Assembly (NCBI GenBank): GCA_002296225.1 | Contig: DBHR01000087.1 | Span: 12,976-76,975, forward strand | Length of the DNA: 64,000 nt | Source: Acidobacteria bacterium UBA823 | Lineage (GTDB): Bacteria; Acidobacteriota; Vicinamibacteria; Vicinamibacterales; UBA823 | Direction: 5' to 3' | Shown: piece after piece, positions 1 through 64,000 of the stretch | Position numbering within the stretch: the stretch's first letter is position 1 | Layout of the letters: every line of letters starts with the position of its first letter | Notes under the pieces: generated by a model | The model's input: only the letters and a program-made list of their open reading frames with translations | Told to the model about the DNA's origin: nothing | The model's database searches: none | Made by a program: the position numbers and the translations under genes

Positions 1-75
1 CGGCCAATCCCCACCACTGGTAGGCACGACGCCGACCGAAACCGCCAACAGAATGAGCAGAATCTTCACACGCAC
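1..75 (-). CDS. partial CDS: N-terminal 25 codons of a secreted or membrane protein running off the left edge
   Basis: The minus strand reads GAGGAG, an 8-nt spacer, then GTG CGT GTG AAG ATT CTG CTC ATT CTG TTG GCG, giving MRVKILLILLAVSVGVVPTSGGDWP. The start is hydrophobic and signal-like, and the frame stays open to position 1. Confidence 0.3.
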   Translation of the reverse strand, partial: MRVKILLILLAVSVGVVPTSGGDWP

Positions 76-185
76 GGTTGATCTCCTCAGACAACGCACC
101 GAACCATTGTCGCGCATCTGCCGGCCGGTCTTGAGCATAGCGAGTCAGCTTCGCGAAAATGTCTGACTATTGTTTCGGCGCGAAG

Positions 186-3100
186 TTACTCCGTTTTGAG
201 CGCGGCCAGGACCGGAGTCCGGGCCATCACGCGGGTCGCGACGAGCGACGTTGTCGCACCAGCGAGCGCTACCGTCACAAGTAGCCAGCCGATCGACGCG
301 AACGGCAATCGCTGTCCGCGCTCAAGCCAGGCGGGTGCGATGGCGATCAGCGCACAACATGCCCCGATTCCCAAGCCCAGCGTTAGCAGCAGCACGTTCT
401 CGACCAGCACCACCAGCGTTAGATGCCGCCGATCGAATCCGACCGCGCGCAGCAGCGCGAGTTCCCGCCGCCGCTCTAGCACATTTCGAAGCAGCACGGC
501 ACCCAGCCCGACCGTTCCGAGCAGAAGCCCAAGGGCACCGAGTGTCTGAAACGTGGCCAAGTAGGTGTTCTCCACTCGGTGGAACGTTGCCAGCCGCTCG
601 GCCGTCAGCGCGACGTCGAACCCAAAATCAGCGAGCCGATCCTCTAGGGCAGCCGTGACCGCTTGGGCTCGATCCTCGGAAACGTCGATCATGAAGAAGC
701 GGAAACCCTCCGCCTCAGGAAACACACGGCGGAAGTGAACTTCCGACACGACCAGCTCACGTTGGAACACACTGTCGGCCAGTGCCGCGACAATTCGAAG
801 CCGCACCTCGCGATCCGTGTCGCGGTTCAATACAATCTCGTCGCCCACCGCCAAGTGCAACACATAGGTGAGCGAGTTGGCGTCGGCGAGGGCGGGAACG
901 ACCCCATCAGGCAGTTCCCGTCGCAGAAGGTGCCACGGGTTCTCCACCTCGGCTGCCGTCTTGGCGAGCGTGGTACCGAAGGTGAAACGGTTATCAGCAA
1001 TGAATCGGTCGGACACGGCAATGACGCGCGGGTCGGCCGGCCGGTAGAGGTTCAGGCAGCTGGCATCGTCCCCGGACCGGACACGGAACCGCTCGAATTC
1101 GACGCCATCGAAGAGGCCAGTTTCGAAATCGGACAGTCCGAGCCGATCGCGGCCGGCAGTGTTGGACAGGTCATCACCCACCGGTAGCAACGAATCGGCC
1201 AGCAGGGCGAACCCACCGGTACCCGACGCACGGTCCAGCGGGTCGCCTTCGTCTCGTCGGAACGCATCGACCGCGACGATGATGAAAGCAGCGAAGGCGA
1301 TAAGCGCAATGCAAAACACGCTCCGACCCGGGCGGTAGCTAGCGTTCCTCACGCCGAGCTGCACGACCGGCCAGGGCCTCGGTTCGGCGATTGAACCCGG
1401 GGCCATCCGGCGCAGCCAGACCCAAGCGAATCCGAGCAGCGCGCACAGCAGCAGTATGCCCGCCCCGAAGAACCCGGCGGTGGCGTTCAAGACGCTGGCG
1501 CGTGCCGCAACGACGAACCCGAGACCCAACGCCGCAAGAACCAGCGGTCCGACCCAGTCTGGGACGTGCACCAGGACCGATGAAGCCGGCGGCTCCGTCA
1601 TGCCGTGCGTAGCATCCGGTAGCGCGCCGGCCAGGAGACTACGAGGCGACGTGGCCTTGAGCGCCCGCAGACTGACGGCGATTGCTACCAGAGCAGCGAT
1701 GACACCACCAGCCGCACCAGCACCGAGCGTTTCTGGCGCAACGTGCAGGCTCAGTAGGGTCGTGCCTACTGCGTCGACCCACCAGGTCCGCAACCCGTAC
1801 ATGATGACCTGTGCGTACCCGACAGCGCAGACCATGCCAAAGAGCCCAGCTACGACGCCAATTACGATGGCCTCACGCCAAAACAGTGACCGGATCGTCT
1901 GGGGCGAAAACCCGAACGCCTGGAGCACACCGATCTCCCGCACCCGCTGCTCGACACCTAACCGGAAAAACAGGCTAGCAAGCAGCACCGCGGAAACGAC
2001 GAGGAAGAAGCTAAAGTACGTGAAATACTCCCCGAAGTCAGTCGCTCCAACCGACGCGCTGAGCGCGAGTGCCCGGACCGGAGTCACGCCGATACCGACG
2101 TCGACCGGGTCGAGTTTGGCAGCCAGAGCTTGGCGGTAGGTGGCGGCGATGGATTCGAGATCCTCGACGTCGTTAGCGAGCAAGCGGATTGAAGTGAGCT
2201 GCCCGTACCGCGACTGCCAGAGCGCCTGCCCGGCGCCGAGTTCAACGAACCCCTTCGGTGTGGTTCGGTAGCGGTCCCAGTATTCCTCGTCACGCGAGCC
2301 GATAGCGCTGAGATCGATCGGAAACGGCGGATTCCAGTCAACCATGCTCTCCGCATCGGTGATACCTGCGTAGACGGGGGCAAAATCGCGGTCGGCCGCG
2401 TCACCAGTGATCGGCAAGACGCCGTAGAGCTGAAAGTCAGACTGCCGTGTGATCAGGCGGCCAGCATCATCCCACACGTAGTACTCGGCCTCGATAATGT
2501 CGCCCTGCCGCGCACCTAGGTCGCGGGCCGCCCATTCGTTTAAGAGGATCGGCGGATACTCGAGCGCCTCGGGCCACAGCCCAGACCGGCGGCGCGCGTT
2601 CGACGACAGTGCCGAAAACGACGGAAAGTCAACGCCCGTCACGAGAGAGTACGGCACCTCCCGGGACCCCAGCCTCAGACGGTTGATGAGATAGGTCAGA
2701 ACCGGCTGCGGCCGTAGGCCGTGCTCGCCCGCAGATTCCCGCACCGCATCAATGACGATGGAGCCGACCATACCGGTGTCTGACTCGACGACTAGGGCGT
2801 CACGTTCGGGCAGCACCCTGACGGCCACAGCAAGATCGTCGAGCGTGGCCGTCGAGCGTAAGGCCGTCTCCACGCTGGCAACATGGTCCGCTGTGGACTC
2901 TCGTGTACCCGTGCGACCCGACAGTAGGATCGTGTTGACTTCACGATCGATTCCAAGCGATTCCTGTAGGCGCGGGAGCGAGACGAAGACCGCGCGCGCG
3001 GGACCCTGGTGCTGGCGGAGTGAGAACTCACCGAGCTCAGAAAACGACAGGATCGATCCGACGGTCAGGCGAACCGTCCGGCCGACATCGTCTCGCCTAC

Positions 3101-3611
3101 CGTGCAATGAGCCGATCGGCACCTCCGACGGGCGCTCGACCCGCACGAGTAGTGCGGCGCCGACGTCCACTTCGAGTTCCCCCACCAGTTCTTCACTAAG
3201 AAACACCTCGTTTCGGCCAGGAGCTGGTTGTGCGGCGCGCTGATGAAACGTCCAGAACCGGTTGTCGATGCCGTACACCCTGATGCCGGACGCGCGCCGC
3301 CCGCTGGCCGGGTCGATGACGAAGCCATCCAGTGCGATGAGCGGCGCCGCCGCGTCAAACAAATCGGCCATTGCCGGAACCGCCCGCAGCTCGTCGGAGA
3401 GCGCGTCCCGAAAGAACACCGGCGCCGTGATGACAGTGTCGGTCTGCCCGAGCCGCCCGAGCGCGAGTGCACGCAGAGAACCGCGTACCGAGCCGCCCAC
3501 GAGCAGTGCGCCCGCAAGCACCGCAACAGCGACCGCGACGCCGGCGATGACCGTGAGGTTCACCTGCCAGTAATAGGCTAGGCTGCGCCTGACAAAGCGT
3601 CCGAGAGTCAC
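186..3611 (-). CDS. ABC transporter permease, duplicated FtsX/MacB-LolCE-like, 1141 aa
   Basis: The GTG start overlaps the ATPase stop (GTGA at 3608-3611). There is an N-terminal TM segment (VNLTVIAGVAVAVAVLAGALLVGG). Two FtsX-type modules (REIGVLQAFGFSPQTIRSLF and RELALLRAVGFDRRHLTLVV) each follow a large extracytoplasmic segment. Confidence 0.85.
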   Translation of the reverse strand: MTLGRFVRRSLAYYWQVNLTVIAGVAVAVAVLAGALLVGGSVRGSLRALALGRLGQTDTVITAPVFFRDALSDELRAVPAMADLFDAAAPLIALDGFVIDPASGRRASGIRVYGIDNRFWTFHQRAAQPAPGRNEVFLSEELVGELEVDVGAALLVRVERPSEVPIGSLHGRRDDVGRTVRLTVGSILSFSELGEFSLRQHQGPARAVFVSLPRLQESLGIDREVNTILLSGRTGTRESTADHVASVETALRSTATLDDLAVAVRVLPERDALVVESDTGMVGSIVIDAVRESAGEHGLRPQPVLTYLINRLRLGSREVPYSLVTGVDFPSFSALSSNARRRSGLWPEALEYPPILLNEWAARDLGARQGDIIEAEYYVWDDAGRLITRQSDFQLYGVLPITGDAADRDFAPVYAGITDAESMVDWNPPFPIDLSAIGSRDEEYWDRYRTTPKGFVELGAGQALWQSRYGQLTSIRLLANDVEDLESIAATYRQALAAKLDPVDVGIGVTPVRALALSASVGATDFGEYFTYFSFFLVVSAVLLASLFFRLGVEQRVREIGVLQAFGFSPQTIRSLFWREAIVIGVVAGLFGMVCAVGYAQVIMYGLRTWWVDAVGTTLLSLHVAPETLGAGAAGGVIAALVAIAVSLRALKATSPRSLLAGALPDATHGMTEPPASSVLVHVPDWVGPLVLAALGLGFVVAARASVLNATAGFFGAGILLLCALLGFAWVWLRRMAPGSIAEPRPWPVVQLGVRNASYRPGRSVFCIALIAFAAFIIVAVDAFRRDEGDPLDRASGTGGFALLADSLLPVGDDLSNTAGRDRLGLSDFETGLFDGVEFERFRVRSGDDASCLNLYRPADPRVIAVSDRFIADNRFTFGTTLAKTAAEVENPWHLLRRELPDGVVPALADANSLTYVLHLAVGDEIVLNRDTDREVRLRIVAALADSVFQRELVVSEVHFRRVFPEAEGFRFFMIDVSEDRAQAVTAALEDRLADFGFDVALTAERLATFHRVENTYLATFQTLGALGLLLGTVGLGAVLLRNVLERRRELALLRAVGFDRRHLTLVVLVENVLLLTLGLGIGACCALIAIAPAWLERGQRLPFASIGWLLVTVALAGATTSLVATRVMARTPVLAALKTE

Positions 3612-4285
3612 GTCACGCTCCCGCGCGGTACAAGCCGCTGACCGGTTAATTCGAACTTTCCAGCGAACCGATCAGCAAGGGTTGGGTTGTGGGTGACGAC
3701 GACCAACACGGTTTGCTGCTCACGATGCAGCGTCAGGAGTAAAGATGCCACGGCTTCAGCTGACTCACGATCGAGGTTGCCCGTCGGCTCGTCGCATAGG
3801 ACCAGCGGGGGGTGTCGGATGAGGGCCCGGGCGAGCGCAACGCGCTGCTTTTCGCCACCTGACAATTCGGCGGGTCGATGGTCAAGCCGGTGGCTGAGGC
3901 CTACCCGATCGAGAAGGTCGCTGGCGCGCGCGTGTCTCTCGGGCAACGGGTTTCCAACGAGCGTCGGCAGCAACACGTTCTCGATGACTGTGCACTGCGG
4001 CAACAGCAAGTGGTCCTGAAAAACGAAGCCGATTACCCGATTCCGAAAGGCCGCGAGAGCCTTCGGGTCGAGCGCAAACGGGTCGTTACCGTCGAGCGAC
4101 ACGTGTCCCGAGGTCGGCGGCTCGAGGGCGCCGAGGATGTAGAGGAGCGTACTCTTGCCGCTACCCGATGGCCCCATGATCGACGCCGACTCGCCGCGCT
4201 GCATCGACATGCTGACGTCGCGGAGTACCGAAAACTCCCCGCGGGGCGTTGGGTACACTTTGGACAGACTGGATACTTCGAGCAA
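3608..4285 (-). CDS. ABC transporter ATP-binding protein (MacB/LolD-like)
   Basis: Walker A GPSGSGKST, signature LSGGEKQRVALARAL and Walker B LVLCDEPTGNLD. A 4-nt overlap with the downstream permease suggests translational coupling. Confidence 0.95.
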   Translation of the reverse strand: MLEVSSLSKVYPTPRGEFSVLRDVSMSMQRGESASIMGPSGSGKSTLLYILGALEPPTSGHVSLDGNDPFALDPKALAAFRNRVIGFVFQDHLLLPQCTVIENVLLPTLVGNPLPERHARASDLLDRVGLSHRLDHRPAELSGGEKQRVALARALIRHPPLVLCDEPTGNLDRESAEAVASLLLTLHREQQTVLVVVTHNPTLADRFAGKFELTGQRLVPRGSVT

Positions 4286-4302
4286 CGTTGCGACCTCTCG
4301 CT

Positions 4303-5622
4303 TCAGGATACGGCAGACACTCGGGCCGACGCGACCACCTGCCCGAACAGCTCGATCGCTCGGTCGGCCATCCGGGACACATCGTAGTACTTCCGGACGC
4401 CGTGGGCGCCCTGCTGGCGTAACTGTTCCGTGCGGTCAGGGTCACGATAAAGCGCGGCTAATTCGTCAGCTAGACGATCGGCTCTGTTCGGCTCGAACGT
4501 GATGCCCCCGCCCGTACGTTCCAAAATTTCCGGGAACGCTCCATGCCGCGGCTGGACGACTGGCACACCGCAGGCCATAGCTTCAAGAACGGAAAGACCC
4601 TTGGGATCCGGGTAGGTACTTGGAACCGACAACACATCCAAGGTTCCAAGAAACTCGATCTTCTGAGCACGATCGAGCGCGCCGCGATAGGTAAACTCGT
4701 CACCGAGCCCCCACTCCAACAGCTTCCGTTCGATCTCGATGAGATAGCTCCGGTGCTCTGGCGCCAGATACCCCGCCACCTCAAGGCGGGCGCCCGTCAC
4801 GCCGAGATGTTCGCGTACCCTGCGATAGGCATCGGCCAGTAGGTGGAGTCCCTTCTCCGGGGCAACGCGGGCGAAGTAGCCCACGGTAAACGGTCCAGGC
4901 CGACTCGATGGCGTCACAGGGTTATGGGGATACCCCTCAAGATTGATGCCGAGCGGAAGGACGTCGAGCCGATTCCGAGGCACCGCGAGGTAATCAACCA
5001 TAAAGTCAACGTAGTACTCACTCACCGGCAAGAAACGATCGACGTCGTTCACGCACGCACGAATGAGGTCAAGTGCCTGGTCGCGCTGAGCGCGCGGAAG
5101 CCCGGCCAGGAATAAGTCTTCCCCCTGCAGCGTGCAACACACCGGGCGGCCGAGCGCCTCGCGGAGCGGCGCGGCCAGGCCGATCAACAACGAGTTCGGA
5201 AGAACAACAAGGTCCGGCGCTGGCTGCGTCCGGAGCCAAGCGATGAGTTTGTGCAGCTCTTTACGTTGGTAACCGTGGTCCCCTTGCAGCACCGAAATCG
5301 TGAGGGCGCCGAGCTCCGATGGATCGACGCTGATCGCTCGACCCGCCGCCGCACGGATCACCGACGGCGCGTCCCACAATCGATCGAAAAAGTGCGGCGT
5401 TTCGCGGAAGAGTGGCACGCGCTGTTGCAGGTAAACGCTAATCCCGCCATAGAACACACGCCCGTCGCTCACGTTGCGTTCATCGGTCAGCGTGGGCGTG
5501 TAGAGGGGAAGCAGGAGAACATCATGCCCGCGGATGATCAGTTCGGCCGCCAGGGCATTGTCGCGCAGACAACTCCCGCAGTACATGTTGGCCGCCCCCG
5601 CGGTGATCGACAGGATTCGCAC
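4303..5622 (-). CDS. glycosyltransferase, GT-B fold (family 4-like) with an N-terminal CxxC
   Basis: The N-terminus MRILSITAGAANMYCGSCLRDNALAAELIIRGHDV is typical of a GT4 first beta-alpha unit. The C-terminal donor-binding region reads GLSVLEAMACGVPVVQPRHGAFPEILE. Length is 439 aa. Confidence 0.8.
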   Translation of the reverse strand: MRILSITAGAANMYCGSCLRDNALAAELIIRGHDVLLLPLYTPTLTDERNVSDGRVFYGGISVYLQQRVPLFRETPHFFDRLWDAPSVIRAAAGRAISVDPSELGALTISVLQGDHGYQRKELHKLIAWLRTQPAPDLVVLPNSLLIGLAAPLREALGRPVCCTLQGEDLFLAGLPRAQRDQALDLIRACVNDVDRFLPVSEYYVDFMVDYLAVPRNRLDVLPLGINLEGYPHNPVTPSSRPGPFTVGYFARVAPEKGLHLLADAYRRVREHLGVTGARLEVAGYLAPEHRSYLIEIERKLLEWGLGDEFTYRGALDRAQKIEFLGTLDVLSVPSTYPDPKGLSVLEAMACGVPVVQPRHGAFPEILERTGGGITFEPNRADRLADELAALYRDPDRTEQLRQQGAHGVRKYYDVSRMADRAIELFGQVVASARVSAVS

Positions 5623-5627
5623 CGCAG

Positions 5628-7046
5628 CTATGCCACCTGAAAGGCCCTCGCCCGGAACAGAAAATCGACGATGTTCCCTTCGTGGGGCGCCAGCCAGTTG
5701 ATCTGAGTTGTCGGAATCGGCCCTAAGTTCAGACGATCGATGTTGGTCGCCTCCAGCAGGGACTGACGGAACGCCTCGTCACGCGTGATGCCAGTTGCAA
5801 CCAACGTCGGCCCGATCGACCCGATCATCTCATTCTGAGGGCACTCCACAACAGCAACGAACGGAAACATGTACTCCTTACTAGCCGCAGCCGCTTGCGG
5901 TGACCCACACCGGATCACCGTGGGCCGGAGATAGCCGTAGCGCTCATGGCTCGTCAGGCGGCGGCCTCCGTGGTAGGACGCAGTCGCATCCTCGACGTCG
6001 TCTTCCTCAAGGACACGGTCGATGTCGCCAGAGATGGCCTCGGCCTGCCCTGGCACCGTGAAAGCTGCGAGCTCGGCCTTAGGGTCGTCGACCGGTAATG
6101 GTGTGATCGGCCCGAGTCGAGCGGCGAGCGCCGCAGCGATTTCCCGCGTATGGCGCGAGGCCCAAATGCCGGAACAGTTAATGCAACTCCGTCCGCTGTT
6201 CACCAGCACACTGTGCACCATCGGGTCGAGATACTGCTCCCAATCGTCTACCGCGTCGTCGCCGATTAGGATCTTACTGAACCCGGGTCCATGCACTTGT
6301 ATGGCTGGGTTGCCGCGGTAGCGATCCACGGTGGCCTGGCCACCGAAGATGAAGCTTCGCGGGCAGTGACTGAGAACGGCGGCACCCACTTCGGCCTCGC
6401 CGGGATAGAGCGAGATTGACTGCCGTGGAATACCAGCCTCGAAGAAAGCTTGCGACAACCGCCAAGGGGTCCACGGCTCCTGCGGTCCGGGCTTGAACAC
6501 TAGCCCTACCTGTAGCGGCACGACCGGCAGCCAAAGGCTGTGCACCCCAGGCGAGTTCGACGGCAGCACCATGCCGAGCACCGGCGAAGCCGCCTGATAG
6601 CTACGCAGGACGCCGTCCTCGTCACCGAATCCCCGCGTGAGGATACCGAGGTCAAGCTCGCGCGTGAGTGCCGCGAGAATCTGGTCAAGCTGTGCTAGCA
6701 CGCCGCCGAGCTTAGCCATATTCATCCGGCAAAGCTGTTCGGGCAGTCCGGTCGTCGCCGATTGCTGCCGCACGAAGTCGTCAGGAGACTGCAACGCGTC
6801 CCCAATCGGCAGGTCGGCCGACAGGAACAACTCTCCAGCACGCTGTACCATGCGCACGAGGTCGGCACACGGAATCTCCCGCAGCGCGTCGCGGGCGAGC
6901 TGCGCCTTCCGTAGATCGCGGGCAACCAATCCACCGTTCGCCTGGCTTACCTCGGCCACCGGCTCGCCGGTGGCGAAGTGCAACATCGAATTCACCTCGA
7001 GGCTACGATACGGTTCGCCCCACCGAAGCACAGGAAAATGAATCAA
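5628..7046 (-). CDS. aldehyde dehydrogenase superfamily protein (possibly LuxC-like acyl reductase)
   Basis: Length 472 aa. The catalytic-Cys region NSGRSCINCSGIW resembles the ALDH GQxCxAxS motif. The segment expected to be ELGGK reads HGPGFSK. The start lies 1 nt after the stop of the upstream gene. Confidence 0.7.
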   Translation of the reverse strand: MIHFPVLRWGEPYRSLEVNSMLHFATGEPVAEVSQANGGLVARDLRKAQLARDALREIPCADLVRMVQRAGELFLSADLPIGDALQSPDDFVRQQSATTGLPEQLCRMNMAKLGGVLAQLDQILAALTRELDLGILTRGFGDEDGVLRSYQAASPVLGMVLPSNSPGVHSLWLPVVPLQVGLVFKPGPQEPWTPWRLSQAFFEAGIPRQSISLYPGEAEVGAAVLSHCPRSFIFGGQATVDRYRGNPAIQVHGPGFSKILIGDDAVDDWEQYLDPMVHSVLVNSGRSCINCSGIWASRHTREIAAALAARLGPITPLPVDDPKAELAAFTVPGQAEAISGDIDRVLEEDDVEDATASYHGGRRLTSHERYGYLRPTVIRCGSPQAAAASKEYMFPFVAVVECPQNEMIGSIGPTLVATGITRDEAFRQSLLEATNIDRLNLGPIPTTQINWLAPHEGNIVDFLFRARAFQVA

Positions 7047-7047
7047 G

Positions 7048-8130
7048 TCAGTACACTCCCACCGTCATCGGGGATTCCAGTCGACCAAACGGTCGGACGC
7101 CACTGACACCATCCCACGGATAGCGCTTATCCGGACCCTCGCGCTCGCCCTCGTCCCGCTCTAGGAACCGGGGCAAGAAAAATTCCTTCGTGAGCGTCGT
7201 GATCATCACGCGACCGGTCCCGCCGTAGTCAACGACTCGGTCGGTATCGTCGGCATCAACCACCTGGATAACCGCACGCGGCTGTGGCGCATAGTAGGTG
7301 ATCTTGTAGCTGTCTTCCGGCGTATAAGGCGCGCTCGGCGCCAACCCCATCAGCGTGTTGCCGTAGGTCGGCGTCATGTAGACACCATCGAGCAGTTCCT
7401 CGTGCGCGAACCGGTTCCATTGCGGCGTGAACTCAGTGCCCCCAGAAAAGATGCCCGTGATCCCCGTGTCCTTAATACTCGATCCGTCGACCTCCAGACG
7501 ACTCGCCAACGCTTCGAGCAGCTTCGGCGTCGTGAACAGACACTTGATGTCATGATTCGCACTGAGGAGCGTCATAGCTTGGTCGATGACGTGCGCCTGA
7601 TAGGCCTTCAAGTGCTCCATCCAGTTTTTCTTGATCAGCTTGATCACCCAACGCGGATCAAGATCGAGGCTGAAACAGATACCGCCGCGGTATTGCGCAA
7701 GATGTTCCACAGCGAGCCGTAGGCGCCGAGGACCGCTTGGCCCGAGCATTAACCAGTTCGAACTAGGTGGGAAGCAATCATCGGGAAGCGTCTTGGAGAA
7801 CAGCTCATAGTCGATCCGAAAATCGTCGATATTGATCCGGCTCTTGGGCACACCGGTTGTGCCACCCGTCTCGAAAACATATATCGGCCGAGTAGCGTAA
7901 GCCTTCGGCACCCATCGGCGAACTGGACCGCCGCGAAGCCACTCGTCATCGAAGTGCCTGAACTGCTTCAGGTCGTCGAAGCCCTCCACCTCACGCCGGG
8001 GGTCCCAGCCAGAACGTTCGGCCCACTCCAGCCAAAACGGACAACCTGTCGACGGCTCAAAATGCCAACCGACGACCTCTCGAACCCAAGTATCCAGCTC
8101 TTCTCGAGCCTGTCGAACCGCGTCTGCCAT
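7048..8130 (-). CDS. adenylate-forming enzyme, phenylacetate-CoA ligase / coenzyme F390 synthetase-like
   Basis: It has the AMP-binding P-loop-like FETGGTTGVPKS. I chose the ATG at 8130 (MADAVRQAREELD). The ORF track extends to 8367, but that extension is Ser/Thr/Arg/Pro-rich and would overlap the divergent MOSC gene. Confidence 0.7.
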   Translation of the reverse strand: MADAVRQAREELDTWVREVVGWHFEPSTGCPFWLEWAERSGWDPRREVEGFDDLKQFRHFDDEWLRGGPVRRWVPKAYATRPIYVFETGGTTGVPKSRINIDDFRIDYELFSKTLPDDCFPPSSNWLMLGPSGPRRLRLAVEHLAQYRGGICFSLDLDPRWVIKLIKKNWMEHLKAYQAHVIDQAMTLLSANHDIKCLFTTPKLLEALASRLEVDGSSIKDTGITGIFSGGTEFTPQWNRFAHEELLDGVYMTPTYGNTLMGLAPSAPYTPEDSYKITYYAPQPRAVIQVVDADDTDRVVDYGGTGRVMITTLTKEFFLPRFLERDEGEREGPDKRYPWDGVSGVRPFGRLESPMTVGVY

Positions 8131-8224
8131 CGACCATTCGATCCTATACCAGTGTCGTTTAAAAGCGCCGGGAACCCACTGATATAGACTAGCCGCGCGT
8201 GGAGAGCGTTTACGGAAGAGAACG

Positions 8225-8686
8225 ATGAGCGGTCGTGTAGAGCGAATTTGGCTCAAACGCGCCAAACGGGGCAACATGGATGAAATCCGTGAAGTGCGTG
8301 TCGAGGTGGGCAAGGGTATCGTGGGCAATGTCGACCAGGGCGGCTGGCGGCAGATCACCATCATCACTCAAGAACGCTGGGAGGAGTTGATGCGCGAGCT
8401 CGGCGTCTCGCTCGATCCGTCGAGCCGCCGTGCCAACCTGCTTCTGTCGGGTGTGGACCTCGCTCACACCGGCGGGCGCGTCCTCGAAGTTGGCAATGCC
8501 CGACTGCGGGTGCGTGGAGAAACTCGTCCTTGCCAACTCATGGAACAGACCGTTCCCGGCTTGCGCGGCGCGATGACCCGCGGATGGGGCGGTGGCGCGT
8601 TCGCCGAAGTGCTCACTGATGGGTCGATTGCGGTCGGTAACACGGCGCGCTGGGTCGACGAAGGTAGCGCGACGTGCAAGCCCTAG
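8225..8686 (+). CDS. MOSC domain protein (YiiM-like)
   Basis: Length 153 aa. The pattern GIVGNVDQGGWRQITIITQERWEEL ... RANLLLSGVDL ... VRGETRPCQLMEQ is typical of MOSC beta-barrel proteins, including the conserved Cys. Confidence 0.8.
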   Translation: MSGRVERIWLKRAKRGNMDEIREVRVEVGKGIVGNVDQGGWRQITIITQERWEELMRELGVSLDPSSRRANLLLSGVDLAHTGGRVLEVGNARLRVRGETRPCQLMEQTVPGLRGAMTRGWGGGAFAEVLTDGSIAVGNTARWVDEGSATCKP

Positions 8687-9591
8687 CGTGCCTCACAGCA
8701 GCATTCCCGGCCGGGGTGCTGATTGCCAGCGCGATCGCACTCTACCACCCTCCATCGTTTACCTGGTTCAGTGGACCATTCATCACGGTCGGTCTTGGCA
8801 TCATTATGCTCAGCATGGGGATGACATTGGGCGTCGACGACTTCCGCCGAATCGCAGAGCACCGGCGTCTAGTCGTGCCCGGCGTGGTACTGCAATACAC
8901 CGTCATGCCCATGCTCGGGTGGAGCCTCGGCTATCTGTTTGACCTACCCACCGAGTTTGCGGTCGGACTCGTGTTGGTCTCGTCGTGCCCAGGCGGCACG
9001 GCGTCAAACGTCATCTCGTTCCTGGCTAAAGCCGACGTGGCGCTCTCGGTGACGATGACCGCCCTATCGACGCTGCTTGCCGTCGCGATGACTCCGACGC
9101 TGACGGCGCTACTCGCCGGTAGTCGGGTCGAGGTGCCCGCCGCCGGTCTGCTCCTAAGCACCGTTCAGGTCGTGATTCTGCCCGTCATCCTCGGGGTGAG
9201 CCTCAATCGCTACGCGCCGAAGTTCACGCGGGCCGTCCTGCCAGCCGCACCACTCGTGGCGGTCATCACGATTACCCTCATCGTCGCTTCGATCATCGGC
9301 GCGGGGAAGCAACAGGTAATAAACGCCGGCCTTACGCTACTGTTCGCCGTCTTCACGCTGCATGTTGGCGGTTTCGTGCTTGGCTATGCCGCCGGTCGAC
9401 TGATTCTGGGTCAGGAGCGTGCTGCGCGCACAGTGTCTATCGAAGTCGGCATGCAGAACTCTGGCCTGGGCGTCGTCCTCGCCCGCCAGAATTTCGCCAG
9501 TCCGCTCGTCGCCATTCCGTGTGCGATTTCGGCCGTCATTCACTCGCTCATCGGCAGTCTGGCCGCGGCCGTCTGGCGTCGGAAGCCGTAA
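8674..9591 (+). CDS. bile acid:sodium symporter (BASS/SBF-like) family transporter
   Basis: A polytopic membrane protein of 305 aa with the family signature LVSSCPGGTASNV. The GTG start overlaps the MOSC stop by 13 nt. Confidence 0.85.
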   Translation: MQALACLTAAFPAGVLIASAIALYHPPSFTWFSGPFITVGLGIIMLSMGMTLGVDDFRRIAEHRRLVVPGVVLQYTVMPMLGWSLGYLFDLPTEFAVGLVLVSSCPGGTASNVISFLAKADVALSVTMTALSTLLAVAMTPTLTALLAGSRVEVPAAGLLLSTVQVVILPVILGVSLNRYAPKFTRAVLPAAPLVAVITITLIVASIIGAGKQQVINAGLTLLFAVFTLHVGGFVLGYAAGRLILGQERAARTVSIEVGMQNSGLGVVLARQNFASPLVAIPCAISAVIHSLIGSLAAAVWRRKP

Positions 9592-9607
9592 TAAGCTAAC
9601 GAAAACA

Positions 9608-10345
9608 CTACTTCCACGTCACCTCCATGCCGAAGAAGTGATCGAAAATTCGCCGGGTCGGGTTGTTGCGCGCGTCGTTTTCGGGACTCCGAATGAAAAA
9701 ATCGATCTGCTGGGTAGCCGGATTGACCGCGCCGGCCGGTGAGCGCTTATCCACCAAGGGGTAGTTCACCGCGAGTGTCTCGCGGTCACGCATCCCCTGC
9801 GTGATCATGAAGTGCATCTGGTAGTCCTCATACAGAGTCTCCCCGTTGAGGGTGGCGTGGCCAAACCCCCAGCCAGCCAAGAAAATGAAGGTCTTCGGCC
9901 AGTTCGTGTCGCCGCAGCCGGAATCGCCGTGCTCGTAGATGGACGCTGCGATGCCGCCGTCCTGGCAGGGGCTGAATTCATTAAACCGGTCAATTTCGAG
10001 TACCAGCTCCCCATCAGTTAACTGCAGCCGAGCAACGAATGTGCCCGTATTCTGGATTTCGTTGACGTCAATCTCGACCGTGCCGTCGACCGCGTGCACA
10101 TCCGATGCGTCGTTGTCGATATGGTCCCATCCCGACGGGTCGTCGAGGCGACCGACCTGGTAGAGCCGCGATGCCGATAGCACCCAGTGGCCGTCGTATA
10201 GGTCGTGTTGTTCGGGCGCATAGAAACCAACCTCAGCGCCAGGCTGCTGGCGGGGCGTCGACTGCGCAGAGGCCACCCCTCCCACCGTCATCACCAATAT
10301 CGTGAAGGGCGCTAGTAACATCCCGCGTATTGTCGTTGGAAGCAT
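9608..10345 (-). CDS. secreted hypothetical protein
   Basis: Signal peptide MLPTTIRGMLLAPFTILVMTVGGVASAQ. I recognised no family motif. It is co-directional with the next gene, 31 nt away. Confidence 0.6.
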   Translation of the reverse strand: MLPTTIRGMLLAPFTILVMTVGGVASAQSTPRQQPGAEVGFYAPEQHDLYDGHWVLSASRLYQVGRLDDPSGWDHIDNDASDVHAVDGTVEIDVNEIQNTGTFVARLQLTDGELVLEIDRFNEFSPCQDGGIAASIYEHGDSGCGDTNWPKTFIFLAGWGFGHATLNGETLYEDYQMHFMITQGMRDRETLAVNYPLVDKRSPAGAVNPATQQIDFFIRSPENDARNNPTRRIFDHFFGMEVTWK

Positions 10346-10376
10346 GCGTGATCCCTTTCTTAAAGTGTGGCGAGGC

Positions 10377-11108
10377 TTACCGGTAATCGTAGATCAGGCT
10401 GACCGTAGTCGTCTGTTCGGGCTCAACGCGTATCGTGCGGCGTACCCGTCCCAGGCGCTCGTGCCAAGACTCAAGGGTGTAGTCACCGGGCGGCAGGTTC
10501 TCAATGCGAAACGCGCCGGTCGCGTCGGTGACAGCATGAAACGGATGCCGGTCAATCCGAACGAACGCCTGCATCCAACCGTGCACGTCACATTTGACGA
10601 CCACCATACCCGACTCCTCGACCACTCGTGAGACACGGAGACCGGCCATTGGTAGCGCGAGGTTCGCCTCCATCGCACCGTAGAGGTGTGTCGTATGCAG
10701 TACCGGGTCACTGTTGGTAGCCTCGATCACCACGCCAGCAGTCGCCACGCTCACGTGTGGCACAAACTGGCAGCCCTTATTGTCAAGGATAAGCCGTTCG
10801 CTGACTACCGGGGGAATCCGTGACTCCGGCACGTCCACCAAGGCGACGATGACGTGACGGATGCCGCGACCGGGCCCCACAACCAGGTCTTGCAGTGTGT
10901 GCTGCCGGCCGCAGACGTCAGGGTCGGTCGTGTTCTCGACGATGGTCGGTTCGGCTAGCCGGCCGCCACTCAACCGGATGACGCCAGTCAGCGCCCCCAG
11001 CCCAGTATTTTGGGCACGCGCGAGTGAATCCTCAGCCGCAGAACACGCCACGAGCAGGCTCGCGACAAGCGCACCACACACCATCACCAAGACCGTAGGC
11101 ACCTGCAC
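10377..11108 (-). CDS. secreted cupredoxin-like protein with a C-terminal carboxypeptidase-regulatory-like domain
   Basis: Lipoprotein-like signal VASLLVACS. Possible type-1 copper ligand pattern HTTH ... KCDVHGWM. The C-terminus GAFRIENLPPGDYTLESWHERLG is typical of CarboxypepD_reg-like beta-sandwich domains. Confidence 0.55.
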   Translation of the reverse strand: MQVPTVLVMVCGALVASLLVACSAAEDSLARAQNTGLGALTGVIRLSGGRLAEPTIVENTTDPDVCGRQHTLQDLVVGPGRGIRHVIVALVDVPESRIPPVVSERLILDNKGCQFVPHVSVATAGVVIEATNSDPVLHTTHLYGAMEANLALPMAGLRVSRVVEESGMVVVKCDVHGWMQAFVRIDRHPFHAVTDATGAFRIENLPPGDYTLESWHERLGRVRRTIRVEPEQTTTVSLIYDYR

Positions 11109-11215
11109 TGATGATACCCGGCCGAACGGCTCAGCCTTTTGCTAAGATGCATGTCTCTAGCCCAGCCGCCCAATGAGGGCCGGTTTCCGGGCGGATAGTT
11201 GCCTGAGGAGGCGCT

Positions 11216-12712
11216 GTGGAAGCAGGTGCTTTTGGTTGGTTCTCGGTCTTGCCACCGGTTCTCGCGATTGGCCTAGCGATCGCCACCCGTCAGGTGACGA
11301 TCTCGCTAGTCGCCGGCATCTGGGTCGGCTGGGTTATCCATGCCGGCGGGAATCCCCTAGTCGGAACCGGTGAAGCGATTACGGCGATGATCAACGTGTT
11401 CGTCGATGCCGGTCAAACCCGTGTCATCGTGTTCACGTTGTTGATGGGTTCCCTGCTCATCCTCATGCAGCGGGGCGGCGGAATCGACGGATTCCTTGCC
11501 TGGGTCAGCCGCTGGGCATGGTCGCAAACCCGCCGCGGTGCGCAGCTCATGGCGTCGTTCATCGGCCTCGGGGTGTTCATCGAATCAACGATCACATGCC
11601 TCGTCGTCGGGACCGTCTCCCGCCCGCTGTTCGATCGCTTAAAGATCTCGCGCGAGAAGCTCGCCTACATTTGCGATTCGACCTCCGCACCAGTCTGTAT
11701 GTTGATCCCGTTCAACGCCTGGGGCGCCACCGTCCTCAGTTTGCTTGGCGCGCAAGCTGCGCTTGGCAACCTCGGTGACGCTGGGCCGCTCGCTGTGTTT
11801 ATGGCTGCCGTGCCACTGAACTTCTATTCGATCGCGGCCGTCGTTCTCGTTTTTATTGTCGCCGCGAGCGGCTGGCATATCGGCCCGATGAAAGACGCGG
11901 AGCGTCGCGCCGAAGTGGAAGGCAAAGTGCTGCGCGACGACGCCCGCCCGGTCGTTGACGACGAGGTGATTATGACGCCGCGGAAGCCCGGGGCGCCGCC
12001 CAAACTAGGGAACATGCTCGTGCCGCTAGTGGTGATGGTGCTCATGGTCATCGCCGGCATTGGCATCACCGGCACGGCTGGCGTGCAAGCGGCGGGGATC
12101 GAGAACCCTGGCCTGATGGACTACCTCAACCTAGCGTCAGGCTCGACGTCCGTGCTCTGGGCCGTACTGCTCGCACTTGGGCTGATGGCGGTCATGAGTC
12201 TGACCCAGGGCCTCTTTTCGATGCAGGAGTACGTCGACCTGTCGTTCAAGGGGGCGGGTGGAATGCTACCGCTGGCGGTGCTACTCGCCCTCGCCCTCGC
12301 CCTCGGTAGCACGTGCGACGCGATTGGCACCGGCCCGTTTCTAGCCGGGCAGGTTCAGCCGTTCCTGACCCCGGTGCTCGTGGCGCCCCTTGTGTTCCTG
12401 GTAAGCGCCTTTATCGCGTTCTCGACAGGCTCGAGCTGGGGTACGTTTGCCATCATGTTGCCGTTGGCCGTGCCGCTTGCCGCAACGTTCAACGCCGAAG
12501 TCGCCATGGTCTCCCTGCCGCTTGTCGTGAGTGCGGTGCTGGGCGGCGGTGTTTTCGGTGACCACTGCTCGCCAATTAGCGATACGAGCGTCATCTCGTC
12601 AATGGCAGCGGCCAGCGACCATATCGACCATGTGCGGACGCAGCTGCCTTACGCGCTGATTGCGGGTGCCGTCGCCTTCACGCTGTATTTGGTCGTCGGA
12701 ATCATGGCCTGA
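11216..12712 (+). CDS. Na+/H+ antiporter NhaC-family transporter
   Basis: Length 498 aa with about 12 TM segments. The N-terminal FSVLPPVLAIGLAIATRQVTISL and overall organisation resemble NhaC-type transporters. Confidence 0.7.
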   Translation: MEAGAFGWFSVLPPVLAIGLAIATRQVTISLVAGIWVGWVIHAGGNPLVGTGEAITAMINVFVDAGQTRVIVFTLLMGSLLILMQRGGGIDGFLAWVSRWAWSQTRRGAQLMASFIGLGVFIESTITCLVVGTVSRPLFDRLKISREKLAYICDSTSAPVCMLIPFNAWGATVLSLLGAQAALGNLGDAGPLAVFMAAVPLNFYSIAAVVLVFIVAASGWHIGPMKDAERRAEVEGKVLRDDARPVVDDEVIMTPRKPGAPPKLGNMLVPLVVMVLMVIAGIGITGTAGVQAAGIENPGLMDYLNLASGSTSVLWAVLLALGLMAVMSLTQGLFSMQEYVDLSFKGAGGMLPLAVLLALALALGSTCDAIGTGPFLAGQVQPFLTPVLVAPLVFLVSAFIAFSTGSSWGTFAIMLPLAVPLAATFNAEVAMVSLPLVVSAVLGGGVFGDHCSPISDTSVISSMAAASDHIDHVRTQLPYALIAGAVAFTLYLVVGIMA

Positions 12713-12720
12713 GTCACGCC

Positions 12721-14946
12721 TTACCCAGCCACTCGGTGCATTAGCGCGGTGGCATCATCAACCTGGTCAGCCAACGTTTCAAGGGCCTCAGCAACGCGCG
12801 TCACGAACCCGGTGGCTTGGCTCCACTCTTCCCGTTCGAGGCTTTCACGGATCCCCGGAAGCGTCTTCACGCCGTAGCCCGTATACAGGCCCGGCGCGTA
12901 GATGAGATGCTTGAACCAGTCGCGTTGGGGTAGCCCCACCCGCAGGGCCAGCGCTCGCTCTGACGTGAAGAGTAGCTGGTTTAGCTTGGCGACGTCCTCC
13001 ATGCGGGCTCCGAGCGCTGCACTGCTCACCCCATCCAGTCGGCGGAGCGCCAGCTCGTACGCCGAGCCGGCCATACCAAGCCTCGACAGTGCCGTGCGGA
13101 CGGGTTCGAGGTCGAGGCTCGGCGGCTCGTCGAGCGATTGGTAGAGCGTCTCAATTTCCTCCACGTATGTTTCGATCGTGGTCGCGTAGTCAACAAAGTT
13201 GAACGGCAGAACCGTCGCGTCGGCGAGCCGAAGGATGGTCGTGCCTACGGTCTGGGAGAGCGCACGAATGTGGGCAAAATCAGTGTCCGAGAAGGTTGTA
13301 TACCAGTCGAACGAGTCGTATTTCGAGTGATAGACACCACTGCTCGAGCTATCGCCGCTAAAACCTAGGTTCAAAGAAGCGACGGTCAGGTGGTCAAGGA
13401 ACACCGTGTAGTCCGACCCTGATCCAAGCGCACCGATTGAAAACCCCTCTGACGACTCGATGGCCGCGCGTGCCGCGTCGTCCTCTGCCGTTTCCAGTCG
13501 TCGCGCCAAGAGTTCCTCACGGACCGACCCACCACCCCGCGGACCCGGAACGTCGCGCGCCACCTCGTTGATGAACTGCTGCAGCGAATGCGAACCACCG
13601 GCCGACAGCCAACCACGGTTCGTGCTGTCAGTGTTGATATAGGCAACGGCGTTTGCGCGCAGCTCCACCGCGTGCTTCTCGCCCCACTCAGTTGAGCCCA
13701 GTAGCCCCCATTCCTCGCCGTCCCAGGCCGCAAGGATAATCGTCCGTTTCGGACGCCAGCCCTGCTGCAGAAGTTCGGCGAGGCCGCGCGCGGTCTCCAT
13801 GAGCGCCACATTGCCGCTAGTGGGGTCGGCGGCGCCGTTGACCCAAGCGTCGTGATGGTTGCCATGGAGAATCCACTGATCGGGAAAATCTGTGCCGTCG
13901 ATGCGAACGACCACGTTGTAGAGCGGCCGCGTCTGCCAGTCGAATGAGAGCTTCATGTGGACCCTGGCCGGGCCGGGCCCGATCCGATAGGTGATGGGTA
14001 ACGCGCCGCGCCAGTCCTCGGGAGCCACCGGGCCCCCCAGCGCGTCGAGCAGCGGCTCGGCGTCGGCGTAAGAGATTGGGAGCACAGGAATCTTCAGGAT
14101 AGTCGTCGCGTCGACTCGGTTGAGCTTCCGTACGCCCGGCTCGCTACCCCATCCCGGCGTCAGCGGGTCTCCAGGATAGACGGGCATATCCATAACGCTG
14201 CCGCGCTGCACGCCAAACGCCGGGCGGAACGGGCCGTCGGGATAGACCTCGCCCTGGTAGTAGCCGTCTTCCTTCGGGTCCGAATAGATGATGCACCCGA
14301 CCGCGCCGTGCTCCCAAGCGAGCTTCGGCTTGATGCCGCGCCAGCTCCGGCCGTACTTGGCAATGACGACCTTGCCCGCGACGTCGATTCCAAGCTCTTC
14401 GAGCCGCTCGTAGTCCTCGGGGATACCATAGTTGACGTAGACTAAATCGGCTGTGACATCGCCGTCGGCCGAATAAGCGTTATAGCTCGGCAGCCCCCCC
14501 ACATCACCAGAATCCTTGTCTTGCGAAATTCTTGGCTCTTCGAGACTCAGGCGGAACCGCGTTGGCGCGATCAACTCGACAACGCGTTCGACCGGCATCG
14601 GCATCAGCGCCTCGTGCTCTTCGATCCGCGCCTCGAGGCCCCAACTGCTGAGCTGCTCCACCATATATAGCGCGACTTGGCGGCTGCCCGGAGAGCCCGC
14701 ATGGTGCGGCTCCTCCGTAATGACGCGCATATACTCACGTAGACGGTCGGGATCGGGCACGGCGCGGAATGCCTCCTCGCGTTCACGCTGCGCCGCCACC
14801 TCGTCTTGGAGGAATCCTCGCAACGCGGCCTCCTGGGACAGCACCACCGAACCTGGCACCGCAAAAGCCACGAGGCACACTGCCAGCGTCGCATGACCGA
14901 CTAGCGCCTGACGGCTCCGCGGTCGGTGGTGCGTTCTCTGATACAT
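12721..14946 (-). CDS. M28 family metallopeptidase, glutamate carboxypeptidase II / transferrin-receptor-like
   Basis: Length 741 aa with an N-terminal signal. The layout is PA-domain plus M28, with zinc-site-like motifs HGNHHDAW and WDGEEWGLLGS, followed by a C-terminal helical dimerisation-like domain. Confidence 0.85.
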   Translation of the reverse strand: MYQRTHHRPRSRQALVGHATLAVCLVAFAVPGSVVLSQEAALRGFLQDEVAAQREREEAFRAVPDPDRLREYMRVITEEPHHAGSPGSRQVALYMVEQLSSWGLEARIEEHEALMPMPVERVVELIAPTRFRLSLEEPRISQDKDSGDVGGLPSYNAYSADGDVTADLVYVNYGIPEDYERLEELGIDVAGKVVIAKYGRSWRGIKPKLAWEHGAVGCIIYSDPKEDGYYQGEVYPDGPFRPAFGVQRGSVMDMPVYPGDPLTPGWGSEPGVRKLNRVDATTILKIPVLPISYADAEPLLDALGGPVAPEDWRGALPITYRIGPGPARVHMKLSFDWQTRPLYNVVVRIDGTDFPDQWILHGNHHDAWVNGAADPTSGNVALMETARGLAELLQQGWRPKRTIILAAWDGEEWGLLGSTEWGEKHAVELRANAVAYINTDSTNRGWLSAGGSHSLQQFINEVARDVPGPRGGGSVREELLARRLETAEDDAARAAIESSEGFSIGALGSGSDYTVFLDHLTVASLNLGFSGDSSSSGVYHSKYDSFDWYTTFSDTDFAHIRALSQTVGTTILRLADATVLPFNFVDYATTIETYVEEIETLYQSLDEPPSLDLEPVRTALSRLGMAGSAYELALRRLDGVSSAALGARMEDVAKLNQLLFTSERALALRVGLPQRDWFKHLIYAPGLYTGYGVKTLPGIRESLEREEWSQATGFVTRVAEALETLADQVDDATALMHRVAG

Positions 14947-15079
14947 GTTGCCCTCTCATTTCTCCGGTGACGCTGCGCGCACCGTGAACTAGCTCTCAAT
15001 CAACCAGTCGCCGAATATCAAAAATTAAGCTAAGAATGATTTGTGTAAAAAGAACCGTACAACTTCTTGTCATGCGGCC

Positions 15080-16060
15080 CTATTCATGGCCGCGCACTGG
15101 GTGCGGCTGATACCGCTCCTCGAGTGCAACGCATTCCGCATCGTCCAACCTAATGTCAAGCGCTTCCACCGCCTGATCGAGCTGCTTGATCTTCGATGCA
15201 CCGATGATCGGCGCCGTTACACCCGACTGGCCCAGCAGCCACGCCAGTGACACCTGCGCTGCTGACACGCCGCGCGCCTTGGCCACCTCAACGACCCGGT
15301 TCACAACATCGAAATCTGCGTCGGTGTAGTACATCCTTTGTGCGAACGTATCGCTTTTAGACCGTTTAGTTGCCCCCAAGCCCTCCCGACGCCGGTTGCC
15401 GGCGAGAAACCCCCTTGCCAGTGGACTCCACGGAATGACACCAATCCCTTCCTCGCGGCAAAGTGGCATCATCTCCCGCTCTTCCTCACGGTAGACAAGG
15501 TTGTAGTGGTTCTGCATCGAAACGAAACGGGCCCAGCCGTGTTGGTCTGACAGATGCAGGGCCTTCATAAACTGCCAGGCGTACATGCTCGACGCACCGA
15601 TGTACCGCGCCTTCCCGGCCAGGACGATATCGTTCAACGCACACAGGGTCTCCTCAATCGGTGTGTCTGGATCCCATCGGTGGACCTGATACAGGTCGAC
15701 GTAATCGACACCGAGCCGGCGCAGGGATGCATCGATCGCACTGAAGAGATGTTTACGCGACAAACCCCGATCGTTCGGTCCATCACCTATAGGATAGAAG
15801 GCCTTGGTCGCAATGACGGCCTCATCGCGCGGGATGAGCTCCTTGAGGACTCGGCCAACGATCTCCTCGGTGACGCCGACGGAGTACATGTCAGCCGTAT
15901 CAAAAAAATTGATACCGTGCTCCAACGCTCGCACAAAGAACGGTCGGCTTTCGTTCTCCGGCAGCACCCAGTCGTGCCAGCCGGGGTCACCGTAGGTCAT
16001 CGTGCCGAAGCAGATTCGGGATACCTTCAAGCCAGTGGAACCGAGATTCACGTAATCCAT
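15080..16060 (-). CDS. aldo/keto reductase
   Basis: MDYVNLGSTGLKVSRICFGTMTYG, DTADMYS and later AKR blocks. ATG confirmed at 16058-16060 on the minus strand. The ORF-track extension to 16189 looks non-coding. Confidence 0.85.
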   Translation of the reverse strand: MDYVNLGSTGLKVSRICFGTMTYGDPGWHDWVLPENESRPFFVRALEHGINFFDTADMYSVGVTEEIVGRVLKELIPRDEAVIATKAFYPIGDGPNDRGLSRKHLFSAIDASLRRLGVDYVDLYQVHRWDPDTPIEETLCALNDIVLAGKARYIGASSMYAWQFMKALHLSDQHGWARFVSMQNHYNLVYREEEREMMPLCREEGIGVIPWSPLARGFLAGNRRREGLGATKRSKSDTFAQRMYYTDADFDVVNRVVEVAKARGVSAAQVSLAWLLGQSGVTAPIIGASKIKQLDQAVEALDIRLDDAECVALEERYQPHPVRGHE

Positions 16061-16182
16061 GGGGTCAATCGCCCGTTCTAATTCCGCCGCGAAAGGCAAC
16101 CAGACTATCACGGTGGCTATGGTCGAAAAGACGTCGTCCTCTAGCTGTCGGCTGTAGGCTATAAGTAGGAGGGTGGTGCAAC

Positions 16183-17142
16183 ATGCCACAGCCTATTCCG
16201 CTAGGAGCGACTCCGTTAGCAAAGCTGAAAGGACACCTTGTGACCATCAATGACGCACACTGCCACTTTTTCTCAGAGGGCTTCTTCGGTGCGCTCGCTA
16301 GAGAACGGGCTGGCAGCAGCACTCCTGACTCGGTCGAGGCGATCACGGGCTCCCTCAAATGGGAGGCGCCGGGCAATCTGACGACGCTGGCCGACCGGTG
16401 GGTGGCTGAGTTAAACAAACATGGGGTGAATCGCGCCGCACTCATCGCCAGCGTGCCCGGCGACGAGGACTCGGTCGCTTCGGCTGTGGCGAAGTATCCG
16501 GACCGGTTCGTCGGACTTTTCATGTTAAATCCGCAGCAGCCCGATGCTGCCGACCGCTGTACCCGCGCGCTCACTGAGCTCGGGCTGCACGGTCTTTGCA
16601 TCTTTCCAGCGATGCACCGGTTTGCCCTCGATTCACAGCAAGCCGCCCGCATCTTCGAACTCGCTGCAATACATAACGCAAAGTCGGTCTTTGTGCACTG
16701 TGGCATGTTGTCGGTCGGTATCAGAAAGAAGCTGGGTCTCCCGAGTCGTTTTGACATCCGGCTCGGTGACCCCCTCGCACTTATTCCGATCGCAAGCACA
16801 TATCCGGACTTGACGTTCGTAATCCCCCACTTCGCAGCGGGGTTCACGCGAGAAGGACTCATGGCGGCCAGCCTCTGTCCTAATATTGTCTTCGACACGT
16901 CGAGCTCGAACGGCTGGATCAAATACCACCCGGGGCTGACGCTGACCGACGTATTTCGGCAGGCACTCAGCATTCTGGGACCTTCACAACTCATGTTCGG
17001 GACTGATTCGTCGTTCTTCCCGCGCGGTTGGCAGCGGCCAATCTTCGAGCAGCAATGCGCGATCTTACGAGAACTTGGCGTCGAGGGCGACACGCAGCGG
17101 GAGATCTTTAGCGGCACCTTCGAACGGATCTATGGTGCGTAA
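16183..17142 (+). CDS. amidohydrolase family protein (amidohydrolase_2 / ACMSD-like)
   Basis: INDAHCHFF metal-binding start, HCGM and FGTDSSFFP blocks; 319 aa. The 350-aa antisense ORF (16065-17117) is a shadow. Confidence 0.7.
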   Translation: MPQPIPLGATPLAKLKGHLVTINDAHCHFFSEGFFGALARERAGSSTPDSVEAITGSLKWEAPGNLTTLADRWVAELNKHGVNRAALIASVPGDEDSVASAVAKYPDRFVGLFMLNPQQPDAADRCTRALTELGLHGLCIFPAMHRFALDSQQAARIFELAAIHNAKSVFVHCGMLSVGIRKKLGLPSRFDIRLGDPLALIPIASTYPDLTFVIPHFAAGFTREGLMAASLCPNIVFDTSSSNGWIKYHPGLTLTDVFRQALSILGPSQLMFGTDSSFFPRGWQRPIFEQQCAILRELGVEGDTQREIFSGTFERIYGA

Positions 17143-17165
17143 CTTCGCGTAACGTTACAATTAAA

Positions 17166-17717
17166 TTGGTGATCGGCCCGCTATTCCCCGCACTCGTGCT
17201 TTCAATCGTCATCCTGCTTCACTTCGGATGCGGAGGAGTTTCGCCAAGCGATCCGGCCGGCTCCACATCCGAGGCAGGCAGCCCCACTGCCGCAGTGACT
17301 ACTGCGACGTTCGCGTCGAAACCTGAGAGGCTCGCCGTCGCGGCGTATGCTGTCAACGGTGTCGACGTTGAGCTGCTCGACATCTCGCGAACCGGTGCGG
17401 ACACGATCACGGTTCAGTGGCAGTACCGGACGGAGTTGACCCCAAGTGTCCGGCTCGACGCCGGCGACGACCCCTACGGATTGACCCGTGACGCCTACCT
17501 CTACGACAGTGCTCATGAGAAGAAGTACATGGTTGTCGAAGATGATTCGGGTCGGCCGGTAACAAGCATCCATATCGACGACGGGAGGCTGACCGTCTCG
17601 CCCGACGCACCGCTCACTGCGTGGGCCAAGTTCCCTGCTCCACCTACCGATGTCGAACAAGTCGCCATCCACCTGCCCGGCGTCGAACTATTTGAGAGTG
17701 TGGCCCTCAGTCAGTAG
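17166..17717 (+). CDS. hypothetical lipoprotein
   Basis: Hydrophobic N-terminus ending in the lipobox-like LLHFGCGG. The start is TTG at 17166 or GTG at 17169. No known domain recognised. Confidence 0.5.
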   Translation: MVIGPLFPALVLSIVILLHFGCGGVSPSDPAGSTSEAGSPTAAVTTATFASKPERLAVAAYAVNGVDVELLDISRTGADTITVQWQYRTELTPSVRLDAGDDPYGLTRDAYLYDSAHEKKYMVVEDDSGRPVTSIHIDDGRLTVSPDAPLTAWAKFPAPPTDVEQVAIHLPGVELFESVALSQ

Positions 17718-17882
17718 TTCGATCCACTTCGCGCTCCGCATTGAACCTCGGCTTGGATCTCTTCAAGGGTTCGGTCACAATTTCAGCGCTTCTCTGCGGC
17801 ATGCAGGTAACCGAAACGATTACTCAGAAGCTTCAAACTCAAAATGTGGCTCTCACGGTAAGATGACAACTGCGGCGGCATC

Positions 17883-18047
17883 ATGAACTTCTACGAGCAG
17901 GGCCGTGACATCCTTCGCTTCTTTCGACCCTATCGCGACCAGCTGCCCAGCCGGGACGACATTCAGCGCGTCTCGGATATTTCCGTTGACCACATCTTCG
18001 CGCTACAGTCCCGCCACCCCAGCCCTCAGAGGTGTTCGAACGAATGA
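17883..18047 (+). CDS. candidate small ORF (54 aa) translationally coupled to the ABC ATPase
   Basis: ATG at 17883. The product is MNFYEQGRDILRFFRPYRDQLPSRDDIQRVSDISVDHIFALQSRHPSPQRCSNE. The TGA stop overlaps the ATG at 18044 (ATGA). Third-position G/C is high (about 42 of 54 codons by my count). It is below the ORF-track length cutoff. Confidence 0.25.
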   Translation: MNFYEQGRDILRFFRPYRDQLPSRDDIQRVSDISVDHIFALQSRHPSPQRCSNE

Positions 18048-18826
18048 CCCCGGCCCTCGAACTCCGGGGCGTCACCGTCACGCGAGACGGCCGGCCGATT
18101 CTCGACCGGATTAACTGGACGGTGGCGCCTGGCGAGCGTTGGATTGTGCTCGGACCGAACGGATCGGGCAAAACAACGCTATGCCAAGTGGCGTCGCTGT
18201 ATCAGCACCCGGCACGAGGCACGGTACGGGTCCTCGGTGAGACGTTGGGCCACACAGAAGTCAGGGAATTACGCAAGCGCATCGGGTACGCGAGCGTGCA
18301 GCTGGCCGACATGTTGCGGCCCAACCAGACCGCAACGGACATAGTCATCACCGCCAAACACGGCGCGCTCGCAACTTGGTGGCACACCTACGAGGAAGCT
18401 GACTATGCGAAGGCGAGACAACTGCTCGGCCGGTTCGGCTGTGGAGACCTAGCAGCCCGCCGGTTCGGTACACTGGCCTCCGGCGAACGAAAGCGGGTCG
18501 AAATCGCACGAGCACTCATGGCAGACCCGAGCTTGCTGTTGCTCGATGAACCGTCGGCCGGCCTTGATCTGGGTGGTCGAGAGACGTTGGTCGCAACGCT
18601 GGCTTCGCTCGCCAGAGATCGTGCCGTCCCGGCAATCGTCCTGGTCACGCATCATGTCGACGAGATTCCACCAGGCTTCACGCACGTGCTCCTTCTTGCC
18701 ACCGGCAGGAGGCTCGCAGCAGGCCGGCTCGACGAAACGCTTACGGACGATACCTTGTCACGGTGCTTCGGACTCGAGTTACACGTCGAACCGCGGAACG
18801 GCCGATGGCAGGCGTGGACCGGATGA
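18032..18826 (+). CDS. orphan ABC transporter ATP-binding protein (ModF/YlmA-like)
   Basis: Walker A GPNGSGKTT, signature LASGERKRVEIARAL and Walker B LLLDEPSAGLD. No permease is adjacent. The start is GTG at 18032 or ATG at 18044. Confidence 0.85.
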   Translation: MFERMTPALELRGVTVTRDGRPILDRINWTVAPGERWIVLGPNGSGKTTLCQVASLYQHPARGTVRVLGETLGHTEVRELRKRIGYASVQLADMLRPNQTATDIVITAKHGALATWWHTYEEADYAKARQLLGRFGCGDLAARRFGTLASGERKRVEIARALMADPSLLLLDEPSAGLDLGGRETLVATLASLARDRAVPAIVLVTHHVDEIPPGFTHVLLLATGRRLAAGRLDETLTDDTLSRCFGLELHVEPRNGRWQAWTG

Positions 18827-18889
18827 GCAGGAAAGAAACACTGTAATTCGTAGACCCAGACGGCGGCCTTCCGCTGAGATGTTCTCGGC

Positions 18890-19579
18890 TCACGAACGCT
18901 TCTGACCCTCGAGCAACAGCGCCAGCGCCTCGTTGAGCGACGCCGTCGCCCGCGCCTCGAGCGCCCGCGCTAAAAATCCGGTCAAGTTGGCGACGGCAAA
19001 GCTACTCCCTTTCAGGTTACGCGACGGAGACACTCCAGGAATCGGCCTCGGGAACCCGGAGGCGGATAAGACTACCGCGCCGTTCTGCCGGGTCCACCGA
19101 TACTGATCGCGAGGACAGTCCCAGTCCAAAGCGACCGGCACGACACCGGGCAGGCTACCGGGTAGCCACTGCGTCTGTCCGTCGGCGGCCGCCGAGACGA
19201 TCAGTGCGCCGTTCGTGGCTGCACGGTCCACGGTTTCGCGCAGTAGATCAGCGTGGGCGGCATTCGCCATGCCGAGGCTGAGATTGATCAGGCGGGCGCC
19301 CGACCTAGCCGCCCAGTCGATCGCCGCCACCAGCGCCTCGGTACTCGTCGAGAGCTCCCGGTCGAACACCTTAACGGCGTAAATGACACTTCCCGGGGCT
19401 TTTTCTCGGATAGCCGCTGCCACTGCCGTGCCGTGACCAAGGCGGTCAATAAAGTCTGGGTGTTCGGTGCCGTCGGCTGCGATCCCGACGCCTCCGGCGA
19501 CACGGCCAACGTGCGGGTGATCGGGATGCACGCCGCTGTCAACAACGGCTACACGCACGGGAACAAGGTCACTCATCAC
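18890..19579 (-). CDS. qhpE: small subtilisin-like serine protease, QhpE-like (gamma-leader peptidase)
   Basis: Asp/His/Ser triad motifs VVDSGV, GHGTAVA and GSSFAVANLTG in only 229 aa. It overlaps the upstream ABC exporter gene by 4 nt and lies within the qhp cluster. Confidence 0.8.
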   Translation of the reverse strand: MMSDLVPVRVAVVDSGVHPDHPHVGRVAGGVGIAADGTEHPDFIDRLGHGTAVAAAIREKAPGSVIYAVKVFDRELSTSTEALVAAIDWAARSGARLINLSLGMANAAHADLLRETVDRAATNGALIVSAAADGQTQWLPGSLPGVVPVALDWDCPRDQYRWTRQNGAVVLSASGFPRPIPGVSPSRNLKGSSFAVANLTGFLARALEARATASLNEALALLLEGQKRS

Positions 19580-21318
19580 GATTCCGTAGCGCCCACACCT
19601 GAGCCGGTGTCGAACAAGCGGGCAAACGCACCGCCGCGAGCCATCAGTTCAGATGGCGAGCCCTGCTCGACCACATTCGCGCCATCGAGCACAATCACCC
19701 GATCAGCCTGCCGCGCAAGCTCTAGCCGATGGGACACAACGATCGTCGTCCGGGCGCGCATGAGCACCTCATACCCCGTCATCACCTGCCGAGCCGTCGC
19801 GGGGTCGAGCGATGCGGTGGGCTCATCCAGTATCAGAACGGCCGGCGCCATTAGGAATGCCCGAGCGATCGCGACCCGCTGCCGCTCACCGGCCGACAGC
19901 GCCCGACCTCGCTCTCCGACTTGGGTGGCGTAACCCTCGGGCAGTCCGGCGACGAAGCCCTCAAGACCGGCCGCGCGCACGGCGGCTGCCAGATCCTCAT
20001 CGGTCGCCTCCGGCCGGGCGTATCGAAGGTTCTCGGATAGTGTCGCGTGAAAAAGAAACGGCTCTTGATCGACAAGGGCAATGTGACGGCGGACCTCACG
20101 GAGTGGAATCTCGCGGAGATCCCGGCCGTCCAGCAACACCCGGCCCTGGTCCGGGTCAATGAGCCGAAGTAAGAGATCGGTCAACGTCGACTTCCCACTG
20201 CCACTGGGACCCACGACAACCAGCATCTCGCCCGGCGCAACGTCCATCGACACGTCCTCAAGCGACGGTTCCCCGCGATCGAAGGACACGGTAACGTGCT
20301 CCATTGTCACCCGACCGCGCACCTGGTCGAACGTGACGCCGCCGGGCGGGTCCACGACCTCCACGTTAGCGTCTAGAAGTTCGTGCACGCGTCCTAGCGA
20401 AACCTTGGCCGTAGCCAGGCTCGCATAGAGTCCCATCAACGCCTGCAGGGGTGGGAGGACGCGCGCTTGGTAGGCCATAACCGCGACCAACGTCCCCATC
20501 GTGACCGTGCCGTCAATGACTCGGCTGCCGCCGTACAGAAAGACGATCGCCGTGCTTCCCGAGAGAATGAGGCCGGGCAATCCACCCGACAGGTACGTGA
20601 CCCACTGCATTGACATGAGCGCGTCCACGAACGCATCGTTGCGCTGTCGAAAGCGGTCGACCTCTCGCGTTTGAGCATTTGACGTCACGACCAGCTTCAT
20701 GCCCTGGATCGTTTCGATCAGAAAGCTTCCAATATCCGCACTGCGCGCGCGGACGGTTCGGACCCGTCCCTCCAGCCGCCGCCGATAGCGCACGAGTGCC
20801 CAGAGGCTCGGCGGCAGCAGGCACAGGCTCACGACGAAGAGTCGCACGTCAAGCCAGATCAGCATACCGAGCGAACCAACTAGAAAGATTACGTTGCCGA
20901 GTGTGGCGAGCACTGCCTCGGACGCGACTCGCTGAATTTCGCCGATGTCGTTGTTGATGCGCGACATGATGTCGCCAAGCCGCGTTTGCGCGTAAAACCG
21001 TGGTGACAAGCACTGCAGGTGCCGATAGAGCGCCAAGCGCATGTCGAACAAAATCGCGGCCGACACACGCGTATACCTCAACCCACTCACAATGTTGAGC
21101 GCAAAGCTCGCGATTGTGATCAGCACGAACGTGAGCACGATTCGCCGAAGTACACCGCCGTCACCCCCCAGCAACGCACTGTCGACCAAGCTGCGCGACA
21201 GATACGGCACGTAGAGCGCTAGGCCCGTGCTCGTCAAGCTGATTACGAGAACGAGCAGCAGTCGGTGCCAATACGGCACCACATACGCCAGCGCGCGGTG
21301 AAACTGGGGATCTAGCAA
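19576..21318 (-). CDS. qhpF: ABC exporter (fused TMD-NBD), QhpF-like
   Basis: Six-TM exporter domain followed by Walker A GPSGSGKST, LSAGERQRVAIARAF and ILDEPTASLD. TTG start. It sits between the second qhpB copy and qhpE. Confidence 0.85.
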   Translation of the reverse strand: MLDPQFHRALAYVVPYWHRLLLVLVISLTSTGLALYVPYLSRSLVDSALLGGDGGVLRRIVLTFVLITIASFALNIVSGLRYTRVSAAILFDMRLALYRHLQCLSPRFYAQTRLGDIMSRINNDIGEIQRVASEAVLATLGNVIFLVGSLGMLIWLDVRLFVVSLCLLPPSLWALVRYRRRLEGRVRTVRARSADIGSFLIETIQGMKLVVTSNAQTREVDRFRQRNDAFVDALMSMQWVTYLSGGLPGLILSGSTAIVFLYGGSRVIDGTVTMGTLVAVMAYQARVLPPLQALMGLYASLATAKVSLGRVHELLDANVEVVDPPGGVTFDQVRGRVTMEHVTVSFDRGEPSLEDVSMDVAPGEMLVVVGPSGSGKSTLTDLLLRLIDPDQGRVLLDGRDLREIPLREVRRHIALVDQEPFLFHATLSENLRYARPEATDEDLAAAVRAAGLEGFVAGLPEGYATQVGERGRALSAGERQRVAIARAFLMAPAVLILDEPTASLDPATARQVMTGYEVLMRARTTIVVSHRLELARQADRVIVLDGANVVEQGSPSELMARGGAFARLFDTGSGVGATES

Positions 21319-21347
21319 GGGGAGCGTCAGACGTCAGGCGCCAAATA

Positions 21348-22454
21348 TCACTCTGGCGGCATGACGATCAAATCGGTCGTGGCGTCGGCTTCGAGGTCAA
21401 GCGTACGCAAGTATCGGAACGTGTCGGACTCGTAAATGTCGATCGTTTGGCCAGCCTGATAAACATACAGCAATTGACCGTTCGTGCTCGGCTTCACCCG
21501 CATCCTTGGCCGACCCGCAAACCGTAGCCTAGCGTCGAGTCGGCGGTTCTCTAAATCGAATGCCCAGAACTCATAATGCCCGATTTCCTGGACGAGTCCG
21601 TAGGCCTTTGTTCGGTCCGCCGTCATGTTAAAACTAACCTTGGTCGCCGGCCCGAGCGTGTAGAAGTACTCGACTCTTTTCTCGTTGAGATTGACACGCG
21701 CAACGCCCATCTGCCGACCATCCCGCACAGGTGACCCCACCGTGAAGAGGCCCGTATAAAACCCGAATTCTTCGTTGAGCCCTCCGCTAAAGCCGAAGCG
21801 CATCGGGCCGAGACCAGGCTCAAGCGGTTCCGAGAGATCCCATCGATCGACTTCAGTGAAATCGGCCGTTTCGTAGATCACGACTTGGTCGAGAAAGAAG
21901 TACAGAAGTGAACCGTCGGGCGAAAACAACATATTGAGCTGCTGCTGCTGCTCGCCGTCCGGCCAGGGAATAGCCCGCATGAACTCGTGCGTTGACAGGT
22001 CGTACTGTGACAGCTCATGTGAATCAATCTCAAACCGGTCGACCAGCTTTGTCGATGAGCGCGTCAAGAGGATGACGTAGCGTTCCTCGGGATCAACGGC
22101 GAAACTTTCGATTCGAGTCCTCGTGCTCCCCTGGCTAAGCGTGAGCGTGTCGAGCGTCGAACGGGTGGCGATGTCAATGACCTCAAAATACTCTGCCGTC
22201 ATGTCGTTCAAGTAGAACCGCTGCTGGTCCGTAGAAAGCGTTAGGTTCCTCGGCATCCCGGACGTCACCTGAATCTCGTCGACCACCTGCTCGGTAGCCT
22301 CGTCGATGACGTAGATTTTGTGCGCGTATCCGCCAATGTAGAGCGTGCTGTTTCCGCCCGTTAGGCGCGTGTCTTCCTTGCCCTGCGCCTGCACCGCCGC
22401 GCTGGCGAGCCCGAAGAGCGCAATCAGGCACGCCATCCGAATCAGATACACCAT
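21348..22454 (-). CDS. qhpB: QHNDH beta subunit-like beta-propeller, copy 2
   Basis: Signal peptide MVYLIRMACLIALFGLASAAVQAQ. It is homologous along its whole length to the ORF at 22832-23944. I chose the ATG at 22454 because it gives a 22-nt gap after the gamma copy, mirroring the 24-nt gap in copy 1. The ORF is open to 22496. Confidence 0.8.
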   Translation of the reverse strand: MVYLIRMACLIALFGLASAAVQAQGKEDTRLTGGNSTLYIGGYAHKIYVIDEATEQVVDEIQVTSGMPRNLTLSTDQQRFYLNDMTAEYFEVIDIATRSTLDTLTLSQGSTRTRIESFAVDPEERYVILLTRSSTKLVDRFEIDSHELSQYDLSTHEFMRAIPWPDGEQQQQLNMLFSPDGSLLYFFLDQVVIYETADFTEVDRWDLSEPLEPGLGPMRFGFSGGLNEEFGFYTGLFTVGSPVRDGRQMGVARVNLNEKRVEYFYTLGPATKVSFNMTADRTKAYGLVQEIGHYEFWAFDLENRRLDARLRFAGRPRMRVKPSTNGQLLYVYQAGQTIDIYESDTFRYLRTLDLEADATTDLIVMPPE

Positions 22455-22476
22455 GACATTCTTCGAGGCTCGGCGA

Positions 22477-22818
22477 TCAGGGGAAGATAAGGTCAATTTT
22501 CCGCCAGTCCTTTTGGGCTGACGCGCAGGTAGCCGTCCAATCCGGCGCGTGGTTTAATTGGTCCGGCACCTGAGCGGGCCAGAAACACCCAAGATGACAG
22601 TCGAACAGATCCCGCTCGACCGGAGAACAAAGTCCCGCGGTGCCACCTTCAATGTCGACCTCCCACCCAGGGAAGAAGACGAACGAGCATCCTAGCGGAA
22701 TGTGCGCATCTGGCCGTAGCGCCCTCTGTTGCAGCGCCACAACGTCCCGTCCGGCCTCAGCTTCGACATGCTGTTTGACGCGGTCGGCCTTCTGATTAAC
22801 TGGCTTGAGATGTTTCAT
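22477..22818 (-). CDS. qhpC: QHNDH gamma subunit precursor (CTQ and thioether-crosslinked peptide), copy 2
   Basis: Length 113 aa. The core GCSFVFFPGWEVD ... GLCSPVERD ... DCHLGCFWPAQVPD ... KDWRKIDLIFP matches the spacing I recall for P. denitrificans QhpC (Cys7-Glu16, Cys27-Asp33, Cys37/Trp43 CTQ, Cys41-Asp49). Confidence 0.85.
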   Translation of the reverse strand: MKHLKPVNQKADRVKQHVEAEAGRDVVALQQRALRPDAHIPLGCSFVFFPGWEVDIEGGTAGLCSPVERDLFDCHLGCFWPAQVPDQLNHAPDWTATCASAQKDWRKIDLIFP

Positions 22819-22831
22819 CGGTCACTCGTCC

Positions 22832-23944
22832 TTAGTTGGGCGGAATGACGAACAGATTCGTCCTTTGGTCCGCTTCGAGCTCAAGTGTTCGCAGGTATCG
22901 GTAGGTCCCGGCTTCGTAGACGTCGATCGTTTCTCCAGCGTAATAGAGATACAGTAGCTGGCCGTTCGAACTTGGCTTCAAGAGCAACCGCGGCCGGCCG
23001 TGGAATCGCTGCCGCGGGCCCAAGCGCCGATTCTCCAGGTCGAAGGACCAGAATTCAGTTTGACCGTACTCCTTTGCGAGGCCATAGGCCATCGTCCGGT
23101 CCGGTGTTAGGTTGAAACTGACTCCGATCGCCGGTCCGAGGGTGTAGAAGTAGTCGATCTTCTTCTCAGTGAGGTTCACTCGCGCCACGCCCATTTGCCG
23201 TCCGTCCCGAACCGGCGATTGGACAGTGAACAGGCCGGTGTATAACCCGGGTTCTTCGTTGATCAGATCACGAAAGCCGAATTGTATCCGGCCGAGCCCA
23301 GGTTCCAATGGCTGCGACAGGTCCCAGCGATCCACTTCGGTGAAATTAGTTGTTTCGTAGATAATGATTTCATCGAGGAAGAAATAAAGCAGCGATCCAT
23401 CAGGTGAAAAAACCATGTTGAGGGGTGCCCGACCGGGTCGTCGAGACGTCGGCCACGGAATGTCCCGCACAATCTCATGGGCACCGAGGTCGTACTGCAC
23501 GAGCCGCATTGGGTCAATTTCGAAGCGGTCGACGAGCTTCGTCGTCGCCCAGGTCTGGATGATGAGATAGCGCTCCTTCGGGTCTATCTCAAAGTTGCGA
23601 ATACGGACCTTCTTACTCCCATCGCTCAGTGTGAACGCATCGAGTGTCGAACGAGATGCAATATCGATGATCTCGATATGTTCCATCGTTGTATCGTAGA
23701 GGTAGAAACGCTCGCGGTCAGCCGATAGCGTCATGACTCTTGGAGTCCCGGTACTGACCCGGATTTCGTCCACGACTTGTTCAGTGGCTTCGTCGATGAC
23801 GTAGATCTTCTGGGCGAAGCCACCTATGTAAAGCGTGCCGTTGCCGCCTGTCAGTTGTGAGCCGTTCTGGGCGCTAGCCGGTGCATTCAGGAACGCAAAC
23901 ACGCAAGCGATGATTACCGGACGAAAATATCGCATGGCCGTCAC
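22832..23944 (-). CDS. qhpB: QHNDH beta subunit-like beta-propeller, copy 1
   Basis: Signal peptide ending in APASAQ. Blocks shared with copy 2 include KIYVIDEATEQVVDEI, VDRFEID, FSPDGSLLYFFLD, FTEVDRWDLS, SPVRDGRQMGVARVNL and FDLENRRL. Confidence 0.8.
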   Translation of the reverse strand: MTAMRYFRPVIIACVFAFLNAPASAQNGSQLTGGNGTLYIGGFAQKIYVIDEATEQVVDEIRVSTGTPRVMTLSADRERFYLYDTTMEHIEIIDIASRSTLDAFTLSDGSKKVRIRNFEIDPKERYLIIQTWATTKLVDRFEIDPMRLVQYDLGAHEIVRDIPWPTSRRPGRAPLNMVFSPDGSLLYFFLDEIIIYETTNFTEVDRWDLSQPLEPGLGRIQFGFRDLINEEPGLYTGLFTVQSPVRDGRQMGVARVNLTEKKIDYFYTLGPAIGVSFNLTPDRTMAYGLAKEYGQTEFWSFDLENRRLGPRQRFHGRPRLLLKPSSNGQLLYLYYAGETIDVYEAGTYRYLRTLELEADQRTNLFVIPPN

Positions 23945-23968
23945 CAGAGATCAGTTTCCGGATCGAAG

Positions 23969-24310
23969 TCAGGGGAAGATGAGATCGACCTTCCGCCAAT
24001 CCTTTTGAGCTGCCGCGCAGGTAGCCGTCCAATCTGGCGCGTGGTTTAGCTCGTCTGGCACCTGCGCCGGCCAGAAACACCCCGCGTAACAGTCGAACAG
24101 GTCTCGCTCGATTGGAGAACAGAGTCCAGCAGTGCCACCTTCGATATCCACTTCCCACCCCGGTGAGAAGACGAACGAGCACCCAAGCGGCACGTGTATG
24201 CCTGGCCGCAGCGGGCCCTGCTGTAACGCCACTACGTCACGTTGGTCGGTGGCTTCGAGGTGGTGCCGGACTCGCTCGGCTTTTTGATTAACTGGTTTGA
24301 GATGCTTCAT
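23969..24310 (-). CDS. qhpC: QHNDH gamma subunit precursor, copy 1
   Basis: Length 113 aa, with the same length and crosslink spacing as copy 2. It differs from copy 2 at 19 of 113 positions by my manual alignment. The start overlaps the 3' end of qhpD by 23 nt. Confidence 0.85.
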   Translation of the reverse strand: MKHLKPVNQKAERVRHHLEATDQRDVVALQQGPLRPGIHVPLGCSFVFSPGWEVDIEGGTAGLCSPIERDLFDCYAGCFWPAQVPDELNHAPDWTATCAAAQKDWRKVDLIFP

Positions 24311-25745
24311 CCGTCATTCGTCCTTCGAAACGCGAAAGGTACACCGGATTCCGCTCGGCGAGCTCGCCGTAAATGCGGAGGCAGATGTCGGTCCACTCAC
24401 GGATCCAGTCGCAGTAGTGCAGATTCGGATGGTCAGTCGTCCCGTACCGCGTCTGTGCTTCATGGTAGCAACCACCGGCGCAGAGCGGACGCGCCCAGCA
24501 CGTCCGGCAATCGGTCTTGTGCTCTATATGATGCCGGTCAAGAAATTCGGCTTGCCGCGCCCGGTCGATGCCGTCATCGACCGTTCCCAGCGCGTGATCG
24601 GGGGACCCGGCAAACCGGTGGCACAACGCGACCTGACCGTCGGTGGCAACCCCCATCAGGCCGAGTCCGGCCCCGCACGGGTAGGCCTTGCTGGCCCCCT
24701 TGTGAATCTCCTCTAGTGTGTCCTTGACATTCGCAAACCCGTGGTGCCGGCTCTCCAACGCGTGCGCGAGGAATTCCTTCGCCAGCGCCTGAAACTGGCC
24801 GAGCATCTTGTCGAACCCGCCGTCCTCAATTGCGTATTGCCGGTCCGGCGACGTGGTCACGGGTGCGAAGCCCACCTCGCGGAAGCCAACCTCCTCGGTG
24901 AGGTGACGAAAAATTCGTTGAGCGTCCAACGTCTGCGACGTCAATGTCACACGGGCGCCGATTGGCTTAGCCGTGTGACGCCGCAGCAGTTCCCGGATCT
25001 TCGGCATCGCCACGTCGTAGCTGCCCGCACCGCTGTGAAAAACGCGGAACTTGTCCTGCATATCCTGCGGACCGTCGATCGAAATCGTGACGGCGATGTC
25101 ATTCTCGATCAAGAAGTCAATGACGTCTGGTTGGAGCAGCGTCCCGTTCGTCGTCAGATTGAACTCGACCCGCTTACCGACCTCGGTTGCGCGCTGCCGT
25201 GCGTAGGGAATCGCGACCCTAAGAACGGGCATGTTCAGCAGCGTCTCGCCGCCGAACAAGGTCATGTGCACGACCTTGTTCTGGCCGGCCTCACGGAACA
25301 TGAAGTCGACACTCTGCTTGGCCGTCTCCTCCGACATGAACTTCGGCTGCGTTCCGTTGGCCGTGTCGACGAGTTTGTCTTCTCCATATTCGTAGCAGTA
25401 GGTGCACGCAAGGTTACATTGGTTGGTGACGTTCATCACCATCGTCGTCAGCGGGAACGGCTCGAGCGGTATCACCTTCGGGATTAACTGTGGAGCCTCG
25501 TTCACAGGCACGATGGCTTGAACACGCCGGAGTTCGTCCAGCCCCTCGTCGAGTTCGGCTACGGACCAACGCGTTCCGAGCACCGCCAGGATCTCTTCGC
25601 GGGCGCGAGGTTCGGTATCCAGTAACTCGAGAATTGTCCGGCTCACGTCATCAAGCGCAAAAATCGCCGCACTACGAAGATAAAGAAACGCCTTCCCCGC
25701 TGCGTCGAACCGATGCAGATGCTGAGTACGGAAACGTGCTGCCAT
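24288..25745 (-). CDS. qhpD: radical SAM/SPASM maturase, QhpD-like
   Basis: CX3CX2C motif NQCNLACTYCYE and a C-terminal SPASM-type Cys cluster (AYPCGAG ... CHRF ... CRTCWARPLCAGGCYHE). The ATG directly abuts the qhpA stop. Confidence 0.9.
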   Translation of the reverse strand: MAARFRTQHLHRFDAAGKAFLYLRSAAIFALDDVSRTILELLDTEPRAREEILAVLGTRWSVAELDEGLDELRRVQAIVPVNEAPQLIPKVIPLEPFPLTTMVMNVTNQCNLACTYCYEYGEDKLVDTANGTQPKFMSEETAKQSVDFMFREAGQNKVVHMTLFGGETLLNMPVLRVAIPYARQRATEVGKRVEFNLTTNGTLLQPDVIDFLIENDIAVTISIDGPQDMQDKFRVFHSGAGSYDVAMPKIRELLRRHTAKPIGARVTLTSQTLDAQRIFRHLTEEVGFREVGFAPVTTSPDRQYAIEDGGFDKMLGQFQALAKEFLAHALESRHHGFANVKDTLEEIHKGASKAYPCGAGLGLMGVATDGQVALCHRFAGSPDHALGTVDDGIDRARQAEFLDRHHIEHKTDCRTCWARPLCAGGCYHEAQTRYGTTDHPNLHYCDWIREWTDICLRIYGELAERNPVYLSRFEGRMTDEASQTS

Positions 25746-27443
25746 CTAGCGCCCCATCTCCCACGAATCCCACCGCATGTAAACCGGAACGGTAACTACT
25801 AGGTGGGCGCGCGCCCTGAGCGGCATGGCAGCACCTTCCGGCGTGAACGTGGCCACGACCCAGACGTCACCGATGTTGTTTCGGTTGCCGACCCGTTCGG
25901 GATTCGGCCCATCCACGGCCGGTGTAAACAATCCGGTTTGGTCGAGTGATCCGACGAATCTCAGGTCTTCATCGCCGTAGGTGGCAGAGTATTCCTCAAG
26001 ATTCCAGGTGGGTTCGACGGCGCCGAGGTTCAAATCATCATCCGTGCGCGGTTTGCCGTCTGGGCCATCGTGCCATGCCACGGCATCAAACTGCTCATAC
26101 TGCTTTGGCACGATGACGCCGCCCACACGCGCCATCCCCCGCAAGGGCTCAACGGCAACCCGGTCCACTTGGTCATACACCACCAATGCCCGCTCGGCTA
26201 TGGCTCGACCCACGAAAACGTCCCTAGCACCGACGCTCGCTCCGTCCGACACAGCGACCCGAACAGTGGCCGCACCAGGCGTGACACTGACGACCTCCAA
26301 CACCTGGATTCCGGCGCCAAGATCGACGTCCGCAGGCACCAACTCTGCGGGAAGATTGTCGCCGTAGATGCTCACCACTTGACCGTTGGTCGACGTGCGC
26401 ACAGCCCGAGGATGGACGCCAGAAATCACCGGCGCCTCGTTGACGCGTGTGAGCGTCACGGCGAGGCCGATTTCATCGAACGCACCTCGAAACCACCGCC
26501 CAGAAATAGATCTCCAATCGCGCTCAACAAACATTACCTGGCGCCACTCGGTGTCACCGCCAACCACTTCAGATGACCCACGCCACTGAAACCCGGTGTA
26601 GACGATGGACCGACCCGTATGAGTCACCGACCGCCCGTCGCGTGCGTACACCAACGTCGCGTCGGTAGTGAACTCCACATCGCTGCCTTGCGCGGCGACG
26701 ACCGTCATCCGCCCGAATAAGGGACCGTTGCCAGAATGGTTCCCGGACACCGCCCAAGTCCCTTCGAGCTTCGGCGGACGGAGATTCGCCGACCACGCAG
26801 CCCACGCCGATGTCTGCAGTGGAAACACCTCGGCCAAATGGTCGATCGCCCGATTCATCGGATGTCGACGCTCTGGCGTCTCATTCGGAGCCGGAGGTTC
26901 GCGAACGACCATCCCGTCTTCGAGAAATCCTTGTCGATCAGCGAACGGATAATAGCCGCGGTGCATCGCCACCACCAGCGCCCACTCCTCCCTAGTGCGG
27001 CGTTGATTGAGGATCCGCCCCATCGAGTGGCATGCGCTGCACGTCGCCTCGGTGTCCCGGTCGGCCTCGTACTCGTACTCGATAAGCTCACGTTGGACCT
27101 CAAACGCGCCGTCTCGCGCCTCTTCCGGCGCGAGTCCAAGATGGTTCGAAAGATACCGCACGACCTCACGCGCTTCATCTAAATCGAGCACCACGTCATT
27201 CAAGCTAACCATGCGCTTGATCGTCTGTTGCCATCCTTCCGGCGTCGTCCGACGGTAGGAGATCCGAGATAGGATCTGCGGGTCGTCGGTTACATGACAA
27301 ACACCGCAAGCCTCAATGACTGTCGAGTTGTCGATCCGGATACCGGTTGTCTCCGTCCGGTCAACCTGACCGGCCGCGGCATAAACCGGGACCCAAGCCA
27401 TAAGCAGAAAGCCCAGCAGGGTGCGCATCGTCACGGCTACCAT
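25746..27443 (-). CDS. qhpA: QHNDH alpha subunit-like dihaem cytochrome c
   Basis: Two CXXCH motifs (CGVCH, CSACH) in the N-terminal region, then a long beta-rich region. Signal peptide MRTLLGFLLMAWVPVYAAAGQ. The start is uncertain (ATG at 27443 or 27428; ORF open to 27500). Confidence 0.8.
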   Translation of the reverse strand: MVAVTMRTLLGFLLMAWVPVYAAAGQVDRTETTGIRIDNSTVIEACGVCHVTDDPQILSRISYRRTTPEGWQQTIKRMVSLNDVVLDLDEAREVVRYLSNHLGLAPEEARDGAFEVQRELIEYEYEADRDTEATCSACHSMGRILNQRRTREEWALVVAMHRGYYPFADRQGFLEDGMVVREPPAPNETPERRHPMNRAIDHLAEVFPLQTSAWAAWSANLRPPKLEGTWAVSGNHSGNGPLFGRMTVVAAQGSDVEFTTDATLVYARDGRSVTHTGRSIVYTGFQWRGSSEVVGGDTEWRQVMFVERDWRSISGRWFRGAFDEIGLAVTLTRVNEAPVISGVHPRAVRTSTNGQVVSIYGDNLPAELVPADVDLGAGIQVLEVVSVTPGAATVRVAVSDGASVGARDVFVGRAIAERALVVYDQVDRVAVEPLRGMARVGGVIVPKQYEQFDAVAWHDGPDGKPRTDDDLNLGAVEPTWNLEEYSATYGDEDLRFVGSLDQTGLFTPAVDGPNPERVGNRNNIGDVWVVATFTPEGAAMPLRARAHLVVTVPVYMRWDSWEMGR

Positions 27444-27530
27444 AGTTCGAGAATACCTGAGGTGCCGCTTCTTTGTAACACAAGGGCCTGGCGAGAACAA
27501 TCGGGGGTTTCAGACTGCTTGAGAGTCTTC

Positions 27531-29087
27531 TTAGGTATTTCTCAGGGCCCCAGAGGCCAGCAAAAGCGACAGGGCGCCGAGGAAGTCTGGGAGGTTCACC
27601 TCGGAATACCGCTGGTTGTAGGCCTCGAACAGGTCGGGGACTTGGCGATGGTCACCTGCCATCCGAACCAACGCTGGCAGGTCGACGCCTCGGACGAACC
27701 TCAGGGCCACACGGCCCACGGTCGACATTTCGAGTCCCAAGCGTTCCTCAAGTACCACTTCCCGTCCAGCGATACCAGGCCAGCGTTCGACCTGTAGGCG
27801 GTCTCCGGGTGCCAGCGTGATCTCGGGCCAGACCTTCAGGTCAGCGAATGCCGCCTGCATCGCAGGGTCGAGACGGAGCGCATCTAGGTCGATCGCCGCG
27901 GGGGAACCGAACCCAAGGTCATCCTCGAGGTCGGATCGCCCCGTCCAAAATGGATGGTCATGTTTAGCGGCCACGTCACGGAAGTATTCCGCGGCCTGCA
28001 CCGCATAGCTCGAAAAGACCTCCGACTCGCGTGCGGTGTAAAACTCGCACGCTGCCTCGGCCATCTCGGGTTTCACCAAGCAGGTGTTGGTCACGATGGC
28101 CGCCATCCAGGCTGAAGCGATGGCCTTCTTTACCCCGAATGACGACAGAGGATCGATGAACGAGGCTGCGTCGCCAACTAATAGGAACGCAGGACCGGCG
28201 TAACGATCGGCTGAATACACCGACGCGTCACAGGCCCACGGTTCGGTAGTAAGCCGCGCGTGGTCCGTGAGGCGGGAGATCTGTCGTGTCTTCGCAAGTT
28301 CCCGCCGATAAGTCACTGCAAGCTGGCCACCCCGGTCCAAGTCGGTCTCGCGCGGATCAACCATGACGGTCAGATAGCGCCGCATTGCACTGACAGGAAC
28401 TGACCAGGCCCATCCGTCACGGTAGGCCTCCACAAGCGTGTGAGTCGGCTCGGCTAGGGACCATCCATCGGGCCGCTCCCACACGCCGGCGATCGCCAAC
28501 GTCGCCGGTGCCGAACCATAACGCCTGAAGCCCTGCCGAGCGATCACTCCCGCTCGGCCTGAGCAATCAAGCACGGCCCGCGCGCTGACGACAACCGGGT
28601 TGGCGTGTTCGCCACCGGCCATAACATGGACGGTTCCACCACCAAGCGACATTTCACCGGTATCGAACTCCACGCGTTTCACCGTGCCCTGGACGACGGT
28701 GACATTCTTGTTTTCAGCCTGCGTTCGTAATACTCGATCGAATTCTCGTCGGATGACCTGATACCCCAGCTCGCCATCCGTGAAGCGCTCTGACCTCAAC
28801 TCGTCACTGCCCCACCAAAACGTATTTCCCGTCGAGCGGAGAAACTTGGCCTTGTCGATGGCTTCTAATACGCCGATGGCGCGGAAAAGCTTCCGGCAGC
28901 TAGGTGGCAGTGATTCAGCCAGCGTCGGCGCCGTGTCCTCGCTCTTCGTCAAGAGCAGGACAGCGTGGCCCCACGCTGACAGCACGTTCGCAGCCGCAGC
29001 GCCAGCCGGCCCGCCGCCGACAATGACAACGTCCGAGGTGGAAGGTACGCGTAAGCGTGTCATCTTTGTGCCGGAACATCCCAGCAA
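27531..29087 (-). CDS. qhpG: FAD-dependent monooxygenase of tryptophan-halogenase fold, QhpG-like
   Basis: Dinucleotide fingerprint VVIVGGGPAGAAAANVL, the WxWxIP-like GWAWSVPV, and the GDAASFIDPLSSFGV motif. It is the first gene of the co-directional qhp cluster. An alternative ATG lies at 29063. Confidence 0.7.
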   Translation of the reverse strand: MLGCSGTKMTRLRVPSTSDVVIVGGGPAGAAAANVLSAWGHAVLLLTKSEDTAPTLAESLPPSCRKLFRAIGVLEAIDKAKFLRSTGNTFWWGSDELRSERFTDGELGYQVIRREFDRVLRTQAENKNVTVVQGTVKRVEFDTGEMSLGGGTVHVMAGGEHANPVVVSARAVLDCSGRAGVIARQGFRRYGSAPATLAIAGVWERPDGWSLAEPTHTLVEAYRDGWAWSVPVSAMRRYLTVMVDPRETDLDRGGQLAVTYRRELAKTRQISRLTDHARLTTEPWACDASVYSADRYAGPAFLLVGDAASFIDPLSSFGVKKAIASAWMAAIVTNTCLVKPEMAEAACEFYTARESEVFSSYAVQAAEYFRDVAAKHDHPFWTGRSDLEDDLGFGSPAAIDLDALRLDPAMQAAFADLKVWPEITLAPGDRLQVERWPGIAGREVVLEERLGLEMSTVGRVALRFVRGVDLPALVRMAGDHRQVPDLFEAYNQRYSEVNLPDFLGALSLLLASGALRNT

Positions 29088-29204
29088 GCGGCATTGGGGA
29101 AACGACTAGAGAAAAGATTATACGTTGGAGTGCCGAGAAGACGGTCTCGACCAAGTGACAGACACTGGCAGATCGGTGACAATTGCAGACTCTGAGCGCA
29201 CGGC

Positions 29205-29696
29205 ATGCAGATCGTTATCATTTCGGATATTCACGATAGCCGCGATCATCTCGGCGTGATTCTCGACCAGGCTTCAGCCGCCGACGTGCTCATCTGCTGC
29301 GGTGATCTGTGCTCACCGTTCATCGTCGTGCAGCTCGGCGAAGGATTCGCCAAGCCAATTCACGTCGTCTTCGGTAATAACGACGGTGACCTTTTCAGGA
29401 TCACGCAGCAAGCAAGTCGCTTTTCGCACATGACGCTTCACGGCGAGTTCGCGGAGTTGACCTGCGGTGGCAAACGGATCGCCGTTAGTCACTTTCCGGA
29501 GATTGCCAGGGCGCTGGCCGCGTCCGATCGATATGACCTTGTCTGCTACGGCCACGATCACCAGCACGTGATCGACACGGACGGTGGCACCGTGATCGTC
29601 AATCCTGGAGAGGTCTATGGCGGTCTGACTGGAATAACAAGTTATGCGGTGTACGACACGGTCACTGGTGTAGCTAAGCGGCGAGACGTCGATTAA
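29205..29696 (+). CDS. YfcE/MJ0936-family metallophosphoesterase
   Basis: The motif series ISDIHD, CCGDLCSP, GNNDGD and YGHDH in 163 aa. Confidence 0.8.
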   Translation: MQIVIISDIHDSRDHLGVILDQASAADVLICCGDLCSPFIVVQLGEGFAKPIHVVFGNNDGDLFRITQQASRFSHMTLHGEFAELTCGGKRIAVSHFPEIARALAASDRYDLVCYGHDHQHVIDTDGGTVIVNPGEVYGGLTGITSYAVYDTVTGVAKRRDVD

Positions 29697-29770
29697 CTGT
29701 CGGGTGACTCGTTCGGGCAGTATTCTGTGAAGAACGTTTTTTTAGGAGAGAACGCAACTAACAACAGAGA

Positions 29771-30613
29771 GTGAAGACCATGAAAGGATTCATCGCATCG
29801 GCTGTCATTAGTGTCGTTTTCTGCGCCACGTCCCTCTCGGCACAGGGCGTGACGAAATATGTGCGCTACGCCTATAACGGCACCGATTCGTATGGCGTGC
29901 TGAAGGGCAACGCGATCCATGAGCTGCGGGGTGACATCTTCGAAACGGTGGAACTTACCGGCCGCACCGTCGCGCTGGCCAACGTGAAGCTGCTCATCCC
30001 CGTCCAGCCGTCCAAGATCATCGCGGTCGGCTTCAACTACAGGAGCCATCTTGGCGACCGCGAACCCGCACTGTATCCGGGACTATTCGCCAAGTATCCA
30101 ACGTCATTGATCGCAACGGGCGAAGAGATTGTCTTTCCTCCCGGAGCCCACAACGTGCACTACGAAGGCGAGATGGTCCTCGTGATCGGCCGGCGCGCCC
30201 GGCACGTGTCCCGCGAGGCGGCTTTGGATTACGTATTCGGTGTGACGGCCGGGAACGACGTCAGCGAACGCGATTGGCAGTCCGGCGATCTCCAGTGGTT
30301 CCGAGCGAAGGCTTCGGACACATTCGGGCCGCTCGGGCCGGCCGTCGTTCGCGGCCTAAACCCTGACGATCTGTTGCTCCAGACCCGTGTGAACGGTGAA
30401 GTGCGCCAGTCGCAGCGGACGAGCGACCTCTTCTTTGACTCGTCGGACATCATCAGCTATGTCACTCAATTCGTGACGCTTGAGCCAGGAGACGTCATCT
30501 ACACGGGTACACCTGGAGCAACCCAGGCCATGCAGCCTGGCGACGTTGTTGAGATCGAACTGGAAGGCGTCGGCATTCTGCGCAACACCATCGCTGACGC
30601 CGACACCCCGTAG
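29771..30613 (+). CDS. fumarylacetoacetate hydrolase (FAH) family protein
   Basis: Blocks GFNYRSHL, YEGEMVLVIGR, GVTAGNDVSERDWQ and YTGTPGA. The ORF-track start adds a signal-like 26 aa. An internal GTG (MTKYVRYAYNG) would give a canonical cytosolic N-terminus. Confidence 0.85.
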   Translation: MKTMKGFIASAVISVVFCATSLSAQGVTKYVRYAYNGTDSYGVLKGNAIHELRGDIFETVELTGRTVALANVKLLIPVQPSKIIAVGFNYRSHLGDREPALYPGLFAKYPTSLIATGEEIVFPPGAHNVHYEGEMVLVIGRRARHVSREAALDYVFGVTAGNDVSERDWQSGDLQWFRAKASDTFGPLGPAVVRGLNPDDLLLQTRVNGEVRQSQRTSDLFFDSSDIISYVTQFVTLEPGDVIYTGTPGATQAMQPGDVVEIELEGVGILRNTIADADTP

Positions 30614-30780
30614 CGCGCCAAGAAACAACGGAATCCTAACCTGCGGCCAGACATCCAGTCAGTGGCCGTTGATCGATACCGATACCCCTTACGGTCGGTC
30701 GTTGGCCAGCAGTATCTCAGTCGGCGCAATATTGTTCGCGCGAACGGGTGAATACCTAATCTAGCATCTGGCGCCGCCGG

Positions 30781-31131
30781 CTATTTGCTGTCCAAGTACT
30801 GGTTCTTTCCCTCTTCCCAGTCGTCCCGCCGCTCCGTGAAGAAGTCCCATACGATGCAGTCCTTGATCGCCCAAGCTTCGTGTTCGGCGTTTGATGGAAT
30901 CACGAGCATCTCGCCCGGCTGAAGCAACACCTCTTGGCCGTCAATGCTCAGACGAATCGCGCCGGCAATGACGCAGGTGAACTGCTCAGCCGCATGGCGG
31001 TGTTTCGCCACGTGCGTGCCGTCGGCGAGTGTCAGCTGAGCGAAGGTCCCCTTACTGCCCCACAGAACACGTCGCTCGACGGAATTCGTTATCAGTTCGA
31101 CCGGAATGTCATCCCACGTCACTGCTTTCAT
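30781..31131 (-). CDS. cupin domain protein
   Basis: MKAVTWDDIPVE start (ATG at 31131). Cupin metal motifs HRHAAEQFTCVIAG and PSNAEHEAWA. Confidence 0.7.
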   Translation of the reverse strand: MKAVTWDDIPVELITNSVERRVLWGSKGTFAQLTLADGTHVAKHRHAAEQFTCVIAGAIRLSIDGQEVLLQPGEMLVIPSNAEHEAWAIKDCIVWDFFTERRDDWEEGKNQYLDSK

Positions 31132-31235
31132 AATCGATTCACCTCTGCTCTGGCTGTGTCCCGTTGCCCCAGACAACTGCGTTACAATCCTGCGTAATCG
31201 GCTGGGAATCTTCTCATTAACCAAGGAGACGCTAA

Positions 31236-32624
31236 GTGCCGCTCCACAGGCTCACGTTCGCCGCGATAGCGCTGGCCATGGCTACGCTGGCCGCCGCGCC
31301 AGGATTTGATGATTCACGCTGGATTCAGTCTGCTGAGGACAACCGTTTCACCATGGCCCTCACCGGCGACTCCATCATCACCCGACGACTATCGGTCTAT
31401 CAAGAACCGGAGTTTCTGGAAATGGTGAATCTTCTGCGCGGGGCCGATGTCGCCTTCACAAATCTCGAGATGCTGTTCCACGATTACGAGCCGTACCCGA
31501 TGCACCAAAGCGGCGGCACCTACATGCGAGCGGCTCCGGCCTTGGTCAATGAACTAGTCTGGGCAGGGTTCGACATGGTCTCCCGCGCGAATAACCATAC
31601 GGGGGACTATGGCACGCTGGGTATGGACCTGACCACGCGCTACGTCGAGGCGGCCGGACTCACGCAGGCCGGCATCGGACACAGTCTGGCCGAGGCGCGT
31701 GAGGCCAAATTCCTTGAAACGGCCGAGGCCCGCGTGGCGCTCATCTCGGTCGCGTCCACGTTCCCTGATCATTCGAGAGCTGGCCGGACTCGTGGTGACG
31801 TGCCGGCCAGACCTGGCCTCAACCCCCTACGATTCTCGACGACATACATCGTGACGCGCGATCGCCTCGAATCGCTCCGGGACACAATGCAGGAGTTGGG
31901 GTTTGCCGTGCCGAATGCAGGCGACCGGCTCACCTTCCGCGGCAACCGCTTTATTGTCGGCGACGACCCAGCCGTGCTGACCGAGCCTAATCCAGAAGAC
32001 GTAAAGGAAATCTCTGCTGTCGTCGCCAACGCCAGCCGACTAGCCGACTACACGATCGTCACCATTCATGCCCACGAGGGTGATGGTGACCGCTCTGTGC
32101 CGGCACAGTTCTTGATCGCCTTCGCGCATGACATGATCGATGCGGGCGCGGATCTTTTCGTCGGGCACGGCCCGCACGTTGTGCGCGGCATCGAAATCAG
32201 GAACGGCAAGCCGATCCTCTACAGCCTTGCGAATTTCCTCTTCCAGAACGAAACACTGCAGCGCCTACCAAGCGAGAACTACGAGCCCTACGACCTAGAT
32301 GGTAACGCGCACGTTGCTGATTTCAACGACTGGCGGTACGACAACGACACGCGCGGATTTCCTTCGCAACAGGAAATCTGGGAATCAGTAGTTGCCGTAG
32401 CCGAGTGGGACGGCAAGCGCTTGGCCGAGCTGCGCCTGCATCCGATCACACTAGGTTTCGGCGAGTCGCGTATGGTACGAGGCCGCCCAATGTTCGCCGA
32501 CGCCGAACTCGGGAAGAAAATTATCGGCGATCTAGAAAGACTATCGAAACCATTCGGGACTAGGGTCGTTTTTAAGAACGGCGTCGGCCGGCTGGTCTTA
32601 CCTCCTGCTAGCAGTGAACCCTAG
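31236..32624 (+). CDS. CapA/PGA_cap-family metallophosphatase-like protein, secreted
   Basis: AAGGAG Shine-Dalgarno 7 nt before the GTG, and a signal peptide. Motifs VSRANNHTGDYG, TIHAHEGD and GHGPHVVRGIE. Confidence 0.8.
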   Translation: MPLHRLTFAAIALAMATLAAAPGFDDSRWIQSAEDNRFTMALTGDSIITRRLSVYQEPEFLEMVNLLRGADVAFTNLEMLFHDYEPYPMHQSGGTYMRAAPALVNELVWAGFDMVSRANNHTGDYGTLGMDLTTRYVEAAGLTQAGIGHSLAEAREAKFLETAEARVALISVASTFPDHSRAGRTRGDVPARPGLNPLRFSTTYIVTRDRLESLRDTMQELGFAVPNAGDRLTFRGNRFIVGDDPAVLTEPNPEDVKEISAVVANASRLADYTIVTIHAHEGDGDRSVPAQFLIAFAHDMIDAGADLFVGHGPHVVRGIEIRNGKPILYSLANFLFQNETLQRLPSENYEPYDLDGNAHVADFNDWRYDNDTRGFPSQQEIWESVVAVAEWDGKRLAELRLHPITLGFGESRMVRGRPMFADAELGKKIIGDLERLSKPFGTRVVFKNGVGRLVLPPASSEP

Positions 32625-32640
32625 ACATAGATAGCAGCAA

Positions 32641-33297
32641 ATGCCTGGCAGCAAGAGCTTTGCCTTTCACACCGAACTCCACCTCGTGGCGCTCACCGGC
32701 GTCAGAGCTCTTGGTGTCTCGGGTCTTCGCGCGGCTCTGCAAACACTTCCCGGTTCCTCGATCTTTTACCACACGCATCAGCAGTACCTAACCCACAACT
32801 TCGAGCAACCGATTTACTACAATGAGTTCGCGTTGTGGGCACACGAAACACTTCGAGAAGAGGCGCTTGCCGAGAAACTCGCCGCTATCGATCTACTGGC
32901 GTTCACCAGTATCCGTGAGCTGCGAGCGGCGCTGATAGCGACGATCGACGACCACATACCGAACATTTGGCGTCCAGGGTTCGAGTGTCGTCCGGACGAT
33001 GCGTTCCACTTCTGCAAGTCAAAGAGTTTCATACTGCCGACCGGCATTATGGCGCGGGATTTGCCAGACTTTTTCGCCACGCTACCCCAGGTCAGCAACG
33101 CTTCGCTCTACTTCCATTTCTTCGAAGCTCGGCTGCGTTTACGGCGGCGGACGAACGACTTTTCGCGCTGGATCAAGGACTGCGGCCGCCCCGATCTCGC
33201 CGAGGCCGTCGAAAAGCTCGACCCCTACATCCGCACGCTAGACGAGCTCCGTGAGGCCATCATCGCAGTCGGCGACGAGATGCGGAAGCCCACATGA
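32641..33297 (+). CDS. hypothetical protein translationally coupled to the TreT-like glycosyltransferase
   Basis: Length 218 aa with no motif I can name confidently (possibly a DUF5752-like family, from memory only). The stop overlaps the next ATG (ATGA at 33294-33297). Confidence 0.5.
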   Translation: MPGSKSFAFHTELHLVALTGVRALGVSGLRAALQTLPGSSIFYHTHQQYLTHNFEQPIYYNEFALWAHETLREEALAEKLAAIDLLAFTSIRELRAALIATIDDHIPNIWRPGFECRPDDAFHFCKSKSFILPTGIMARDLPDFFATLPQVSNASLYFHFFEARLRLRRRTNDFSRWIKDCGRPDLAEAVEKLDPYIRTLDELREAIIAVGDEMRKPT

Positions 33298-34529
33298 GTA
33301 CCAGCCTCCAAGATTACCGTGCGGTCGTCGGCTCAGAAGTCATTGATGAATTGAAGATAGCCGCCGATCAGGTTAAGGACCGGAAGATCCAGCATATTAA
33401 CTCGACGTTTGTCGGCGGCGGTGTAGCTGAGTTGCTAGCCCGGATGGTGCTGCTCTTCCGCGAGTTGGGCATCGAGACGACCTGGGATGTCATTAAGGGT
33501 GAAAAGCCGTTCTTTGAAGTCACCAAGGCGTTTCACAACGCGCTGCACGGCGGGCAGGAAACGATTACGGGGGCGATGTTCGACACGTATCGCGAGACGA
33601 CCGCCCGAAACCTCGAAGAGATGGAAATTGTCGGGGACGTCGTCGTGGTTCACGACCCGCAACCCGCCGGCCTCATTGAGCGGCGCAGTAGTGACTGCCG
33701 CTGGATCTGGCGGTGTCACATCGACGTTTCGACACCCGACACGAAGGTGTGGAATTTCCTCAAACCCTACGTAGACCGCTACGACAGCTCGGTGTTCTCG
33801 ATACCTGAGTTTTCACAGCAGCTAAAGATTCCACAGTTCATGATCGCCCCATCGATCGATCCGCTGAGCGACAAGAATAAGGAACTCCCCCAAGAAACGA
33901 TCGACCGGGCCCTGGAAGGCTTCGGCTTGGACTCGGATCGCCCGATCCTGACACAGATCTCACGGTTCGACCGATTCAAGGACCCAATCGGAGTGATCCG
34001 GGCCTACCAGCTGGTTAAGCGACGCCGCGATTGCCAGCTCGTCCTAGCAGGTGGTGCAGCCGATGACGATCCTGAGGGCACCGAGGTGCTCCAGGAGGTG
34101 CAGAAGGCCGCCGACGGTGATAACGACATCCACATCCTGGCGTTGCCTCCGCACAGCGACATAGAGATCAACGCACTCGTTCGGGGCTCGACGATCGTGC
34201 TACAGAAATCAGTCAAGGAAGGCTTTGGTTTGACCGTGACCGAGGCACTCTGGAAGAAAAAGCCGGTGATCGCCGGTGCCGTCGGTGGGATCAAACTGCA
34301 GATCCTCAACGGCATCACGGGGTTCCTCGTCCACTCACCGGAGGGCGCCGCGAACCGGGTGATTGAGCTGCTGGGCAACCCCGAGCTAGGTCAGACGCTT
34401 GGCATGAACGGCTACCTGCACGTAAAGGAAAACTTCCTCACGACACGCCATATCCGAGACTATCTGCTGATGATCCTGGCGTTGGAAGAACCGGGTAAAG
34501 ACCTGAGATACCTCACACCAGACTTCTGA
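33294..34529 (+). CDS. treT: GT4 glycosyltransferase, trehalose glycosyltransferring synthase (TreT)-like
   Basis: Length 411 aa. The N-terminal IQHINSTFVGGGVAELL and C-terminal LQKSVKEGFGLTVTEALWKKKPVIAG blocks resemble TreT-type enzymes. Confidence 0.55.
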   Translation: MSTSLQDYRAVVGSEVIDELKIAADQVKDRKIQHINSTFVGGGVAELLARMVLLFRELGIETTWDVIKGEKPFFEVTKAFHNALHGGQETITGAMFDTYRETTARNLEEMEIVGDVVVVHDPQPAGLIERRSSDCRWIWRCHIDVSTPDTKVWNFLKPYVDRYDSSVFSIPEFSQQLKIPQFMIAPSIDPLSDKNKELPQETIDRALEGFGLDSDRPILTQISRFDRFKDPIGVIRAYQLVKRRRDCQLVLAGGAADDDPEGTEVLQEVQKAADGDNDIHILALPPHSDIEINALVRGSTIVLQKSVKEGFGLTVTEALWKKKPVIAGAVGGIKLQILNGITGFLVHSPEGAANRVIELLGNPELGQTLGMNGYLHVKENFLTTRHIRDYLLMILALEEPGKDLRYLTPDF

Positions 34530-34551
34530 CCCCTTGTTCCAGGCGCCCACG

Positions 34552-35457
34552 CTACTCCGTCAGTTCCTCGTAAGCTACGTTGAGGACCGCTTCGAGGGTC
34601 AGCCGAGGAACCGGTGCGACGTGTTCCAGGAAGTCCGGTAGGACCTCGATCGCGGAAATCTCTTCCTGTGATTTCCCGGCCGCAATGCCGGCGTGTGTGT
34701 GCTCAAGTACGGCGGTCAGGTAATCCCGAAAGTGCATGAGATCGGCGCTCTCGCCGACGACCCCGAACCCCGGCTTGCCATGTCCGAACACGTAGGTGGT
34801 GTCCGACGTGTGCACGTCGGCCGCTCGTTCGAGTGAAGTGATCCAATTCGCGATCGACGCCCCGGCAGGTCGATCGATGAATGGGTGCACCCGATTGAAC
34901 ATCAAGTCGCCCATGTGCACGACGTTAGCGTTCTCGAAGTGTACGACAATGTCGCCGCCTGTGTGGGCCGGCCCATAATGACGAGCGGAGACAATCTCTG
35001 CCCCGAGGTGGATCCGCCAGTTTTCGGCGAACGTGACATTCGCATACGCCTGATCGGCCTCAGTGCTGGCCTGCTCGGCCGCGCGGCGCTGCAGTTCGGG
35101 TACTCGGGTGTGCGCAACGATGTGTTTGACGACGCGCTGAAACACCTGATTGCCAGCAGTATGATCACCATGGTGGTGCGTGTTGATCAGAATGTCGATC
35201 CCGCGTTCCGATCGTTCCAAGATCCCGTCGACGCAGACTTGTGCCGTGTTCGCAAACTGGCTGTCGATCACAACCGTGCCATCAGTTGACACCAGCCACC
35301 CGATCGTGCCCCCGCTGCCATTAAAGATGCCTACGTTGCTCCGAAGTGCCTCGAAACTGGTCTCCGAACTTTGCGCGAAGCCCGGAAGCCCCCGCAGCGC
35401 GCCCGCCGCGACGACGAGCGACGACCTCACAATGAAACAACGGCGATTAAGAATCAC
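34552..35457 (-). CDS. MBL-fold metallo-hydrolase with a Tat-type signal peptide
   Basis: HHHGDHTAGN motif. I place the start at GTG 35457, preceded by AGGAG with a 7-nt spacer. This gives MILNRRCFIVRSSLVVAAGALRGLPGFAQS, a twin-arginine signal. The ORF track extends to 35520. Confidence 0.8.
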   Translation of the reverse strand: MILNRRCFIVRSSLVVAAGALRGLPGFAQSSETSFEALRSNVGIFNGSGGTIGWLVSTDGTVVIDSQFANTAQVCVDGILERSERGIDILINTHHHGDHTAGNQVFQRVVKHIVAHTRVPELQRRAAEQASTEADQAYANVTFAENWRIHLGAEIVSARHYGPAHTGGDIVVHFENANVVHMGDLMFNRVHPFIDRPAGASIANWITSLERAADVHTSDTTYVFGHGKPGFGVVGESADLMHFRDYLTAVLEHTHAGIAAGKSQEEISAIEVLPDFLEHVAPVPRLTLEAVLNVAYEELTE

Positions 35458-35563
35458 GATCAGGCTCCTGTCAAAAAATCTGATAGACCTCGGTTCGGCG
35501 GTAACGGCTAATCTTCTCACGTTTTCGCTGGCGGGTTTAGCCCGTCCGCGGTCAGGCGGCCGG

Positions 35564-36541
35564 CTACGAAATCAATACGATCTTCCCGATGTGCTTGCCG
35601 GTTTCCATCAGCCGGTGCGCCTCAGCGGCTGCCCTCAGTGGAAACGTCTCGTGAATAACCGGCCGCGCCTGGCCCCGTTCGAGGATCGGCCAAACTCTCC
35701 GATGCAGCGCCTGCGCGATCGCGGTTTTCTCAGTGATGGGTCGGGGTCGTAATGTGGACCCTGTCAGCATCAGCCGCTTCTGCATGATTGGGATCCAATT
35801 GATTGTCGTTTTTGGCCCGTTCAGAATCCCGATCTGCACCAAACGGCCACCGTGATTAAGCACGCTGACGTTGCGCGGTGTGTAGTCGCCTCCGACCATG
35901 TCGAGGACGACATCGACCCCTCCATTACCAGGCATGGCTTTAATGACCTCAACGAAATCCTCGTCACGATAGTTAATGGCCAAATCGGCGCCAAGTCGCT
36001 CGCAGGCCGCGCACTTGTCGAAGGTGCCAGCCGTGGCAAACACCTGCGCACCAAATGCCGATGCCAACTGGATCGCGGTCGTCCCGATTCCACTGGAACC
36101 ACCATGCACGAGGATCCGCTCGCCGGCCACGAGCCGGCCACGATCAAAGACGTTGGTCCAGACCGTGAAGTAAGTCTCTGGCAGCGCAGCCGCTGAAACG
36201 ACGTCGAGATCGGCGGGAATCGGCAGCGCGACCGACGCGGTGCCGACGCAGTACTCCGCGTAACCGCCGCCGGGGACAAGCGCGCACACCGGGTCGCCGA
36301 CGCGCCAGCGATCAACTTCGGCCCCGCACTCGGCCACTGTGCCTGCGACTTCCAATCCTGGCAGATCGGATGCCCCGACCGGCGGCGGATACTTCCCCTG
36401 CCGCTGCATTATGTCGGGCCAGTTCACACCCGCTGCCACCACGGCGATCAAGATTTCACCACGGCCTGGTGTCGGTTTCGGCCGATCGACCGCGGTGAGA
36501 ACCTCAGGGCCTCCAGGCTTAGAAATTTCGATGGCCAACAT
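35564..36541 (-). CDS. NAD(P)H:quinone oxidoreductase, MDR/zeta-crystallin-like
   Basis: Length 325 aa. GEILIAVVAAGVNWPD, the GGSSGIGTTAIQLA Rossmann motif and a C-terminal HIGKIVL. Confidence 0.85.
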   Translation of the reverse strand: MLAIEISKPGGPEVLTAVDRPKPTPGRGEILIAVVAAGVNWPDIMQRQGKYPPPVGASDLPGLEVAGTVAECGAEVDRWRVGDPVCALVPGGGYAEYCVGTASVALPIPADLDVVSAAALPETYFTVWTNVFDRGRLVAGERILVHGGSSGIGTTAIQLASAFGAQVFATAGTFDKCAACERLGADLAINYRDEDFVEVIKAMPGNGGVDVVLDMVGGDYTPRNVSVLNHGGRLVQIGILNGPKTTINWIPIMQKRLMLTGSTLRPRPITEKTAIAQALHRRVWPILERGQARPVIHETFPLRAAAEAHRLMETGKHIGKIVLIS

Positions 36542-36921
36542 GGGGGGGATTCCACTATACCCGAGAGGTAGGCTTGAAGCTGCTGGCGAAGGCCCATGCC
36601 CCGGGTGCTACGCTCGGCACGTCGACCGTAAAGCCAGCGCCTTGCGGAAACTCCGGAAGGCTTATCAGGGATCCTGAAAAAGTCTCGGCATGACATCTAC
36701 TACACCGTCACGGACAACCCGGGTAAGCTTGTTGGGCCTAGGCGTTTGTTTCTGTCAAGGAAACGGCGTGTCCTGCCGCGGCACTTCGGTCACTCTTGCG
36801 GCGGCAAGGAGATGCTGGCCGCGCCTCGGCTGAGTCGTTGCACGCGGTATTCGACACCGGGCGAAACGGGTCCATCGCCGGAAACCGCGCCATCGGACTA
36901 AAGAAGGAAGGAGTGTGCAAG

Positions 36922-37836
36922 ATGAACATAGCGACGAAAATGACGGGCGCCGCGGTCGCGGCTGTGCTGTGGTTAACGTTTGCTGGAGATGCGGCTGCGC
37001 AGCAGGCCGGTTTTAAGATCTACATCTCGGCCGACATGGAGGGGGTGACCGGTGCAGTTACAAACGAACAGCTCGGACCTGACGGTTTCGAATACCAGCG
37101 GTTCAGGCAGTTCCTCACCGAAGAGGTCATCGCGGCCATCGAGGGCGCTCGGGAAGCGGGCGCCATTGAGATCCTGGTGAGCGACTCCCATGGCAACGGC
37201 CAGAACCTATTGATCGACCAACTACCCACGGACGTCCAAGTCGTCCGGTCCTGGCCTCGGCCACTCGGCATGATGCAGGGGATCGACGAAACGTTCGACG
37301 GCGCCATCTTCATCGGCTACCACTCCAGCACGACGAACCCGAATGGCGTCCGCGCCCACACAACCTCGAGCGCTCAGCTGACAGCGGTGCACGTCAACGG
37401 CGCCGAGATGACCGAGGGTAGCTTTAACGCGGCTATCGCTGGTCACTTCGGCGTACCGGTCATTATGATCTCCGGCGATGACGCGGTCGTCAGTGAGGTA
37501 CAATCCTCGATCGGCGACATTGAGGGAGCCATCGTAAAGTGGGCGTATAGCTTCCACTCGGCTCGCACACTCCATCCCTCGGCCGGACGTGCGCTGATCC
37601 GCGAGAAAGCCCGCGCCGCCGTCAGTCGTATCGCAGAGTTTTCACCGTACAGGCCCGAGACACCAATCGAGTTCGACGTGACGTTCAAGAACTATCGTCC
37701 GTCTCAGCTCTTGGCTTATCTGCCACAGGTGGAGCGCACCGACTCGCACAGCATCCAGTTTGTTGGTGACGATATGGTCGAGGTCTCTCGCTTCTTCACC
37801 TTTATGATGAACTACAGCTCGTCGCTGGAACCGTAA
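36922..37836 (+). CDS. M55 family D-aminopeptidase (DppA-like), secreted
   Basis: AGGAAGGAG Shine-Dalgarno before ATG 36922, and a signal peptide. Motifs YISADMEGVTGAV and VSDSHGNG. The ORF-track N-terminal extension (from 36796) is unlikely. Confidence 0.8.
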   Translation: MNIATKMTGAAVAAVLWLTFAGDAAAQQAGFKIYISADMEGVTGAVTNEQLGPDGFEYQRFRQFLTEEVIAAIEGAREAGAIEILVSDSHGNGQNLLIDQLPTDVQVVRSWPRPLGMMQGIDETFDGAIFIGYHSSTTNPNGVRAHTTSSAQLTAVHVNGAEMTEGSFNAAIAGHFGVPVIMISGDDAVVSEVQSSIGDIEGAIVKWAYSFHSARTLHPSAGRALIREKARAAVSRIAEFSPYRPETPIEFDVTFKNYRPSQLLAYLPQVERTDSHSIQFVGDDMVEVSRFFTFMMNYSSSLEP

Positions 37837-38090
37837 CTCATGAGGAACCGTTTGACGGTCCAGTCGGTGAAACCAACCGACAGGGCAACCGTAGCCACTT
37901 TCTGCCAGAACAGCCTCGAATCGTGCAACGCCACGTTCTGAACGGAGGCAGCGACCTGGACACAGTCGGATGCACCGCACGCAAGTAGACACGGTCTTCA
38001 GGTTTTACTAAACGGACAGAACGCTGGCTTACCCCACCGAGATATAGAAGCTACGCCGGTCAGTCTGTTCGGTGGAGACCACCCCTAACG

Positions 38091-38813
38091 CTACCGTACG
38101 ATCTGCACAGCGAGAATCTCAACCCGTCGCAGCGGCGTCTCGCCGTCCAGCGGAAGGGACTCGATGGCATCCACGGTCGTCATGCCGTCGACGACGCGGC
38201 CGAAGACCGTGTACTCTCCGTCGAGCGAGCTCACCGTGCCTGTGCAAATGAAGAAGGAGGTCGACGCGCTGGCCGGGTCATCCCCTCTGGCCATTGAGAC
38301 GATGCCGCGAACGTGCGGCGTGGCGGAAAACTCCGGCTGGAGGCTGGTAACGAAGCGCTGCTGGCTCTCGTTGAGTGGCCGCTCACGGCTGCCGAGCCAA
38401 CCGGACTGGACGAGCATCCCCTCGACCACTCGATGGAACGACACACCGTCGAAGACGCCGAGCGAGGCAAGGCGGAGAAAATTACGGACATGCTCCGACG
38501 CAATGTCGGGCATGAATTCGATTGTGATCAGGCCGGCGGTGGTCGCGAGGATCGCCCGAAAGCCGGCCAGTTCCTCGACGCTGTCCACTGAGAACGGTGC
38601 CGGCTGACGCTTGTCACGAATGGTGACGGGTCGGATTGCGATCCGCTCGACGGCCTCTTTGGCGGTAATCTCCTGACGATTGAGTGCCGTTTCAAGCCCC
38701 GCCCTCATGTCCTGCACGTCATGGGCGCCGGCAGGCGTAACAAGGGAAGCCAGAATCGCGCCCGCCACGGCCGCGCGACACCGTTCACCGCAACGCTCGG
38801 ATGTCGTAGGCAT
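38091..38813 (-). CDS. cyclophilin-type peptidyl-prolyl cis-trans isomerase with an N-terminal extension
   Basis: FHRVVEGMLVQSG, SMARGDDPASASTSFFI and EYTVFGRVVDGMTTVDAIE blocks. It overlaps the upstream gene by 29 nt, so the start is uncertain. Confidence 0.8.
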   Translation of the reverse strand: MPTTSERCGERCRAAVAGAILASLVTPAGAHDVQDMRAGLETALNRQEITAKEAVERIAIRPVTIRDKRQPAPFSVDSVEELAGFRAILATTAGLITIEFMPDIASEHVRNFLRLASLGVFDGVSFHRVVEGMLVQSGWLGSRERPLNESQQRFVTSLQPEFSATPHVRGIVSMARGDDPASASTSFFICTGTVSSLDGEYTVFGRVVDGMTTVDAIESLPLDGETPLRRVEILAVQIVR

Positions 38814-40038
38814 AGATCATGTCCTGGACTCTGAGAATTAGCTGACCCTCCGAGATGATGGGATGGCTCCAAGTGGGCAGCGGGCCAATCTCAAGCCGGA
38901 ACCGTCCCAACTCACGGTAGCCGGTCGGTGACGCCTCCGCTAAGCCGACGACGCCGCGCTCGCTGAAAAGATACAGTCGGCCGTCGGCGTAAATCAGCGA
39001 GCCCTTTCCAACACTGCGATCTCGCCACGCAATCTTGCCATCGCTGAACCGCAGTGCTGTCAGTATGGCGCTCGAGAAACCGTAAAGGTGATCGCCGACC
39101 AGCACGGAGCTGCTGTGATGATTCCGCATGCTCGTGCTGTAGTAGACCTCCCTCGCACCCGCGCCACTCGGGCCGATCTCAAGGAGCGCCCCGCCACGGC
39201 CGTAGTTCGACGACAGGAATACCTGATTGCCACGAACAATCGGCGTGGCAATGTTGGCCGTCATGTTAGCGACACCGTCGTAGCTCCATAGGAGTCGGCC
39301 GTCGTCGATGGCCAGGCCGAGAGCGCGCTGCGCGGTCAAGAATATCGCCGAGTCGAACCCGCCGAGATGCTGGACCACGGCTGACGAGTAGGCCGCGCCG
39401 TCACTCTGGCTTCGCCAGACGAGTGAGCCGTCACGCTTGTCGAGTGCAACGATTGCGCCGTCATGGCCACCGGTGTTAACGAGCACACGGTCGCCAACGA
39501 CCAGCGGCGACTCACTTAGGCCCCAATACGGGTTGTAGCCACCGTAGCGCTCAAGCACGTTGATCGACCAGGTGACCCGCCCGGTCGCCGCCTCCAAACA
39601 CGTGAGGTCGCCCCGCGCACCCAGCGCATAGAGCCTGTCACCGTTAACAGTCGGCGTGCTGCGCGACCCGTCCCCCATTTCGTTGTTAAAGCGGCGTCCA
39701 TGGGCCGTTGCCCAAAGACGGACGCCCGTCGTCGCATCGAGCGCGACGACGAACTCGCTGCCGCCCCGCGCACCCAGTGTGTACAACCGGCCATCCGATG
39801 CCGAGAACGAGGAAAAACCGATGCCGACGCCACTGGCGGTCCATGCGAGTGACGGGCCCTCTGCGGGCCAGGACTGTAGGAGGTCGGTCTCCGGAGAATG
39901 CCCGTCGCGATTCTGGCCGCGCCACTGATGCCATTCGGGCGTCTGAGCGGAAACGCGCACCGAGAAACACGTCGACAGAGCCACGATAGCGGCGACGAAC
40001 ACCACGATGCATGCGATGGCACGTTGCATCAGGAGCAT
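38785..40038 (-). CDS. PQQ-like/BamB-like beta-propeller repeat protein, secreted
   Basis: Signal peptide, then repeated W-containing blade motifs (WRGQNRDG, LWAT, VTWSINV, LVWRSQ, LLWSYD, IAWRD). Confidence 0.7.
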   Translation of the reverse strand: MLLMQRAIACIVVFVAAIVALSTCFSVRVSAQTPEWHQWRGQNRDGHSPETDLLQSWPAEGPSLAWTASGVGIGFSSFSASDGRLYTLGARGGSEFVVALDATTGVRLWATAHGRRFNNEMGDGSRSTPTVNGDRLYALGARGDLTCLEAATGRVTWSINVLERYGGYNPYWGLSESPLVVGDRVLVNTGGHDGAIVALDKRDGSLVWRSQSDGAAYSSAVVQHLGGFDSAIFLTAQRALGLAIDDGRLLWSYDGVANMTANIATPIVRGNQVFLSSNYGRGGALLEIGPSGAGAREVYYSTSMRNHHSSSVLVGDHLYGFSSAILTALRFSDGKIAWRDRSVGKGSLIYADGRLYLFSERGVVGLAEASPTGYRELGRFRLEIGPLPTWSHPIISEGQLILRVQDMIYAYDIRALR

Positions 40039-40101
40039 CTATGTTATCCGCTTCCCCCAACACCGTGCGAGCCGAAGCCGCGCGCGTGCTAGGATGAAAC
40101 T

Positions 40102-40899
40102 ATGGCTTTGTTTGGCGAACATTCTTCCGTGGCCCCGGATGACGAGCGCAAATCGTCTCACGCTGGCGGCTGGCTCATCGTCGTCCCGCTACTTCTCGTC
40201 GCCGCTTCGGCCGGCGCGTACTTGCTCTTCTCGTCGTCTGAGAAGGCAACACCCATCGTCGTCGAGCGTGTGGTACCGGCGCCCACGCCAAGACCGGAGC
40301 CCGAACCCGAGCCGGTTCGCCCGGCGCCAGCACCGCCTGAACCTGAGCCCGATCCCACGCCGCCGCCGCCGGAGCCGACCAACGTCCTCCGGGTAACAAG
40401 CGACGTTGACGGAGCACACGTCTTCCTCGACCGACGCTTCTTGGGAAATACACCGTTCGATATGGCCGATCTCGAGCCTGGGATGCACCGGTTGAACGTC
40501 GCCGCACAAGGCCACGAAGGGGTCGTCAAGACGATCGACATTTCCGACGAGCCGGTGGAGCTGAACATCGAGTTTCGGATTGTGCGGCTCGACGAAATGA
40601 TCGACGTCATCCATAAGCATCGTTTTGGATCGTGCCAGGGGCGTCTCGTGGCAAACCTCCAGGGCTTCCACTACCAAACCGCACACGACGACGCGTTCGC
40701 TGTGCCGCTCAATCAGGTCGAGTCGTTCGAGATTGACTATCTCGATCACACCCTCTACCTGAAGGTGCGTGGCGATCGCGACTACACTTTTACCGACGAG
40801 CAGAAAACGGCCGACCCACTGTTCGTCTTTCACCGCGACGTCGAGAAGGCACGCACGCGTTTGGCGCAGGGCGACCGGCCGGCCGGCGATAGCCAGTAG
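40102..40899 (+). CDS. membrane-anchored PEGA domain protein with a Pro/Glu-rich linker
   Basis: One TM segment (GGWLIVVPLLLVAASAGAYLLF), the linker PAPTPRPEPEPEPVRPAPAPPEPEPDPTPPPPEP, and the PEGA-like LRVTSDVDGAHVFLDRRFLGNTPF. Confidence 0.65.
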   Translation: MALFGEHSSVAPDDERKSSHAGGWLIVVPLLLVAASAGAYLLFSSSEKATPIVVERVVPAPTPRPEPEPEPVRPAPAPPEPEPDPTPPPPEPTNVLRVTSDVDGAHVFLDRRFLGNTPFDMADLEPGMHRLNVAAQGHEGVVKTIDISDEPVELNIEFRIVRLDEMIDVIHKHRFGSCQGRLVANLQGFHYQTAHDDAFAVPLNQVESFEIDYLDHTLYLKVRGDRDYTFTDEQKTADPLFVFHRDVEKARTRLAQGDRPAGDSQ

Positions 40900-41102
40900 C
40901 GGCGGTCACCATGCCGACCCGTTGTCCTTGGGCCGGCACCGACCCACTCCGTGTCGCCACCACGACGCCGAATGTGAGTTCCGCAGCATGACGACCGGAG
41001 GATTTTCGAGATACCCGTGCTGGAAGACGCCCACGCCGGCCTGCAGTTGATCACCACAAACGGCGGGGCCCTGAATGCACTGCGCAGCCTGATCGATCGA
41101 AA

Positions 41103-41705
41103 TCAATCTTGGACGACGGCTCGCTTGCTCCGGTGGTGATCGCGCACCGCGCGGGCGAGCCTCTTACTCAAATAGACTTTTGATTCGCGGTTGTCGCGGG
41201 GGTTGACCTCGTACTTAACGACGTCGAACTCAAGATTGTCGAGCACGCTACGCATGACGTAGAACTTATTTTTTGTCTTGACGAGAATCTCATCAAAGCC
41301 GTTGTCGAGTGCCCAAGCCTCCTGTGCCTCGCTGAGCGCGCGGAAATGTCCCTGGCCACGCCAGTCGCGCCGCGTTGCGCCGATCCAGCTATAGAGAATC
41401 TTTCGGTCGCGGAACTCAACGCAATCGTGCAGCCGCACGACGAGGTCCTCCAGCCTCGGATCAGCCTCTTCGGCCCGAAGTTCGTGCGCGACTTTGTAGG
41501 AAACAGGCACGACGGTCGCGGGGTCGTTGGGTAACGGCGCCTCGGCCATGAGGATCTGATGATCGCGGCCATCCAAGCGCTGAATCACTTCAGCTGATGT
41601 CTTCCGGCGAGGAAATTCGCCGAAGTGCTCCTCAATGTACTGGATCTCTAGGGCACCCTGCTGCAACGGGTACTGTCTGATGTGGTATTCCATCGACCCG
41701 GTCAT
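41103..41705 (-). CDS. GNAT-like acetyltransferase (tentative)
   Basis: Length 200 aa. The segment IGATRRDWRGQGHFRAL resembles the acetyl-CoA-binding R/Q-x-x-G-x-G/A loop. Otherwise unassigned. Confidence 0.4.
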   Translation of the reverse strand: MTGSMEYHIRQYPLQQGALEIQYIEEHFGEFPRRKTSAEVIQRLDGRDHQILMAEAPLPNDPATVVPVSYKVAHELRAEEADPRLEDLVVRLHDCVEFRDRKILYSWIGATRRDWRGQGHFRALSEAQEAWALDNGFDEILVKTKNKFYVMRSVLDNLEFDVVKYEVNPRDNRESKVYLSKRLARAVRDHHRSKRAVVQD

Positions 41706-41746
41706 CCCGCACCACCCACGGCTACCGCTCGACGTTCGCGGGCATC

Positions 41747-44700
41747 TTACGCGAGATTCGTTGCCAGCCAGCGCTCGACCTCGTCGACCGGTCGTTTTTT
41801 CCGCGTGGCGTACGCTTCCACTTGATCCTGACCGATTCGCCCGACGGTGAAGTATCGTGCCTCCGGGTGACTAAAATAGAGGCCGCTCACGCTGGCCGCC
41901 GGCGTCATCATGCACGATTCAGTCAGCCCGATACCGGCCCGGCCGGCGTCGAGCAGTTGGAACAACTTGGCCGTCTCGCTGTGATCCGGACACGCCGGAT
42001 AGCCGAACGCCGGCCGGATACCACGAAACCGCTCGGCGAGAAGATCGTCATGGGTTAGCTGCTCTGCTACGCCGTATCCCCATTCGCGGCGGACCCGCAA
42101 ATGCAGGTACTCCGCGAACGCCTCAGCCAGCCGGTCGGCAAGGGCCTTCGCCATGATCGCATGGTAGTCGTCGTGATCGCGCTCGAACTCCGCGACGACG
42201 TCCCCCACCCCGAGACCGCCCGTCACGGCGAAGGCTCCGAGATGGTCAGCGAAGGGGCTGTCGCGTGGCGCAATATAGTCGGCAAGGGAGCGGTTCGGCC
42301 GGCCCTCAACCATCACGCCCTGCTGCCGAAGCATCGGGAACTTGGCCAGCGCGTGTGTCCGATCGGCGTCGGCGTAAGCCACGATTGAATCTTCGTCAGC
42401 ATCGGCCGGCCAAAACCCGTAGACGCCCCGCGCTGAGATAAGACGCTCGCCCACTATCCGGCCGAGCAGGGCCTGAGCATGACCGTAGAGCTCTCGCGCC
42501 GCCGGCCCATATGTTGGGTGATCCAAGATCTGTGGAAATCGCCCCTTGAGCTCCCATGTCGAGAAGAAGAACGTCCAGTCGATGAACGGGACGATCTCGT
42601 CCAGCGTCACACTGTCCAGCACCCTGGCGCCAGTGAACAGCGGCACGGGCAGTTCGGCAGCGTCCCAATCGAGCCGGAGACGATTGGCCCGCGCTTCGTT
42701 GAAGGGCAGCAGGGGCTTCGCCTTCCGGCTGGCAAAGGTCTCCCGGAGCTCGGCCTGTACCCGGCGGTTATCTGCGTCGAACTCGTTCCGGGCCGACGAA
42801 TTCAGCAGCTTCGACACGACGTTGACCGCGCGGGACGCATCCAGCACGTGAACCGTGCTTTGGCTGTACTCCGGCGCAATCTTGACTGCCGTATGCTGCC
42901 GGCTCGTCGTGGCACCGCCGATCAGCAGCGGCAGCGAGAGGTTGCGCCGCTCCATTTCCTTTGCCACAAGGACCATTTCGTCAAGCGACGGTGTAATGAG
43001 GCCACTCAGACCGACGAAGTCAGCCTCCTCGTTGGCAGCCCTCTGGAGAATTGTGTCGCACGGCACCATGACGCCGAGGTCGATGACCTCGTAGTTATTG
43101 CAGCTCAGGACAACGCCGACTATGTTCTTGCCGATGTCGTGCACGTCGCCCTTCACCGTCGCCAGCACGACCTTGCCTCGCGACGCCGCGTGACCTTGCG
43201 TCCGCTTCTCAGTCTCCATGAACGGCTCGAGATAGGCCACCGCCTTCTTCATCGCCCGCGCGCTCTTCACGACCTGTGGCAGAAACATCTTGCCCGCCCC
43301 GAACAAGTCTCCGACGACTTTCATCCCGTCCATGAGCGGCCCCTCGATGATCTCTAAGGGGCGCGGATACTTCTGCCGCGCCTCTTCGACGTCGGCGTCA
43401 ATGAAATCAACGATGCCGCGCACGAGCGCGTGCGACAGCCTGGCTTCGATGGAACTCTCGCGCCAAGACAGGTCGGCCGCCCGCTTCGTGCCTTCGCCCT
43501 TAACCGACTCGGCAAATGCCACCATCCGTTCGGTGGCATCCGGCCGACGGTTGAAAATGATGTCCTCGACGTGCTGCAACAACTCGGGCGGGATATCTTC
43601 ATAGACAACGAGCTGCCCCGCGTTGACGATTGCCATGTCCAGACCGGCCTGAATCGCGTGATATAGGAAGGCCGAGTGGATCGCCTCGCGAACGACGTTC
43701 TGGCCCCTGAACGAGAACGACAGATTGCTGACGCCGCCGCTCACCTTGACACCTGGACACGAGGCCTTAATGCGCTTCACCGCCTCAATGAAGTTGATTG
43801 CGTAGTCGTTGTGTTCCTCGAGTCCGGTAGCGATCGCCAGAATGTTCGGGTCGAAGATTATGTCGTGCGGGTCGAAGTCGAGTCGCTCGGTCAGCAGTAG
43901 ATAGGCGCGCTCGCAAATTTCGACCTTGCGGTCGACTGTATCGGCCTGCCCAACCTCGTCGAACGCCATGACGATGACACCCGCCCCATAGCGTTGAGCT
44001 ACCCTCGCCTTGCGCAGAAAATCGTTCTCACCTTCCTTGAGACTGATCGAGTTGATGACCGACTTGCCCTGAACACATTTCAGCCCGGCCTCAAGGACCG
44101 ACCACTTCGAGCTATCGATCATCACCGGTACCCGCGCAATCTCAGGCTCCGTAGCAATGAGGTTCAGAAAGCAGGCCATCACCTGTTCGGAGTCGAGCAT
44201 TGCCTCGTCCATGTTGACGTCGAGGAGGTTCGCACCGCCGCGCACCTGCTCCACGGCAACCGTGGCAGCCTCCACGTACTCCGCGTTCGTGATGAGGCGC
44301 TCGAAGCGTTTCGACCCAGTCACGTTCGTCCGTTCGCCGACCATCTGAAAGTTGCTGTCGGCATCGAACGTCAGTACTTCGAGGCCAGCGAACTGAGTCA
44401 GCCGCTCAGGCGTCGGCACGACGCGGGGCGGCAGACCCGAAACGGCTTGCGAGACCGCTCGGATGTGGTCAGGCGTAGTTCCACAGCAACCGCCAAGGAT
44501 GTTGACGAAGCCGCTGGCGGCGAACTCCCGGAGCAGTTGGCTCGTCTCGTCTGGCCGTTCGTCATATTCGCCGAAAGCGTTGGGCAAACCGGCGTTTGGG
44601 TAGCAGCTCACGTAGGTGTCGACCAAACGCGACAGTTCGGCCAGATACGGTCGCATCTCGCGCGCGCCGAAGCCGCAGTTGATACCGACCGAAAAGGGCC

Positions 44701-45457
44701 GCGCGTGCCGGGTGGACACATAGAATGCGTCGATCGTCTGTCCCGACAGGGTCCGGCCACTGCGGTCGGTCACCGTCACCGATAACATTACCGGCACGTC
44801 ATGCCCACGCTGGTCGAACACGTCGTTCAGCGCGACGATCACCGCCTTGGCGTTGAGCGTGTCGAAGATCGTCTCGACGAGAAGCAGGTCCACGCCACCA
44901 TCGAGCAGACCGCGCGCCTGCTCCACGTAGGCGTCCCGCAGCGCATCGAACGTGATTGCCCGAGCGGCCGGGTCGTTCACATCGGGCGAAATTGACAGCG
45001 TGCGATTCGTGGGACCCATGGCGCCCGCGACGAATCTTTGGCGATCCGGCGTCCGGTCGCTCCACTCCGTGGCGGCCCGCTTGGCGATCCGCGCGGCCTC
45101 GAAATTCAACTCGTAGACGACCGCCTCAAGGCCGTAGTCGGCCTGGGAGACCGACGTTCCGTTGAACGTGTTGGTCTCGATGATGTCGCTGCCAGCCTCC
45201 AGATACTCGTGGTGTATGTGCTCGACTACCTCCGGCCGCGTCAGGGCTAGAAGGTCGTTGTCGCCCTTGAGGTCGTGAGCGTGGTCACGGAACCGGGCAC
45301 CGCGGAAGTCGGCCTCCGACAACCCGCGCTGTTGGATCATCGTCCCCATCGCGCCGTCAAGCAAAAGGATCCGCTCGGCAAGCAGCCGGGCGAGCTGGAA
45401 ACGCACGTCCCCCCTGCTCTTGGCGGCAGCGTCCGATCGTGGCTTTTCTGACATCAC
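41747..45457 (-). CDS. metH: cobalamin-dependent methionine synthase
   Basis: A 1236-aa four-module protein. It has Hcy-binding ([11 protein letters not shown]), pterin-binding, B12-binding ([26 protein letters not shown]) and AdoMet-activation (C-terminal) regions. Confidence 0.97.
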
Positions 45458-45487
45458 ATTCGATCTATCGTCACTTGGCTGGCTGAA

Positions 45488-46483
45488 CTACGCGGCCGGG
45501 GTGGCCTTTCGTCGGCGCGCGGGGCGCCGCGCCTTGTGGACCACAATCCGTGTGCCGCTAGCGACCAGCACCGTAAACGGATCGCCGGAGAGATGGGCGC
45601 CGACCTTTACCGTCACGTCGGTCAGGCCGCTCCGACGCATCAAGTCGGCGAGCTTCTCGTCCGCGAACCCAAGCCACCGGTCTCCTAACCGTTCCTGCAC
45701 CCATCTCTGATCATGGGCACGCAGATCGAGAATGAGGACGCGTCCGCCCGGCCGCACAATGCGGGTCGCTTCGGCGATCGCCCGCGCAGGGTCGTCGGCG
45801 TGGTGCAGCGCCTGCGACAACACTGCGGCATCCACGTCAGCATCTTCCAACGGCAGCCGATCGAGTTCGCCCCGCTTCCAGACGACGTTGGAGACCCGGC
45901 GGCGCCGTGCCAACGCACGCGCCCGCTGCAGCACCCGATCCGACCGGTCGACCGCGACGACGCGGCGGGCCCACCGCGCCACCTCGAGAGTCAAGAAACC
46001 TTCCCCGCATCCCAAATCGGCGACCTCCATCGGCGGCAGCAACAAACCGAGCGCTCGCGCCCAAGCAGCCCAACTACGACCAGGCACGAATTGGCGGCCC
46101 TCGCTAGCGTCCGGGCTACCGTGCCCTTCGACCGACTCGCGGCGTATCCTCAACACCTCGCGCAGCTGAGCATCGTCGGCGCACGCGACCGGCGTATGAG
46201 CCACGTCAGCAAACTGCGTGCGCAGTACAGACCACAGCGGGGCCAGCCGGTCATCCGTTTCTAAATCTGATGACCGGCGATAGTAGACAAAGCCGCCGTC
46301 CCGTGATTCGGTGACAAGGCCAGCTTCCTTCAGGAGCCCCAAGTGCCGCGACACACCCGACTGGGCAATTCGCAGAATGTCGGTCAGCTCCGTCACATTG
46401 AGCCGCTCGGCCGCGAGCAGGCGCAGCAAGCGAAGTCGCGCCTCATCGCCGAACAGGCGGTAGAGCGAGCTGAGGTGCTTCAT
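45488..46483 (-). CDS. sahR: ArsR-family wHTH fused to a SAM-methyltransferase-fold domain, SahR-like regulator
   Basis: N-terminal ArsR HTH (LRLLAAERLNVTELTDILRIAQSGVSRHLGLLKEAGLV). C-terminal class I MTase motif I VADLGCGEGFL. It lies immediately upstream of, and co-directional with, metH. Confidence 0.55.
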   Translation of the reverse strand: MKHLSSLYRLFGDEARLRLLRLLAAERLNVTELTDILRIAQSGVSRHLGLLKEAGLVTESRDGGFVYYRRSSDLETDDRLAPLWSVLRTQFADVAHTPVACADDAQLREVLRIRRESVEGHGSPDASEGRQFVPGRSWAAWARALGLLLPPMEVADLGCGEGFLTLEVARWARRVVAVDRSDRVLQRARALARRRRVSNVVWKRGELDRLPLEDADVDAAVLSQALHHADDPARAIAEATRIVRPGGRVLILDLRAHDQRWVQERLGDRWLGFADEKLADLMRRSGLTDVTVKVGAHLSGDPFTVLVASGTRIVVHKARRPARRRKATPAA

Positions 46484-46530
46484 TGAATCTATAAATCTAT
46501 ATAAATAGATATATATTTACAAGAGTCAGC
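46484..46530 (-). promoter_or_regulatory. AT-rich promoter/operator candidate of the sahR-like-metH unit
   Basis: The plus strand reads TGAATCTATAAATCTATATAAATAGATATATATTTACAAGAG in an otherwise GC-rich window. It contains the inverted repeat ATCTAT-ATAA-ATAGAT (46495-46510) and the direct repeat AATCTAT/AAATCTAT. No Shine-Dalgarno precedes the ATG. Confidence 0.4.
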
Positions 46531-46595
46531 CAGCGGCCCCTGATTCCAGGGCCAAAATCACATAGGATCGTCCGGGTTGGTCCACTGTTTACTGT

Positions 46596-47015
46596 ATGAC
46601 TCGCGACCCGAAAACGGCCGAACTCAACGCCTGGCTCTGGCTATTCTGCGGTTTGCTCTCTCTCCCGGGACCGATTGGCCTCGCACTTGAGGCGTCCCAG
46701 ACGGTCGGAAGCCTCGCGTATGGCGACGTGGCCCATGCGACGGCGCTGGCGGTGCGCGTTGCCCTGACCGGACTGGGCGTCGCTGCTGCCCTGGCGCTCG
46801 TCCGCCGGCACAAAGTCGGACTCACTCTGGCCCGAGCTTCGCTGGCGACATCGGTGGCGTTCGCACTGACGCGCGCGGCGACGCCGTTCGTGCCGTCGAG
46901 CTTCGCACCGAGCGACGAATGGATCCGCTTTGGCGCCGTTGCGCTGCACGCAGCCGGATGGTGGACCTACCTAGCGACTTCTGGCCGGGTCCGCAGGGTC
47001 TACGGAATCAAATGA
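46596..47015 (+). CDS. small integral membrane protein, unknown function
   Basis: Length 139 aa with about four hydrophobic helices. It is divergent from the sahR-like gene. Confidence 0.5.
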   Translation: MTRDPKTAELNAWLWLFCGLLSLPGPIGLALEASQTVGSLAYGDVAHATALAVRVALTGLGVAAALALVRRHKVGLTLARASLATSVAFALTRAATPFVPSSFAPSDEWIRFGAVALHAAGWWTYLATSGRVRRVYGIK

Positions 47016-47122
47016 GCCCTTAGGTCTTGAGACTTGGAATTTAAGGCATAGTAAGATGCTCGTTCCATCGCGACGCTTTCCAGTCGCGTTGCGGCACTCA
47101 CGAAGTCGAGGAACTTTCAGCC

Positions 47123-48241
47123 GTGCATCCGTTGCGTTCGTCTGCGATCATTTGGGCGTTCATGCTGGCCGGCGTCAGCGGCTTTATCGGTGCACCTGGT
47201 GTGTCGGCCCAATCGAGATCCGGTCAGTCCTACTACGTCTACGTCTGCGCCGAGTCGGATGATGAAGTCACCCTAGTTCGGTTTGGACCCGGCGGCGCCG
47301 AAACGGTCAAGCGAATTCCGGTCGGCAGTTTTCCAGCCGAAAACGAGGGGCCGCACGGTATCAACGTTTCTCCCGACGGACGGCACTGGTACGTCTCGCT
47401 CGCCCACGGCCTGCCGTTCGGGAGCGTACACAAGTACGAGACCGGCACTGACGAGTGGGTGACTGACGTCACGCTCGGTATGTTTCCAGCCACGCTCGAC
47501 ATCGCCGCCAGCACCGGTCTGATGTACATAGTCAACTTCAACCTACACGGCCCGATGGAACCGAGTACCGTGTCGGTCGTCGAAACGCGCAGCATGACCG
47601 AGGTTGCGCGGGTCGAGACCGGCGTGATGCCGCACGGCGCTCGGCTCAGCCTTGACGGCCGTCGGCTTTACACGGTCAGCATGATGGACGACGAGTTGGT
47701 CGAGCTTGACGCACTCACGTTCGCGGTGTCGCGTCGGCTCGCCCTCGCCGACCACGTTGGGGGCAGTCACGCTGGATCGGACAGGGCGGGAATGGCCGGC
47801 CTAGTCCAGCCGACCTGGGCGAGTCGACCGACGTCACAGGGCAAAGTCTACGTGACGGGCAACGCATCGAACGAGATCTTCGAAGTCGATCTCGATTCCT
47901 GGACCATTACTCGGCGGTTCGAGGACACCGGCGCAGGTCCCTATAACCTCGACGTTACCACTGATGGACGGACGCTGGTGGTGACCTACAAGAAAGGCGC
48001 GGCCGTCGGTTTCTGGGATCTTGAGAGCGGGCGTGAGCTAGGCCGCGTCGCGACGTTACGCACCGTGCCGCATGGCGTGACGATTACCCCTGACAGCCGC
48101 TATGCCTTTGCGACGATCGAGGGTGTCGGTGGCGAACCCGGAGGGGTCGAGGTCTACGACATCGAGACGCGGGAACGCGTCGGCAACGTTGAAATCGGCA
48201 AACAGGCGGGCGGCATCGCATTCTGGAAGACGGAACCCTGA
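47123..48241 (+). CDS. secreted YncE/YVTN-type beta-propeller repeat protein
   Basis: Signal peptide, then repeated blade motifs (PHGINVSPDGRHWYVS, PHGARLSLDGRRLYTV, PYNLDVTTDGRTLVVT, PHGVTITPDSRYAFAT). Confidence 0.7.
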   Translation: MHPLRSSAIIWAFMLAGVSGFIGAPGVSAQSRSGQSYYVYVCAESDDEVTLVRFGPGGAETVKRIPVGSFPAENEGPHGINVSPDGRHWYVSLAHGLPFGSVHKYETGTDEWVTDVTLGMFPATLDIAASTGLMYIVNFNLHGPMEPSTVSVVETRSMTEVARVETGVMPHGARLSLDGRRLYTVSMMDDELVELDALTFAVSRRLALADHVGGSHAGSDRAGMAGLVQPTWASRPTSQGKVYVTGNASNEIFEVDLDSWTITRRFEDTGAGPYNLDVTTDGRTLVVTYKKGAAVGFWDLESGRELGRVATLRTVPHGVTITPDSRYAFATIEGVGGEPGGVEVYDIETRERVGNVEIGKQAGGIAFWKTEP

Positions 48242-48279
48242 GGCCATCCTCCGAGGGGCCGGCGCCCCAAGACCGCGCG

Positions 48280-48714
48280 TTAGGAAGGGTTGACGCGATC
48301 GGTTTTGGCCCGGCGCTGTTTGAGTATCTCGTCGACCAGGAACAAATCGGTCAGCAGCGTGCGGACGTGGATCGATGCGTTCAAGTTGTCCACGAGCTGC
48401 GAACTGATCGCAGGCTGTGCCAGAGCGAGTCGTATGGCGGCCTGAGCAGCTTGGGCATCGCGCTCAAGCATCCTAATAAACGTTTCATACGCGTCGGCTG
48501 ACTCAACCTTCGCCTCGACCACAAGCCTCCGAAACACGTCGGCGAGATCAGTGAGCGCGGTGTCCGTACGGACGAGATAGTCGCGCACCTGCCCACCAGT
48601 CTGGGAACCGGGGTCGCCGGAGACGCCTTGCGCGGCGTACGCCAGCATGTACTCGTAGCTTTCTTCGATGGCGTTGCACCGGTCGTGCAACTCATCTTGC
48701 GCCGTCTTCGCCAA
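48280..48714 (-). CDS. hypothetical all-helical protein downstream of cytochrome b
   Basis: The ORF is open to 48849, but that part overlaps the cytochrome b gene. A plausible TTG start at 48714 lies just after the cytochrome b stop (48738). No family recognised and the start is uncertain. Confidence 0.4.
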   Translation of the reverse strand: MAKTAQDELHDRCNAIEESYEYMLAYAAQGVSGDPGSQTGGQVRDYLVRTDTALTDLADVFRRLVVEAKVESADAYETFIRMLERDAQAAQAAIRLALAQPAISSQLVDNLNASIHVRTLLTDLFLVDEILKQRRAKTDRVNPS

Positions 48715-48737
48715 GACTGATCTCGAGGCCGCGCCCG

Positions 48738-49568
48738 CTAGTCCTGAGCCGAGTTCCCCTCGGGCCGAGCGACCCACTGCTCGGGGTCGTGGTGCTCGCT
48801 GTAGTGGCGGCGGTCGATCCAGCCCAAGATCATCGACCACGTGATCCACCGTTTCTCAGGACGGAGGCCGAAGTAGATATGGGCAATGATGAGCGTCACC
48901 AGCGAGACGGATGACAGCCCGTGCACTACATAGATCATCCCCCAAGTCTGGTCCGCAAACAGGTAGGGGTCACGAGCCCAAAGTGGCGTCTCGATACGGA
49001 CGGTCATGAGTATGCCCGTGACGATCACAAGAAGGCCGGTGAGCATGATGGCGTGATGGTAAAGCCGGTTCTCAAGGGGGTATTTGGCGTGCTTTCGAGG
49101 TGCCGGCGCGTCCTGCCCGACGCTGCGCTTCAAGCGGCGCACGGCGTCAGTGATGTCCTTGGGGCCGATCCACATCGACCACAGATCCAGCCAGAACGAC
49201 GCGTGGATGATGTGGTAGATGATCGACAGCGTGAGCACGATGCCGGCAACCCAATGGATCGTAACCCACGGAAACTGAACGCCGATCACCGGAAGGAATC
49301 CGGTAAACAACAGCACCAGCATCGCCGCCGCCATGATCCAGTGAAACGCGCGCGACGCGAACGAATGACGCGCCACTTTCTTCGGCAGGTGGGTCAGCGT
49401 CGCATCGTCAACCGCCGCGACCTGCTCCTTGGCAAAGAACGCGAACCACACAGCGTGCGCGACAACAAAAATTACGCCTAGGAAGGACGCCAGGTACAGC
49501 AAATCCCACGAAATGCGTATCAGGATCTCCTGGCCCCATGGATCGGGGCCCCACGTCAGGAAGTTCAT
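48738..49568 (-). CDS. membrane cytochrome b (Ni/Fe-hydrogenase / formate dehydrogenase gamma-type, PF01292-like)
   Basis: TM helices with conserved His positions (RAFHWIMAAAM, TIHWVAGIV, IIYHIIHASF, LYHHAIMLTG, IAHIYFG). The start lies 4 nt after the FAD-subunit stop. Confidence 0.75.
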   Translation of the reverse strand: MNFLTWGPDPWGQEILIRISWDLLYLASFLGVIFVVAHAVWFAFFAKEQVAAVDDATLTHLPKKVARHSFASRAFHWIMAAAMLVLLFTGFLPVIGVQFPWVTIHWVAGIVLTLSIIYHIIHASFWLDLWSMWIGPKDITDAVRRLKRSVGQDAPAPRKHAKYPLENRLYHHAIMLTGLLVIVTGILMTVRIETPLWARDPYLFADQTWGMIYVVHGLSSVSLVTLIIAHIYFGLRPEKRWITWSMILGWIDRRHYSEHHDPEQWVARPEGNSAQD

Positions 49569-49572
49569 CTAC

Positions 49573-50571
49573 TTACGCCTCCACGCGAATCGAACGCTTC
49601 ACCAGATTCCTCATGAGCGGAATCTTGTATGCGTTCTGCCGAAGGGGCCGCGCCCCGCGAACGGCCATCTCACCGGCACGCTCGGCCGTCGCCTCGTCCT
49701 GTGAGGCACCGCGGATCGCATCCTCCACCGCAGTCAACCGCATCGGATACGGCGCCACGCCGTTGACCGCTACCCGGGCATCTTCAATCGTGCCACCACT
49801 CACGCGAATGGCTGACGCCACATTAACCAGCGGGAAATCCCACACCTGCCGGTCTCGCACTTTTTCAAAGTAGAACTTCGCACCGGCCCAAGTCGACGGG
49901 ATACGGATCGACGTCAGGAGGTCACCGGGCTGTAAGACGGTCATGCGCATAATGTCGATGCCCGGGCCGATGAAGTAATCCTCGGCATTAACAACGCGCT
50001 CGCCATCGGCGGTCTGCACCACCATCTTCGCGTCGAGCGCGATGAGCGCCGGCGCAGTATCTGACGGATTCACGGCCACGCAGCGATCCGCACCAAAGAT
50101 GGCATGCTCCCGGTTCATCGACGTCGGCGTGTCGGCGTAGCAGATATTGCCACCGGCCCGATAACAGGTCCACCCGTCACGGTAGTACCAACACCGCGTG
50201 TCCTGAGAATTGTTACCGCCAAGCGTGCCTTGGTTTCGGATCTGCGGTGAAGCAACGAGCTCCGCCGCCTTACTCAGAAGGCCATAGTGTTCACGAACCT
50301 CAGGGTGACGGACCACGTCGGTCAACGGGGTCATTGCGCGGATTTCCAGACCATCGGCCGTGGATTCGATGCCCTTAAGCGCTTCGATGCCACCGAGGTC
50401 GACGACGACCGCAGGTCGCTTAACGCGATCCTTAAACCAGTCAAAGGAGTCCAGGCCTCCAGCCATCACCCAAGCCTGCTCACCGTGCTCTCGGAGCAAC
50501 GCCGTGGCATCTTCCACGCTAGCCGGCTGGAACAGTTCAAACACGGGCATCATGTCGCGAATCACGGCCAT
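49573..50571 (-). CDS. xanthine dehydrogenase-family FAD-binding (medium, CoxM/PaoB-like) subunit
   Basis: GGAGGAGG Shine-Dalgarno before the ATG. The N-terminal FELFQPASVEDATALLREHGEQAWVMAGGLDSF is typical of FAD_binding_5 medium subunits. Confidence 0.85.
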   Translation of the reverse strand: MAVIRDMMPVFELFQPASVEDATALLREHGEQAWVMAGGLDSFDWFKDRVKRPAVVVDLGGIEALKGIESTADGLEIRAMTPLTDVVRHPEVREHYGLLSKAAELVASPQIRNQGTLGGNNSQDTRCWYYRDGWTCYRAGGNICYADTPTSMNREHAIFGADRCVAVNPSDTAPALIALDAKMVVQTADGERVVNAEDYFIGPGIDIMRMTVLQPGDLLTSIRIPSTWAGAKFYFEKVRDRQVWDFPLVNVASAIRVSGGTIEDARVAVNGVAPYPMRLTAVEDAIRGASQDEATAERAGEMAVRGARPLRQNAYKIPLMRNLVKRSIRVEA

Positions 50572-50765
50572 GATGAATACCTCCTCCTAATATGCGCGGA
50601 CAGCAGCGGCCTGATCGGCCGGCGGCCATAACGCATTCGAACTCAGGTCCACATCCAGTCGTCGAAGCCCGTCGCGCCAGACCGTGCCCCCATCAACTTC
50701 CGAGCCAGTCTCCATGGTGAGGCCTTGCCCGAAAGCTCTACGCGTAAGGTCACCGTCGGCCATAC

Positions 50766-51398
50766 TTACGCCTGCCGCATGTTCTCGGCTGCCCGCTCCA
50801 TTGTGGTCAGGATCTTGTCGTAGTCCGCGCAACGGCAGAGATTACCGGACAGCCCGTGCGCCAACTCGGCACGCGTCGGATTCGGGTTCCCTTCCAGGAA
50901 ACCAACTGTGCTCATGACGAACCCGGACATACAGAACGCACATTGGAAGCCCTGCTCGTCGACCACAGCCTGCTGCACCGGATGCAATGTGCCGTCCTCA
51001 GCAGCTAGCCCTTCGATCGTTTTAACCTCACGGCCGCGCACGCTCTGCGTCAGAATCGAGCATGAGTAATGCGGGACACCGTCAAGCAAGACAGTGCAGG
51101 CACCGCACTCGGAGCGGTCACACCCGAGTTTCGTGCCGGTCAGCCCTAGCTTGTAGCGCAGTGTCATCGCTAGGGTTTCCTGCTTCATAACGTCCACGCG
51201 GCGCTGCTGCCCGTTGACGGTCAGCGTAATCAAACGCTCGACCGCGCCTGGCGAGGTTGGCTGGGCAAAGAGGGCACCCACGCCACGAAACATATAGTTC
51301 GCCGAGCCCACGGCGGCACCGGCCGCAATCACGCCCTTGATGAAATTCCGCCTCGACACGCCCGGGTCAATCGCTTCAGTGATCTCGATGTCTGCCAT
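50766..51398 (-). CDS. (2Fe-2S)-binding small subunit (CoxS/PaoA-like) with a Tat signal
   Basis: Twin-arginine signal GVSRRNFIKGVIAAGAAVG. Cluster motifs CDRSECGACTV ... YSC and GFQCAFCMSGF ... LCRCADY. ATG at 51398. Confidence 0.9.
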   Translation of the reverse strand: MADIEITEAIDPGVSRRNFIKGVIAAGAAVGSANYMFRGVGALFAQPTSPGAVERLITLTVNGQQRRVDVMKQETLAMTLRYKLGLTGTKLGCDRSECGACTVLLDGVPHYSCSILTQSVRGREVKTIEGLAAEDGTLHPVQQAVVDEQGFQCAFCMSGFVMSTVGFLEGNPNPTRAELAHGLSGNLCRCADYDKILTTMERAAENMRQA

Positions 51399-51519
51399 GG
51401 GTCCGATCACCTTTCTAAACATTCAACGCCGGAAAACCTATACCCAATCGGGAGAAGATAGAACCTGCTCCGCAGTCCACTCTCAGGCATACGCTCCGCC
51501 CTTACGACCGCGCACCGAA

Positions 51520-51807
51520 TCATACTACGCGCATGAGTGTAGAAAAAAGCCAATATTCTGGCCTGGAACCCTTCATTTCGAGGTCGGCCGTGGACACTGG
51601 GCCCTCCGACTGGCTCCACAGGAGAAAACAGTTCCTTTCCCTCTTTTTTCGCCCATATATCTTAGGGGCTTTCAGCCTAAGAGCCTTCTGGCCCGCAATC
51701 GGCTCGATTCGGTGAGTACCGCGACCAGAGGCGGTCTCGGCTGCAGCAAACGCGGCTCCACTCGCAAGGTGGACGGTTGCTAGAAGGAGCCGCACACGGG
51801 CCAACAT
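51520..51807 (-). CDS. candidate small secreted protein (95 aa), doubtful
   Basis: GGGAG lies 6 nt before ATG 51807. The N-terminus MLARVRLLLATVHLASGAAFAAAE is signal-like and the rest is Lys/Arg-rich. Third-position G/C is only about 60 percent, below neighbouring genes. Confidence 0.25.
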   Translation of the reverse strand: MLARVRLLLATVHLASGAAFAAAETASGRGTHRIEPIAGQKALRLKAPKIYGRKKRERNCFLLWSQSEGPVSTADLEMKGSRPEYWLFSTLMRVV

Positions 51808-51853
51808 GCCGAACTCCCGCCATTGTCCTTCTTCGGGCTACCGGAGTGCCTAG

Positions 51854-54418
51854 TCAGGCCTGCAACGGTGGTGCGTCGTCAGTAGTCGCCTCAAACAGCC
51901 GGATCCGCCGAAGGAGTAAATCGAGCAAGTAGAGCGCTAAGGCCAACGCGGCCAGATACGGCCACAGCGAAACCGGCCGCACCGTGCGGGGAATGTTGTC
52001 CTCAAAGATTTTTTCTGGCGACGGCGCAAACGCGCCACCCGTGTCCCGGGCGACGGCCTGCAGTAGTTCAACGTTGGCTGGCCGAAACCGGTATTCGTCC
52101 GGATACGAGTAGAGGATCGAGCGGCCGACCTCAGTGCCGTCTGCGAGCACGGCGTTGAACGTGTGGTCATCTCCGGCCCCGAGCGTCACCCTGGCCGCAT
52201 ACGACACCGGCCCCGCGCGCTCAATCTCGACGGCCGTTGCCGCACCGTCGCCGGCGGCCCACCAGACCGTCGGCGGAGTCTCCGCTTGGGCTACGGCCGG
52301 CGGAATGTCGATGGTGATGCGAGCCTGGTCTCCCTCGCGCCTGACCGTAAGTGCTCTAGCTCGGTCGTCCGAGCCGTGCATCGTCTCGCGCACAAGCTGA
52401 GTCCAGAACTTACCGTAACCCAGCCACTGAAGCCACTCGGTCGCCCATCGGTTCTTGACGTCCGAGGTGAACGCCACCACGCGTCCGAGCCCAAACTGCC
52501 ACCGCGCCAAGATTGGATCATCCCTACCCGAGACAAGCAGTGCCTCGGACGTCTCTTTTAATTGGGCGCTGAAGTAGCCGCGCAGCGGTGGTGAGGAGGT
52601 GAAATCGATCCCCTTGAACATTTCGGCTGGCTTCAGCACAACTGGGTTGAACGGTTCCTCGACTAGGGTCGGCTGCGCGGCCCGGCGCGTTTCTCTAGCG
52701 AAGACCTGCGGCACTTCTTGCGCGTCCTCGACCACGTAACCGCGTCCCTTTCCCCAGTCCGCAATATTGGCGAGCAGTTCGCGGTCGGCCTCCTTCCCCA
52801 TCGCAACCGTCGAAACGGTTATGCCTGTCTCAGCCATCTTCGTGACGAGCCCTTCATAGTCATCGGGATACGTCCGGCCGTCCGACAGCAGGATGACGTG
52901 CTTCAAGCGACTCTCGGCCACTTCGAGACTGAGAAAGGCCTCTTCGAGCGCGGGGTACACGTTGGTGTGGCCACTTGGCATGATCGTGCTGATCTTGTTC
53001 TTGATCCACTCACGGTTCGACGCGCGCTGCAGCAACACCGGCCAGTCGAGGCTGTTGTTGAACGCCACAACCCCTATCTGGTGATCATCGGCGAGCACAT
53101 CGATCGCGGCCTTTGAGGCCTCCTTCGACAGTTCGATCTTCTCGCCCACCATGCTCCACGATTTGTCGAGCACGATGATGAGCGCAAACTCCTCCGGCCG
53201 TTCCTTCACAGTGAACGTAATCGGCAGGAGGGCTTCGACCACACTGCCAGCGTAACCTTCCTCTCCGTACATCGCATCGCCGCCAGCCATAATGAAGCCG
53301 CCGCCAAGATCGCTCACGTAGCTCGACAGCGCCTCCATCTGTTTCGTGCTCAGTGCGTCAGCCGCAACATCGCTGACGATCACTGCAGCATACGGTTCCA
53401 GGCTCGCCGCATCGTCGGGAAGTGCCGTAGCCAACCCCGTCTTCACCGTCAGCCCTCCGGCTTCGAGCGCCGCGGTTAAGAACCGCTGACTCTGGACGCG
53501 GCCTTCAACATAAAGCACCTGGGGCCGCTCCGCGATGGCAATCGACCGGCGGACCCGGTTGTTCTGCGCCAGCACGTCCCCGACTGTTCGAAGACGCACG
53601 ACGAGCTCGGCGGCTCCGACCTCATCGAGGCTACCTTTCAGTATCACCTCCTGCGCTCCCGAAGAGAGCTGCAGCGACCGAGCGTCGAGAGTTGACTCAC
53701 CCCACAGAACCTCAATGACCGCCTGCGTTTCGGCTTGCGCGTGAACGCGCACGACGACGGGGAATGGTTCGTCGACGGTCGCCACGTCGGGTATCCGGAC
53801 GTCATCGACCCAAGCGTCGCCGACGTCTCTCGGGTCGAGCGGTACTGTGTACACGGCGATCCCCTGCTGTTGCAGCGAGCCCAGGGCATCGATGAGCTGT
53901 CCGTTCGTCTCATGGCCGTCGGTCATCAGAACGAGACGCTTGACTTGGTTCGGCGCGAACGCACGCGCGGCGTCGCGAACCGCCAACTCAAGGTTCGTAC
54001 GCCCCGCATCATCCGACAAAGACGGCAGCGGCGCGTCGACCTGACTACCGAGCGCCTCGACAGCTTCTAGGTCATCGAGTGTGGCGGTCGTCGCGGCGAA
54101 CGTCATCGCCTGCCAGTGGTCGGCCCGGCCCTTGCGAATCGCCGCTGCCATCCACTGCGAGGCCGTCGCGGCCGACTCGGGCGACACGCTGGCTGACTGG
54201 TCGAGCAGATAGACCACCGACAGCCAACGCCCAGAGCGCTCCCACGTCGGTTCCATTAGGGCGAAGGTCAGGAGCAGCAACACCGCCGAACGCACCACCG
54301 CCTGCAGCGCGCGCTGGTGCGCCGTGAACCCGGTGAACGAGTGCCGCTGGACCAACCAGACCAACGGCAGCAGCGCCAACAGGACGATCGGCCAGTACTG
54401 CCCAACAGAAATGTTCAT
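51854..54418 (-). CDS. large membrane-anchored protein with two VWA-like domains (Bat-operon type)
   Basis: N-terminal TM helices, MIDAS-like starts VVYLLDQSASVS and IIVLDKSWSMVG, and a C-terminal TM segment LWPYLAALALALYLLDLLL. It is the last large gene of the MoxR operon. Confidence 0.75.
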   Translation of the reverse strand: MNISVGQYWPIVLLALLPLVWLVQRHSFTGFTAHQRALQAVVRSAVLLLLTFALMEPTWERSGRWLSVVYLLDQSASVSPESAATASQWMAAAIRKGRADHWQAMTFAATTATLDDLEAVEALGSQVDAPLPSLSDDAGRTNLELAVRDAARAFAPNQVKRLVLMTDGHETNGQLIDALGSLQQQGIAVYTVPLDPRDVGDAWVDDVRIPDVATVDEPFPVVVRVHAQAETQAVIEVLWGESTLDARSLQLSSGAQEVILKGSLDEVGAAELVVRLRTVGDVLAQNNRVRRSIAIAERPQVLYVEGRVQSQRFLTAALEAGGLTVKTGLATALPDDAASLEPYAAVIVSDVAADALSTKQMEALSSYVSDLGGGFIMAGGDAMYGEEGYAGSVVEALLPITFTVKERPEEFALIIVLDKSWSMVGEKIELSKEASKAAIDVLADDHQIGVVAFNNSLDWPVLLQRASNREWIKNKISTIMPSGHTNVYPALEEAFLSLEVAESRLKHVILLSDGRTYPDDYEGLVTKMAETGITVSTVAMGKEADRELLANIADWGKGRGYVVEDAQEVPQVFARETRRAAQPTLVEEPFNPVVLKPAEMFKGIDFTSSPPLRGYFSAQLKETSEALLVSGRDDPILARWQFGLGRVVAFTSDVKNRWATEWLQWLGYGKFWTQLVRETMHGSDDRARALTVRREGDQARITIDIPPAVAQAETPPTVWWAAGDGAATAVEIERAGPVSYAARVTLGAGDDHTFNAVLADGTEVGRSILYSYPDEYRFRPANVELLQAVARDTGGAFAPSPEKIFEDNIPRTVRPVSLWPYLAALALALYLLDLLLRRIRLFEATTDDAPPLQA

Positions 54419-54523
54419 GACTAACTCAGCATCTACATAGCGGTCTGATAGTTGGTGCTGTTGTTGCCCTCTCCTCCACTGGTGCTCTGGCGAACGGCGC
54501 TGGCCATATCATTCCAATCGCCT

Positions 54524-56308
54524 TCACACGGTGATTCGCCGGTGGTATGTCCACCACTCGAGGGCAACCAGAGCCAAAGCCAACCCCAACAGATACATCC
54601 ACAATTCACTCGAGAGCCAGCGGCCGGTTGGCCACTCGAGATTTTCGCGGCCGGTCAACGTCACACCGTTCACGTCCGAGAGCCCTGTTGGCAGATTCGC
54701 TACCACGTAGGCGCGCGCCGCACCGGCTGAGGCCACGTAGAGCCCCGGTGCCGACGCCTCAAACAGCGTACTTCCAACCCGCGGCCGGGCTGGCAAATCA
54801 ACCCCGTCGAACGTCGTGACCGTTGCGTCGGCCAGGAGTACATCCACCGTCCCAAGTGACCGCCGCAGCGGCAGTGCCTCACCCGCGAACCAAGCCAATA
54901 CGTTCTGCATAAACATTGGGAAGCTCGGGCGCACTGAAAAATCCGAGTCGTCAAGCGTGAAGTTGACTGCCACCCACTTTGGCACATCCGAACTCGTCAC
55001 GATTAGCGGTGTCTGGCCAGCGGATGCCACAACCCGAGTTGTTGCATTGGTCAAGAACTCGAGATGCCGCGCGTCGGTAATCTGCAGATCGACCATTGAG
55101 ACGAACTCCAGAATCGGATGGGTCTCGTCCCAACTTGTCACCCCCGTCATCGACACCCGCAGCGGCGACACCGTATCGGATCCCGCCAGCCACGACCGGC
55201 CTGGCGGCCGGAACAACAACGCGGGCTGAGCTGGCTGGACAAGCGGCGCGAACTCGTCGAAGACATAGAGTTCAACCGACTCGTCACCGGTGTAGAAGTC
55301 TGGGTGGACCACGTGAAGGTCTACGCGCTCGTCGAGCGCGAGCAGCGTTTCGAGAAAATTATTGCCGGTCGTGACCAACGCAACCCCGACGTCTCGCGGT
55401 GGCCGCAAGTAATCCACCGCTTCGTCATCAATGGCGAGCGCGTCACCGTCGGTCGTCACGCGGGCACGGATCACGCCCGTCGGTCTACCGCTCAGTGCGA
55501 TCGTGCGGGCGACGGTATCCCGGGCGCCGACCGTCACCGTCTCAGCAAAGTCAACGTCGCCGTCATCCTCAAGCAGTAAGTAGACGTTCTTCGCCTCCGG
55601 AGAATGGTTCACCACGCTGAGTCTGACGTCATAGCCCGACGGCTCGCCCGCGCGCACGACCACCTTAAAGTCAGCAACCGCTACGTTGTCGGCCAGTTCG
55701 AAGACGGACAGCACTCGTGCGTTCCGCGGTAGGTCGAGCGTGGCGATTCCGTCGGAGACGACGATCACTTCACGACCTCCGACGTCCACCTGCGGAAACA
55801 CCGGCCGTGTGGCCGATGGCATCATGCGGTCGAGTGCGGCGTCGAGCCGCGCCCGGTCGGCCGTCATCGCCGTCGCCACGCGGCCGCTCGTATCGGCCAC
55901 AAGGAAGCGATCAGCCCCACCGGCATCATCGATCAAGCGTGCGACGGCGGCACGGGCGTGGTCCCAACGCGATTGACTATCGGCGGTTCGCGCCGCCATC
56001 GTGATCGACGTATCGAGAACGATTACGGCCTCTCTCGGCTCACCGGTAATCGCTACCGCCTCCGGTCTGGCAAGCGCTAAAGCGATGAGCAAAGCGATTG
56101 TGAGCGCCAGCAACAGCGAGAGCAGACGCCGGAGCCGCTCAAGCAATGAGCGATGCTGCTTGTCCTGAAGTAGCCGCTCCCACAGTAGCAGTGAGCCCAC
56201 TACGATACGCGGATGCCTGAGCTTGAGAAAGAACAGGGTGAGCACAACCGCAGTGGTGAGCCCGCACAACAATGCAACTTGTAGCGGGGTTAGCGCCAAA
56301 AACGTCAT
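54524..56308 (-). CDS. BatA-like protein with an aerotolerance-regulator N-terminal double-TM domain
   Basis: MTFLALTPLQVALLCGLTTAVVLTLFFLKLRHPRIVVGSLLLWERLL is the typical BatA_N pattern. A VWA-like EAVIVLDTSITM follows. The ATG overlaps the DUF58 stop (ATGA). Confidence 0.7.
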   Translation of the reverse strand: MTFLALTPLQVALLCGLTTAVVLTLFFLKLRHPRIVVGSLLLWERLLQDKQHRSLLERLRRLLSLLLALTIALLIALALARPEAVAITGEPREAVIVLDTSITMAARTADSQSRWDHARAAVARLIDDAGGADRFLVADTSGRVATAMTADRARLDAALDRMMPSATRPVFPQVDVGGREVIVVSDGIATLDLPRNARVLSVFELADNVAVADFKVVVRAGEPSGYDVRLSVVNHSPEAKNVYLLLEDDGDVDFAETVTVGARDTVARTIALSGRPTGVIRARVTTDGDALAIDDEAVDYLRPPRDVGVALVTTGNNFLETLLALDERVDLHVVHPDFYTGDESVELYVFDEFAPLVQPAQPALLFRPPGRSWLAGSDTVSPLRVSMTGVTSWDETHPILEFVSMVDLQITDARHLEFLTNATTRVVASAGQTPLIVTSSDVPKWVAVNFTLDDSDFSVRPSFPMFMQNVLAWFAGEALPLRRSLGTVDVLLADATVTTFDGVDLPARPRVGSTLFEASAPGLYVASAGAARAYVVANLPTGLSDVNGVTLTGRENLEWPTGRWLSSELWMYLLGLALALVALEWWTYHRRITV

Positions 56309-57195
56309 GTCAGGAACCTGTTCTGGCGGAACACCTGAAGGATGACATCCTCAAACGGCATCTCGGTTTGGGTACGCACATAGCCGAGTTGATACCTGGC
56401 ACAGAACCGTTCGATTTCGTTGCAGAACTCGGCGTAGACCTTTTGATACGCGCTGAGTAATGAGGGAGTGGCGGTGATGTTGTGCATCGAGCCCGTCTCC
56501 GTATCCACCAGTTGCAATTCACCCCTCAGCGCAGGTTCGGCGTCGGTGCGGCTGACAATATGGAGGGCAAAGATGTCATGGTGCGAAAAGCGCAGCAGGT
56601 TGAGCCCGGCCTCAAAGCCGTGCGGATCAAGAAAATCTGAGATGACGACGGCAATGCCGCGCGGGCGCTTACTCCGGCAGAATTTCTCGAACGCTTCTTT
56701 CGCGTTAGTCGTCCCACCTGCCGCGAGCTGGCCCAAGAATCTAAAGACTTTAAAAATCTGCCCCTTACCACGCTGCGATGCGAGCTCACGACCTAGATGG
56801 TCCGTGTAGGGCGCCAGCGTGACACGATCGAGATGGGCGAGGCCGATGTAACAGAGCGCGGCTGCCACCTGGCACGCGTAAGCCAGTTTCGTCGGACGAC
56901 CGTCGGCCATTGATCGGCTGGCGTCGATGAAGAGGTAAATCGGAAGGTCCTGCTCCTCTTCGAAGAGCCGGAGCAGGAGTTTCTCGAGCCGCTGATAAGC
57001 GCGCCAGTCGACTCGCCGAAAGTCATCACCCGGCGCGTAGGCCCGGTGATCGGCGAACTCTAGACCCGACCCGCGTGTTCTGGCGCGGCGCTCGGCGCGG
57101 AACTGGCCAGCGAACGCCCGCTTGGAGACGATGTGCAGGTACTCGAGTTTCTTGAGGAACGCGCCGTCGAACAAAGTGTCTTCCGTGACCATCAA
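56305..57195 (-). CDS. DUF58 family protein (MoxR partner)
   Basis: GSGLEFADHRAYAPGDDFRRVDWRAYQRLEKLLLRLFEEEQDLPIYLFIDASRSM is the canonical DUF58 core. Confidence 0.85.
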   Translation of the reverse strand: MMVTEDTLFDGAFLKKLEYLHIVSKRAFAGQFRAERRARTRGSGLEFADHRAYAPGDDFRRVDWRAYQRLEKLLLRLFEEEQDLPIYLFIDASRSMADGRPTKLAYACQVAAALCYIGLAHLDRVTLAPYTDHLGRELASQRGKGQIFKVFRFLGQLAAGGTTNAKEAFEKFCRSKRPRGIAVVISDFLDPHGFEAGLNLLRFSHHDIFALHIVSRTDAEPALRGELQLVDTETGSMHNITATPSLLSAYQKVYAEFCNEIERFCARYQLGYVRTQTEMPFEDVILQVFRQNRFLT

Positions 57196-57258
57196 GAACT
57201 CTTAGGGGGCGTCGGCCCAGCGCCCTCACGGGCAGACCCAGCGCGCCCCAGTGCCGCG

Positions 57259-58254
57259 TTATTCGGCCGGTTCTGGCGTGTTCGTGAGAACGTCCTGAAG
57301 GATCGTGTCCGGGTCGATCTGCTCGGCCTCGCCTTCGAAGTTCAAGAGCACCCGGTGGCGGAACGCTGGCAGCACCATCGCGCGGATATCCTCGCATGAT
57401 ACGTGGACGCGATTGGCTAATAGCGCCCGGATCTTGCCACCGACGACCAAAGCCTGCGTGCCGCGCGGACTGGCGCCATAGCGGACGTACCGATTCACGA
57501 TCGGCTGCGCGCAGGACGACTTGGGATGGGTTGCCAGCGTCAACCGGATGGCGTACTCCTGAATCGGCTTGGCGATTGGCACCTCCCGCGCCGTCCGGCG
57601 CATTTCCATCAACTGAGCGCCCGTCAGCACGCGCTCGACATCAGGTTCCTCGAACTGCGTGGTTCGATCAAGGATCTCGTGCAGACTCTCCATACTTGGA
57701 TATGTAACCTTCAGCTTCACAAAGAAGCGGTCGAGCTGCGCTTCGGGCAGTGGATAGGTGCCTTCCATTTCGAGCGGATTCTGTGTCGCGAGTACGAAAA
57801 ACGGTAGCTCCAGCTTGTAGGTCTGCTTCCCGACCGACACGCTCTTTTCCTGCATCGCCTCAAGCAACGCCGACTGGGTCTTCGGGGTTGCCCGGTTAAT
57901 CTCGTCCGCCAGCACAATGTTGGCAAATAACGGGCCCTCCTGGAACTCGAGGAATTTTTGGCCGTGCTGTCTCTCCTGCACCACGTTAGTGCCGATGATG
58001 TCGGCCGGCATCAGGTCTGGCGTGAACTGAACGCGAGAGAACTTTAGGTGCAACACATCACTCAGCGTCTGCACGAGCTTCGTCTTCCCGAGTCCGGGGA
58101 TCCCTTCGAGCAGGACGTGGCCGTCCGCGAGCAGACTGGTGAGGAGGCCTCGGACGATCTCCTCGTAACCCACGATCCGCTTGCCGATTTCGCTGGTGAC
58201 GAGCGCGAAGTCGTGCTGGAACTGCTCGATTTGCTGGTCGATTTCAGTGATCAT
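57259..58254 (-). CDS. MoxR-family AAA+ ATPase
   Basis: Walker A GIPGLGKTKLV and Walker B/sensor VLADEINRATPKTQSALLEAMQE. I chose the ATG at 58254 (MITEIDQQ), which overlaps the upstream gene by 11 nt. The ORF track extends to 58332. Confidence 0.92.
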   Translation of the reverse strand: MITEIDQQIEQFQHDFALVTSEIGKRIVGYEEIVRGLLTSLLADGHVLLEGIPGLGKTKLVQTLSDVLHLKFSRVQFTPDLMPADIIGTNVVQERQHGQKFLEFQEGPLFANIVLADEINRATPKTQSALLEAMQEKSVSVGKQTYKLELPFFVLATQNPLEMEGTYPLPEAQLDRFFVKLKVTYPSMESLHEILDRTTQFEEPDVERVLTGAQLMEMRRTAREVPIAKPIQEYAIRLTLATHPKSSCAQPIVNRYVRYGASPRGTQALVVGGKIRALLANRVHVSCEDIRAMVLPAFRHRVLLNFEGEAEQIDPDTILQDVLTNTPEPAE

Positions 58255-59824
58255 GCTGTCCGCGTGGCCCAATAACCTGGAAATAGCGCTTGACGAGGTC
58301 TCGGTATGACAACGGGATTGTATCCTCATCAAGTAGATCAGCCTCGCCGTAGGTAAGAGTCGGCTCGACCGGTTCGTAGTTCAGCTTTGACTCTTCCGCT
58401 TGACTCGGCTGATCGATTAACTGGTCGCCCGGCTCGTCACCGGTCGGCAGCGCAAGGTCCATGATTTCGGGTAGTAGCTCGACCTCCAGGCCGGTCGGCG
58501 CGCCATACTCGATCTCATCCCCCGCACCGGGAACCGAGAGGTCTCCCTGCCCCTTCTCCGACGACTGCGCCCCGGCTTCACCGACTTGCACCGACATCGC
58601 ATCCTGATTCGGCGGTCCCGACTGCGGCGTGCCGGCGGCGGTTTGGTCGCCAGATGCCATCTCTTCTTGGGCCGCCTGAAGTTGGTTCGGATCTTCGGTC
58701 AGCGCCTGCTGCAATTGTTGGAGACTTTGCGCCGCTGCCTCGCGCATCTCCTGCCCCTGCCGTTGCTGGGCAATCTGCTCCAACTCCTGGGCCAATTCCT
58801 CCATCGCCTGGCGGGCTTCCGCCTCGTCGCCTTCCGCGAACTTCTCGGCCGCGGAGGCTAGTTCCTCGGCCAGGTCCTCAAGCCTTCCTTCTGTTTGCTC
58901 GACCATCTGCTCAAGCACAGCCTGGAGTTGCTCCTGCTCAACCTCCGTCATTTGATCGGCCAGCTTACGCAATTCTTCGGCCGCGCGCTCAAGATCGCGG
59001 TCGGACAGCGCGTCTGCAAGTGCTTCGGCATTCGTGGACGCCAGCGTGTTAGCGATGTCCGCCATTAACTCATCGAACTCGACCGAATCGAGCTGGCTAT
59101 CAAGGATCGTCTGCAGTTTTTCGAGTTCCGACAGCGCTTGGTCCTGAGTGAGTCGACCCTGCCGAAGCTCGGCTAGCAACTCCCGTATCTCGGGTGACAA
59201 TTCGGTCCCCTGCGCAACCGCGGCGTCAGCCAGCATCCGCTCAATCTCCGACAGCAGCATCTGATCAGCAGCGGTAAACTCCACGACCGGCGGCGGCCCT
59301 GCTTCTAGCCAGCCGCGGGTCCATGGCAGCGGCAGCAAATTGAGCACGAGGAGTAAGGCCAGTAGCCCACCCGTCGTTCGCGCACGGCGCGGCATCGACC
59401 AGGCATACAACCGGTCGACGTCAAGGTTGGCCGCTGTGCTCGCGGCGCGGTGCAATTGCAACGCAATCCAGCTTGAGGACCGGCCTGCTTGCTGGAACCA
59501 ATAGGCTGTCGTTAACTCGTCGTGCAGGTCGGCCTTACGGTCCACGGCCCCGGCGGCGTCCAGCAACGTCTCTTTCCGAGCGAGCACCGTGAACGCGTAA
59601 CCCGCCAGTCCGAGCACCCACAGTCCCAAGAAGATGAACACGACCGCCCGGCTCATCTCGACGAACCGGTAGAAGACGCTGAGCGCGATCGGCAGAATCA
59701 GTGACAGCGTGAACCCTTGGAGCAGCTCACGCGTGACCCGGGCAAAGCGGAGCCGCCGGGCGATGTGAGTCAGCGTCCGAACAATACACGTCCGATCAGT
59801 GGTCCGGGATTGACTATCGGGCAT
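58244..59824 (-). CDS. membrane protein with a long acidic Gln/Glu/Ala-rich coiled region, first gene of the MoxR operon
   Basis: Three or four N-terminal TM helices, then about 250 aa of low-complexity acidic helix (EQEQLQAVLEQMVEQTEGRLEDLAEELASAAEKFAEGDEAEARQAMEELAQELEQIAQQ). The conserved-looking C-terminus is IPLSYRDLVKRYFQ. Confidence 0.6.
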   Translation of the reverse strand: MPDSQSRTTDRTCIVRTLTHIARRLRFARVTRELLQGFTLSLILPIALSVFYRFVEMSRAVVFIFLGLWVLGLAGYAFTVLARKETLLDAAGAVDRKADLHDELTTAYWFQQAGRSSSWIALQLHRAASTAANLDVDRLYAWSMPRRARTTGGLLALLLVLNLLPLPWTRGWLEAGPPPVVEFTAADQMLLSEIERMLADAAVAQGTELSPEIRELLAELRQGRLTQDQALSELEKLQTILDSQLDSVEFDELMADIANTLASTNAEALADALSDRDLERAAEELRKLADQMTEVEQEQLQAVLEQMVEQTEGRLEDLAEELASAAEKFAEGDEAEARQAMEELAQELEQIAQQRQGQEMREAAAQSLQQLQQALTEDPNQLQAAQEEMASGDQTAAGTPQSGPPNQDAMSVQVGEAGAQSSEKGQGDLSVPGAGDEIEYGAPTGLEVELLPEIMDLALPTGDEPGDQLIDQPSQAEESKLNYEPVEPTLTYGEADLLDEDTIPLSYRDLVKRYFQVIGPRGQHDH

Positions 59825-59906
59825 GAAACGAATACCTAACGATACCCGATCTCGGCGGTAGCGAAAACGGAACTGCCGGCCTTGGCATGACTCACTGCGC
59901 GGTTTT

Positions 59907-60308
59907 TCACGGTACGTAAGCCACGGCGTCGATCTCCACCTTCATTTCGGGAGATGGCAACGCCGCGACCTGCACGGTAGTTCGGGCAGGCCGGTGATTG
60001 TCGAACATCCGCTCATAGACGTCGTTCATTTTTTCGAATTCACCGATATCCGTTAGGTAGACCCCGCACCGGAGCACGTAACACAAACTGGACCCCGATG
60101 CCTCCAGAATCGCCTGAACGTTCTTCAGCACCTGTTCGGTTTGCACTTCCACGGTGGCTGACACAACCTTTCCGGTCGCCGGGTCCGCGGCATCCTGGCC
60201 TGAAACAAAAACGAGGCGCTCGAATCCAACACCTGGCGAGTAAGGGCCGGCCGACTTGGGCAGGTGCTCACTCGTGGCCAGGGTGTGTGCAACGCGGTCG
60301 CTCGTCAT
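59907..60308 (-). CDS. RidA/YjgF family reactive-intermediate deaminase
   Basis: Length 133 aa. AGPYSPGV, FVSGQ and PARTTVQVAALP blocks. Confidence 0.85.
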   Translation of the reverse strand: MTSDRVAHTLATSEHLPKSAGPYSPGVGFERLVFVSGQDAADPATGKVVSATVEVQTEQVLKNVQAILEASGSSLCYVLRCGVYLTDIGEFEKMNDVYERMFDNHRPARTTVQVAALPSPEMKVEIDAVAYVP

Positions 60309-60337
60309 TTCTCACTCCTTCTTTATTCATGCCTTCT

Positions 60338-61084
60338 TCATTCATATGCGGCCAGCGGCAGTTCACGCATCGGAACCTCCGTTAGTGCCGGACCCCAGGC
60401 CTGCCGGTAGGCTTCGACCGACAGTAAACGCTCGACATCATCTTGGCTAAACCAGAGCCGGTCGATCGCAAGGTGCTGCGTCCGATGGGCTCTAAGCGCT
60501 GCTACTTTCCGCTCGCGCCATGGTTCGATGTCGAACACAAAATCAATACCGGGGTGGAGCGCGAGGTCGGCTTGCCGCGCCAGCTCCCACGGTGGCACAG
60601 ACGGTGTCCACAGTAGCCGGTCCACACGATGCGGCTGTCCGTCGCTCGCCCAGCGGCCATCGGCCGCAGCGGCGATCGCATCGGAGGTGAAGCGGCTAAT
60701 CGCAATGTGATCGGGATGCTGGTTCAGCCCATTCGGGTCGAAAGTCACAACGATGTGCGGCCGGAATGCGCGCAGGACCGAAACGAGGTCGGTACGAATC
60801 CGGTCCGGCGCGGCTTCAGCGAGTGCCTTGTCTTTGTAATCCAATACGTGAACTTGCCGGATGTCGAGGATTTCGGCTGCCGCGCGAAGCTCACGCTCGC
60901 GGGTTGCCGGCAGTTCGTCCCGTGTGCAGACGGGCGGGTCACCCACCTTGCCGGCCTGGCCTCGAGTCGCGGTCACAAGCGCCAACTCAGCGCCCGCTGC
61001 GGCACACTGGCAGGCAACGCCGGCCCCGGTAAAGCTTTCGTCATCGGGATGGGCGAAGCTGAACAGGATGCGCGCGCCGCTCAT
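60338..61084 (-). CDS. PIG-L/LmbE family deacetylase
   Basis: N-terminal ILFSFAHPDDESF and a later HPDH motif. Length 248 aa. Confidence 0.8.
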   Translation of the reverse strand: MSGARILFSFAHPDDESFTGAGVACQCAAAGAELALVTATRGQAGKVGDPPVCTRDELPATRERELRAAAEILDIRQVHVLDYKDKALAEAAPDRIRTDLVSVLRAFRPHIVVTFDPNGLNQHPDHIAISRFTSDAIAAAADGRWASDGQPHRVDRLLWTPSVPPWELARQADLALHPGIDFVFDIEPWRERKVAALRAHRTQHLAIDRLWFSQDDVERLLSVEAYRQAWGPALTEVPMRELPLAAYE

Positions 61085-61086
61085 GC

Positions 61087-61956
61087 CTAACTTTTCGATG
61101 GCTTGCGCGCAGCGACCGCCGCCAGCATCTGACCGTCCCGCTCGCCTTCATACGCGCGAAGGACCTCCAGCGACGCGACGAGTTGCTGCAATTCGCCCGG
61201 CTTGAGCAAGTACTCAGGGTTCGTAGAGTGGCCGCGCTCGGCCTGGGCGGTCGTGAAGGTTTCGTAGAGAAGCACCCCGCCGGGTTTGAGTGCACGGCAG
61301 AGCGCAGGAAACAGCGGGCGGTATAGGTAGCGGGCAACCAGCACAAGGTCATATAACGCGTCACCCAAGTCAAGCGAACTGGCTTCCAGATCGACGACGG
61401 CCAGGTCGACCTCGAGAGCGAGCCGCTTCGTGATTTCTCGAAGATCTCCGATCGTCTTCGCATCGCGGTCAACGCCGCGCACCTGCCAGCCAGCAGCCGC
61501 CAGCAACAGCACGTGCCGACCCCGGCCGCAGGCCACGTCGAGCGCGCGCCCTCCGGGCAGCAAGTCGGCATTCTCGATCAGCCACCGAGATGGGCCAGCG
61601 GTCGGCTGCCAATCGTAGGCCCGTTCGCCACGCCACGTGGATATGCCGCCAGAAAGGTTCAGCACGCGCTCGTAGCCGGCCCGCAACAACACCTGCGCGG
61701 CGTGTTGACTACGGATACCGTGTTCGCAGTACACGAGAACGGGTTTATCGTCGCGCGGGACGACGGCTGGCGCCGACGCAACGAGGTCCACGGGCAGGAG
61801 CAGGGCCTGTGGAATGTGTCCAAGCGACGTGAACTCCTGCGGTGTACGGACGTCGAGCAGATGGACCTCGCCCTCGCTGATCAGCCGCTCTGCTTCAGCG
61901 GCGTTGACCTGGCGTGGACGTGGCGTGGTCAGCCCAGGCTCGCCGGGAACAGACAT
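61087..61956 (-). CDS. rhodanese domain fused to a class I SAM-dependent methyltransferase (TehB-like)
   Basis: Rhodanese active-site loop VYCEHGIRS with LNLSGGISTW. This is followed by MTase motif I ALDVACGRGRHVLLLA and motif post-I VRGVDRD. Confidence 0.75.
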   Translation of the reverse strand: MSVPGEPGLTTPRPRQVNAAEAERLISEGEVHLLDVRTPQEFTSLGHIPQALLLPVDLVASAPAVVPRDDKPVLVYCEHGIRSQHAAQVLLRAGYERVLNLSGGISTWRGERAYDWQPTAGPSRWLIENADLLPGGRALDVACGRGRHVLLLAAAGWQVRGVDRDAKTIGDLREITKRLALEVDLAVVDLEASSLDLGDALYDLVLVARYLYRPLFPALCRALKPGGVLLYETFTTAQAERGHSTNPEYLLKPGELQQLVASLEVLRAYEGERDGQMLAAVAARKPSKS

Positions 61957-62103
61957 ACTTTAATCACTCCACCTATTCCAGGATATCCCACACTGAACGT
62001 CGGTGCGACAGTCAGCAGCGTGACTTCAAGAAGGCTGTTCACGCGGTCTTCCGCCAATTTCTAGCGATTGCACGCGGGCCTAGGGCTTGCTAATCTCGTC
62101 GAT

Positions 62104-63015
62104 ATGCGTGTCACGGCCCTGCTCTCCGTTGGGCTCATCAGCCTCGTCTTTGCCACGACCAGCGCCCAGCAGCAAGTGCCGATGTTCCGGTCTGGTACGG
62201 ACATCGTGCCTTTGTATGTAACGGTCACTGACCGCAACGGCCGGTTAGTAGCCAACCTGATCCAGGAAGACTTCGAAATCTACGACAACGAGGTCCAGCA
62301 GGAAATCGTCGTGTTCCGTAACGACGTCCAGCCGATCTCGGTCGTTGTCATGCTCGATACGAGCGCGAGCATGACCGGCAAGCTCAAGCTGCTGATGGCG
62401 GGCGCTGAGCAGTTCCTCATCAGGATGTTACCTGGCGACCAAGGCCGGGTCGGAGCATTTAATGACAAGGTAGAACTCAGTCCTGAATTCACCGGTGACC
62501 GAGACCGCCTCGTCACCGAACTGGGCACACTCGATTTTGGAAACCCAACACGCCTGTATGACGCCATCGCTGCCAGCCTCGATGCCCTACGGGAGATCGA
62601 AGGACGACGTGTGATCCTCGTGTTCACCGACGGCGACGACACGAGCAGCAACGCTAATTCCAACGACGTGCTTGATCGCGCGGTCGCTGAAGAGGTAATG
62701 ATTTACGCCATTGGCCTCCGAGCGGAATATTTTAATGGCGCGCGCATGGTGCGCAGCCGGCCCGACCGTAACTTGCGGAAGTACGCGCAAGAAACCGGCG
62801 GCGGCTACTTCGAACTGCGTAACGACGACGCGCTGGGCTCGACGTTCACCCGCGTCGCGCAGGAACTGCACAGTCAATACGTGATCGGCTTCACGCCGAC
62901 TGCGCTCGACGGCGAACCGCACACGCTCGAAGTACGCCTCAGGAACCCTGGCTTGACGGCGCGCGCGCGCCGCAGCTACATCACCAGTGTCGAGAACCTC
63001 TCGGGATCGCCGTAA
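62104..63015 (+). CDS. VWA domain protein with a VWFA-related N-terminal domain of the acidobacterial type
   Basis: Signal peptide MRVTALLSVGLISLVFATTSAQQQ. FRSGTDIVPLYVTVTDRNGRLVANLIQEDFEIYDNEVQQEI is followed by the MIDAS-like VVMLDTSASM. ATG at 62104. Confidence 0.75.
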   Translation: MRVTALLSVGLISLVFATTSAQQQVPMFRSGTDIVPLYVTVTDRNGRLVANLIQEDFEIYDNEVQQEIVVFRNDVQPISVVVMLDTSASMTGKLKLLMAGAEQFLIRMLPGDQGRVGAFNDKVELSPEFTGDRDRLVTELGTLDFGNPTRLYDAIAASLDALREIEGRRVILVFTDGDDTSSNANSNDVLDRAVAEEVMIYAIGLRAEYFNGARMVRSRPDRNLRKYAQETGGGYFELRNDDALGSTFTRVAQELHSQYVIGFTPTALDGEPHTLEVRLRNPGLTARARRSYITSVENLSGSP

Positions 63016-63109
63016 AACTCAAGGCGATTCCGACTCCTGCGAAATTCCCGACAAACTGTTATCACGTAACCTCCGTTCCGCAAAAAGACAACGAACTCGC
63101 GGTCGCGAC

Positions 63110-63376
63110 CTATAGGGCTCCGCCGGAAATAGCGGGGACGATCTCGATGACATCGCCGTCAGCCAGCGCTCGCTCCCTGGCGCCGTGCAGCACCACCTCG
63201 CCGTTCACCGCGAAGTTCAGCATCAAATCGTCCCACTGGGCACGGAATTCCGGCAGACGCCGGTCGAGCACTTGGACGAGCTCGGCAAGATTCTCGACCG
63301 GCTCGGTGACGGTAAGGGTATCGGTGTCGGCGTCGCCGCCGCGTAAGGTCGTCGGCAAATACACCGTGATCGACAT
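63110..63376 (-). CDS. MoaD/ThiS-family sulfur-carrier-like protein ending in GGAL
   Basis: An 88-aa product from MSITVYLPTTLRGG to DGDVIEIVPAISGGAL, a beta-grasp-type pattern. The ATG lies 2 nt after the AOR stop. The ORF track extends to 63421. Confidence 0.65.
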   Translation of the reverse strand: MSITVYLPTTLRGGDADTDTLTVTEPVENLAELVQVLDRRLPEFRAQWDDLMLNFAVNGEVVLHGARERALADGDVIEIVPAISGGAL

Positions 63377-63378
63377 CG

Positions 63379-64000
63379 CTACGCCGGTCCGGCGAGCACC
63401 GCCTCCAGCTTTTGCCGCCACGTATCGATCGGCACACCTTCGTCACTCAACCTCGAGATCGCATAAAAGCGCGACAGCATGGCGTCGAATTCTCGCCGGT
63501 CGATTTTCTCGGTCTTGTAGGCACCAACCGTGATCTCCTCGTCGAACCACCGCTCGGGCAACGTATCGTCGCTGCGCCGTACACCGAGCCGATGGTTGAT
63601 TAGCCGCTCGACGCCCATGATATTAAGGCCGACCTGGTCGAGTGCGTTGGCATCGAATTTCAGCCCGGTCACATTGGCAATCTGGACAGAAAATTCCTCA
63701 AGCCCTGGTAGCGACGGACTGTTGAAGAGTTTTGTCGTAAACCGGCACATGCCGACGGCATCCCCCACGCCGTAGACGTTCTCACACGCGCGAACCGCCC
63801 GCTCCTTCGTTTCGTAGGCATTCGGCTCACCCGAAACCGGGCCCCCATACAACCTTGCCTTGAAGTTGGGATCGTCGTTGATGCGCGCGTTGATCTCCAG
63901 TGTGGCCCGGTTTCGGAGATGGTCCATGCCACGCGTCGCCACCGCCAGACCGAGCGCGAACGCCTTGAGGATCCGTGAGTCGTGCGGGTCCGACTGCATC
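63379..64000 (-). CDS. aldehyde:ferredoxin oxidoreductase (tungsten AOR) family, C-terminal part; the gene continues beyond the window
   Basis: ATRGMDHLR, GDAVGMCRF and PERWFDE blocks are typical of the AOR C-terminal domains. The frame is open to position 64000. Confidence 0.8.
   Translation of the reverse strand, partial: MQSDPHDSRILKAFALGLAVATRGMDHLRNRATLEINARINDDPNFKARLYGGPVSGEPNAYETKERAVRACENVYGVGDAVGMCRFTTKLFNSPSLPGLEEFSVQIANVTGLKFDANALDQVGLNIMGVERLINHRLGVRRSDDTLPERWFDEEITVGAYKTEKIDRREFDAMLSRFYAISRLSDEGVPIDTWRQKLEAVLAGPA

Follow-up and report, generated by a model that had tools for sequence, protein, structure and literature searches.

To our knowledge, acid reduction by EhpF/EhpG-type proteins has been described only for phenazine antibiotics, as a proposed tailoring step. 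Bera et al. reportedly proposed this reduction in 2010 from structure and genetics, and EhpF is said in that work to act on an aromatic dicarboxylate, which we take to be phenazine-1,6-dicarboxylate. The heterocyst glycolipids of Anabaena depend on Hgl synthases, the glycosyltransferase HglT and the DevBCA-HgdD exporter, following a logic in which an acyl group is converted to an alcohol, glycosylated and transferred outwards by an ABC transporter made of DevA and DevC (FtsX-type).

The gene order and sizes of ehpF-ehpG have been tabulated (PMC11278526), with the same arrangement on a Pantoea plasmid. In LuxE-type ANL enzymes the acyl-carrying Cys is located in a C-terminal loop, and reductive enzymes of the ALDH superfamily require activated acids, the ProA family having a His in the place of the catalytic Glu (PMC12041015). 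Type VII ABC systems act on the periplasmic side rather than transporting cytoplasmic products through the membrane; they typically handle membrane-embedded or lipid-like substrates and pair with a periplasmic partner, and their YbbP-like subclass is defined by a 10-TM topology of 4+2+4 helices in which TM1 and TM7 are each followed by a large periplasmic domain (PMC12646458).

The operon described here, from the genome of a marine member of the Acidobacteria, is a cassette assembled from known kinds of parts in a new combination. We found no paper describing it and no described pathway that matches it, in agreement with the initial annotation, which could not place it either.

Layout of the operon and its neighbours

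The window, the whole stretch of 64,000 nucleotides that was analysed, contains the following features near its first end.

1..74, minus strand: N-terminus of a secreted PQQ_2/BamB-like beta-propeller, the sixth operon gene, cut by the window edge; MRVKILLILLAVSVGVVPTSGGDWP, with a Sec-type signal peptide and then DWP...
186..3611, minus strand: fused double-FtsX permease of 1141 aa, YbbP-like Type VII ABC membrane subunit (Pfam FtsX twice, 73.6 bits)
3608..4285, minus strand: LolD/MacB/YbbA-type ABC ATPase of 225 aa (Pfam ABC_tran, 123 bits)
4303..5622, minus strand: GT4 retaining GT-B glycosyltransferase of 439 aa (Pfam Glycos_transf_1 and Glyco_transf_4)
5628..7046, minus strand: EhpG-type ALDH-superfamily protein of 472 aa, predicted NAD(P)H-dependent reductase of an activated acyl group (Pfam Aldedh, EhpG homology)
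7048..8130, minus strand: EhpF-type ANL adenylating enzyme of 360 aa, N-terminal ANL domain only (EhpF homology)
8131..8224, no strand: intergenic region of 94 nt between the ANL gene and the divergent MOSC gene, presumed promoter region
8225-8686, plus strand: MOSC-domain protein (Pfam MOSC)
8674-9591, plus strand: BASS/PanS-like Na+-coupled organic-anion transporter (NCBIfam bass 252 bits and PanS 250 bits, both below cut-off)

The ORF listing gave four of the minus-strand reading frames at the coordinates and sizes above and the most upstream one as 7048..8367, with gaps of 1 nt (7047), 5 nt (5623-5627) and 17 nt (4286-4302) and an overlap of 4 nt (3608-3611), the same five genes and junctions that had been annotated initially. 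The propeller gene begins 47-110 nt downstream of the permease gene, at about position 74; the public contig NZNJ01000005.1 holds it in full, at 421-442 aa, with a convergent gene next to it. The data support one tightly coupled operon made of the five genes and the propeller gene; the single unit first proposed is retained, and its extent grows from five genes to six.

Position 8130 is the correct start of the first gene, as originally placed: it is an ATG, the best 120 homologues of the ANL protein are all 350-377 aa long, and the longer ORF, reaching 8367, would overlap the divergent MOSC gene. The ALDH gene starts with a TTG at 7046, and its orthologues share the conserved N-terminus MIHFPVLRWG; the public annotation of the same contig places this start 20 codons later. 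A sigma-70 consensus scan of 8131..8224 gave nothing convincing, and consensus scans, which carry little weight here, found a single weak match to a promoter, lying just within the first gene, and two weak internal sites resembling terminators, a smaller number than shuffled sequence gave. The PADLOC anti-phage models returned only generic matches to the ABC and FtsX domains and none to the ANL, ALDH, GT4 or propeller proteins. The divergent MOSC-BASS pair (8225..9591) is possibly associated with the operon, since a MOSC gene lies near the ANL gene in 23 of 60 loci, all of Vicinamibacterales type, usually divergent and directly upstream.

The encoded proteins and their distribution

The ANL protein matches EhpF (PDB 3L2K/3HGU) over residues 3-349 of its 360 (phmmer, E 1.4e-43) and is 33% identical to the EhpF of P. 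agglomerans over 365 aligned positions (BLASTP, E 7e-47). Its Pfam AMP-binding score of 25 bits is sub-threshold, Pfam gives no AMP-binding_C domain, and the protein ends where EhpF ends; the C-terminal ANL subdomain, with its A10 Lys, is lacking. The phosphate-binding loop, ETGGTTGVPK, fits (T/S)GG(T/S)TGxPK, with T88-G93, P95 and K96 invariant in the alignment of homologues, and the C-terminal tail ...PMTVGVY is conserved; the last 40 residues contain no Cys, hence no LuxE-type C-terminal acyl-carrying Cys. This ANL had been likened to PaaK and F390 synthetase, a comparison that does not hold, its score being far below threshold and EhpF being closest: F390_ftsA reaches 21.5 bits against a cut-off of 458.7, NCBIfam gives no match to PaaK phenylacetate-CoA ligase, and no paa genes were seen in the neighbourhood.

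In the case of the ALDH, the Pfam Aldedh score is 65.3 bits (cut-off 23), and identity to EhpG is 24% over 458 aa (E 6e-26). Among 18 aligned family members, EhpG included, the catalytic Cys288 and the oxyanion-hole Asn164 are invariant and the hydrolytic Glu is absent from all; in the HMMER alignment the window protein has HGPGFSK, with His252 at the Glu position of ELGGKS, which is occupied by Gln in EhpG, Arg in a Streptomyces homologue and Phe in one further locus (L089). The retention of Cys and Asn with a His for the hydrolytic Glu thus amounts to a reductase-type signature, and the two enzymes most likely form a pair that, judging from sequence, activates a carboxylate and then reduces it to an aldehyde. 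No NCBIfam ALDH equivalog came near its cut-off (best 34 bits against 593), and among solved structures the 60 best matches listed for the ALDH profile are to classical ALDHs, LuxC not being one of them. The pair accordingly lies outside the NCBIfam equivalogs for PaaK, F390 synthetase and catabolic ALDHs, which agrees with the initial annotation. The remaining family assignments were also borne out by Pfam, with two FtsX domains, ABC_tran, the GT4 domains and Aldedh found, and only AMP-binding below threshold.

The ANL subfamily is a separate, tightly conserved clade with more than 8000 clusters at 90% identity, present in at least 595 species genomes, mostly of Acidobacteriota and Planctomycetota, and ANL identity between these two phyla is 72-86%. 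Of 62 species loci, 61 have the ANL and ALDH genes side by side on one strand; in 46 loci the ABC genes come after the pair, and the other 16 have no ABC within reach. All five genes are together in 13 of the 62, and the full order recurs in Blastocatellia and Bryobacteraceae, where an independent search seeded with the GT4 found it again, with propellers adjoining and the five proteins 46-68% identical to those of the window. The gene set, syntenic in related genomes as the initial annotation expected, is widespread among soil and ocean bacteria. Neighbour sets vary between phyla, while the ANL-ALDH pair stays 62-86% identical: Planctomycetota loci carry the same pair with an Fe-ADH, a propeller and a HemN-like radical SAM enzyme, the Fe-ADH lying directly downstream of the pair there and in one relative at 49% identity. 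In some loci all these modules form one string; L066, for example, has ANL, ALDH, GT4, ABC, propeller and radical SAM genes in a row, with an Fe-ADH upstream. Recurrent neighbours elsewhere are BASS/PanS-like, SSS/PanF-like and MFS carriers (all matches below the NCBIfam family cut-offs), a TPP enzyme and the Fe-ADH. The carriers, TPP enzyme and Fe-ADH hint that the acid is small and polar and not a lipid.

The CxxC reported earlier in the glycosyltransferase is real: the motif AGAAxMYCGSCxRDN holds Cys15 and Cys18, which are found in 20 of 21 aligned orthologues, the sole exception being an N-terminally cut ORF, and all 21 have a third Cys, C163. The (D/E)x7E motif reads DPKGLSVLE in the window protein; the family consensus has EPKGIFLLE. 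Foldseek searches with the AF2 model (pLDDT 82.5) gave MshA, GlgM, BshA, SPS and HepE as top matches, with TM scores of 0.71-0.79 against MshA. MshA, BshA, GlgM and SPS act on small soluble acceptors, and this counts against the proposal of an envelope amphiphile discussed below. The GT4 is the least constant member of the cassette (14 of 62 loci), and therefore a glycosylated product, one of the outputs initially suggested, cannot be the general one; together with the 16 loci that have no ABC, this means that glycosylation and extraction are not obligatory for the ANL-ALDH pair. The GT4 gene always adjoins the ATPase-permease genes, also in four loci (L042, L054, L071, L084) where it is apart from the pair.

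The NCBIfam scores of the ATPase are all below equivalog cut-offs (LolD 240.7 bits, cut-off 307.75; YbbA 192.7; FtsE 189.4; MacB 178). The permease has 10 predicted TM helices in a 4+2+4 arrangement, according to hydropathy and AF2 secondary structure, with periplasmic domains predicted at about 40-525 and 784-1022, after TM1 and TM7, the second of which is modelled by AF2 with low confidence. Its best Foldseek matches are to E. coli YbbP (9ge6/9ge7; E 4.5e-12, about 920 aligned columns), and on the strength of this model the transporter is classed as a YbbP-like fused 10-TM Type VII ABC. No MacA/DevB/HlyD adaptor or TolC-type outer-membrane duct is encoded in the operon or in the annotated window to about 40 kb, nor any such adaptor or outer-membrane duct in the syntenic loci with Pfam labels. 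Since no MacA/TolC partner was found and Type VII systems act at the periplasmic face, the envelope-spanning MacB-type exporter of the initial annotation is not supported.

The propeller scores 117.7 bits with Pfam PQQ_2 and shows only PQQ_2/BamB-like repeats, with no recognisable hydrolase or PQQ-dehydrogenase signature. Orthologues with 66-84% identity lie downstream of the permease in four loci (L002, L041, L049, L061), one gene intervening in three of them. Propellers are enriched about two-fold beside the cassette, in a PQQ_2 family that is highly paralogous in these phyla, and most neighbouring copies are only 22-25% identical. The secreted propeller is a candidate periplasmic partner of the Type VII ABC.

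Proposed mechanism and alternatives

We give about an even chance to the proposal that the six-gene operon couples a cytoplasmic two-component carboxylate reductase to the GT4, a Type VII ABC extractor and a periplasmic propeller. Its first two steps are well supported: the EhpF-type ANL, without a C-terminal subdomain, would use ATP to form an acyl-adenylate, and the acyl group would then be placed on Cys288 of the ALDH, where NAD(P)H would reduce the thioester to an aldehyde, with His252 standing for the hydrolytic Glu and Asn164 kept, as in gamma-glutamyl-phosphate reductases. In other genomes, an adjacent Fe-ADH would take the aldehyde to an alcohol. For the later steps, we infer that the Cys-rich GT4 may add a sugar to the product or to a derived acceptor and so produce an amphiphile at the membrane's inner face. 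YbbAP-TesA, LolCDE-LolA and DevBCA supply the analogy for what would follow: two copies of the ATPase would drive the 10-TM permease to extract the compound, by then in the outer leaflet, from the membrane and hand it to the secreted propeller, which would be a carrier or processing partner. A further reading, quite unlikely in our estimate, makes the cassette a biosynthesis-and-delivery system for a new envelope or periplasmic compound of Acidobacteriota and Planctomycetota, with the Type VII ABC loading secreted PQQ_2 propellers; the EhpF/EhpG-type reductase, along with the Fe-ADH and HemN-like radical SAM enzyme where present, would build an aldehyde- or alcohol-bearing molecule, possibly a glycolipid of a new kind or an aromatic acid derivative resembling a cofactor. 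If so, the huge orphan family of PQQ_2 propellers would gain a ligand and a function.

The product could instead be a small soluble molecule, an explanation that we hold to be unlikely while granting it a real chance: the pair, with the Fe-ADH elsewhere, would form an aldehyde or alcohol by reducing an imported or endogenous acid, small and either polar or aromatic, the GT4 would make a soluble glycoside (a cofactor, thiol-like metabolite or osmolyte), and the ABC and propeller would be co-transcribed for a separate envelope task. EhpF, the nearest characterised homologue, reportedly acts on an aromatic dicarboxylate, the structural neighbours of the GT4 use small acceptors, the pair repeatedly has carriers and a TPP enzyme as neighbours, 16 of 62 loci have it without the ABC, and the ANL identity across two phyla fits a universal small substrate. 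On the other hand, the carrier matches fall below cut-off, Type VII ABCs typically take membrane-embedded or lipid-like substrates (PMC12646458), and the ABC adjacency in 46 of 62 loci, with a five-gene order kept across distant classes and all proteins co-diverging, is hard to explain without a functional link.

The direction might also be reversed, with the ABC and propeller extracting and processing an envelope or exogenous compound and freeing a carboxylic acid, which would re-enter the cell for activation and reduction by the ANL and ALDH, perhaps with glycosylation, so that it could be reused or detoxified. The role proposed for YbbAP-TesA is to extract hydrophobic esters, whose hydrolysis releases acids, and Type VII ABCs do not export cytoplasmic products (PMC12646458), and uptake-type carriers (BASS, SSS, MFS) adjoin the pair in many loci; this salvage or remodelling is nevertheless decidedly doubtful, as the propeller lacks a hydrolase or PQQ-dehydrogenase signature and reducing a salvaged acid would cost ATP and NAD(P)H without obvious benefit. 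Finally, the ANL-ALDH pair may be a self-sufficient unit to which each lineage has added neighbours of its own that put the aldehyde to different uses (GT4-ABC for Acidobacteriota and, for Planctomycetota, Fe-ADH, propeller and radical SAM), in which case the window operon would have no single conserved product. The contrast between neighbour sets that differ between phyla and a well-conserved pair favours this, as do the loci where the GT4 stays beside the ATPase-permease genes and apart from the pair; we find it quite improbable. Against it stand loci such as L066, where all modules come in one string, as would be expected of a single extended system whose genes have in places been lost or dispersed.

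The largest and most conserved branch of EhpF/EhpG-type pairs belongs to abundant, poorly studied soil and marine phyla, and identifying its substrate would probably bring to light a metabolite or envelope component that Acidobacteriota and Planctomycetota have in common. Wired to this pair, the YbbP-like Type VII ABC would have only its second functional context, with the beta-propeller as a candidate periplasmic partner of a new kind. Additionally, biocatalysis would gain from the pair a compact carboxylate reductase that runs on ATP and NAD(P)H.

Relation to described systems

EhpF/EhpG, from the D-alanylgriseoluteic acid phenazine cluster of Pantoea agglomerans, are homologous to the window pair over the full length (33% for the ANL, 24% for the ALDH) and share its gene order, similar sizes, ANLs without the C-terminal subdomain, the ...GVY tail, the Cys and Asn of the ALDH and the missing catalytic Glu, as well as the same proposed chemistry from acid through acyl-AMP to aldehyde. 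They differ in the Gln that EhpG has where the window ALDH has His, and in having phenazine tailoring partners where the window pair has a GT4, a Type VII ABC and a propeller. Neither phz nor ehp genes were found in the annotated part of the window (about 1-40 kb) or beside the pair in the related loci examined.

LuxE/LuxC, which form the fatty acid reductase of luminous bacteria (PDB 7XC6), likewise consist of an activating ANL subunit and an ALDH-superfamily reductase, on whose Cys the acyl group ends and is reduced by NADPH to an aldehyde, much as proposed for the window pair. The acid-to-aldehyde logic initially drawn from this system remains, with EhpF/EhpG taking its place as the closest relatives: Pfam matches at E <= 0.01 comprise Aldedh and a weak AMP-binding and include neither LuxC nor LuxE, and no luciferase or LuxD was seen.

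The Anabaena heterocyst system follows the same reduce-glycosylate-export logic as that proposed here, and the window ATPase and permease give weak NCBIfam matches to DevA and DevC. Homology is at the superfamily level only, the operon has no PKS, no DevB-type adaptor or TolC was found, and the permease is fused and YbbP-like.

E. coli YbbAP-TesA (PDB 9GE6-9GE8; PMC12646458) has the same fused 4+2+4 TM permease with a separate LolD-like ATPase and periplasmic domains between TM1-2 and TM7-8, and the window operon also has a secreted-protein gene alongside as a candidate periplasmic partner. Sequence identity between the two systems is only 14-15%, and the first periplasmic domain of the window permease, at about 485 aa, is about twice that of YbbP. 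The partner in E. coli is an SGNH hydrolase, whereas the window candidate is a PQQ_2 beta-propeller, and, unlike YbbAP-TesA, the window system is linked to cytoplasmic biosynthetic enzymes.

Operon layout and downstream gene

The five minus-strand open reading frames proposed for positions 186-8130 were recovered in the ORF listing with the junctions first reported: the first two genes are separated by 1 nt, gaps of 5 nt and 17 nt follow, and the ATPase and permease genes overlap by 4 nt. A sixth gene runs off the edge of the window, and a second gene of its family lies farther inside.

7048-8130, minus: ANL-type adenylating enzyme
5628-7046, minus: aldehyde dehydrogenase (ALDH)-superfamily enzyme
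4303-5622, minus: GT4 glycosyltransferase
3608-4285, minus: ABC ATPase
186-3611, minus: ABC permease
74-1, minus: start of the propeller gene (first 25 codons; signal peptide, then DWP)
38785-40038, minus: second secreted PQQ_2 propeller, 417 aa, 24% identical to the operon's propeller

Translation of the first gene begins, as proposed, with the ATG at 8130; the GTG farther upstream at 8367 is not its start, the best 120 homologues all being 350-377 aa long. Given these lengths and the overlap with a divergent MOSC gene (8225-8686, plus strand), the 79-codon upstream extension of the ANL reading frame (8131-8367, minus strand) is spurious. The ALDH gene starts at the TTG at 7046, and the resulting N-terminus, MIHFPVLRWG, is kept in the aligned orthologues. 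In the public annotation of this contig, the gene begins 20 codons late (452 aa; 6626-7984 in L094, one of the loci compared).

A permease 100% identical to that of the window is encoded on the public MAG contig NZNJ01000005.1 (GCA_002693525.1), labelled 'Acidobacteria bacterium'; the nearest genomes to the window in a one-genome-per-species scan are labelled Vicinamibacterales. On NZNJ01000005.1 the sixth gene lies 47-110 nt past the permease, encodes a secreted PQQ_2/BamB-like beta-propeller of 421-442 aa and is followed by a convergent gene. The initial description as a five-gene operon is thus right for the five genes and incomplete in its count. Orthologues of this propeller (66-84% identity) are found 3' of the permease in four more loci, with one gene between in three of them. 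The low identity of the 38785-40038 copy marks the propeller family as highly paralogous in this genome.

In the closest relatives, a fused membrane/spermidine-synthase-like protein is encoded between permease and propeller, at 877-899 aa in L006 (18011-20644) and L007 (18084-20783) and in a truncated form of 288-320 aa in L001-L003 (about 18088-19050); the window has no such gene.

Elsewhere in the window, a complete quinohemoprotein amine dehydrogenase (qhp) cluster occupies 18890-29087 on the minus strand, with genes for a QhpG-like FAD monooxygenase, the alpha subunit, a radical SAM enzyme, an ABC exporter and a subtilase. The gamma subunit is, unusually, encoded twice (23969-24310 and 22477-22818), and after each copy comes an ORF of 370-382 aa that lacks a Pfam match and presumably encodes a beta subunit. 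A tie between this cluster and the operon was set aside, as the other loci examined have no qhp genes closer than 10 kb to the cassette. A small plus-strand operon (31236-34529) encodes PGA_cap (CapA-like), DUF5752 and TreT-like GT4 (trehalose synthase N-domain) proteins.

The ANL-ALDH pair

The adenylating enzyme gave only a sub-threshold Pfam AMP-binding match, and its initial assignment as PaaK/F390-synthetase-like did not hold: the NCBIfam F390 synthetase model scored 21.5 bits against a cut-off of 458.7, and EhpF was matched end to end instead among PDB entries (3L2K/3HGU, E 1e-43), with 33% identity to EhpF of Pantoea agglomerans across 365 positions. EhpF is reportedly an ANL enzyme without the C-terminal subdomain, and together with EhpG it is said to have been proposed to turn phenazine-1,6-dicarboxylate into the 6-formyl compound through an acyl-adenylate. 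No family member departs from the C-terminal tail ...(T/E)(V/G)GVY, and EhpF ends in ...IEGVY despite the modest overall identity.

7048-7065, minus: conserved ANL tail, from the family alignment and the comparison with EhpF (locus L086, 7778-8878)

This conservation suggests a functional role for the GVY tail, which may contact the ALDH partner.

The second enzyme aligns with EhpG over 458 residues (24% identity, E 6e-26). In the Pantoea and Proteus clusters ehpG, annotated as 'aldehyde dehydrogenase family protein', lies immediately 3' of ehpF (table, PMC11278526). Across 18 aligned family members, EhpG among them, neither the catalytic Cys (C288) nor the oxyanion Asn (N164) varies (18/18), and HGPGFSK stands in place of the ELGGKS motif. 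The general-base Glu position, whose equivalence was taken from a separate alignment, holds His in the window's clade, Gln in EhpG, Arg in a Streptomyces homologue and Phe in locus L089. Reductive members of the superfamily need activated acids to start from, and His occupies the usual catalytic-Glu site in gamma-glutamyl-phosphate reductases (PMC12041015). On these residues and precedents, the family appears to reduce a mixed anhydride rather than to oxidise aldehydes. A catabolic ALDH was rejected, with all NCBIfam equivalogs far under cut-off and the catalytic Glu missing.

The initial comparison with LuxE and LuxC captured the order of reactions, activation and then reduction, which is carried here by EhpF/EhpG homologues; family membership did not survive. 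No Pfam LuxC or LuxE model was among the matches at E <= 0.01, LuxC is absent from the 60 best structures listed for the ALDH profile, where classical ALDHs are nearest, and the ANL tail lacks a counterpart of the LuxE Cys that carries the acyl group. As judged from sequence, the pair very probably performs ATP-dependent carboxylate activation followed by thiol-mediated NAD(P)H reduction to an aldehyde.

A Streptomyces sp. NBC_01426 plasmid (L087, 7995-13044) encodes an EhpG-like ALDH, 30% identical to that of the window, beside two ATP-grasp enzymes in a cluster that also holds chorismate/phenazine-type genes; this reductase may take acyl-phosphates. The ORF adjoining the best plasmid ALDH match is not EhpF-like, so an EhpF/EhpG-type pair was rejected there.

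Glycosyltransferase, transporter and propeller

The third gene encodes a retaining GT-B enzyme of family GT4, as assigned from its Pfam domains, and the CxxC motif noted at the outset is real (Cys15 and Cys18). It belongs to a nearly invariant N-terminal motif of the subfamily, AGAAxMYCGSCxRDN, with both cysteines present in 20 of 21 aligned orthologues; Cys163 is found in all 21, and the subfamily has a (D/E)x7E motif as well. The structures closest to the AlphaFold2 model (pLDDT 82.5) in Foldseek are MshA, GlgM, BshA, sucrose-phosphate synthase and HepE, most of which use small soluble acceptors. Residues 43-110 form a conserved aromatic and basic insertion, modelled at low confidence, that could be an interfacial segment. 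ANL, ALDH and GT4 lack signal peptides and transmembrane segments and are accordingly placed in the cytoplasm.

The ATPase is LolD/YbbA/FtsE/MacB-like and falls under every NCBIfam equivalog cut-off. The duplicated FtsX architecture of the 1141-aa permease was borne out by two Pfam FtsX domains; hydropathy predicts ten transmembrane helices (4+2+4) with periplasmic domains of about 485 aa and about 240 aa. Its AlphaFold2 model has a mean pLDDT of 66, the first periplasmic domain being good and the second poor, and its best PDB match in Foldseek is E. coli YbbP (9GE6/9GE7, E 4.5e-12, about 920 columns), followed by LolE/LolC, BceB and MacB. YbbP has the topology of the window permease, and Type VII ABC systems act on the periplasmic side, usually with EnvC, LolA, MacA-TolC or TesA as partners (PMC12646458). 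The operon, the annotated 40 kb of the window and the syntenic loci yielded no membrane-fusion or TolC-like gene, which argues against a MacAB-TolC or DevBCA-type tripartite pump. Given this absence and the periplasmic mode of action, the label of an envelope-spanning MacB exporter should be dropped in favour of a YbbP-like Type VII ABC system.

The downstream propeller is the obvious candidate for its periplasmic partner. Within 2.5 kb of the cassette PQQ_2 genes number 0.88 per 10 kb, versus 0.25-0.55 farther off, a modest enrichment given such a paralogous family.

Distribution, alternative readings and known systems

The ANL family is large, with at least 8000 candidates in a word-indexed search (the best 120 at 77-99% identity) and at least 595 carriers in the scan of one genome per species; the best 80 of these belong to Vicinamibacteria, other Acidobacteriota, Terriglobia, and Pirellulales or other Planctomycetia. 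At 50% clustering the EhpF-like superfamily is small (1486 matches, E <= 1e-3), and an identity gap separates the window's clade from relatives at 35-49%. Synteny in related genomes was confirmed by searching the six-frame ORFs of the loci with the window proteins (blastp); gene calls at the loci came from a GC3-based caller that is crude and drops genes at overlapping ORFs.

Genes downstream of ANL in 62 species loci with at least 8 kb downstream, a sample skewed to Vicinamibacterales
ALDH, same strand: 61/62
ATPase and/or permease, same strand: 46/62
GT4, same strand: 14/62
All five genes, same strand: 13/62
No ABC gene: 16/62

An independent search seeded with GT4 returned the same order, ANL-ALDH-GT4-ATPase-permease, in a Blastocatellia MAG and a Bryobacteraceae MAG, with all five proteins 46-68% identical to those of the window and two to four PQQ_2 propellers adjoining; the shared order at this divergence indicates that the cassette is old and inherited as a unit. 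GT4 is absent from the locus in most Vicinamibacterales, and one or two DUF4399 genes (150-185 aa) often lie between ANL and ALDH in many of them (L004, L005, L010, L012, L014 and L016 among others), with none in the window. Loci in Planctomycetota and in one 49%-identity relative lack ABC genes and carry, after the pair, genes for Fe-ADH, a PQQ_2 propeller and a HemN/ChuW-like radical SAM enzyme. A single locus holds the full set in some Acidobacteriota (L066). Since GT4 and the ABC genes are variably present, the pair must be able to work without them. In L013 (OZ253664.1, a Vicinamibacterales chromosome) the permease directly follows ANL, no ALDH or ATPase was found by blastp, and the locus may be a natural deletion variant.

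In the proposed mechanism, the pair would form an amphiphilic product at the inner leaflet, glycosylated where GT4 occurs; the amphiphile would reach the outer leaflet, and the YbbP-like machine would pull it out for the propeller. Glycosylation followed by extraction to the propeller, argued from analogy, is a tentative proposal, and the mechanism as a whole has about an even chance of being correct. A soluble glycoside, with the pair and GT4 serving a small polar or aromatic acid, is unlikely; in its favour, the nearest characterised homologue, EhpF, acts on an aromatic dicarboxylate, the structural neighbours of GT4 take small acceptors, and the genes nearby in other loci encode BASS/PanS-like or SSS/PanF-like carriers (all under cut-off), a TPP enzyme and Fe-ADH. 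These carriers, each below its family cut-off, offer a weak lead towards pantoate or pantothenate as a possible substrate. Use of the pair as a module whose role differs by lineage is improbable, and salvage, with flow through the cassette reversed, is the least probable reading. A faint GT4-conflict match had raised an anti-phage defence system, for which PADLOC returned nothing specific.

The initial view that no described pathway matches is upheld by a search of a paper library that returned no description of the cassette. PADLOC gave no defence-system match. An EhpF/EhpG-type reductase outside phenazine clusters appears undescribed, as does the very large, highly conserved clade of such reductases in Acidobacteriota and Planctomycetota. 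Each component is of a known superfamily and nothing is categorically new; the fixed linkage of the pair with a Cys-motif GT4, a YbbP-like Type VII ABC system and PQQ_2 propellers also appears undescribed. The functional analogues of the proposed mechanism would be YbbAP-TesA, LolCDE-LolA and heterocyst-glycolipid export.

Follow-up and report, generated by a model that had tools for sequence, protein, structure and literature searches.

Two gamma-beta gene pairs beside a single alpha gene and a single maturation set in a qhp operon of marine Acidobacteriota

QHNDH is a model for the conversion of a ribosomal peptide into the subunit of a quinone-cofactor enzyme, and its maturation enzymes reportedly act once each, on the precursor from the same operon. 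At cyanobactin and prochlorosin loci, one leader-guided maturation set acts on several diverged precursors, of which the leaders are conserved while the cores vary. The canonical qhp systems of Paracoccus denitrificans and Pseudomonas putida (1JJU and 1JMX; PMC7876137) have one gamma gene and one beta gene; QhpD is described as binding the gamma leader, and QhpD, QhpE and QhpG have been reported to be single-turnover (PMC7876137). The locus described here has the same gene set as these canonical systems, but with two gamma and two beta genes on one alpha gene and one maturation set. This is a new variation on the known qhp system, and no description of a qhp operon with two modules and one alpha was found in the literature searched. 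As in multi-precursor RiPP clusters, there is one maturation set with conserved leaders and varied cores; unlike in those clusters, each precursor comes with its own partner propeller gene, and the matured peptide is a cofactor-bearing enzyme subunit rather than a secreted natural product.

The window, i.e., the whole 64-kb stretch of DNA that was analysed, is metagenome-derived sequence from an uncultured source organism. It contains a nine-gene qhp operon on the minus strand, in the order qhpG-A-D-C1-B1-C2-B2-F-E (29087 to 18890):

27531..29087, minus strand: qhpG, flavin-dependent Trp dihydroxylase making the CTQ precursor; one copy in the window
25746..27500, minus strand: qhpA, di-haem alpha subunit; single copy in the 64-kb window
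24288..25745, minus strand: qhpD, radical-SAM/SPASM thioether-forming maturase; one copy in the window
23969..24310, minus strand: qhpC1, gamma precursor 1, 113 aa, with a conserved leader and diverged mature domain
22832..23935, minus strand: qhpB1, beta propeller 1, of the clade II lineage (apparently laterally exchanged, orphan-prone)
22819..22833, minus strand: junction, 15 nt with an RBS ahead of qhpC2 (AAGGACGAGTGACCG), beginning within the qhpB1 stop codon
22477..22818, minus strand: qhpC2, gamma precursor 2, 113 aa
21348..22454, minus strand: qhpB2, beta propeller 2, clade I; ortholog of the single beta of the closest relatives
19576..21318, minus strand: qhpF, ABC exporter of processed gamma; one copy in the window
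18890..19579, minus strand: qhpE, subtilisin-like leader peptidase; one copy in the window

The original prediction of two gamma-beta units, with 113-aa gammas and a single alpha and maturation set, was confirmed; qhpA, D, E, F and G each occur once at the locus and within the window. Its ORF positions, quoted first codons and 13-nt junction (22819-22831) were also correct, except at one end of qhpB2; the end at 21348 stood, but the proposed TTG start at 22496 overlaps qhpC2, and the ATG at 22454 (368 aa) is preferred by the gene callers of other assemblies and by homologs. The ORF of qhpB1 extends over 23944..22832, with a likelier start at ATG 23935 (367 aa), and the 3' end of qhpD overlaps qhpC1 by 23 nt. 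QhpA scored 464.6 bits against TIGR03908 (cut-off 274), matched 4/4 of the QHNDH alpha Pfam domains and contained two CxxCH motifs in translation; QhpD scored 556.4 bits against TIGR03906 (cut-off 453) and QhpE 180.7 bits against NF049966 (cut-off 165). QhpG fell marginally below the cut-off of NF049967 (238.4 bits vs 240), which was nevertheless by far its top-scoring family; its position is conserved and it was also matched by Pfam Trp_halogenase and FAD_binding_3. Gene callers in sister assemblies begin qhpG 24 nt later, for a product of 510 aa. QhpF was matched by ABC_membrane and ABC_tran, and its position is kept in all related loci. A sequence scan of the operon found no internal promoter or terminator signals above chance, and no qhpR regulator was found adjoining the operon.

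The suspicion that this copy number is unusual was borne out by a survey, in which 0 of ~190 other qhp loci had it. The 80 loci from genomes (species representatives), 80 from metagenomes and 26 proteobacterial plasmid records each yielded only one qhpC, and no second copy was found in six loci of close relatives either. The nearest marine Acidobacteriota (loci L092/L093, L177, L178 and L001-L004) have the gene order G-A-D-C-B-F-E, that is, the order of the window with C1-B1 wholly missing. In L092/L093, L177 and L178 the flanks are also those of the window, with a metallophosphoesterase in all of these and an FAA hydrolase in all except L178. The QhpD of L092 and L001-L004 is 81-86% identical to that of the window, and the single beta throughout this group is orthologous to B2 (80% identity with L092, 69-74% with L001-L004). 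A Vicinamibacterales MAG, DAIUKO01 (L028, L038), resembles the window in having two gamma-beta pairs per genome, presumably two isoenzymes; there, however, the pairs lie at separate loci, each with an alpha and a QhpD to itself, whereas the pairs in the window lie in one operon with one alpha and one maturation set. L089 (A-A-D-C-B-F-E) has a beta of the B1 lineage, but here it is alpha that is duplicated and not gamma-beta. Other betas of the B1 lineage (L081-L088, L090) are orphans without adjacent gamma or other qhp genes, although the gamma-beta spacer is still present beside the L090 orphan. In L091, only a 51-nt gamma remnant and B-F-E are left. L089 and the clade II orphans show that structural genes of the qhp locus duplicate and move in this clade.

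The two gammas were identical at 94/113 positions, in exact agreement with the 19 differences originally counted. Both scored far above the cut-offs of NF037958 (C1 130 bits, C2 127.1 bits; cut-off 50) and PF08992 (111 and 109 bits; cut-off 25). When aligned with 1jju_C and 1jmx_G (window numbering being Pd + 37), both were seen to keep the thioether pairs Cys44/Glu53, Cys64/Asp70 and Cys78/Asp86, and the CTQ pair Cys74/Trp80; these crosslink and CTQ positions are identical to those of the canonical gamma (Pd Cys7-Glu16, Cys27-Asp33, Cys41-Asp49 and Cys37-Trp43). All 50 columns invariant across 30 homologs were kept by both copies, and the leader, which is ~37 residues long in the window against 28 in the canonical gamma, includes seven residues (M1, H3, L4, N8, K10, R13, L29) that do not vary among 30 homologs, the two window copies among them. 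Divergence in C1 was confined to the mature domain, where it had 8–9 unique changes compared with 0–1 in C2 (chi-square 5.4–9.0), among them Pd positions 38 and 39 (H75Y, L76A), adjacent to CTQ Cys37. The mature domain of C2 (Pd residues 4-76, PLGC onward) matched that of the lone gamma in L092 and in L002 exactly; against the gammas of L001, L003 and L089 it showed 1 to 4 differences (one each for L001 and L003). The nearest relatives of C1 were C2 or the L092 gamma, at 83–85%, with none closer anywhere; its dS to every other gamma exceeded 1, so that C1 has evidently been kept for a long time. C1 would be a gamma paralog that combines an ancestral-type leader with a diverged mature domain.

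The betas were identified less directly. Against TIGR03907, B1 and B2 scored only 37.1 and 38.4 bits, both below the cut-off of 223.2; the PDB matches to B1 by phmmer included no QhpB, and the window betas were only 16–18% identical to the solved canonical betas. A profile of 48 beta sequences, however, reached 1jmx_B (3e-8) and 1jju_B (3e-6, full length). The AF2 models of B1 (pLDDT 88.6) and B2 (pLDDT 87.0) both had the canonical QHNDH beta fold as their top structural match in Foldseek (1jju_B; E 2.2e-20, TM 0.69/0.75 and E 2.0e-20, TM 0.71/0.76, respectively), with 1jmx_B second in each case. Both genes lie directly downstream of a qhpC, as does the homologous beta in 78/80 related genome loci, the exceptions being L016 and L032, where qhpA lies between qhpC and qhpB. 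Both N-termini were read as Sec signal peptides by inspection. The two sequences were collinear, as had been claimed, with 236/363 positions identical (65%) and one small indel region. Their differences were not found to be concentrated in loops (31% of strand vs 35% of non-strand positions differ). More generally, the beta subunits of Acidobacteriota and Gemmatimonadota fall far under the cut-off of the curated model and are hypothetical proteins in public records; this is an annotation gap that the survey exposes.

The preferred reading, given a probability of roughly 0.6, is that the operon would encode two distinct catalytic gamma-beta modules, i.e., isoforms on a shared chassis, of which module 2 was inherited vertically and module 1 consists of the C1 paralog and a laterally exchanged beta. 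In the beta phylogeny, clades I and II received 100% and 99% bootstrap support respectively, and B1 nested within clade II, grouping with the betas of L090, L087, L081 and L089 (90–99% bootstrap), to whose clade it showed 79–84% amino-acid identity; the rest of clade II is made up of orphans and of genes that serve as the only beta in a cluster more distantly related. In synonymous sites, B1 was separated from the L090, L087, L081 and L089 betas by dS of 0.39–0.58 (0.58 for L089), whereas the window and L089 differed by 1.3–1.65 for A, D, F and E; this discrepancy with the neighbouring genes suggests that B1 derives from a distinct lineage of betas that has passed laterally between marine Acidobacteriota. 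Given the position of B1 in clade II at low dS, C1 and B1 seem to have had different histories. C2-B2 is probably the vertically inherited module, orthologous to the single module of the relatives, while module 1 would occupy the ancestral slot beside qhpD, with the C1 paralog joined to a clade II B1. A joint import of C1-B1 from an L089-like donor was considered and rejected, because dS between C1 and the L089 gamma was 1.26, compared with 0.58 between B1 and the L089 beta. The G-C content of third codon positions (GC3) was 0.66 for B1 and 0.72 for B2, and is uninformative as a signal of transfer.

The original prediction had instead envisaged a plain tandem duplication, in which one gamma-beta unit was copied in place and the two then diverged where they were. 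The unit boundaries are tidy; the 15 nt before qhpC1 (24311-24325, AAGGACGAATGACGG) are homologous to the 15 nt before qhpC2, with 13/15 bases identical, and the B1 stop codon marks the junction exactly. The affinity of C1 for C2 or the L092 gamma also fits a local origin of the gamma. B1 and B2, however, were recovered as sisters in 0/300 bootstraps (0%), and dS between B1 and B2 was 2.2, against the low values linking B1 to clade II. An ancestral duplication would call for several losses, independent of one another, in L092, L001-L004, L177 and L178. The tree position is not explained by B1 being a fast-evolving in-place copy drawn away by a long branch, since B1 was nearer than B2 to the outgroups (distances of 0.64–0.67 vs 0.72–0.75) and to the family consensus (departures at 3 vs 11 family-conserved sites). 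In-place duplication of the whole unit is therefore considered unlikely.

That the gene copies are old and that both have been maintained, as originally proposed, was upheld. Between C1 and C2, dS was ~1.1 (at least 1.08), near saturation, with dN/dS of 0.10 (0.05 for the mature part); between B1 and B2, dS was ~2.2, which is saturated, with dN/dS of 0.11. A recent duplication is ruled out by dS of at least 1.08. The two-module order and junction recurred in all 12 other assemblies with enough upstream sequence, these contigs coming from ENA, NCBI and Logan, and from various assemblers and samples. Thirteen related assemblies were 99.78–99.93% identical, and a pseudogene is ruled out, as no stop or frameshift was present in any assembly and dN/dS was ~0.1. 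The exact B2 protein was indexed in 45 blocks of the collection, and in 9/9 places with upstream DNA the order was C1-B1-C2-B2. C1 and C2 were invariant across 12 assemblies, while population variants comprised five synonymous and three nonsynonymous changes in B1, and one synonymous change, one nonsynonymous change and one in-frame codon indel in B2. By these measures, both modules are under purifying selection, and the operon is, on the evidence of the assembled sequences, genuine and fixed in a widespread marine Acidobacteriota population.

It could be argued that only one module is needed, the other being an incoming replacement or a leftover nearing loss, and the instability of the qhp locus in this clade (the L091 gamma remnant, the orphan betas and the two alpha genes of L089) lends this some credence. 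Such transient redundancy is nonetheless quite improbable when both modules are intact in 13/13 related assemblies from many samples and several assemblers, when C1 and C2 lack polymorphism entirely and the variants of B1 and B2 are distributed as above, and when pairwise dN/dS is ~0.1 and the dS of C1 to all other gammas indicates long retention.

It is also very doubtful that there is no second cognate enzyme, in the sense that subunits mix (gamma1 with beta2, for instance), or that B1 works apart from QHNDH, as the orphans presumably do, leaving C1 as a spare or regulatory precursor. The closest relatives of B1 do lack an adjacent gamma, and a standard gamma occurs both with a clade I beta (L092) and with a clade II beta (L089), so that beta type does not dictate gamma type. 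Against this, the L090 spacer and the 3' gamma remnant of L091 indicate that clade II betas descend from gamma-linked genes. Moreover, C1 retains every crosslink and CTQ residue, and its mature domain has changed only in the genome with a second beta, which fits co-adaptation and not idleness. Given the B1-type orphans without gamma, B1 might conceivably act outside a gamma1 complex.

Finally, although the window is metagenome-derived, a collapsed or expanded repeat or a two-strain chimera can practically be dismissed, as the original prediction had held, because the copies are only 67–79% identical in DNA, too diverged for repeat mis-assembly, and the same order and junction occur in the 12 other contigs from different assemblers and samples.

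Two isoenzymes on a common alpha and maturation set are thus a plausible, and the best, reading of the locus. All qhp genes would be co-transcribed, as expected from the Paracoccus/Pseudomonas system. The single QhpD would bind the conserved leader of either precursor and form three Cys-to-Glu/Asp thioethers; Trp80 would be hydroxylated by QhpG, the leader removed by QhpE and the product exported by QhpF. In the periplasm, each gamma would assemble with a beta exported by Sec and with the one di-haem alpha, giving two QHNDH isoforms with a common electron-transfer subunit and differences around the cofactor pocket. By analogy, alpha and the maturation enzymes would be used by both modules, with cognate pairing predicted from adjacency. 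The isoforms probably differ in amine range or kinetics, to judge from where the gammas diverge. With reportedly single-turnover maturases and one set for two precursors, competition or unequal yields would be expected, and one module could be made in small amounts.

The operon raises the questions of how far QhpD, QhpG, QhpE and QhpF tolerate change in the precursor core, whether one alpha can pair with different gamma-beta modules, and whether gamma and beta set the substrate range. Its sequences could also be used directly in amine dehydrogenase engineering through module swapping. A further, tentative possibility is that the gamma-beta pair may be an exchangeable specificity cassette on a constant chassis, with mobile B1-type betas that survive as orphans, one of which was here joined to a paralogous gamma that re-adapted beside the cofactor, such that one alpha and one set of QhpD, G, E and F build two quinoprotein dehydrogenases. 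If this were true, QHNDH biogenesis would be a natural multi-precursor RiPP-like system, and the swapping of beta and gamma would be a route by which amine range evolves.

Nine closely packed genes, all in the same orientation, ran from 29087 to 18890 on the minus strand. They encode a quinohemoprotein amine dehydrogenase (QHNDH) and its maturation proteins, with two gene pairs, each comprising a gamma precursor (QhpC) and a beta propeller (QhpB), in the following gene order:

27531-29087, minus strand: qhpG, NF049967 at 238.4 bits (cut-off 240)
minus strand: qhpA, alpha subunit, TIGR03908 at 464.6 bits, with four of four alpha-subunit Pfam domains
minus strand: qhpD, TIGR03906 at 556 bits
minus strand: qhpC1, gamma precursor, NF037958 at 130 bits
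minus strand: qhpB1, beta-propeller gene, placed in QhpB by profile and fold
minus strand: qhpC2, gamma precursor, NF037958 at 127 bits
minus strand: qhpB2, beta-propeller gene, placed in QhpB by profile and fold
minus strand: qhpF, ABC exporter
minus strand: qhpE, NF049966 at 180.7 bits

The score of QhpG fell just below the NCBIfam cut-off, despite the conserved position of its gene in the operon. The first 23 nt of qhpC1 overlapped the 3' end of qhpD, an arrangement shared with canonical loci, while the stop codon of qhpB1 and the start of qhpC2 were 13 nt apart; this junction, and the first codons quoted in the original prediction, were correct. The 15 nt upstream of the two gamma starts were homologous (AAGGACGAATGACGG and AAGGACGAGTGACCG). 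The most likely starts of qhpB1 and qhpB2 are the ATG codons at 23935 and 22454 respectively, because gene callers in other assemblies use both and the homologs match; the edge of qhpB2 is therefore moved from the overlapping TTG at 22496 where it had been placed. Promoter-like and terminator-like matches within the operon showed no excess over shuffled expectation. Inspection of the translations revealed a hydrophobic N-terminus in both B1 and B2, ending in an A-x-A-like motif (ASAQ and VQAQ), and these were read as predicted signal peptides.

Both gamma precursors were 113 aa long and identical at 94 of 113 positions, in agreement with the 19 differences counted by eye, and the beta copies were indeed collinear, with 65% identity and about 130 differences. 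Alignment to the solved structures (1jju_C, 1jmx_G) showed that a gamma residue in the window equals the Paracoccus residue plus 37. C1 and C2 both kept the pairs Cys44/Glu53, Cys64/Asp70 and Cys78/Asp86, as well as the pair forming the quinone cofactor CTQ (Cys74/Trp80), and both retained all 50 columns that were invariant among 30 homologs, leader residues included. The divergence of C1 was asymmetric and restricted to its mature domain, with 8-9 unique changes versus 0-1 in C2 (chi-square 5.4-9.0). These lay at Paracoccus positions 1, 3, 12, 30, 38, 39, 50, 63 and 71, of which 38 and 39 immediately follow the CTQ cysteine. The leader of L092, a related single-module locus, was more like that of C1 than that of C2. 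One database variant of C1 (P0001, on a 565-bp ENA contig) differed solely by Cys64 to Ser (window 24121-24119, qhpC1 codon 64), which would abolish the Cys27-Asp33 thioether; this may be either a sequencing error or genuine variation, and it occurred in none of the 12 assemblies covering qhpC1.

The identity of the propellers was less obvious from standard models. B1 and B2 scored 37-38 bits against TIGR03907, for which the cut-off is 223, and a phmmer search of PDB sequences did not return QhpB among its matches. A profile of 48 sequences reached 1jmx_B (3e-8) and 1jju_B (3e-6, full length). AlphaFold2 models were confident (pLDDT 88.6 for B1, 87.0 for B2), and the best PDB matches of both were the two solved QHNDH beta chains (E about 2e-20, TM 0.69-0.76). 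A homologous beta gene lay directly 3' of qhpC in 78 of 80 related loci, with qhpA intervening in the other two. Profile, predicted fold and gene position thus place B1 and B2 as very diverged QhpB. The betas of this group as a whole (window 21348-23935, homologs P0121-P0240) scored about 37 bits against the cut-off of 223, so that a large branch of QhpB is missed by TIGR03907; where named in public records, they are called 'hypothetical protein' or 'YncE-like'.

Looking up the exact B1 and B2 proteins yielded 13 more contigs (from ENA, NCBI and Logan, representing different samples and at least two assemblers), and the exact B2 protein was indexed in 45 blocks of the sequence collection. The order C1-B1-C2-B2 was present in 12 of the 13, that is, in every contig extending far enough upstream, which excludes an assembly artefact, in line with the original prediction. 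Identity to the window was 99.78-99.93%. C1 and C2 had no variants; B1 had five synonymous and three nonsynonymous variants, and B2 one of each plus an in-frame indel of one Gln codon. This indel (3 nt at window 21950-21952, in the Gln run EQQQQ) is polymorphic within the population, and it falls in a loop region whose length is not the same in B1 and B2. Stop codons or frameshifts were found in none of the further contigs. Given the shared order, the close identity and the intact reading frames, the arrangement is genuine and fixed in a marine population that has been sampled widely. In NCBI the sequence bears the label of an Acidobacteriota MAG.

The pairs are also old and maintained, as had been supposed. 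For the gammas, dN was 0.107 and dS 1.08 (dN/dS 0.10, or 0.05 for the mature part; nucleotide identity 79%); for the betas, dN was 0.24 and dS about 2.2, which is saturated (dN/dS 0.11; nucleotide identity 67%).

A second qhpC was found in none of about 190 other loci sampled, bearing out the expectation that the arrangement is unusual. One genome from each GTDB species was scanned by pattern, and the 80 loci closest to C1 (60-79% identity; the best 80 of more than 560 candidates) belonged to Acidobacteriota and Gemmatimonadota, with a few others. In tblastn searches with nine window proteins, all 80 had exactly one qhpC and 79 had one qhpB, the exception (L076) having no qhpB match. The same scan of JGI metagenomes (again the best 80 of more than 560) gave no locus with two qhpC. 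Proteobacteria were covered through plasmids only, and the plasmid or chromid records had a single qhpC in 26 of 26 cases; six additional loci from close relatives each had one module or less. An apparent double qhpB on a short metagenome contig (L120:685-1711) comprised two overlapping tblastn pieces, and is probably one gene split by a frameshift or sequencing error rather than a second beta gene. The operon has been described as qhpABCDEFGR, and no mention of duplicated gamma or beta genes was found in the published descriptions consulted. The Vicinamibacterales MAG DAIUKO01 differs in having two separate clusters (L028 and L038), each with its own qhpA, qhpD, qhpC and qhpB; two complete clusters of this kind are the ordinary route to isoenzymes.

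The origin of the two modules needs correcting, since they had been attributed to tandem duplication of one gamma-beta unit. Judged by sequence, C2-B2 is the ortholog of the single module of the closest relatives. B2 was 80% identical to the beta of L092 and 69-74% identical to those of L001-L004, also single-module loci. The mature domain of C2 (PLGC onward) was identical to L092 and L002 and differed at one to four positions from L089, L001 and L003, although in the last two (Tara MAGs PBBF01 and PBHT01) ambiguous bases around 10001-10348 produce X residues in the qhpC translation, which probably affect some identity figures. Neighbour-joining divided the group betas into two clades. Clade I contained B2 and the betas of canonical clusters (100% bootstrap); clade II contained B1, the sole beta of L089 and orphan betas from L090 and L081-L088 (99% bootstrap without L091, whose beta joined more loosely). 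B1 and B2 were never recovered as sisters in these trees. Treating B1 as a long branch was rejected, as it lies nearer the outgroups than B2; departures from family-conserved sites numbered 3 in B1 versus 11 in B2.

Synonymous distances disagreed between genes. Between the window and L089, dS was 1.3-1.65 for genes A, D, F and E but 0.58 for B1 and the L089 beta, and B1 was separated from the orphan betas by 0.39-0.54. The simplest reading of this discordance is that the beta gene of clade II was exchanged laterally. C1 had close relatives only in its own species (dS to all remaining gammas was 1.08 or higher), its best matches being the L092 gamma (85%), P0002 (84%) and C2 (83%). C1 therefore has the features of an old gamma paralog of local origin and B1 those of a beta from a foreign lineage, and the two appear to have separate histories, as far as distances and trees of few sequences suggest.

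The clade II orphans descend from gamma-linked genes, because L090 keeps the gamma-beta spacer and L091 a 51-nt remnant of the gamma 3' end. L090 has no gamma gene upstream, and its only flanking gene encodes a YncE-like propeller. L091 (8913-12622; ENA ERZ25067264 ctg836555, 2.69 Mb) is a decayed locus at the syntenic site, where the qhpC remnant is followed by qhpB, qhpF and qhpE, while qhpG, A, D and most of C are missing. The B1-type genes outside qhp clusters (L081-L088 and L090) were 79-84% identical to B1; those of L081-L086 adjoin cupin and HTH genes, and those of L087 and L088 cupin and kinase genes. Orphan L087 and a canonical cluster, L178, came from one sample, though not necessarily from one genome. 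L089 (498-3979; ENA ERZ26167216 ctg478211) had a tandem pair of near-identical qhpA genes (dN 0.008, dS 0.058) in the order A-A-D-C-B-F-E; on a long-read contig of only 2.44x coverage, this may reflect either a recent duplication or a misassembly.

The C1-B1-C2-B2 operon is thus confirmed as real, maintained and rare, and it is a variation on a well-known system rather than a new kind of system. That it provides two isoenzymes is a well-founded hypothesis. The two precursors and two propellers would share one alpha subunit and one maturation set, and the outcome would be two isoforms differing in 35% of beta residues and, in gamma, at positions next to the cofactor. The active site of the solved QHNDH structures sits between gamma and beta, and a different substrate range for the two isoforms would therefore fit. 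The interest lies in quinoprotein biogenesis and RiPP-like maturation, the case being built by inference in an uncultured organism. During maturation in the characterised system, QhpD binds the leader and makes three thioethers, Trp43 is dihydroxylated by QhpG inside a QhpC-D-G complex, the leader is then cut off by QhpE, and QhpF exports the product, which joins alpha and beta in the periplasm (PMC7876137). QhpD, QhpE and QhpG are reported to be single-turnover (PMC7876137), a point that is new here: with two precursor genes for each maturation set, the gammas would have to compete, or their yields would be unequal.
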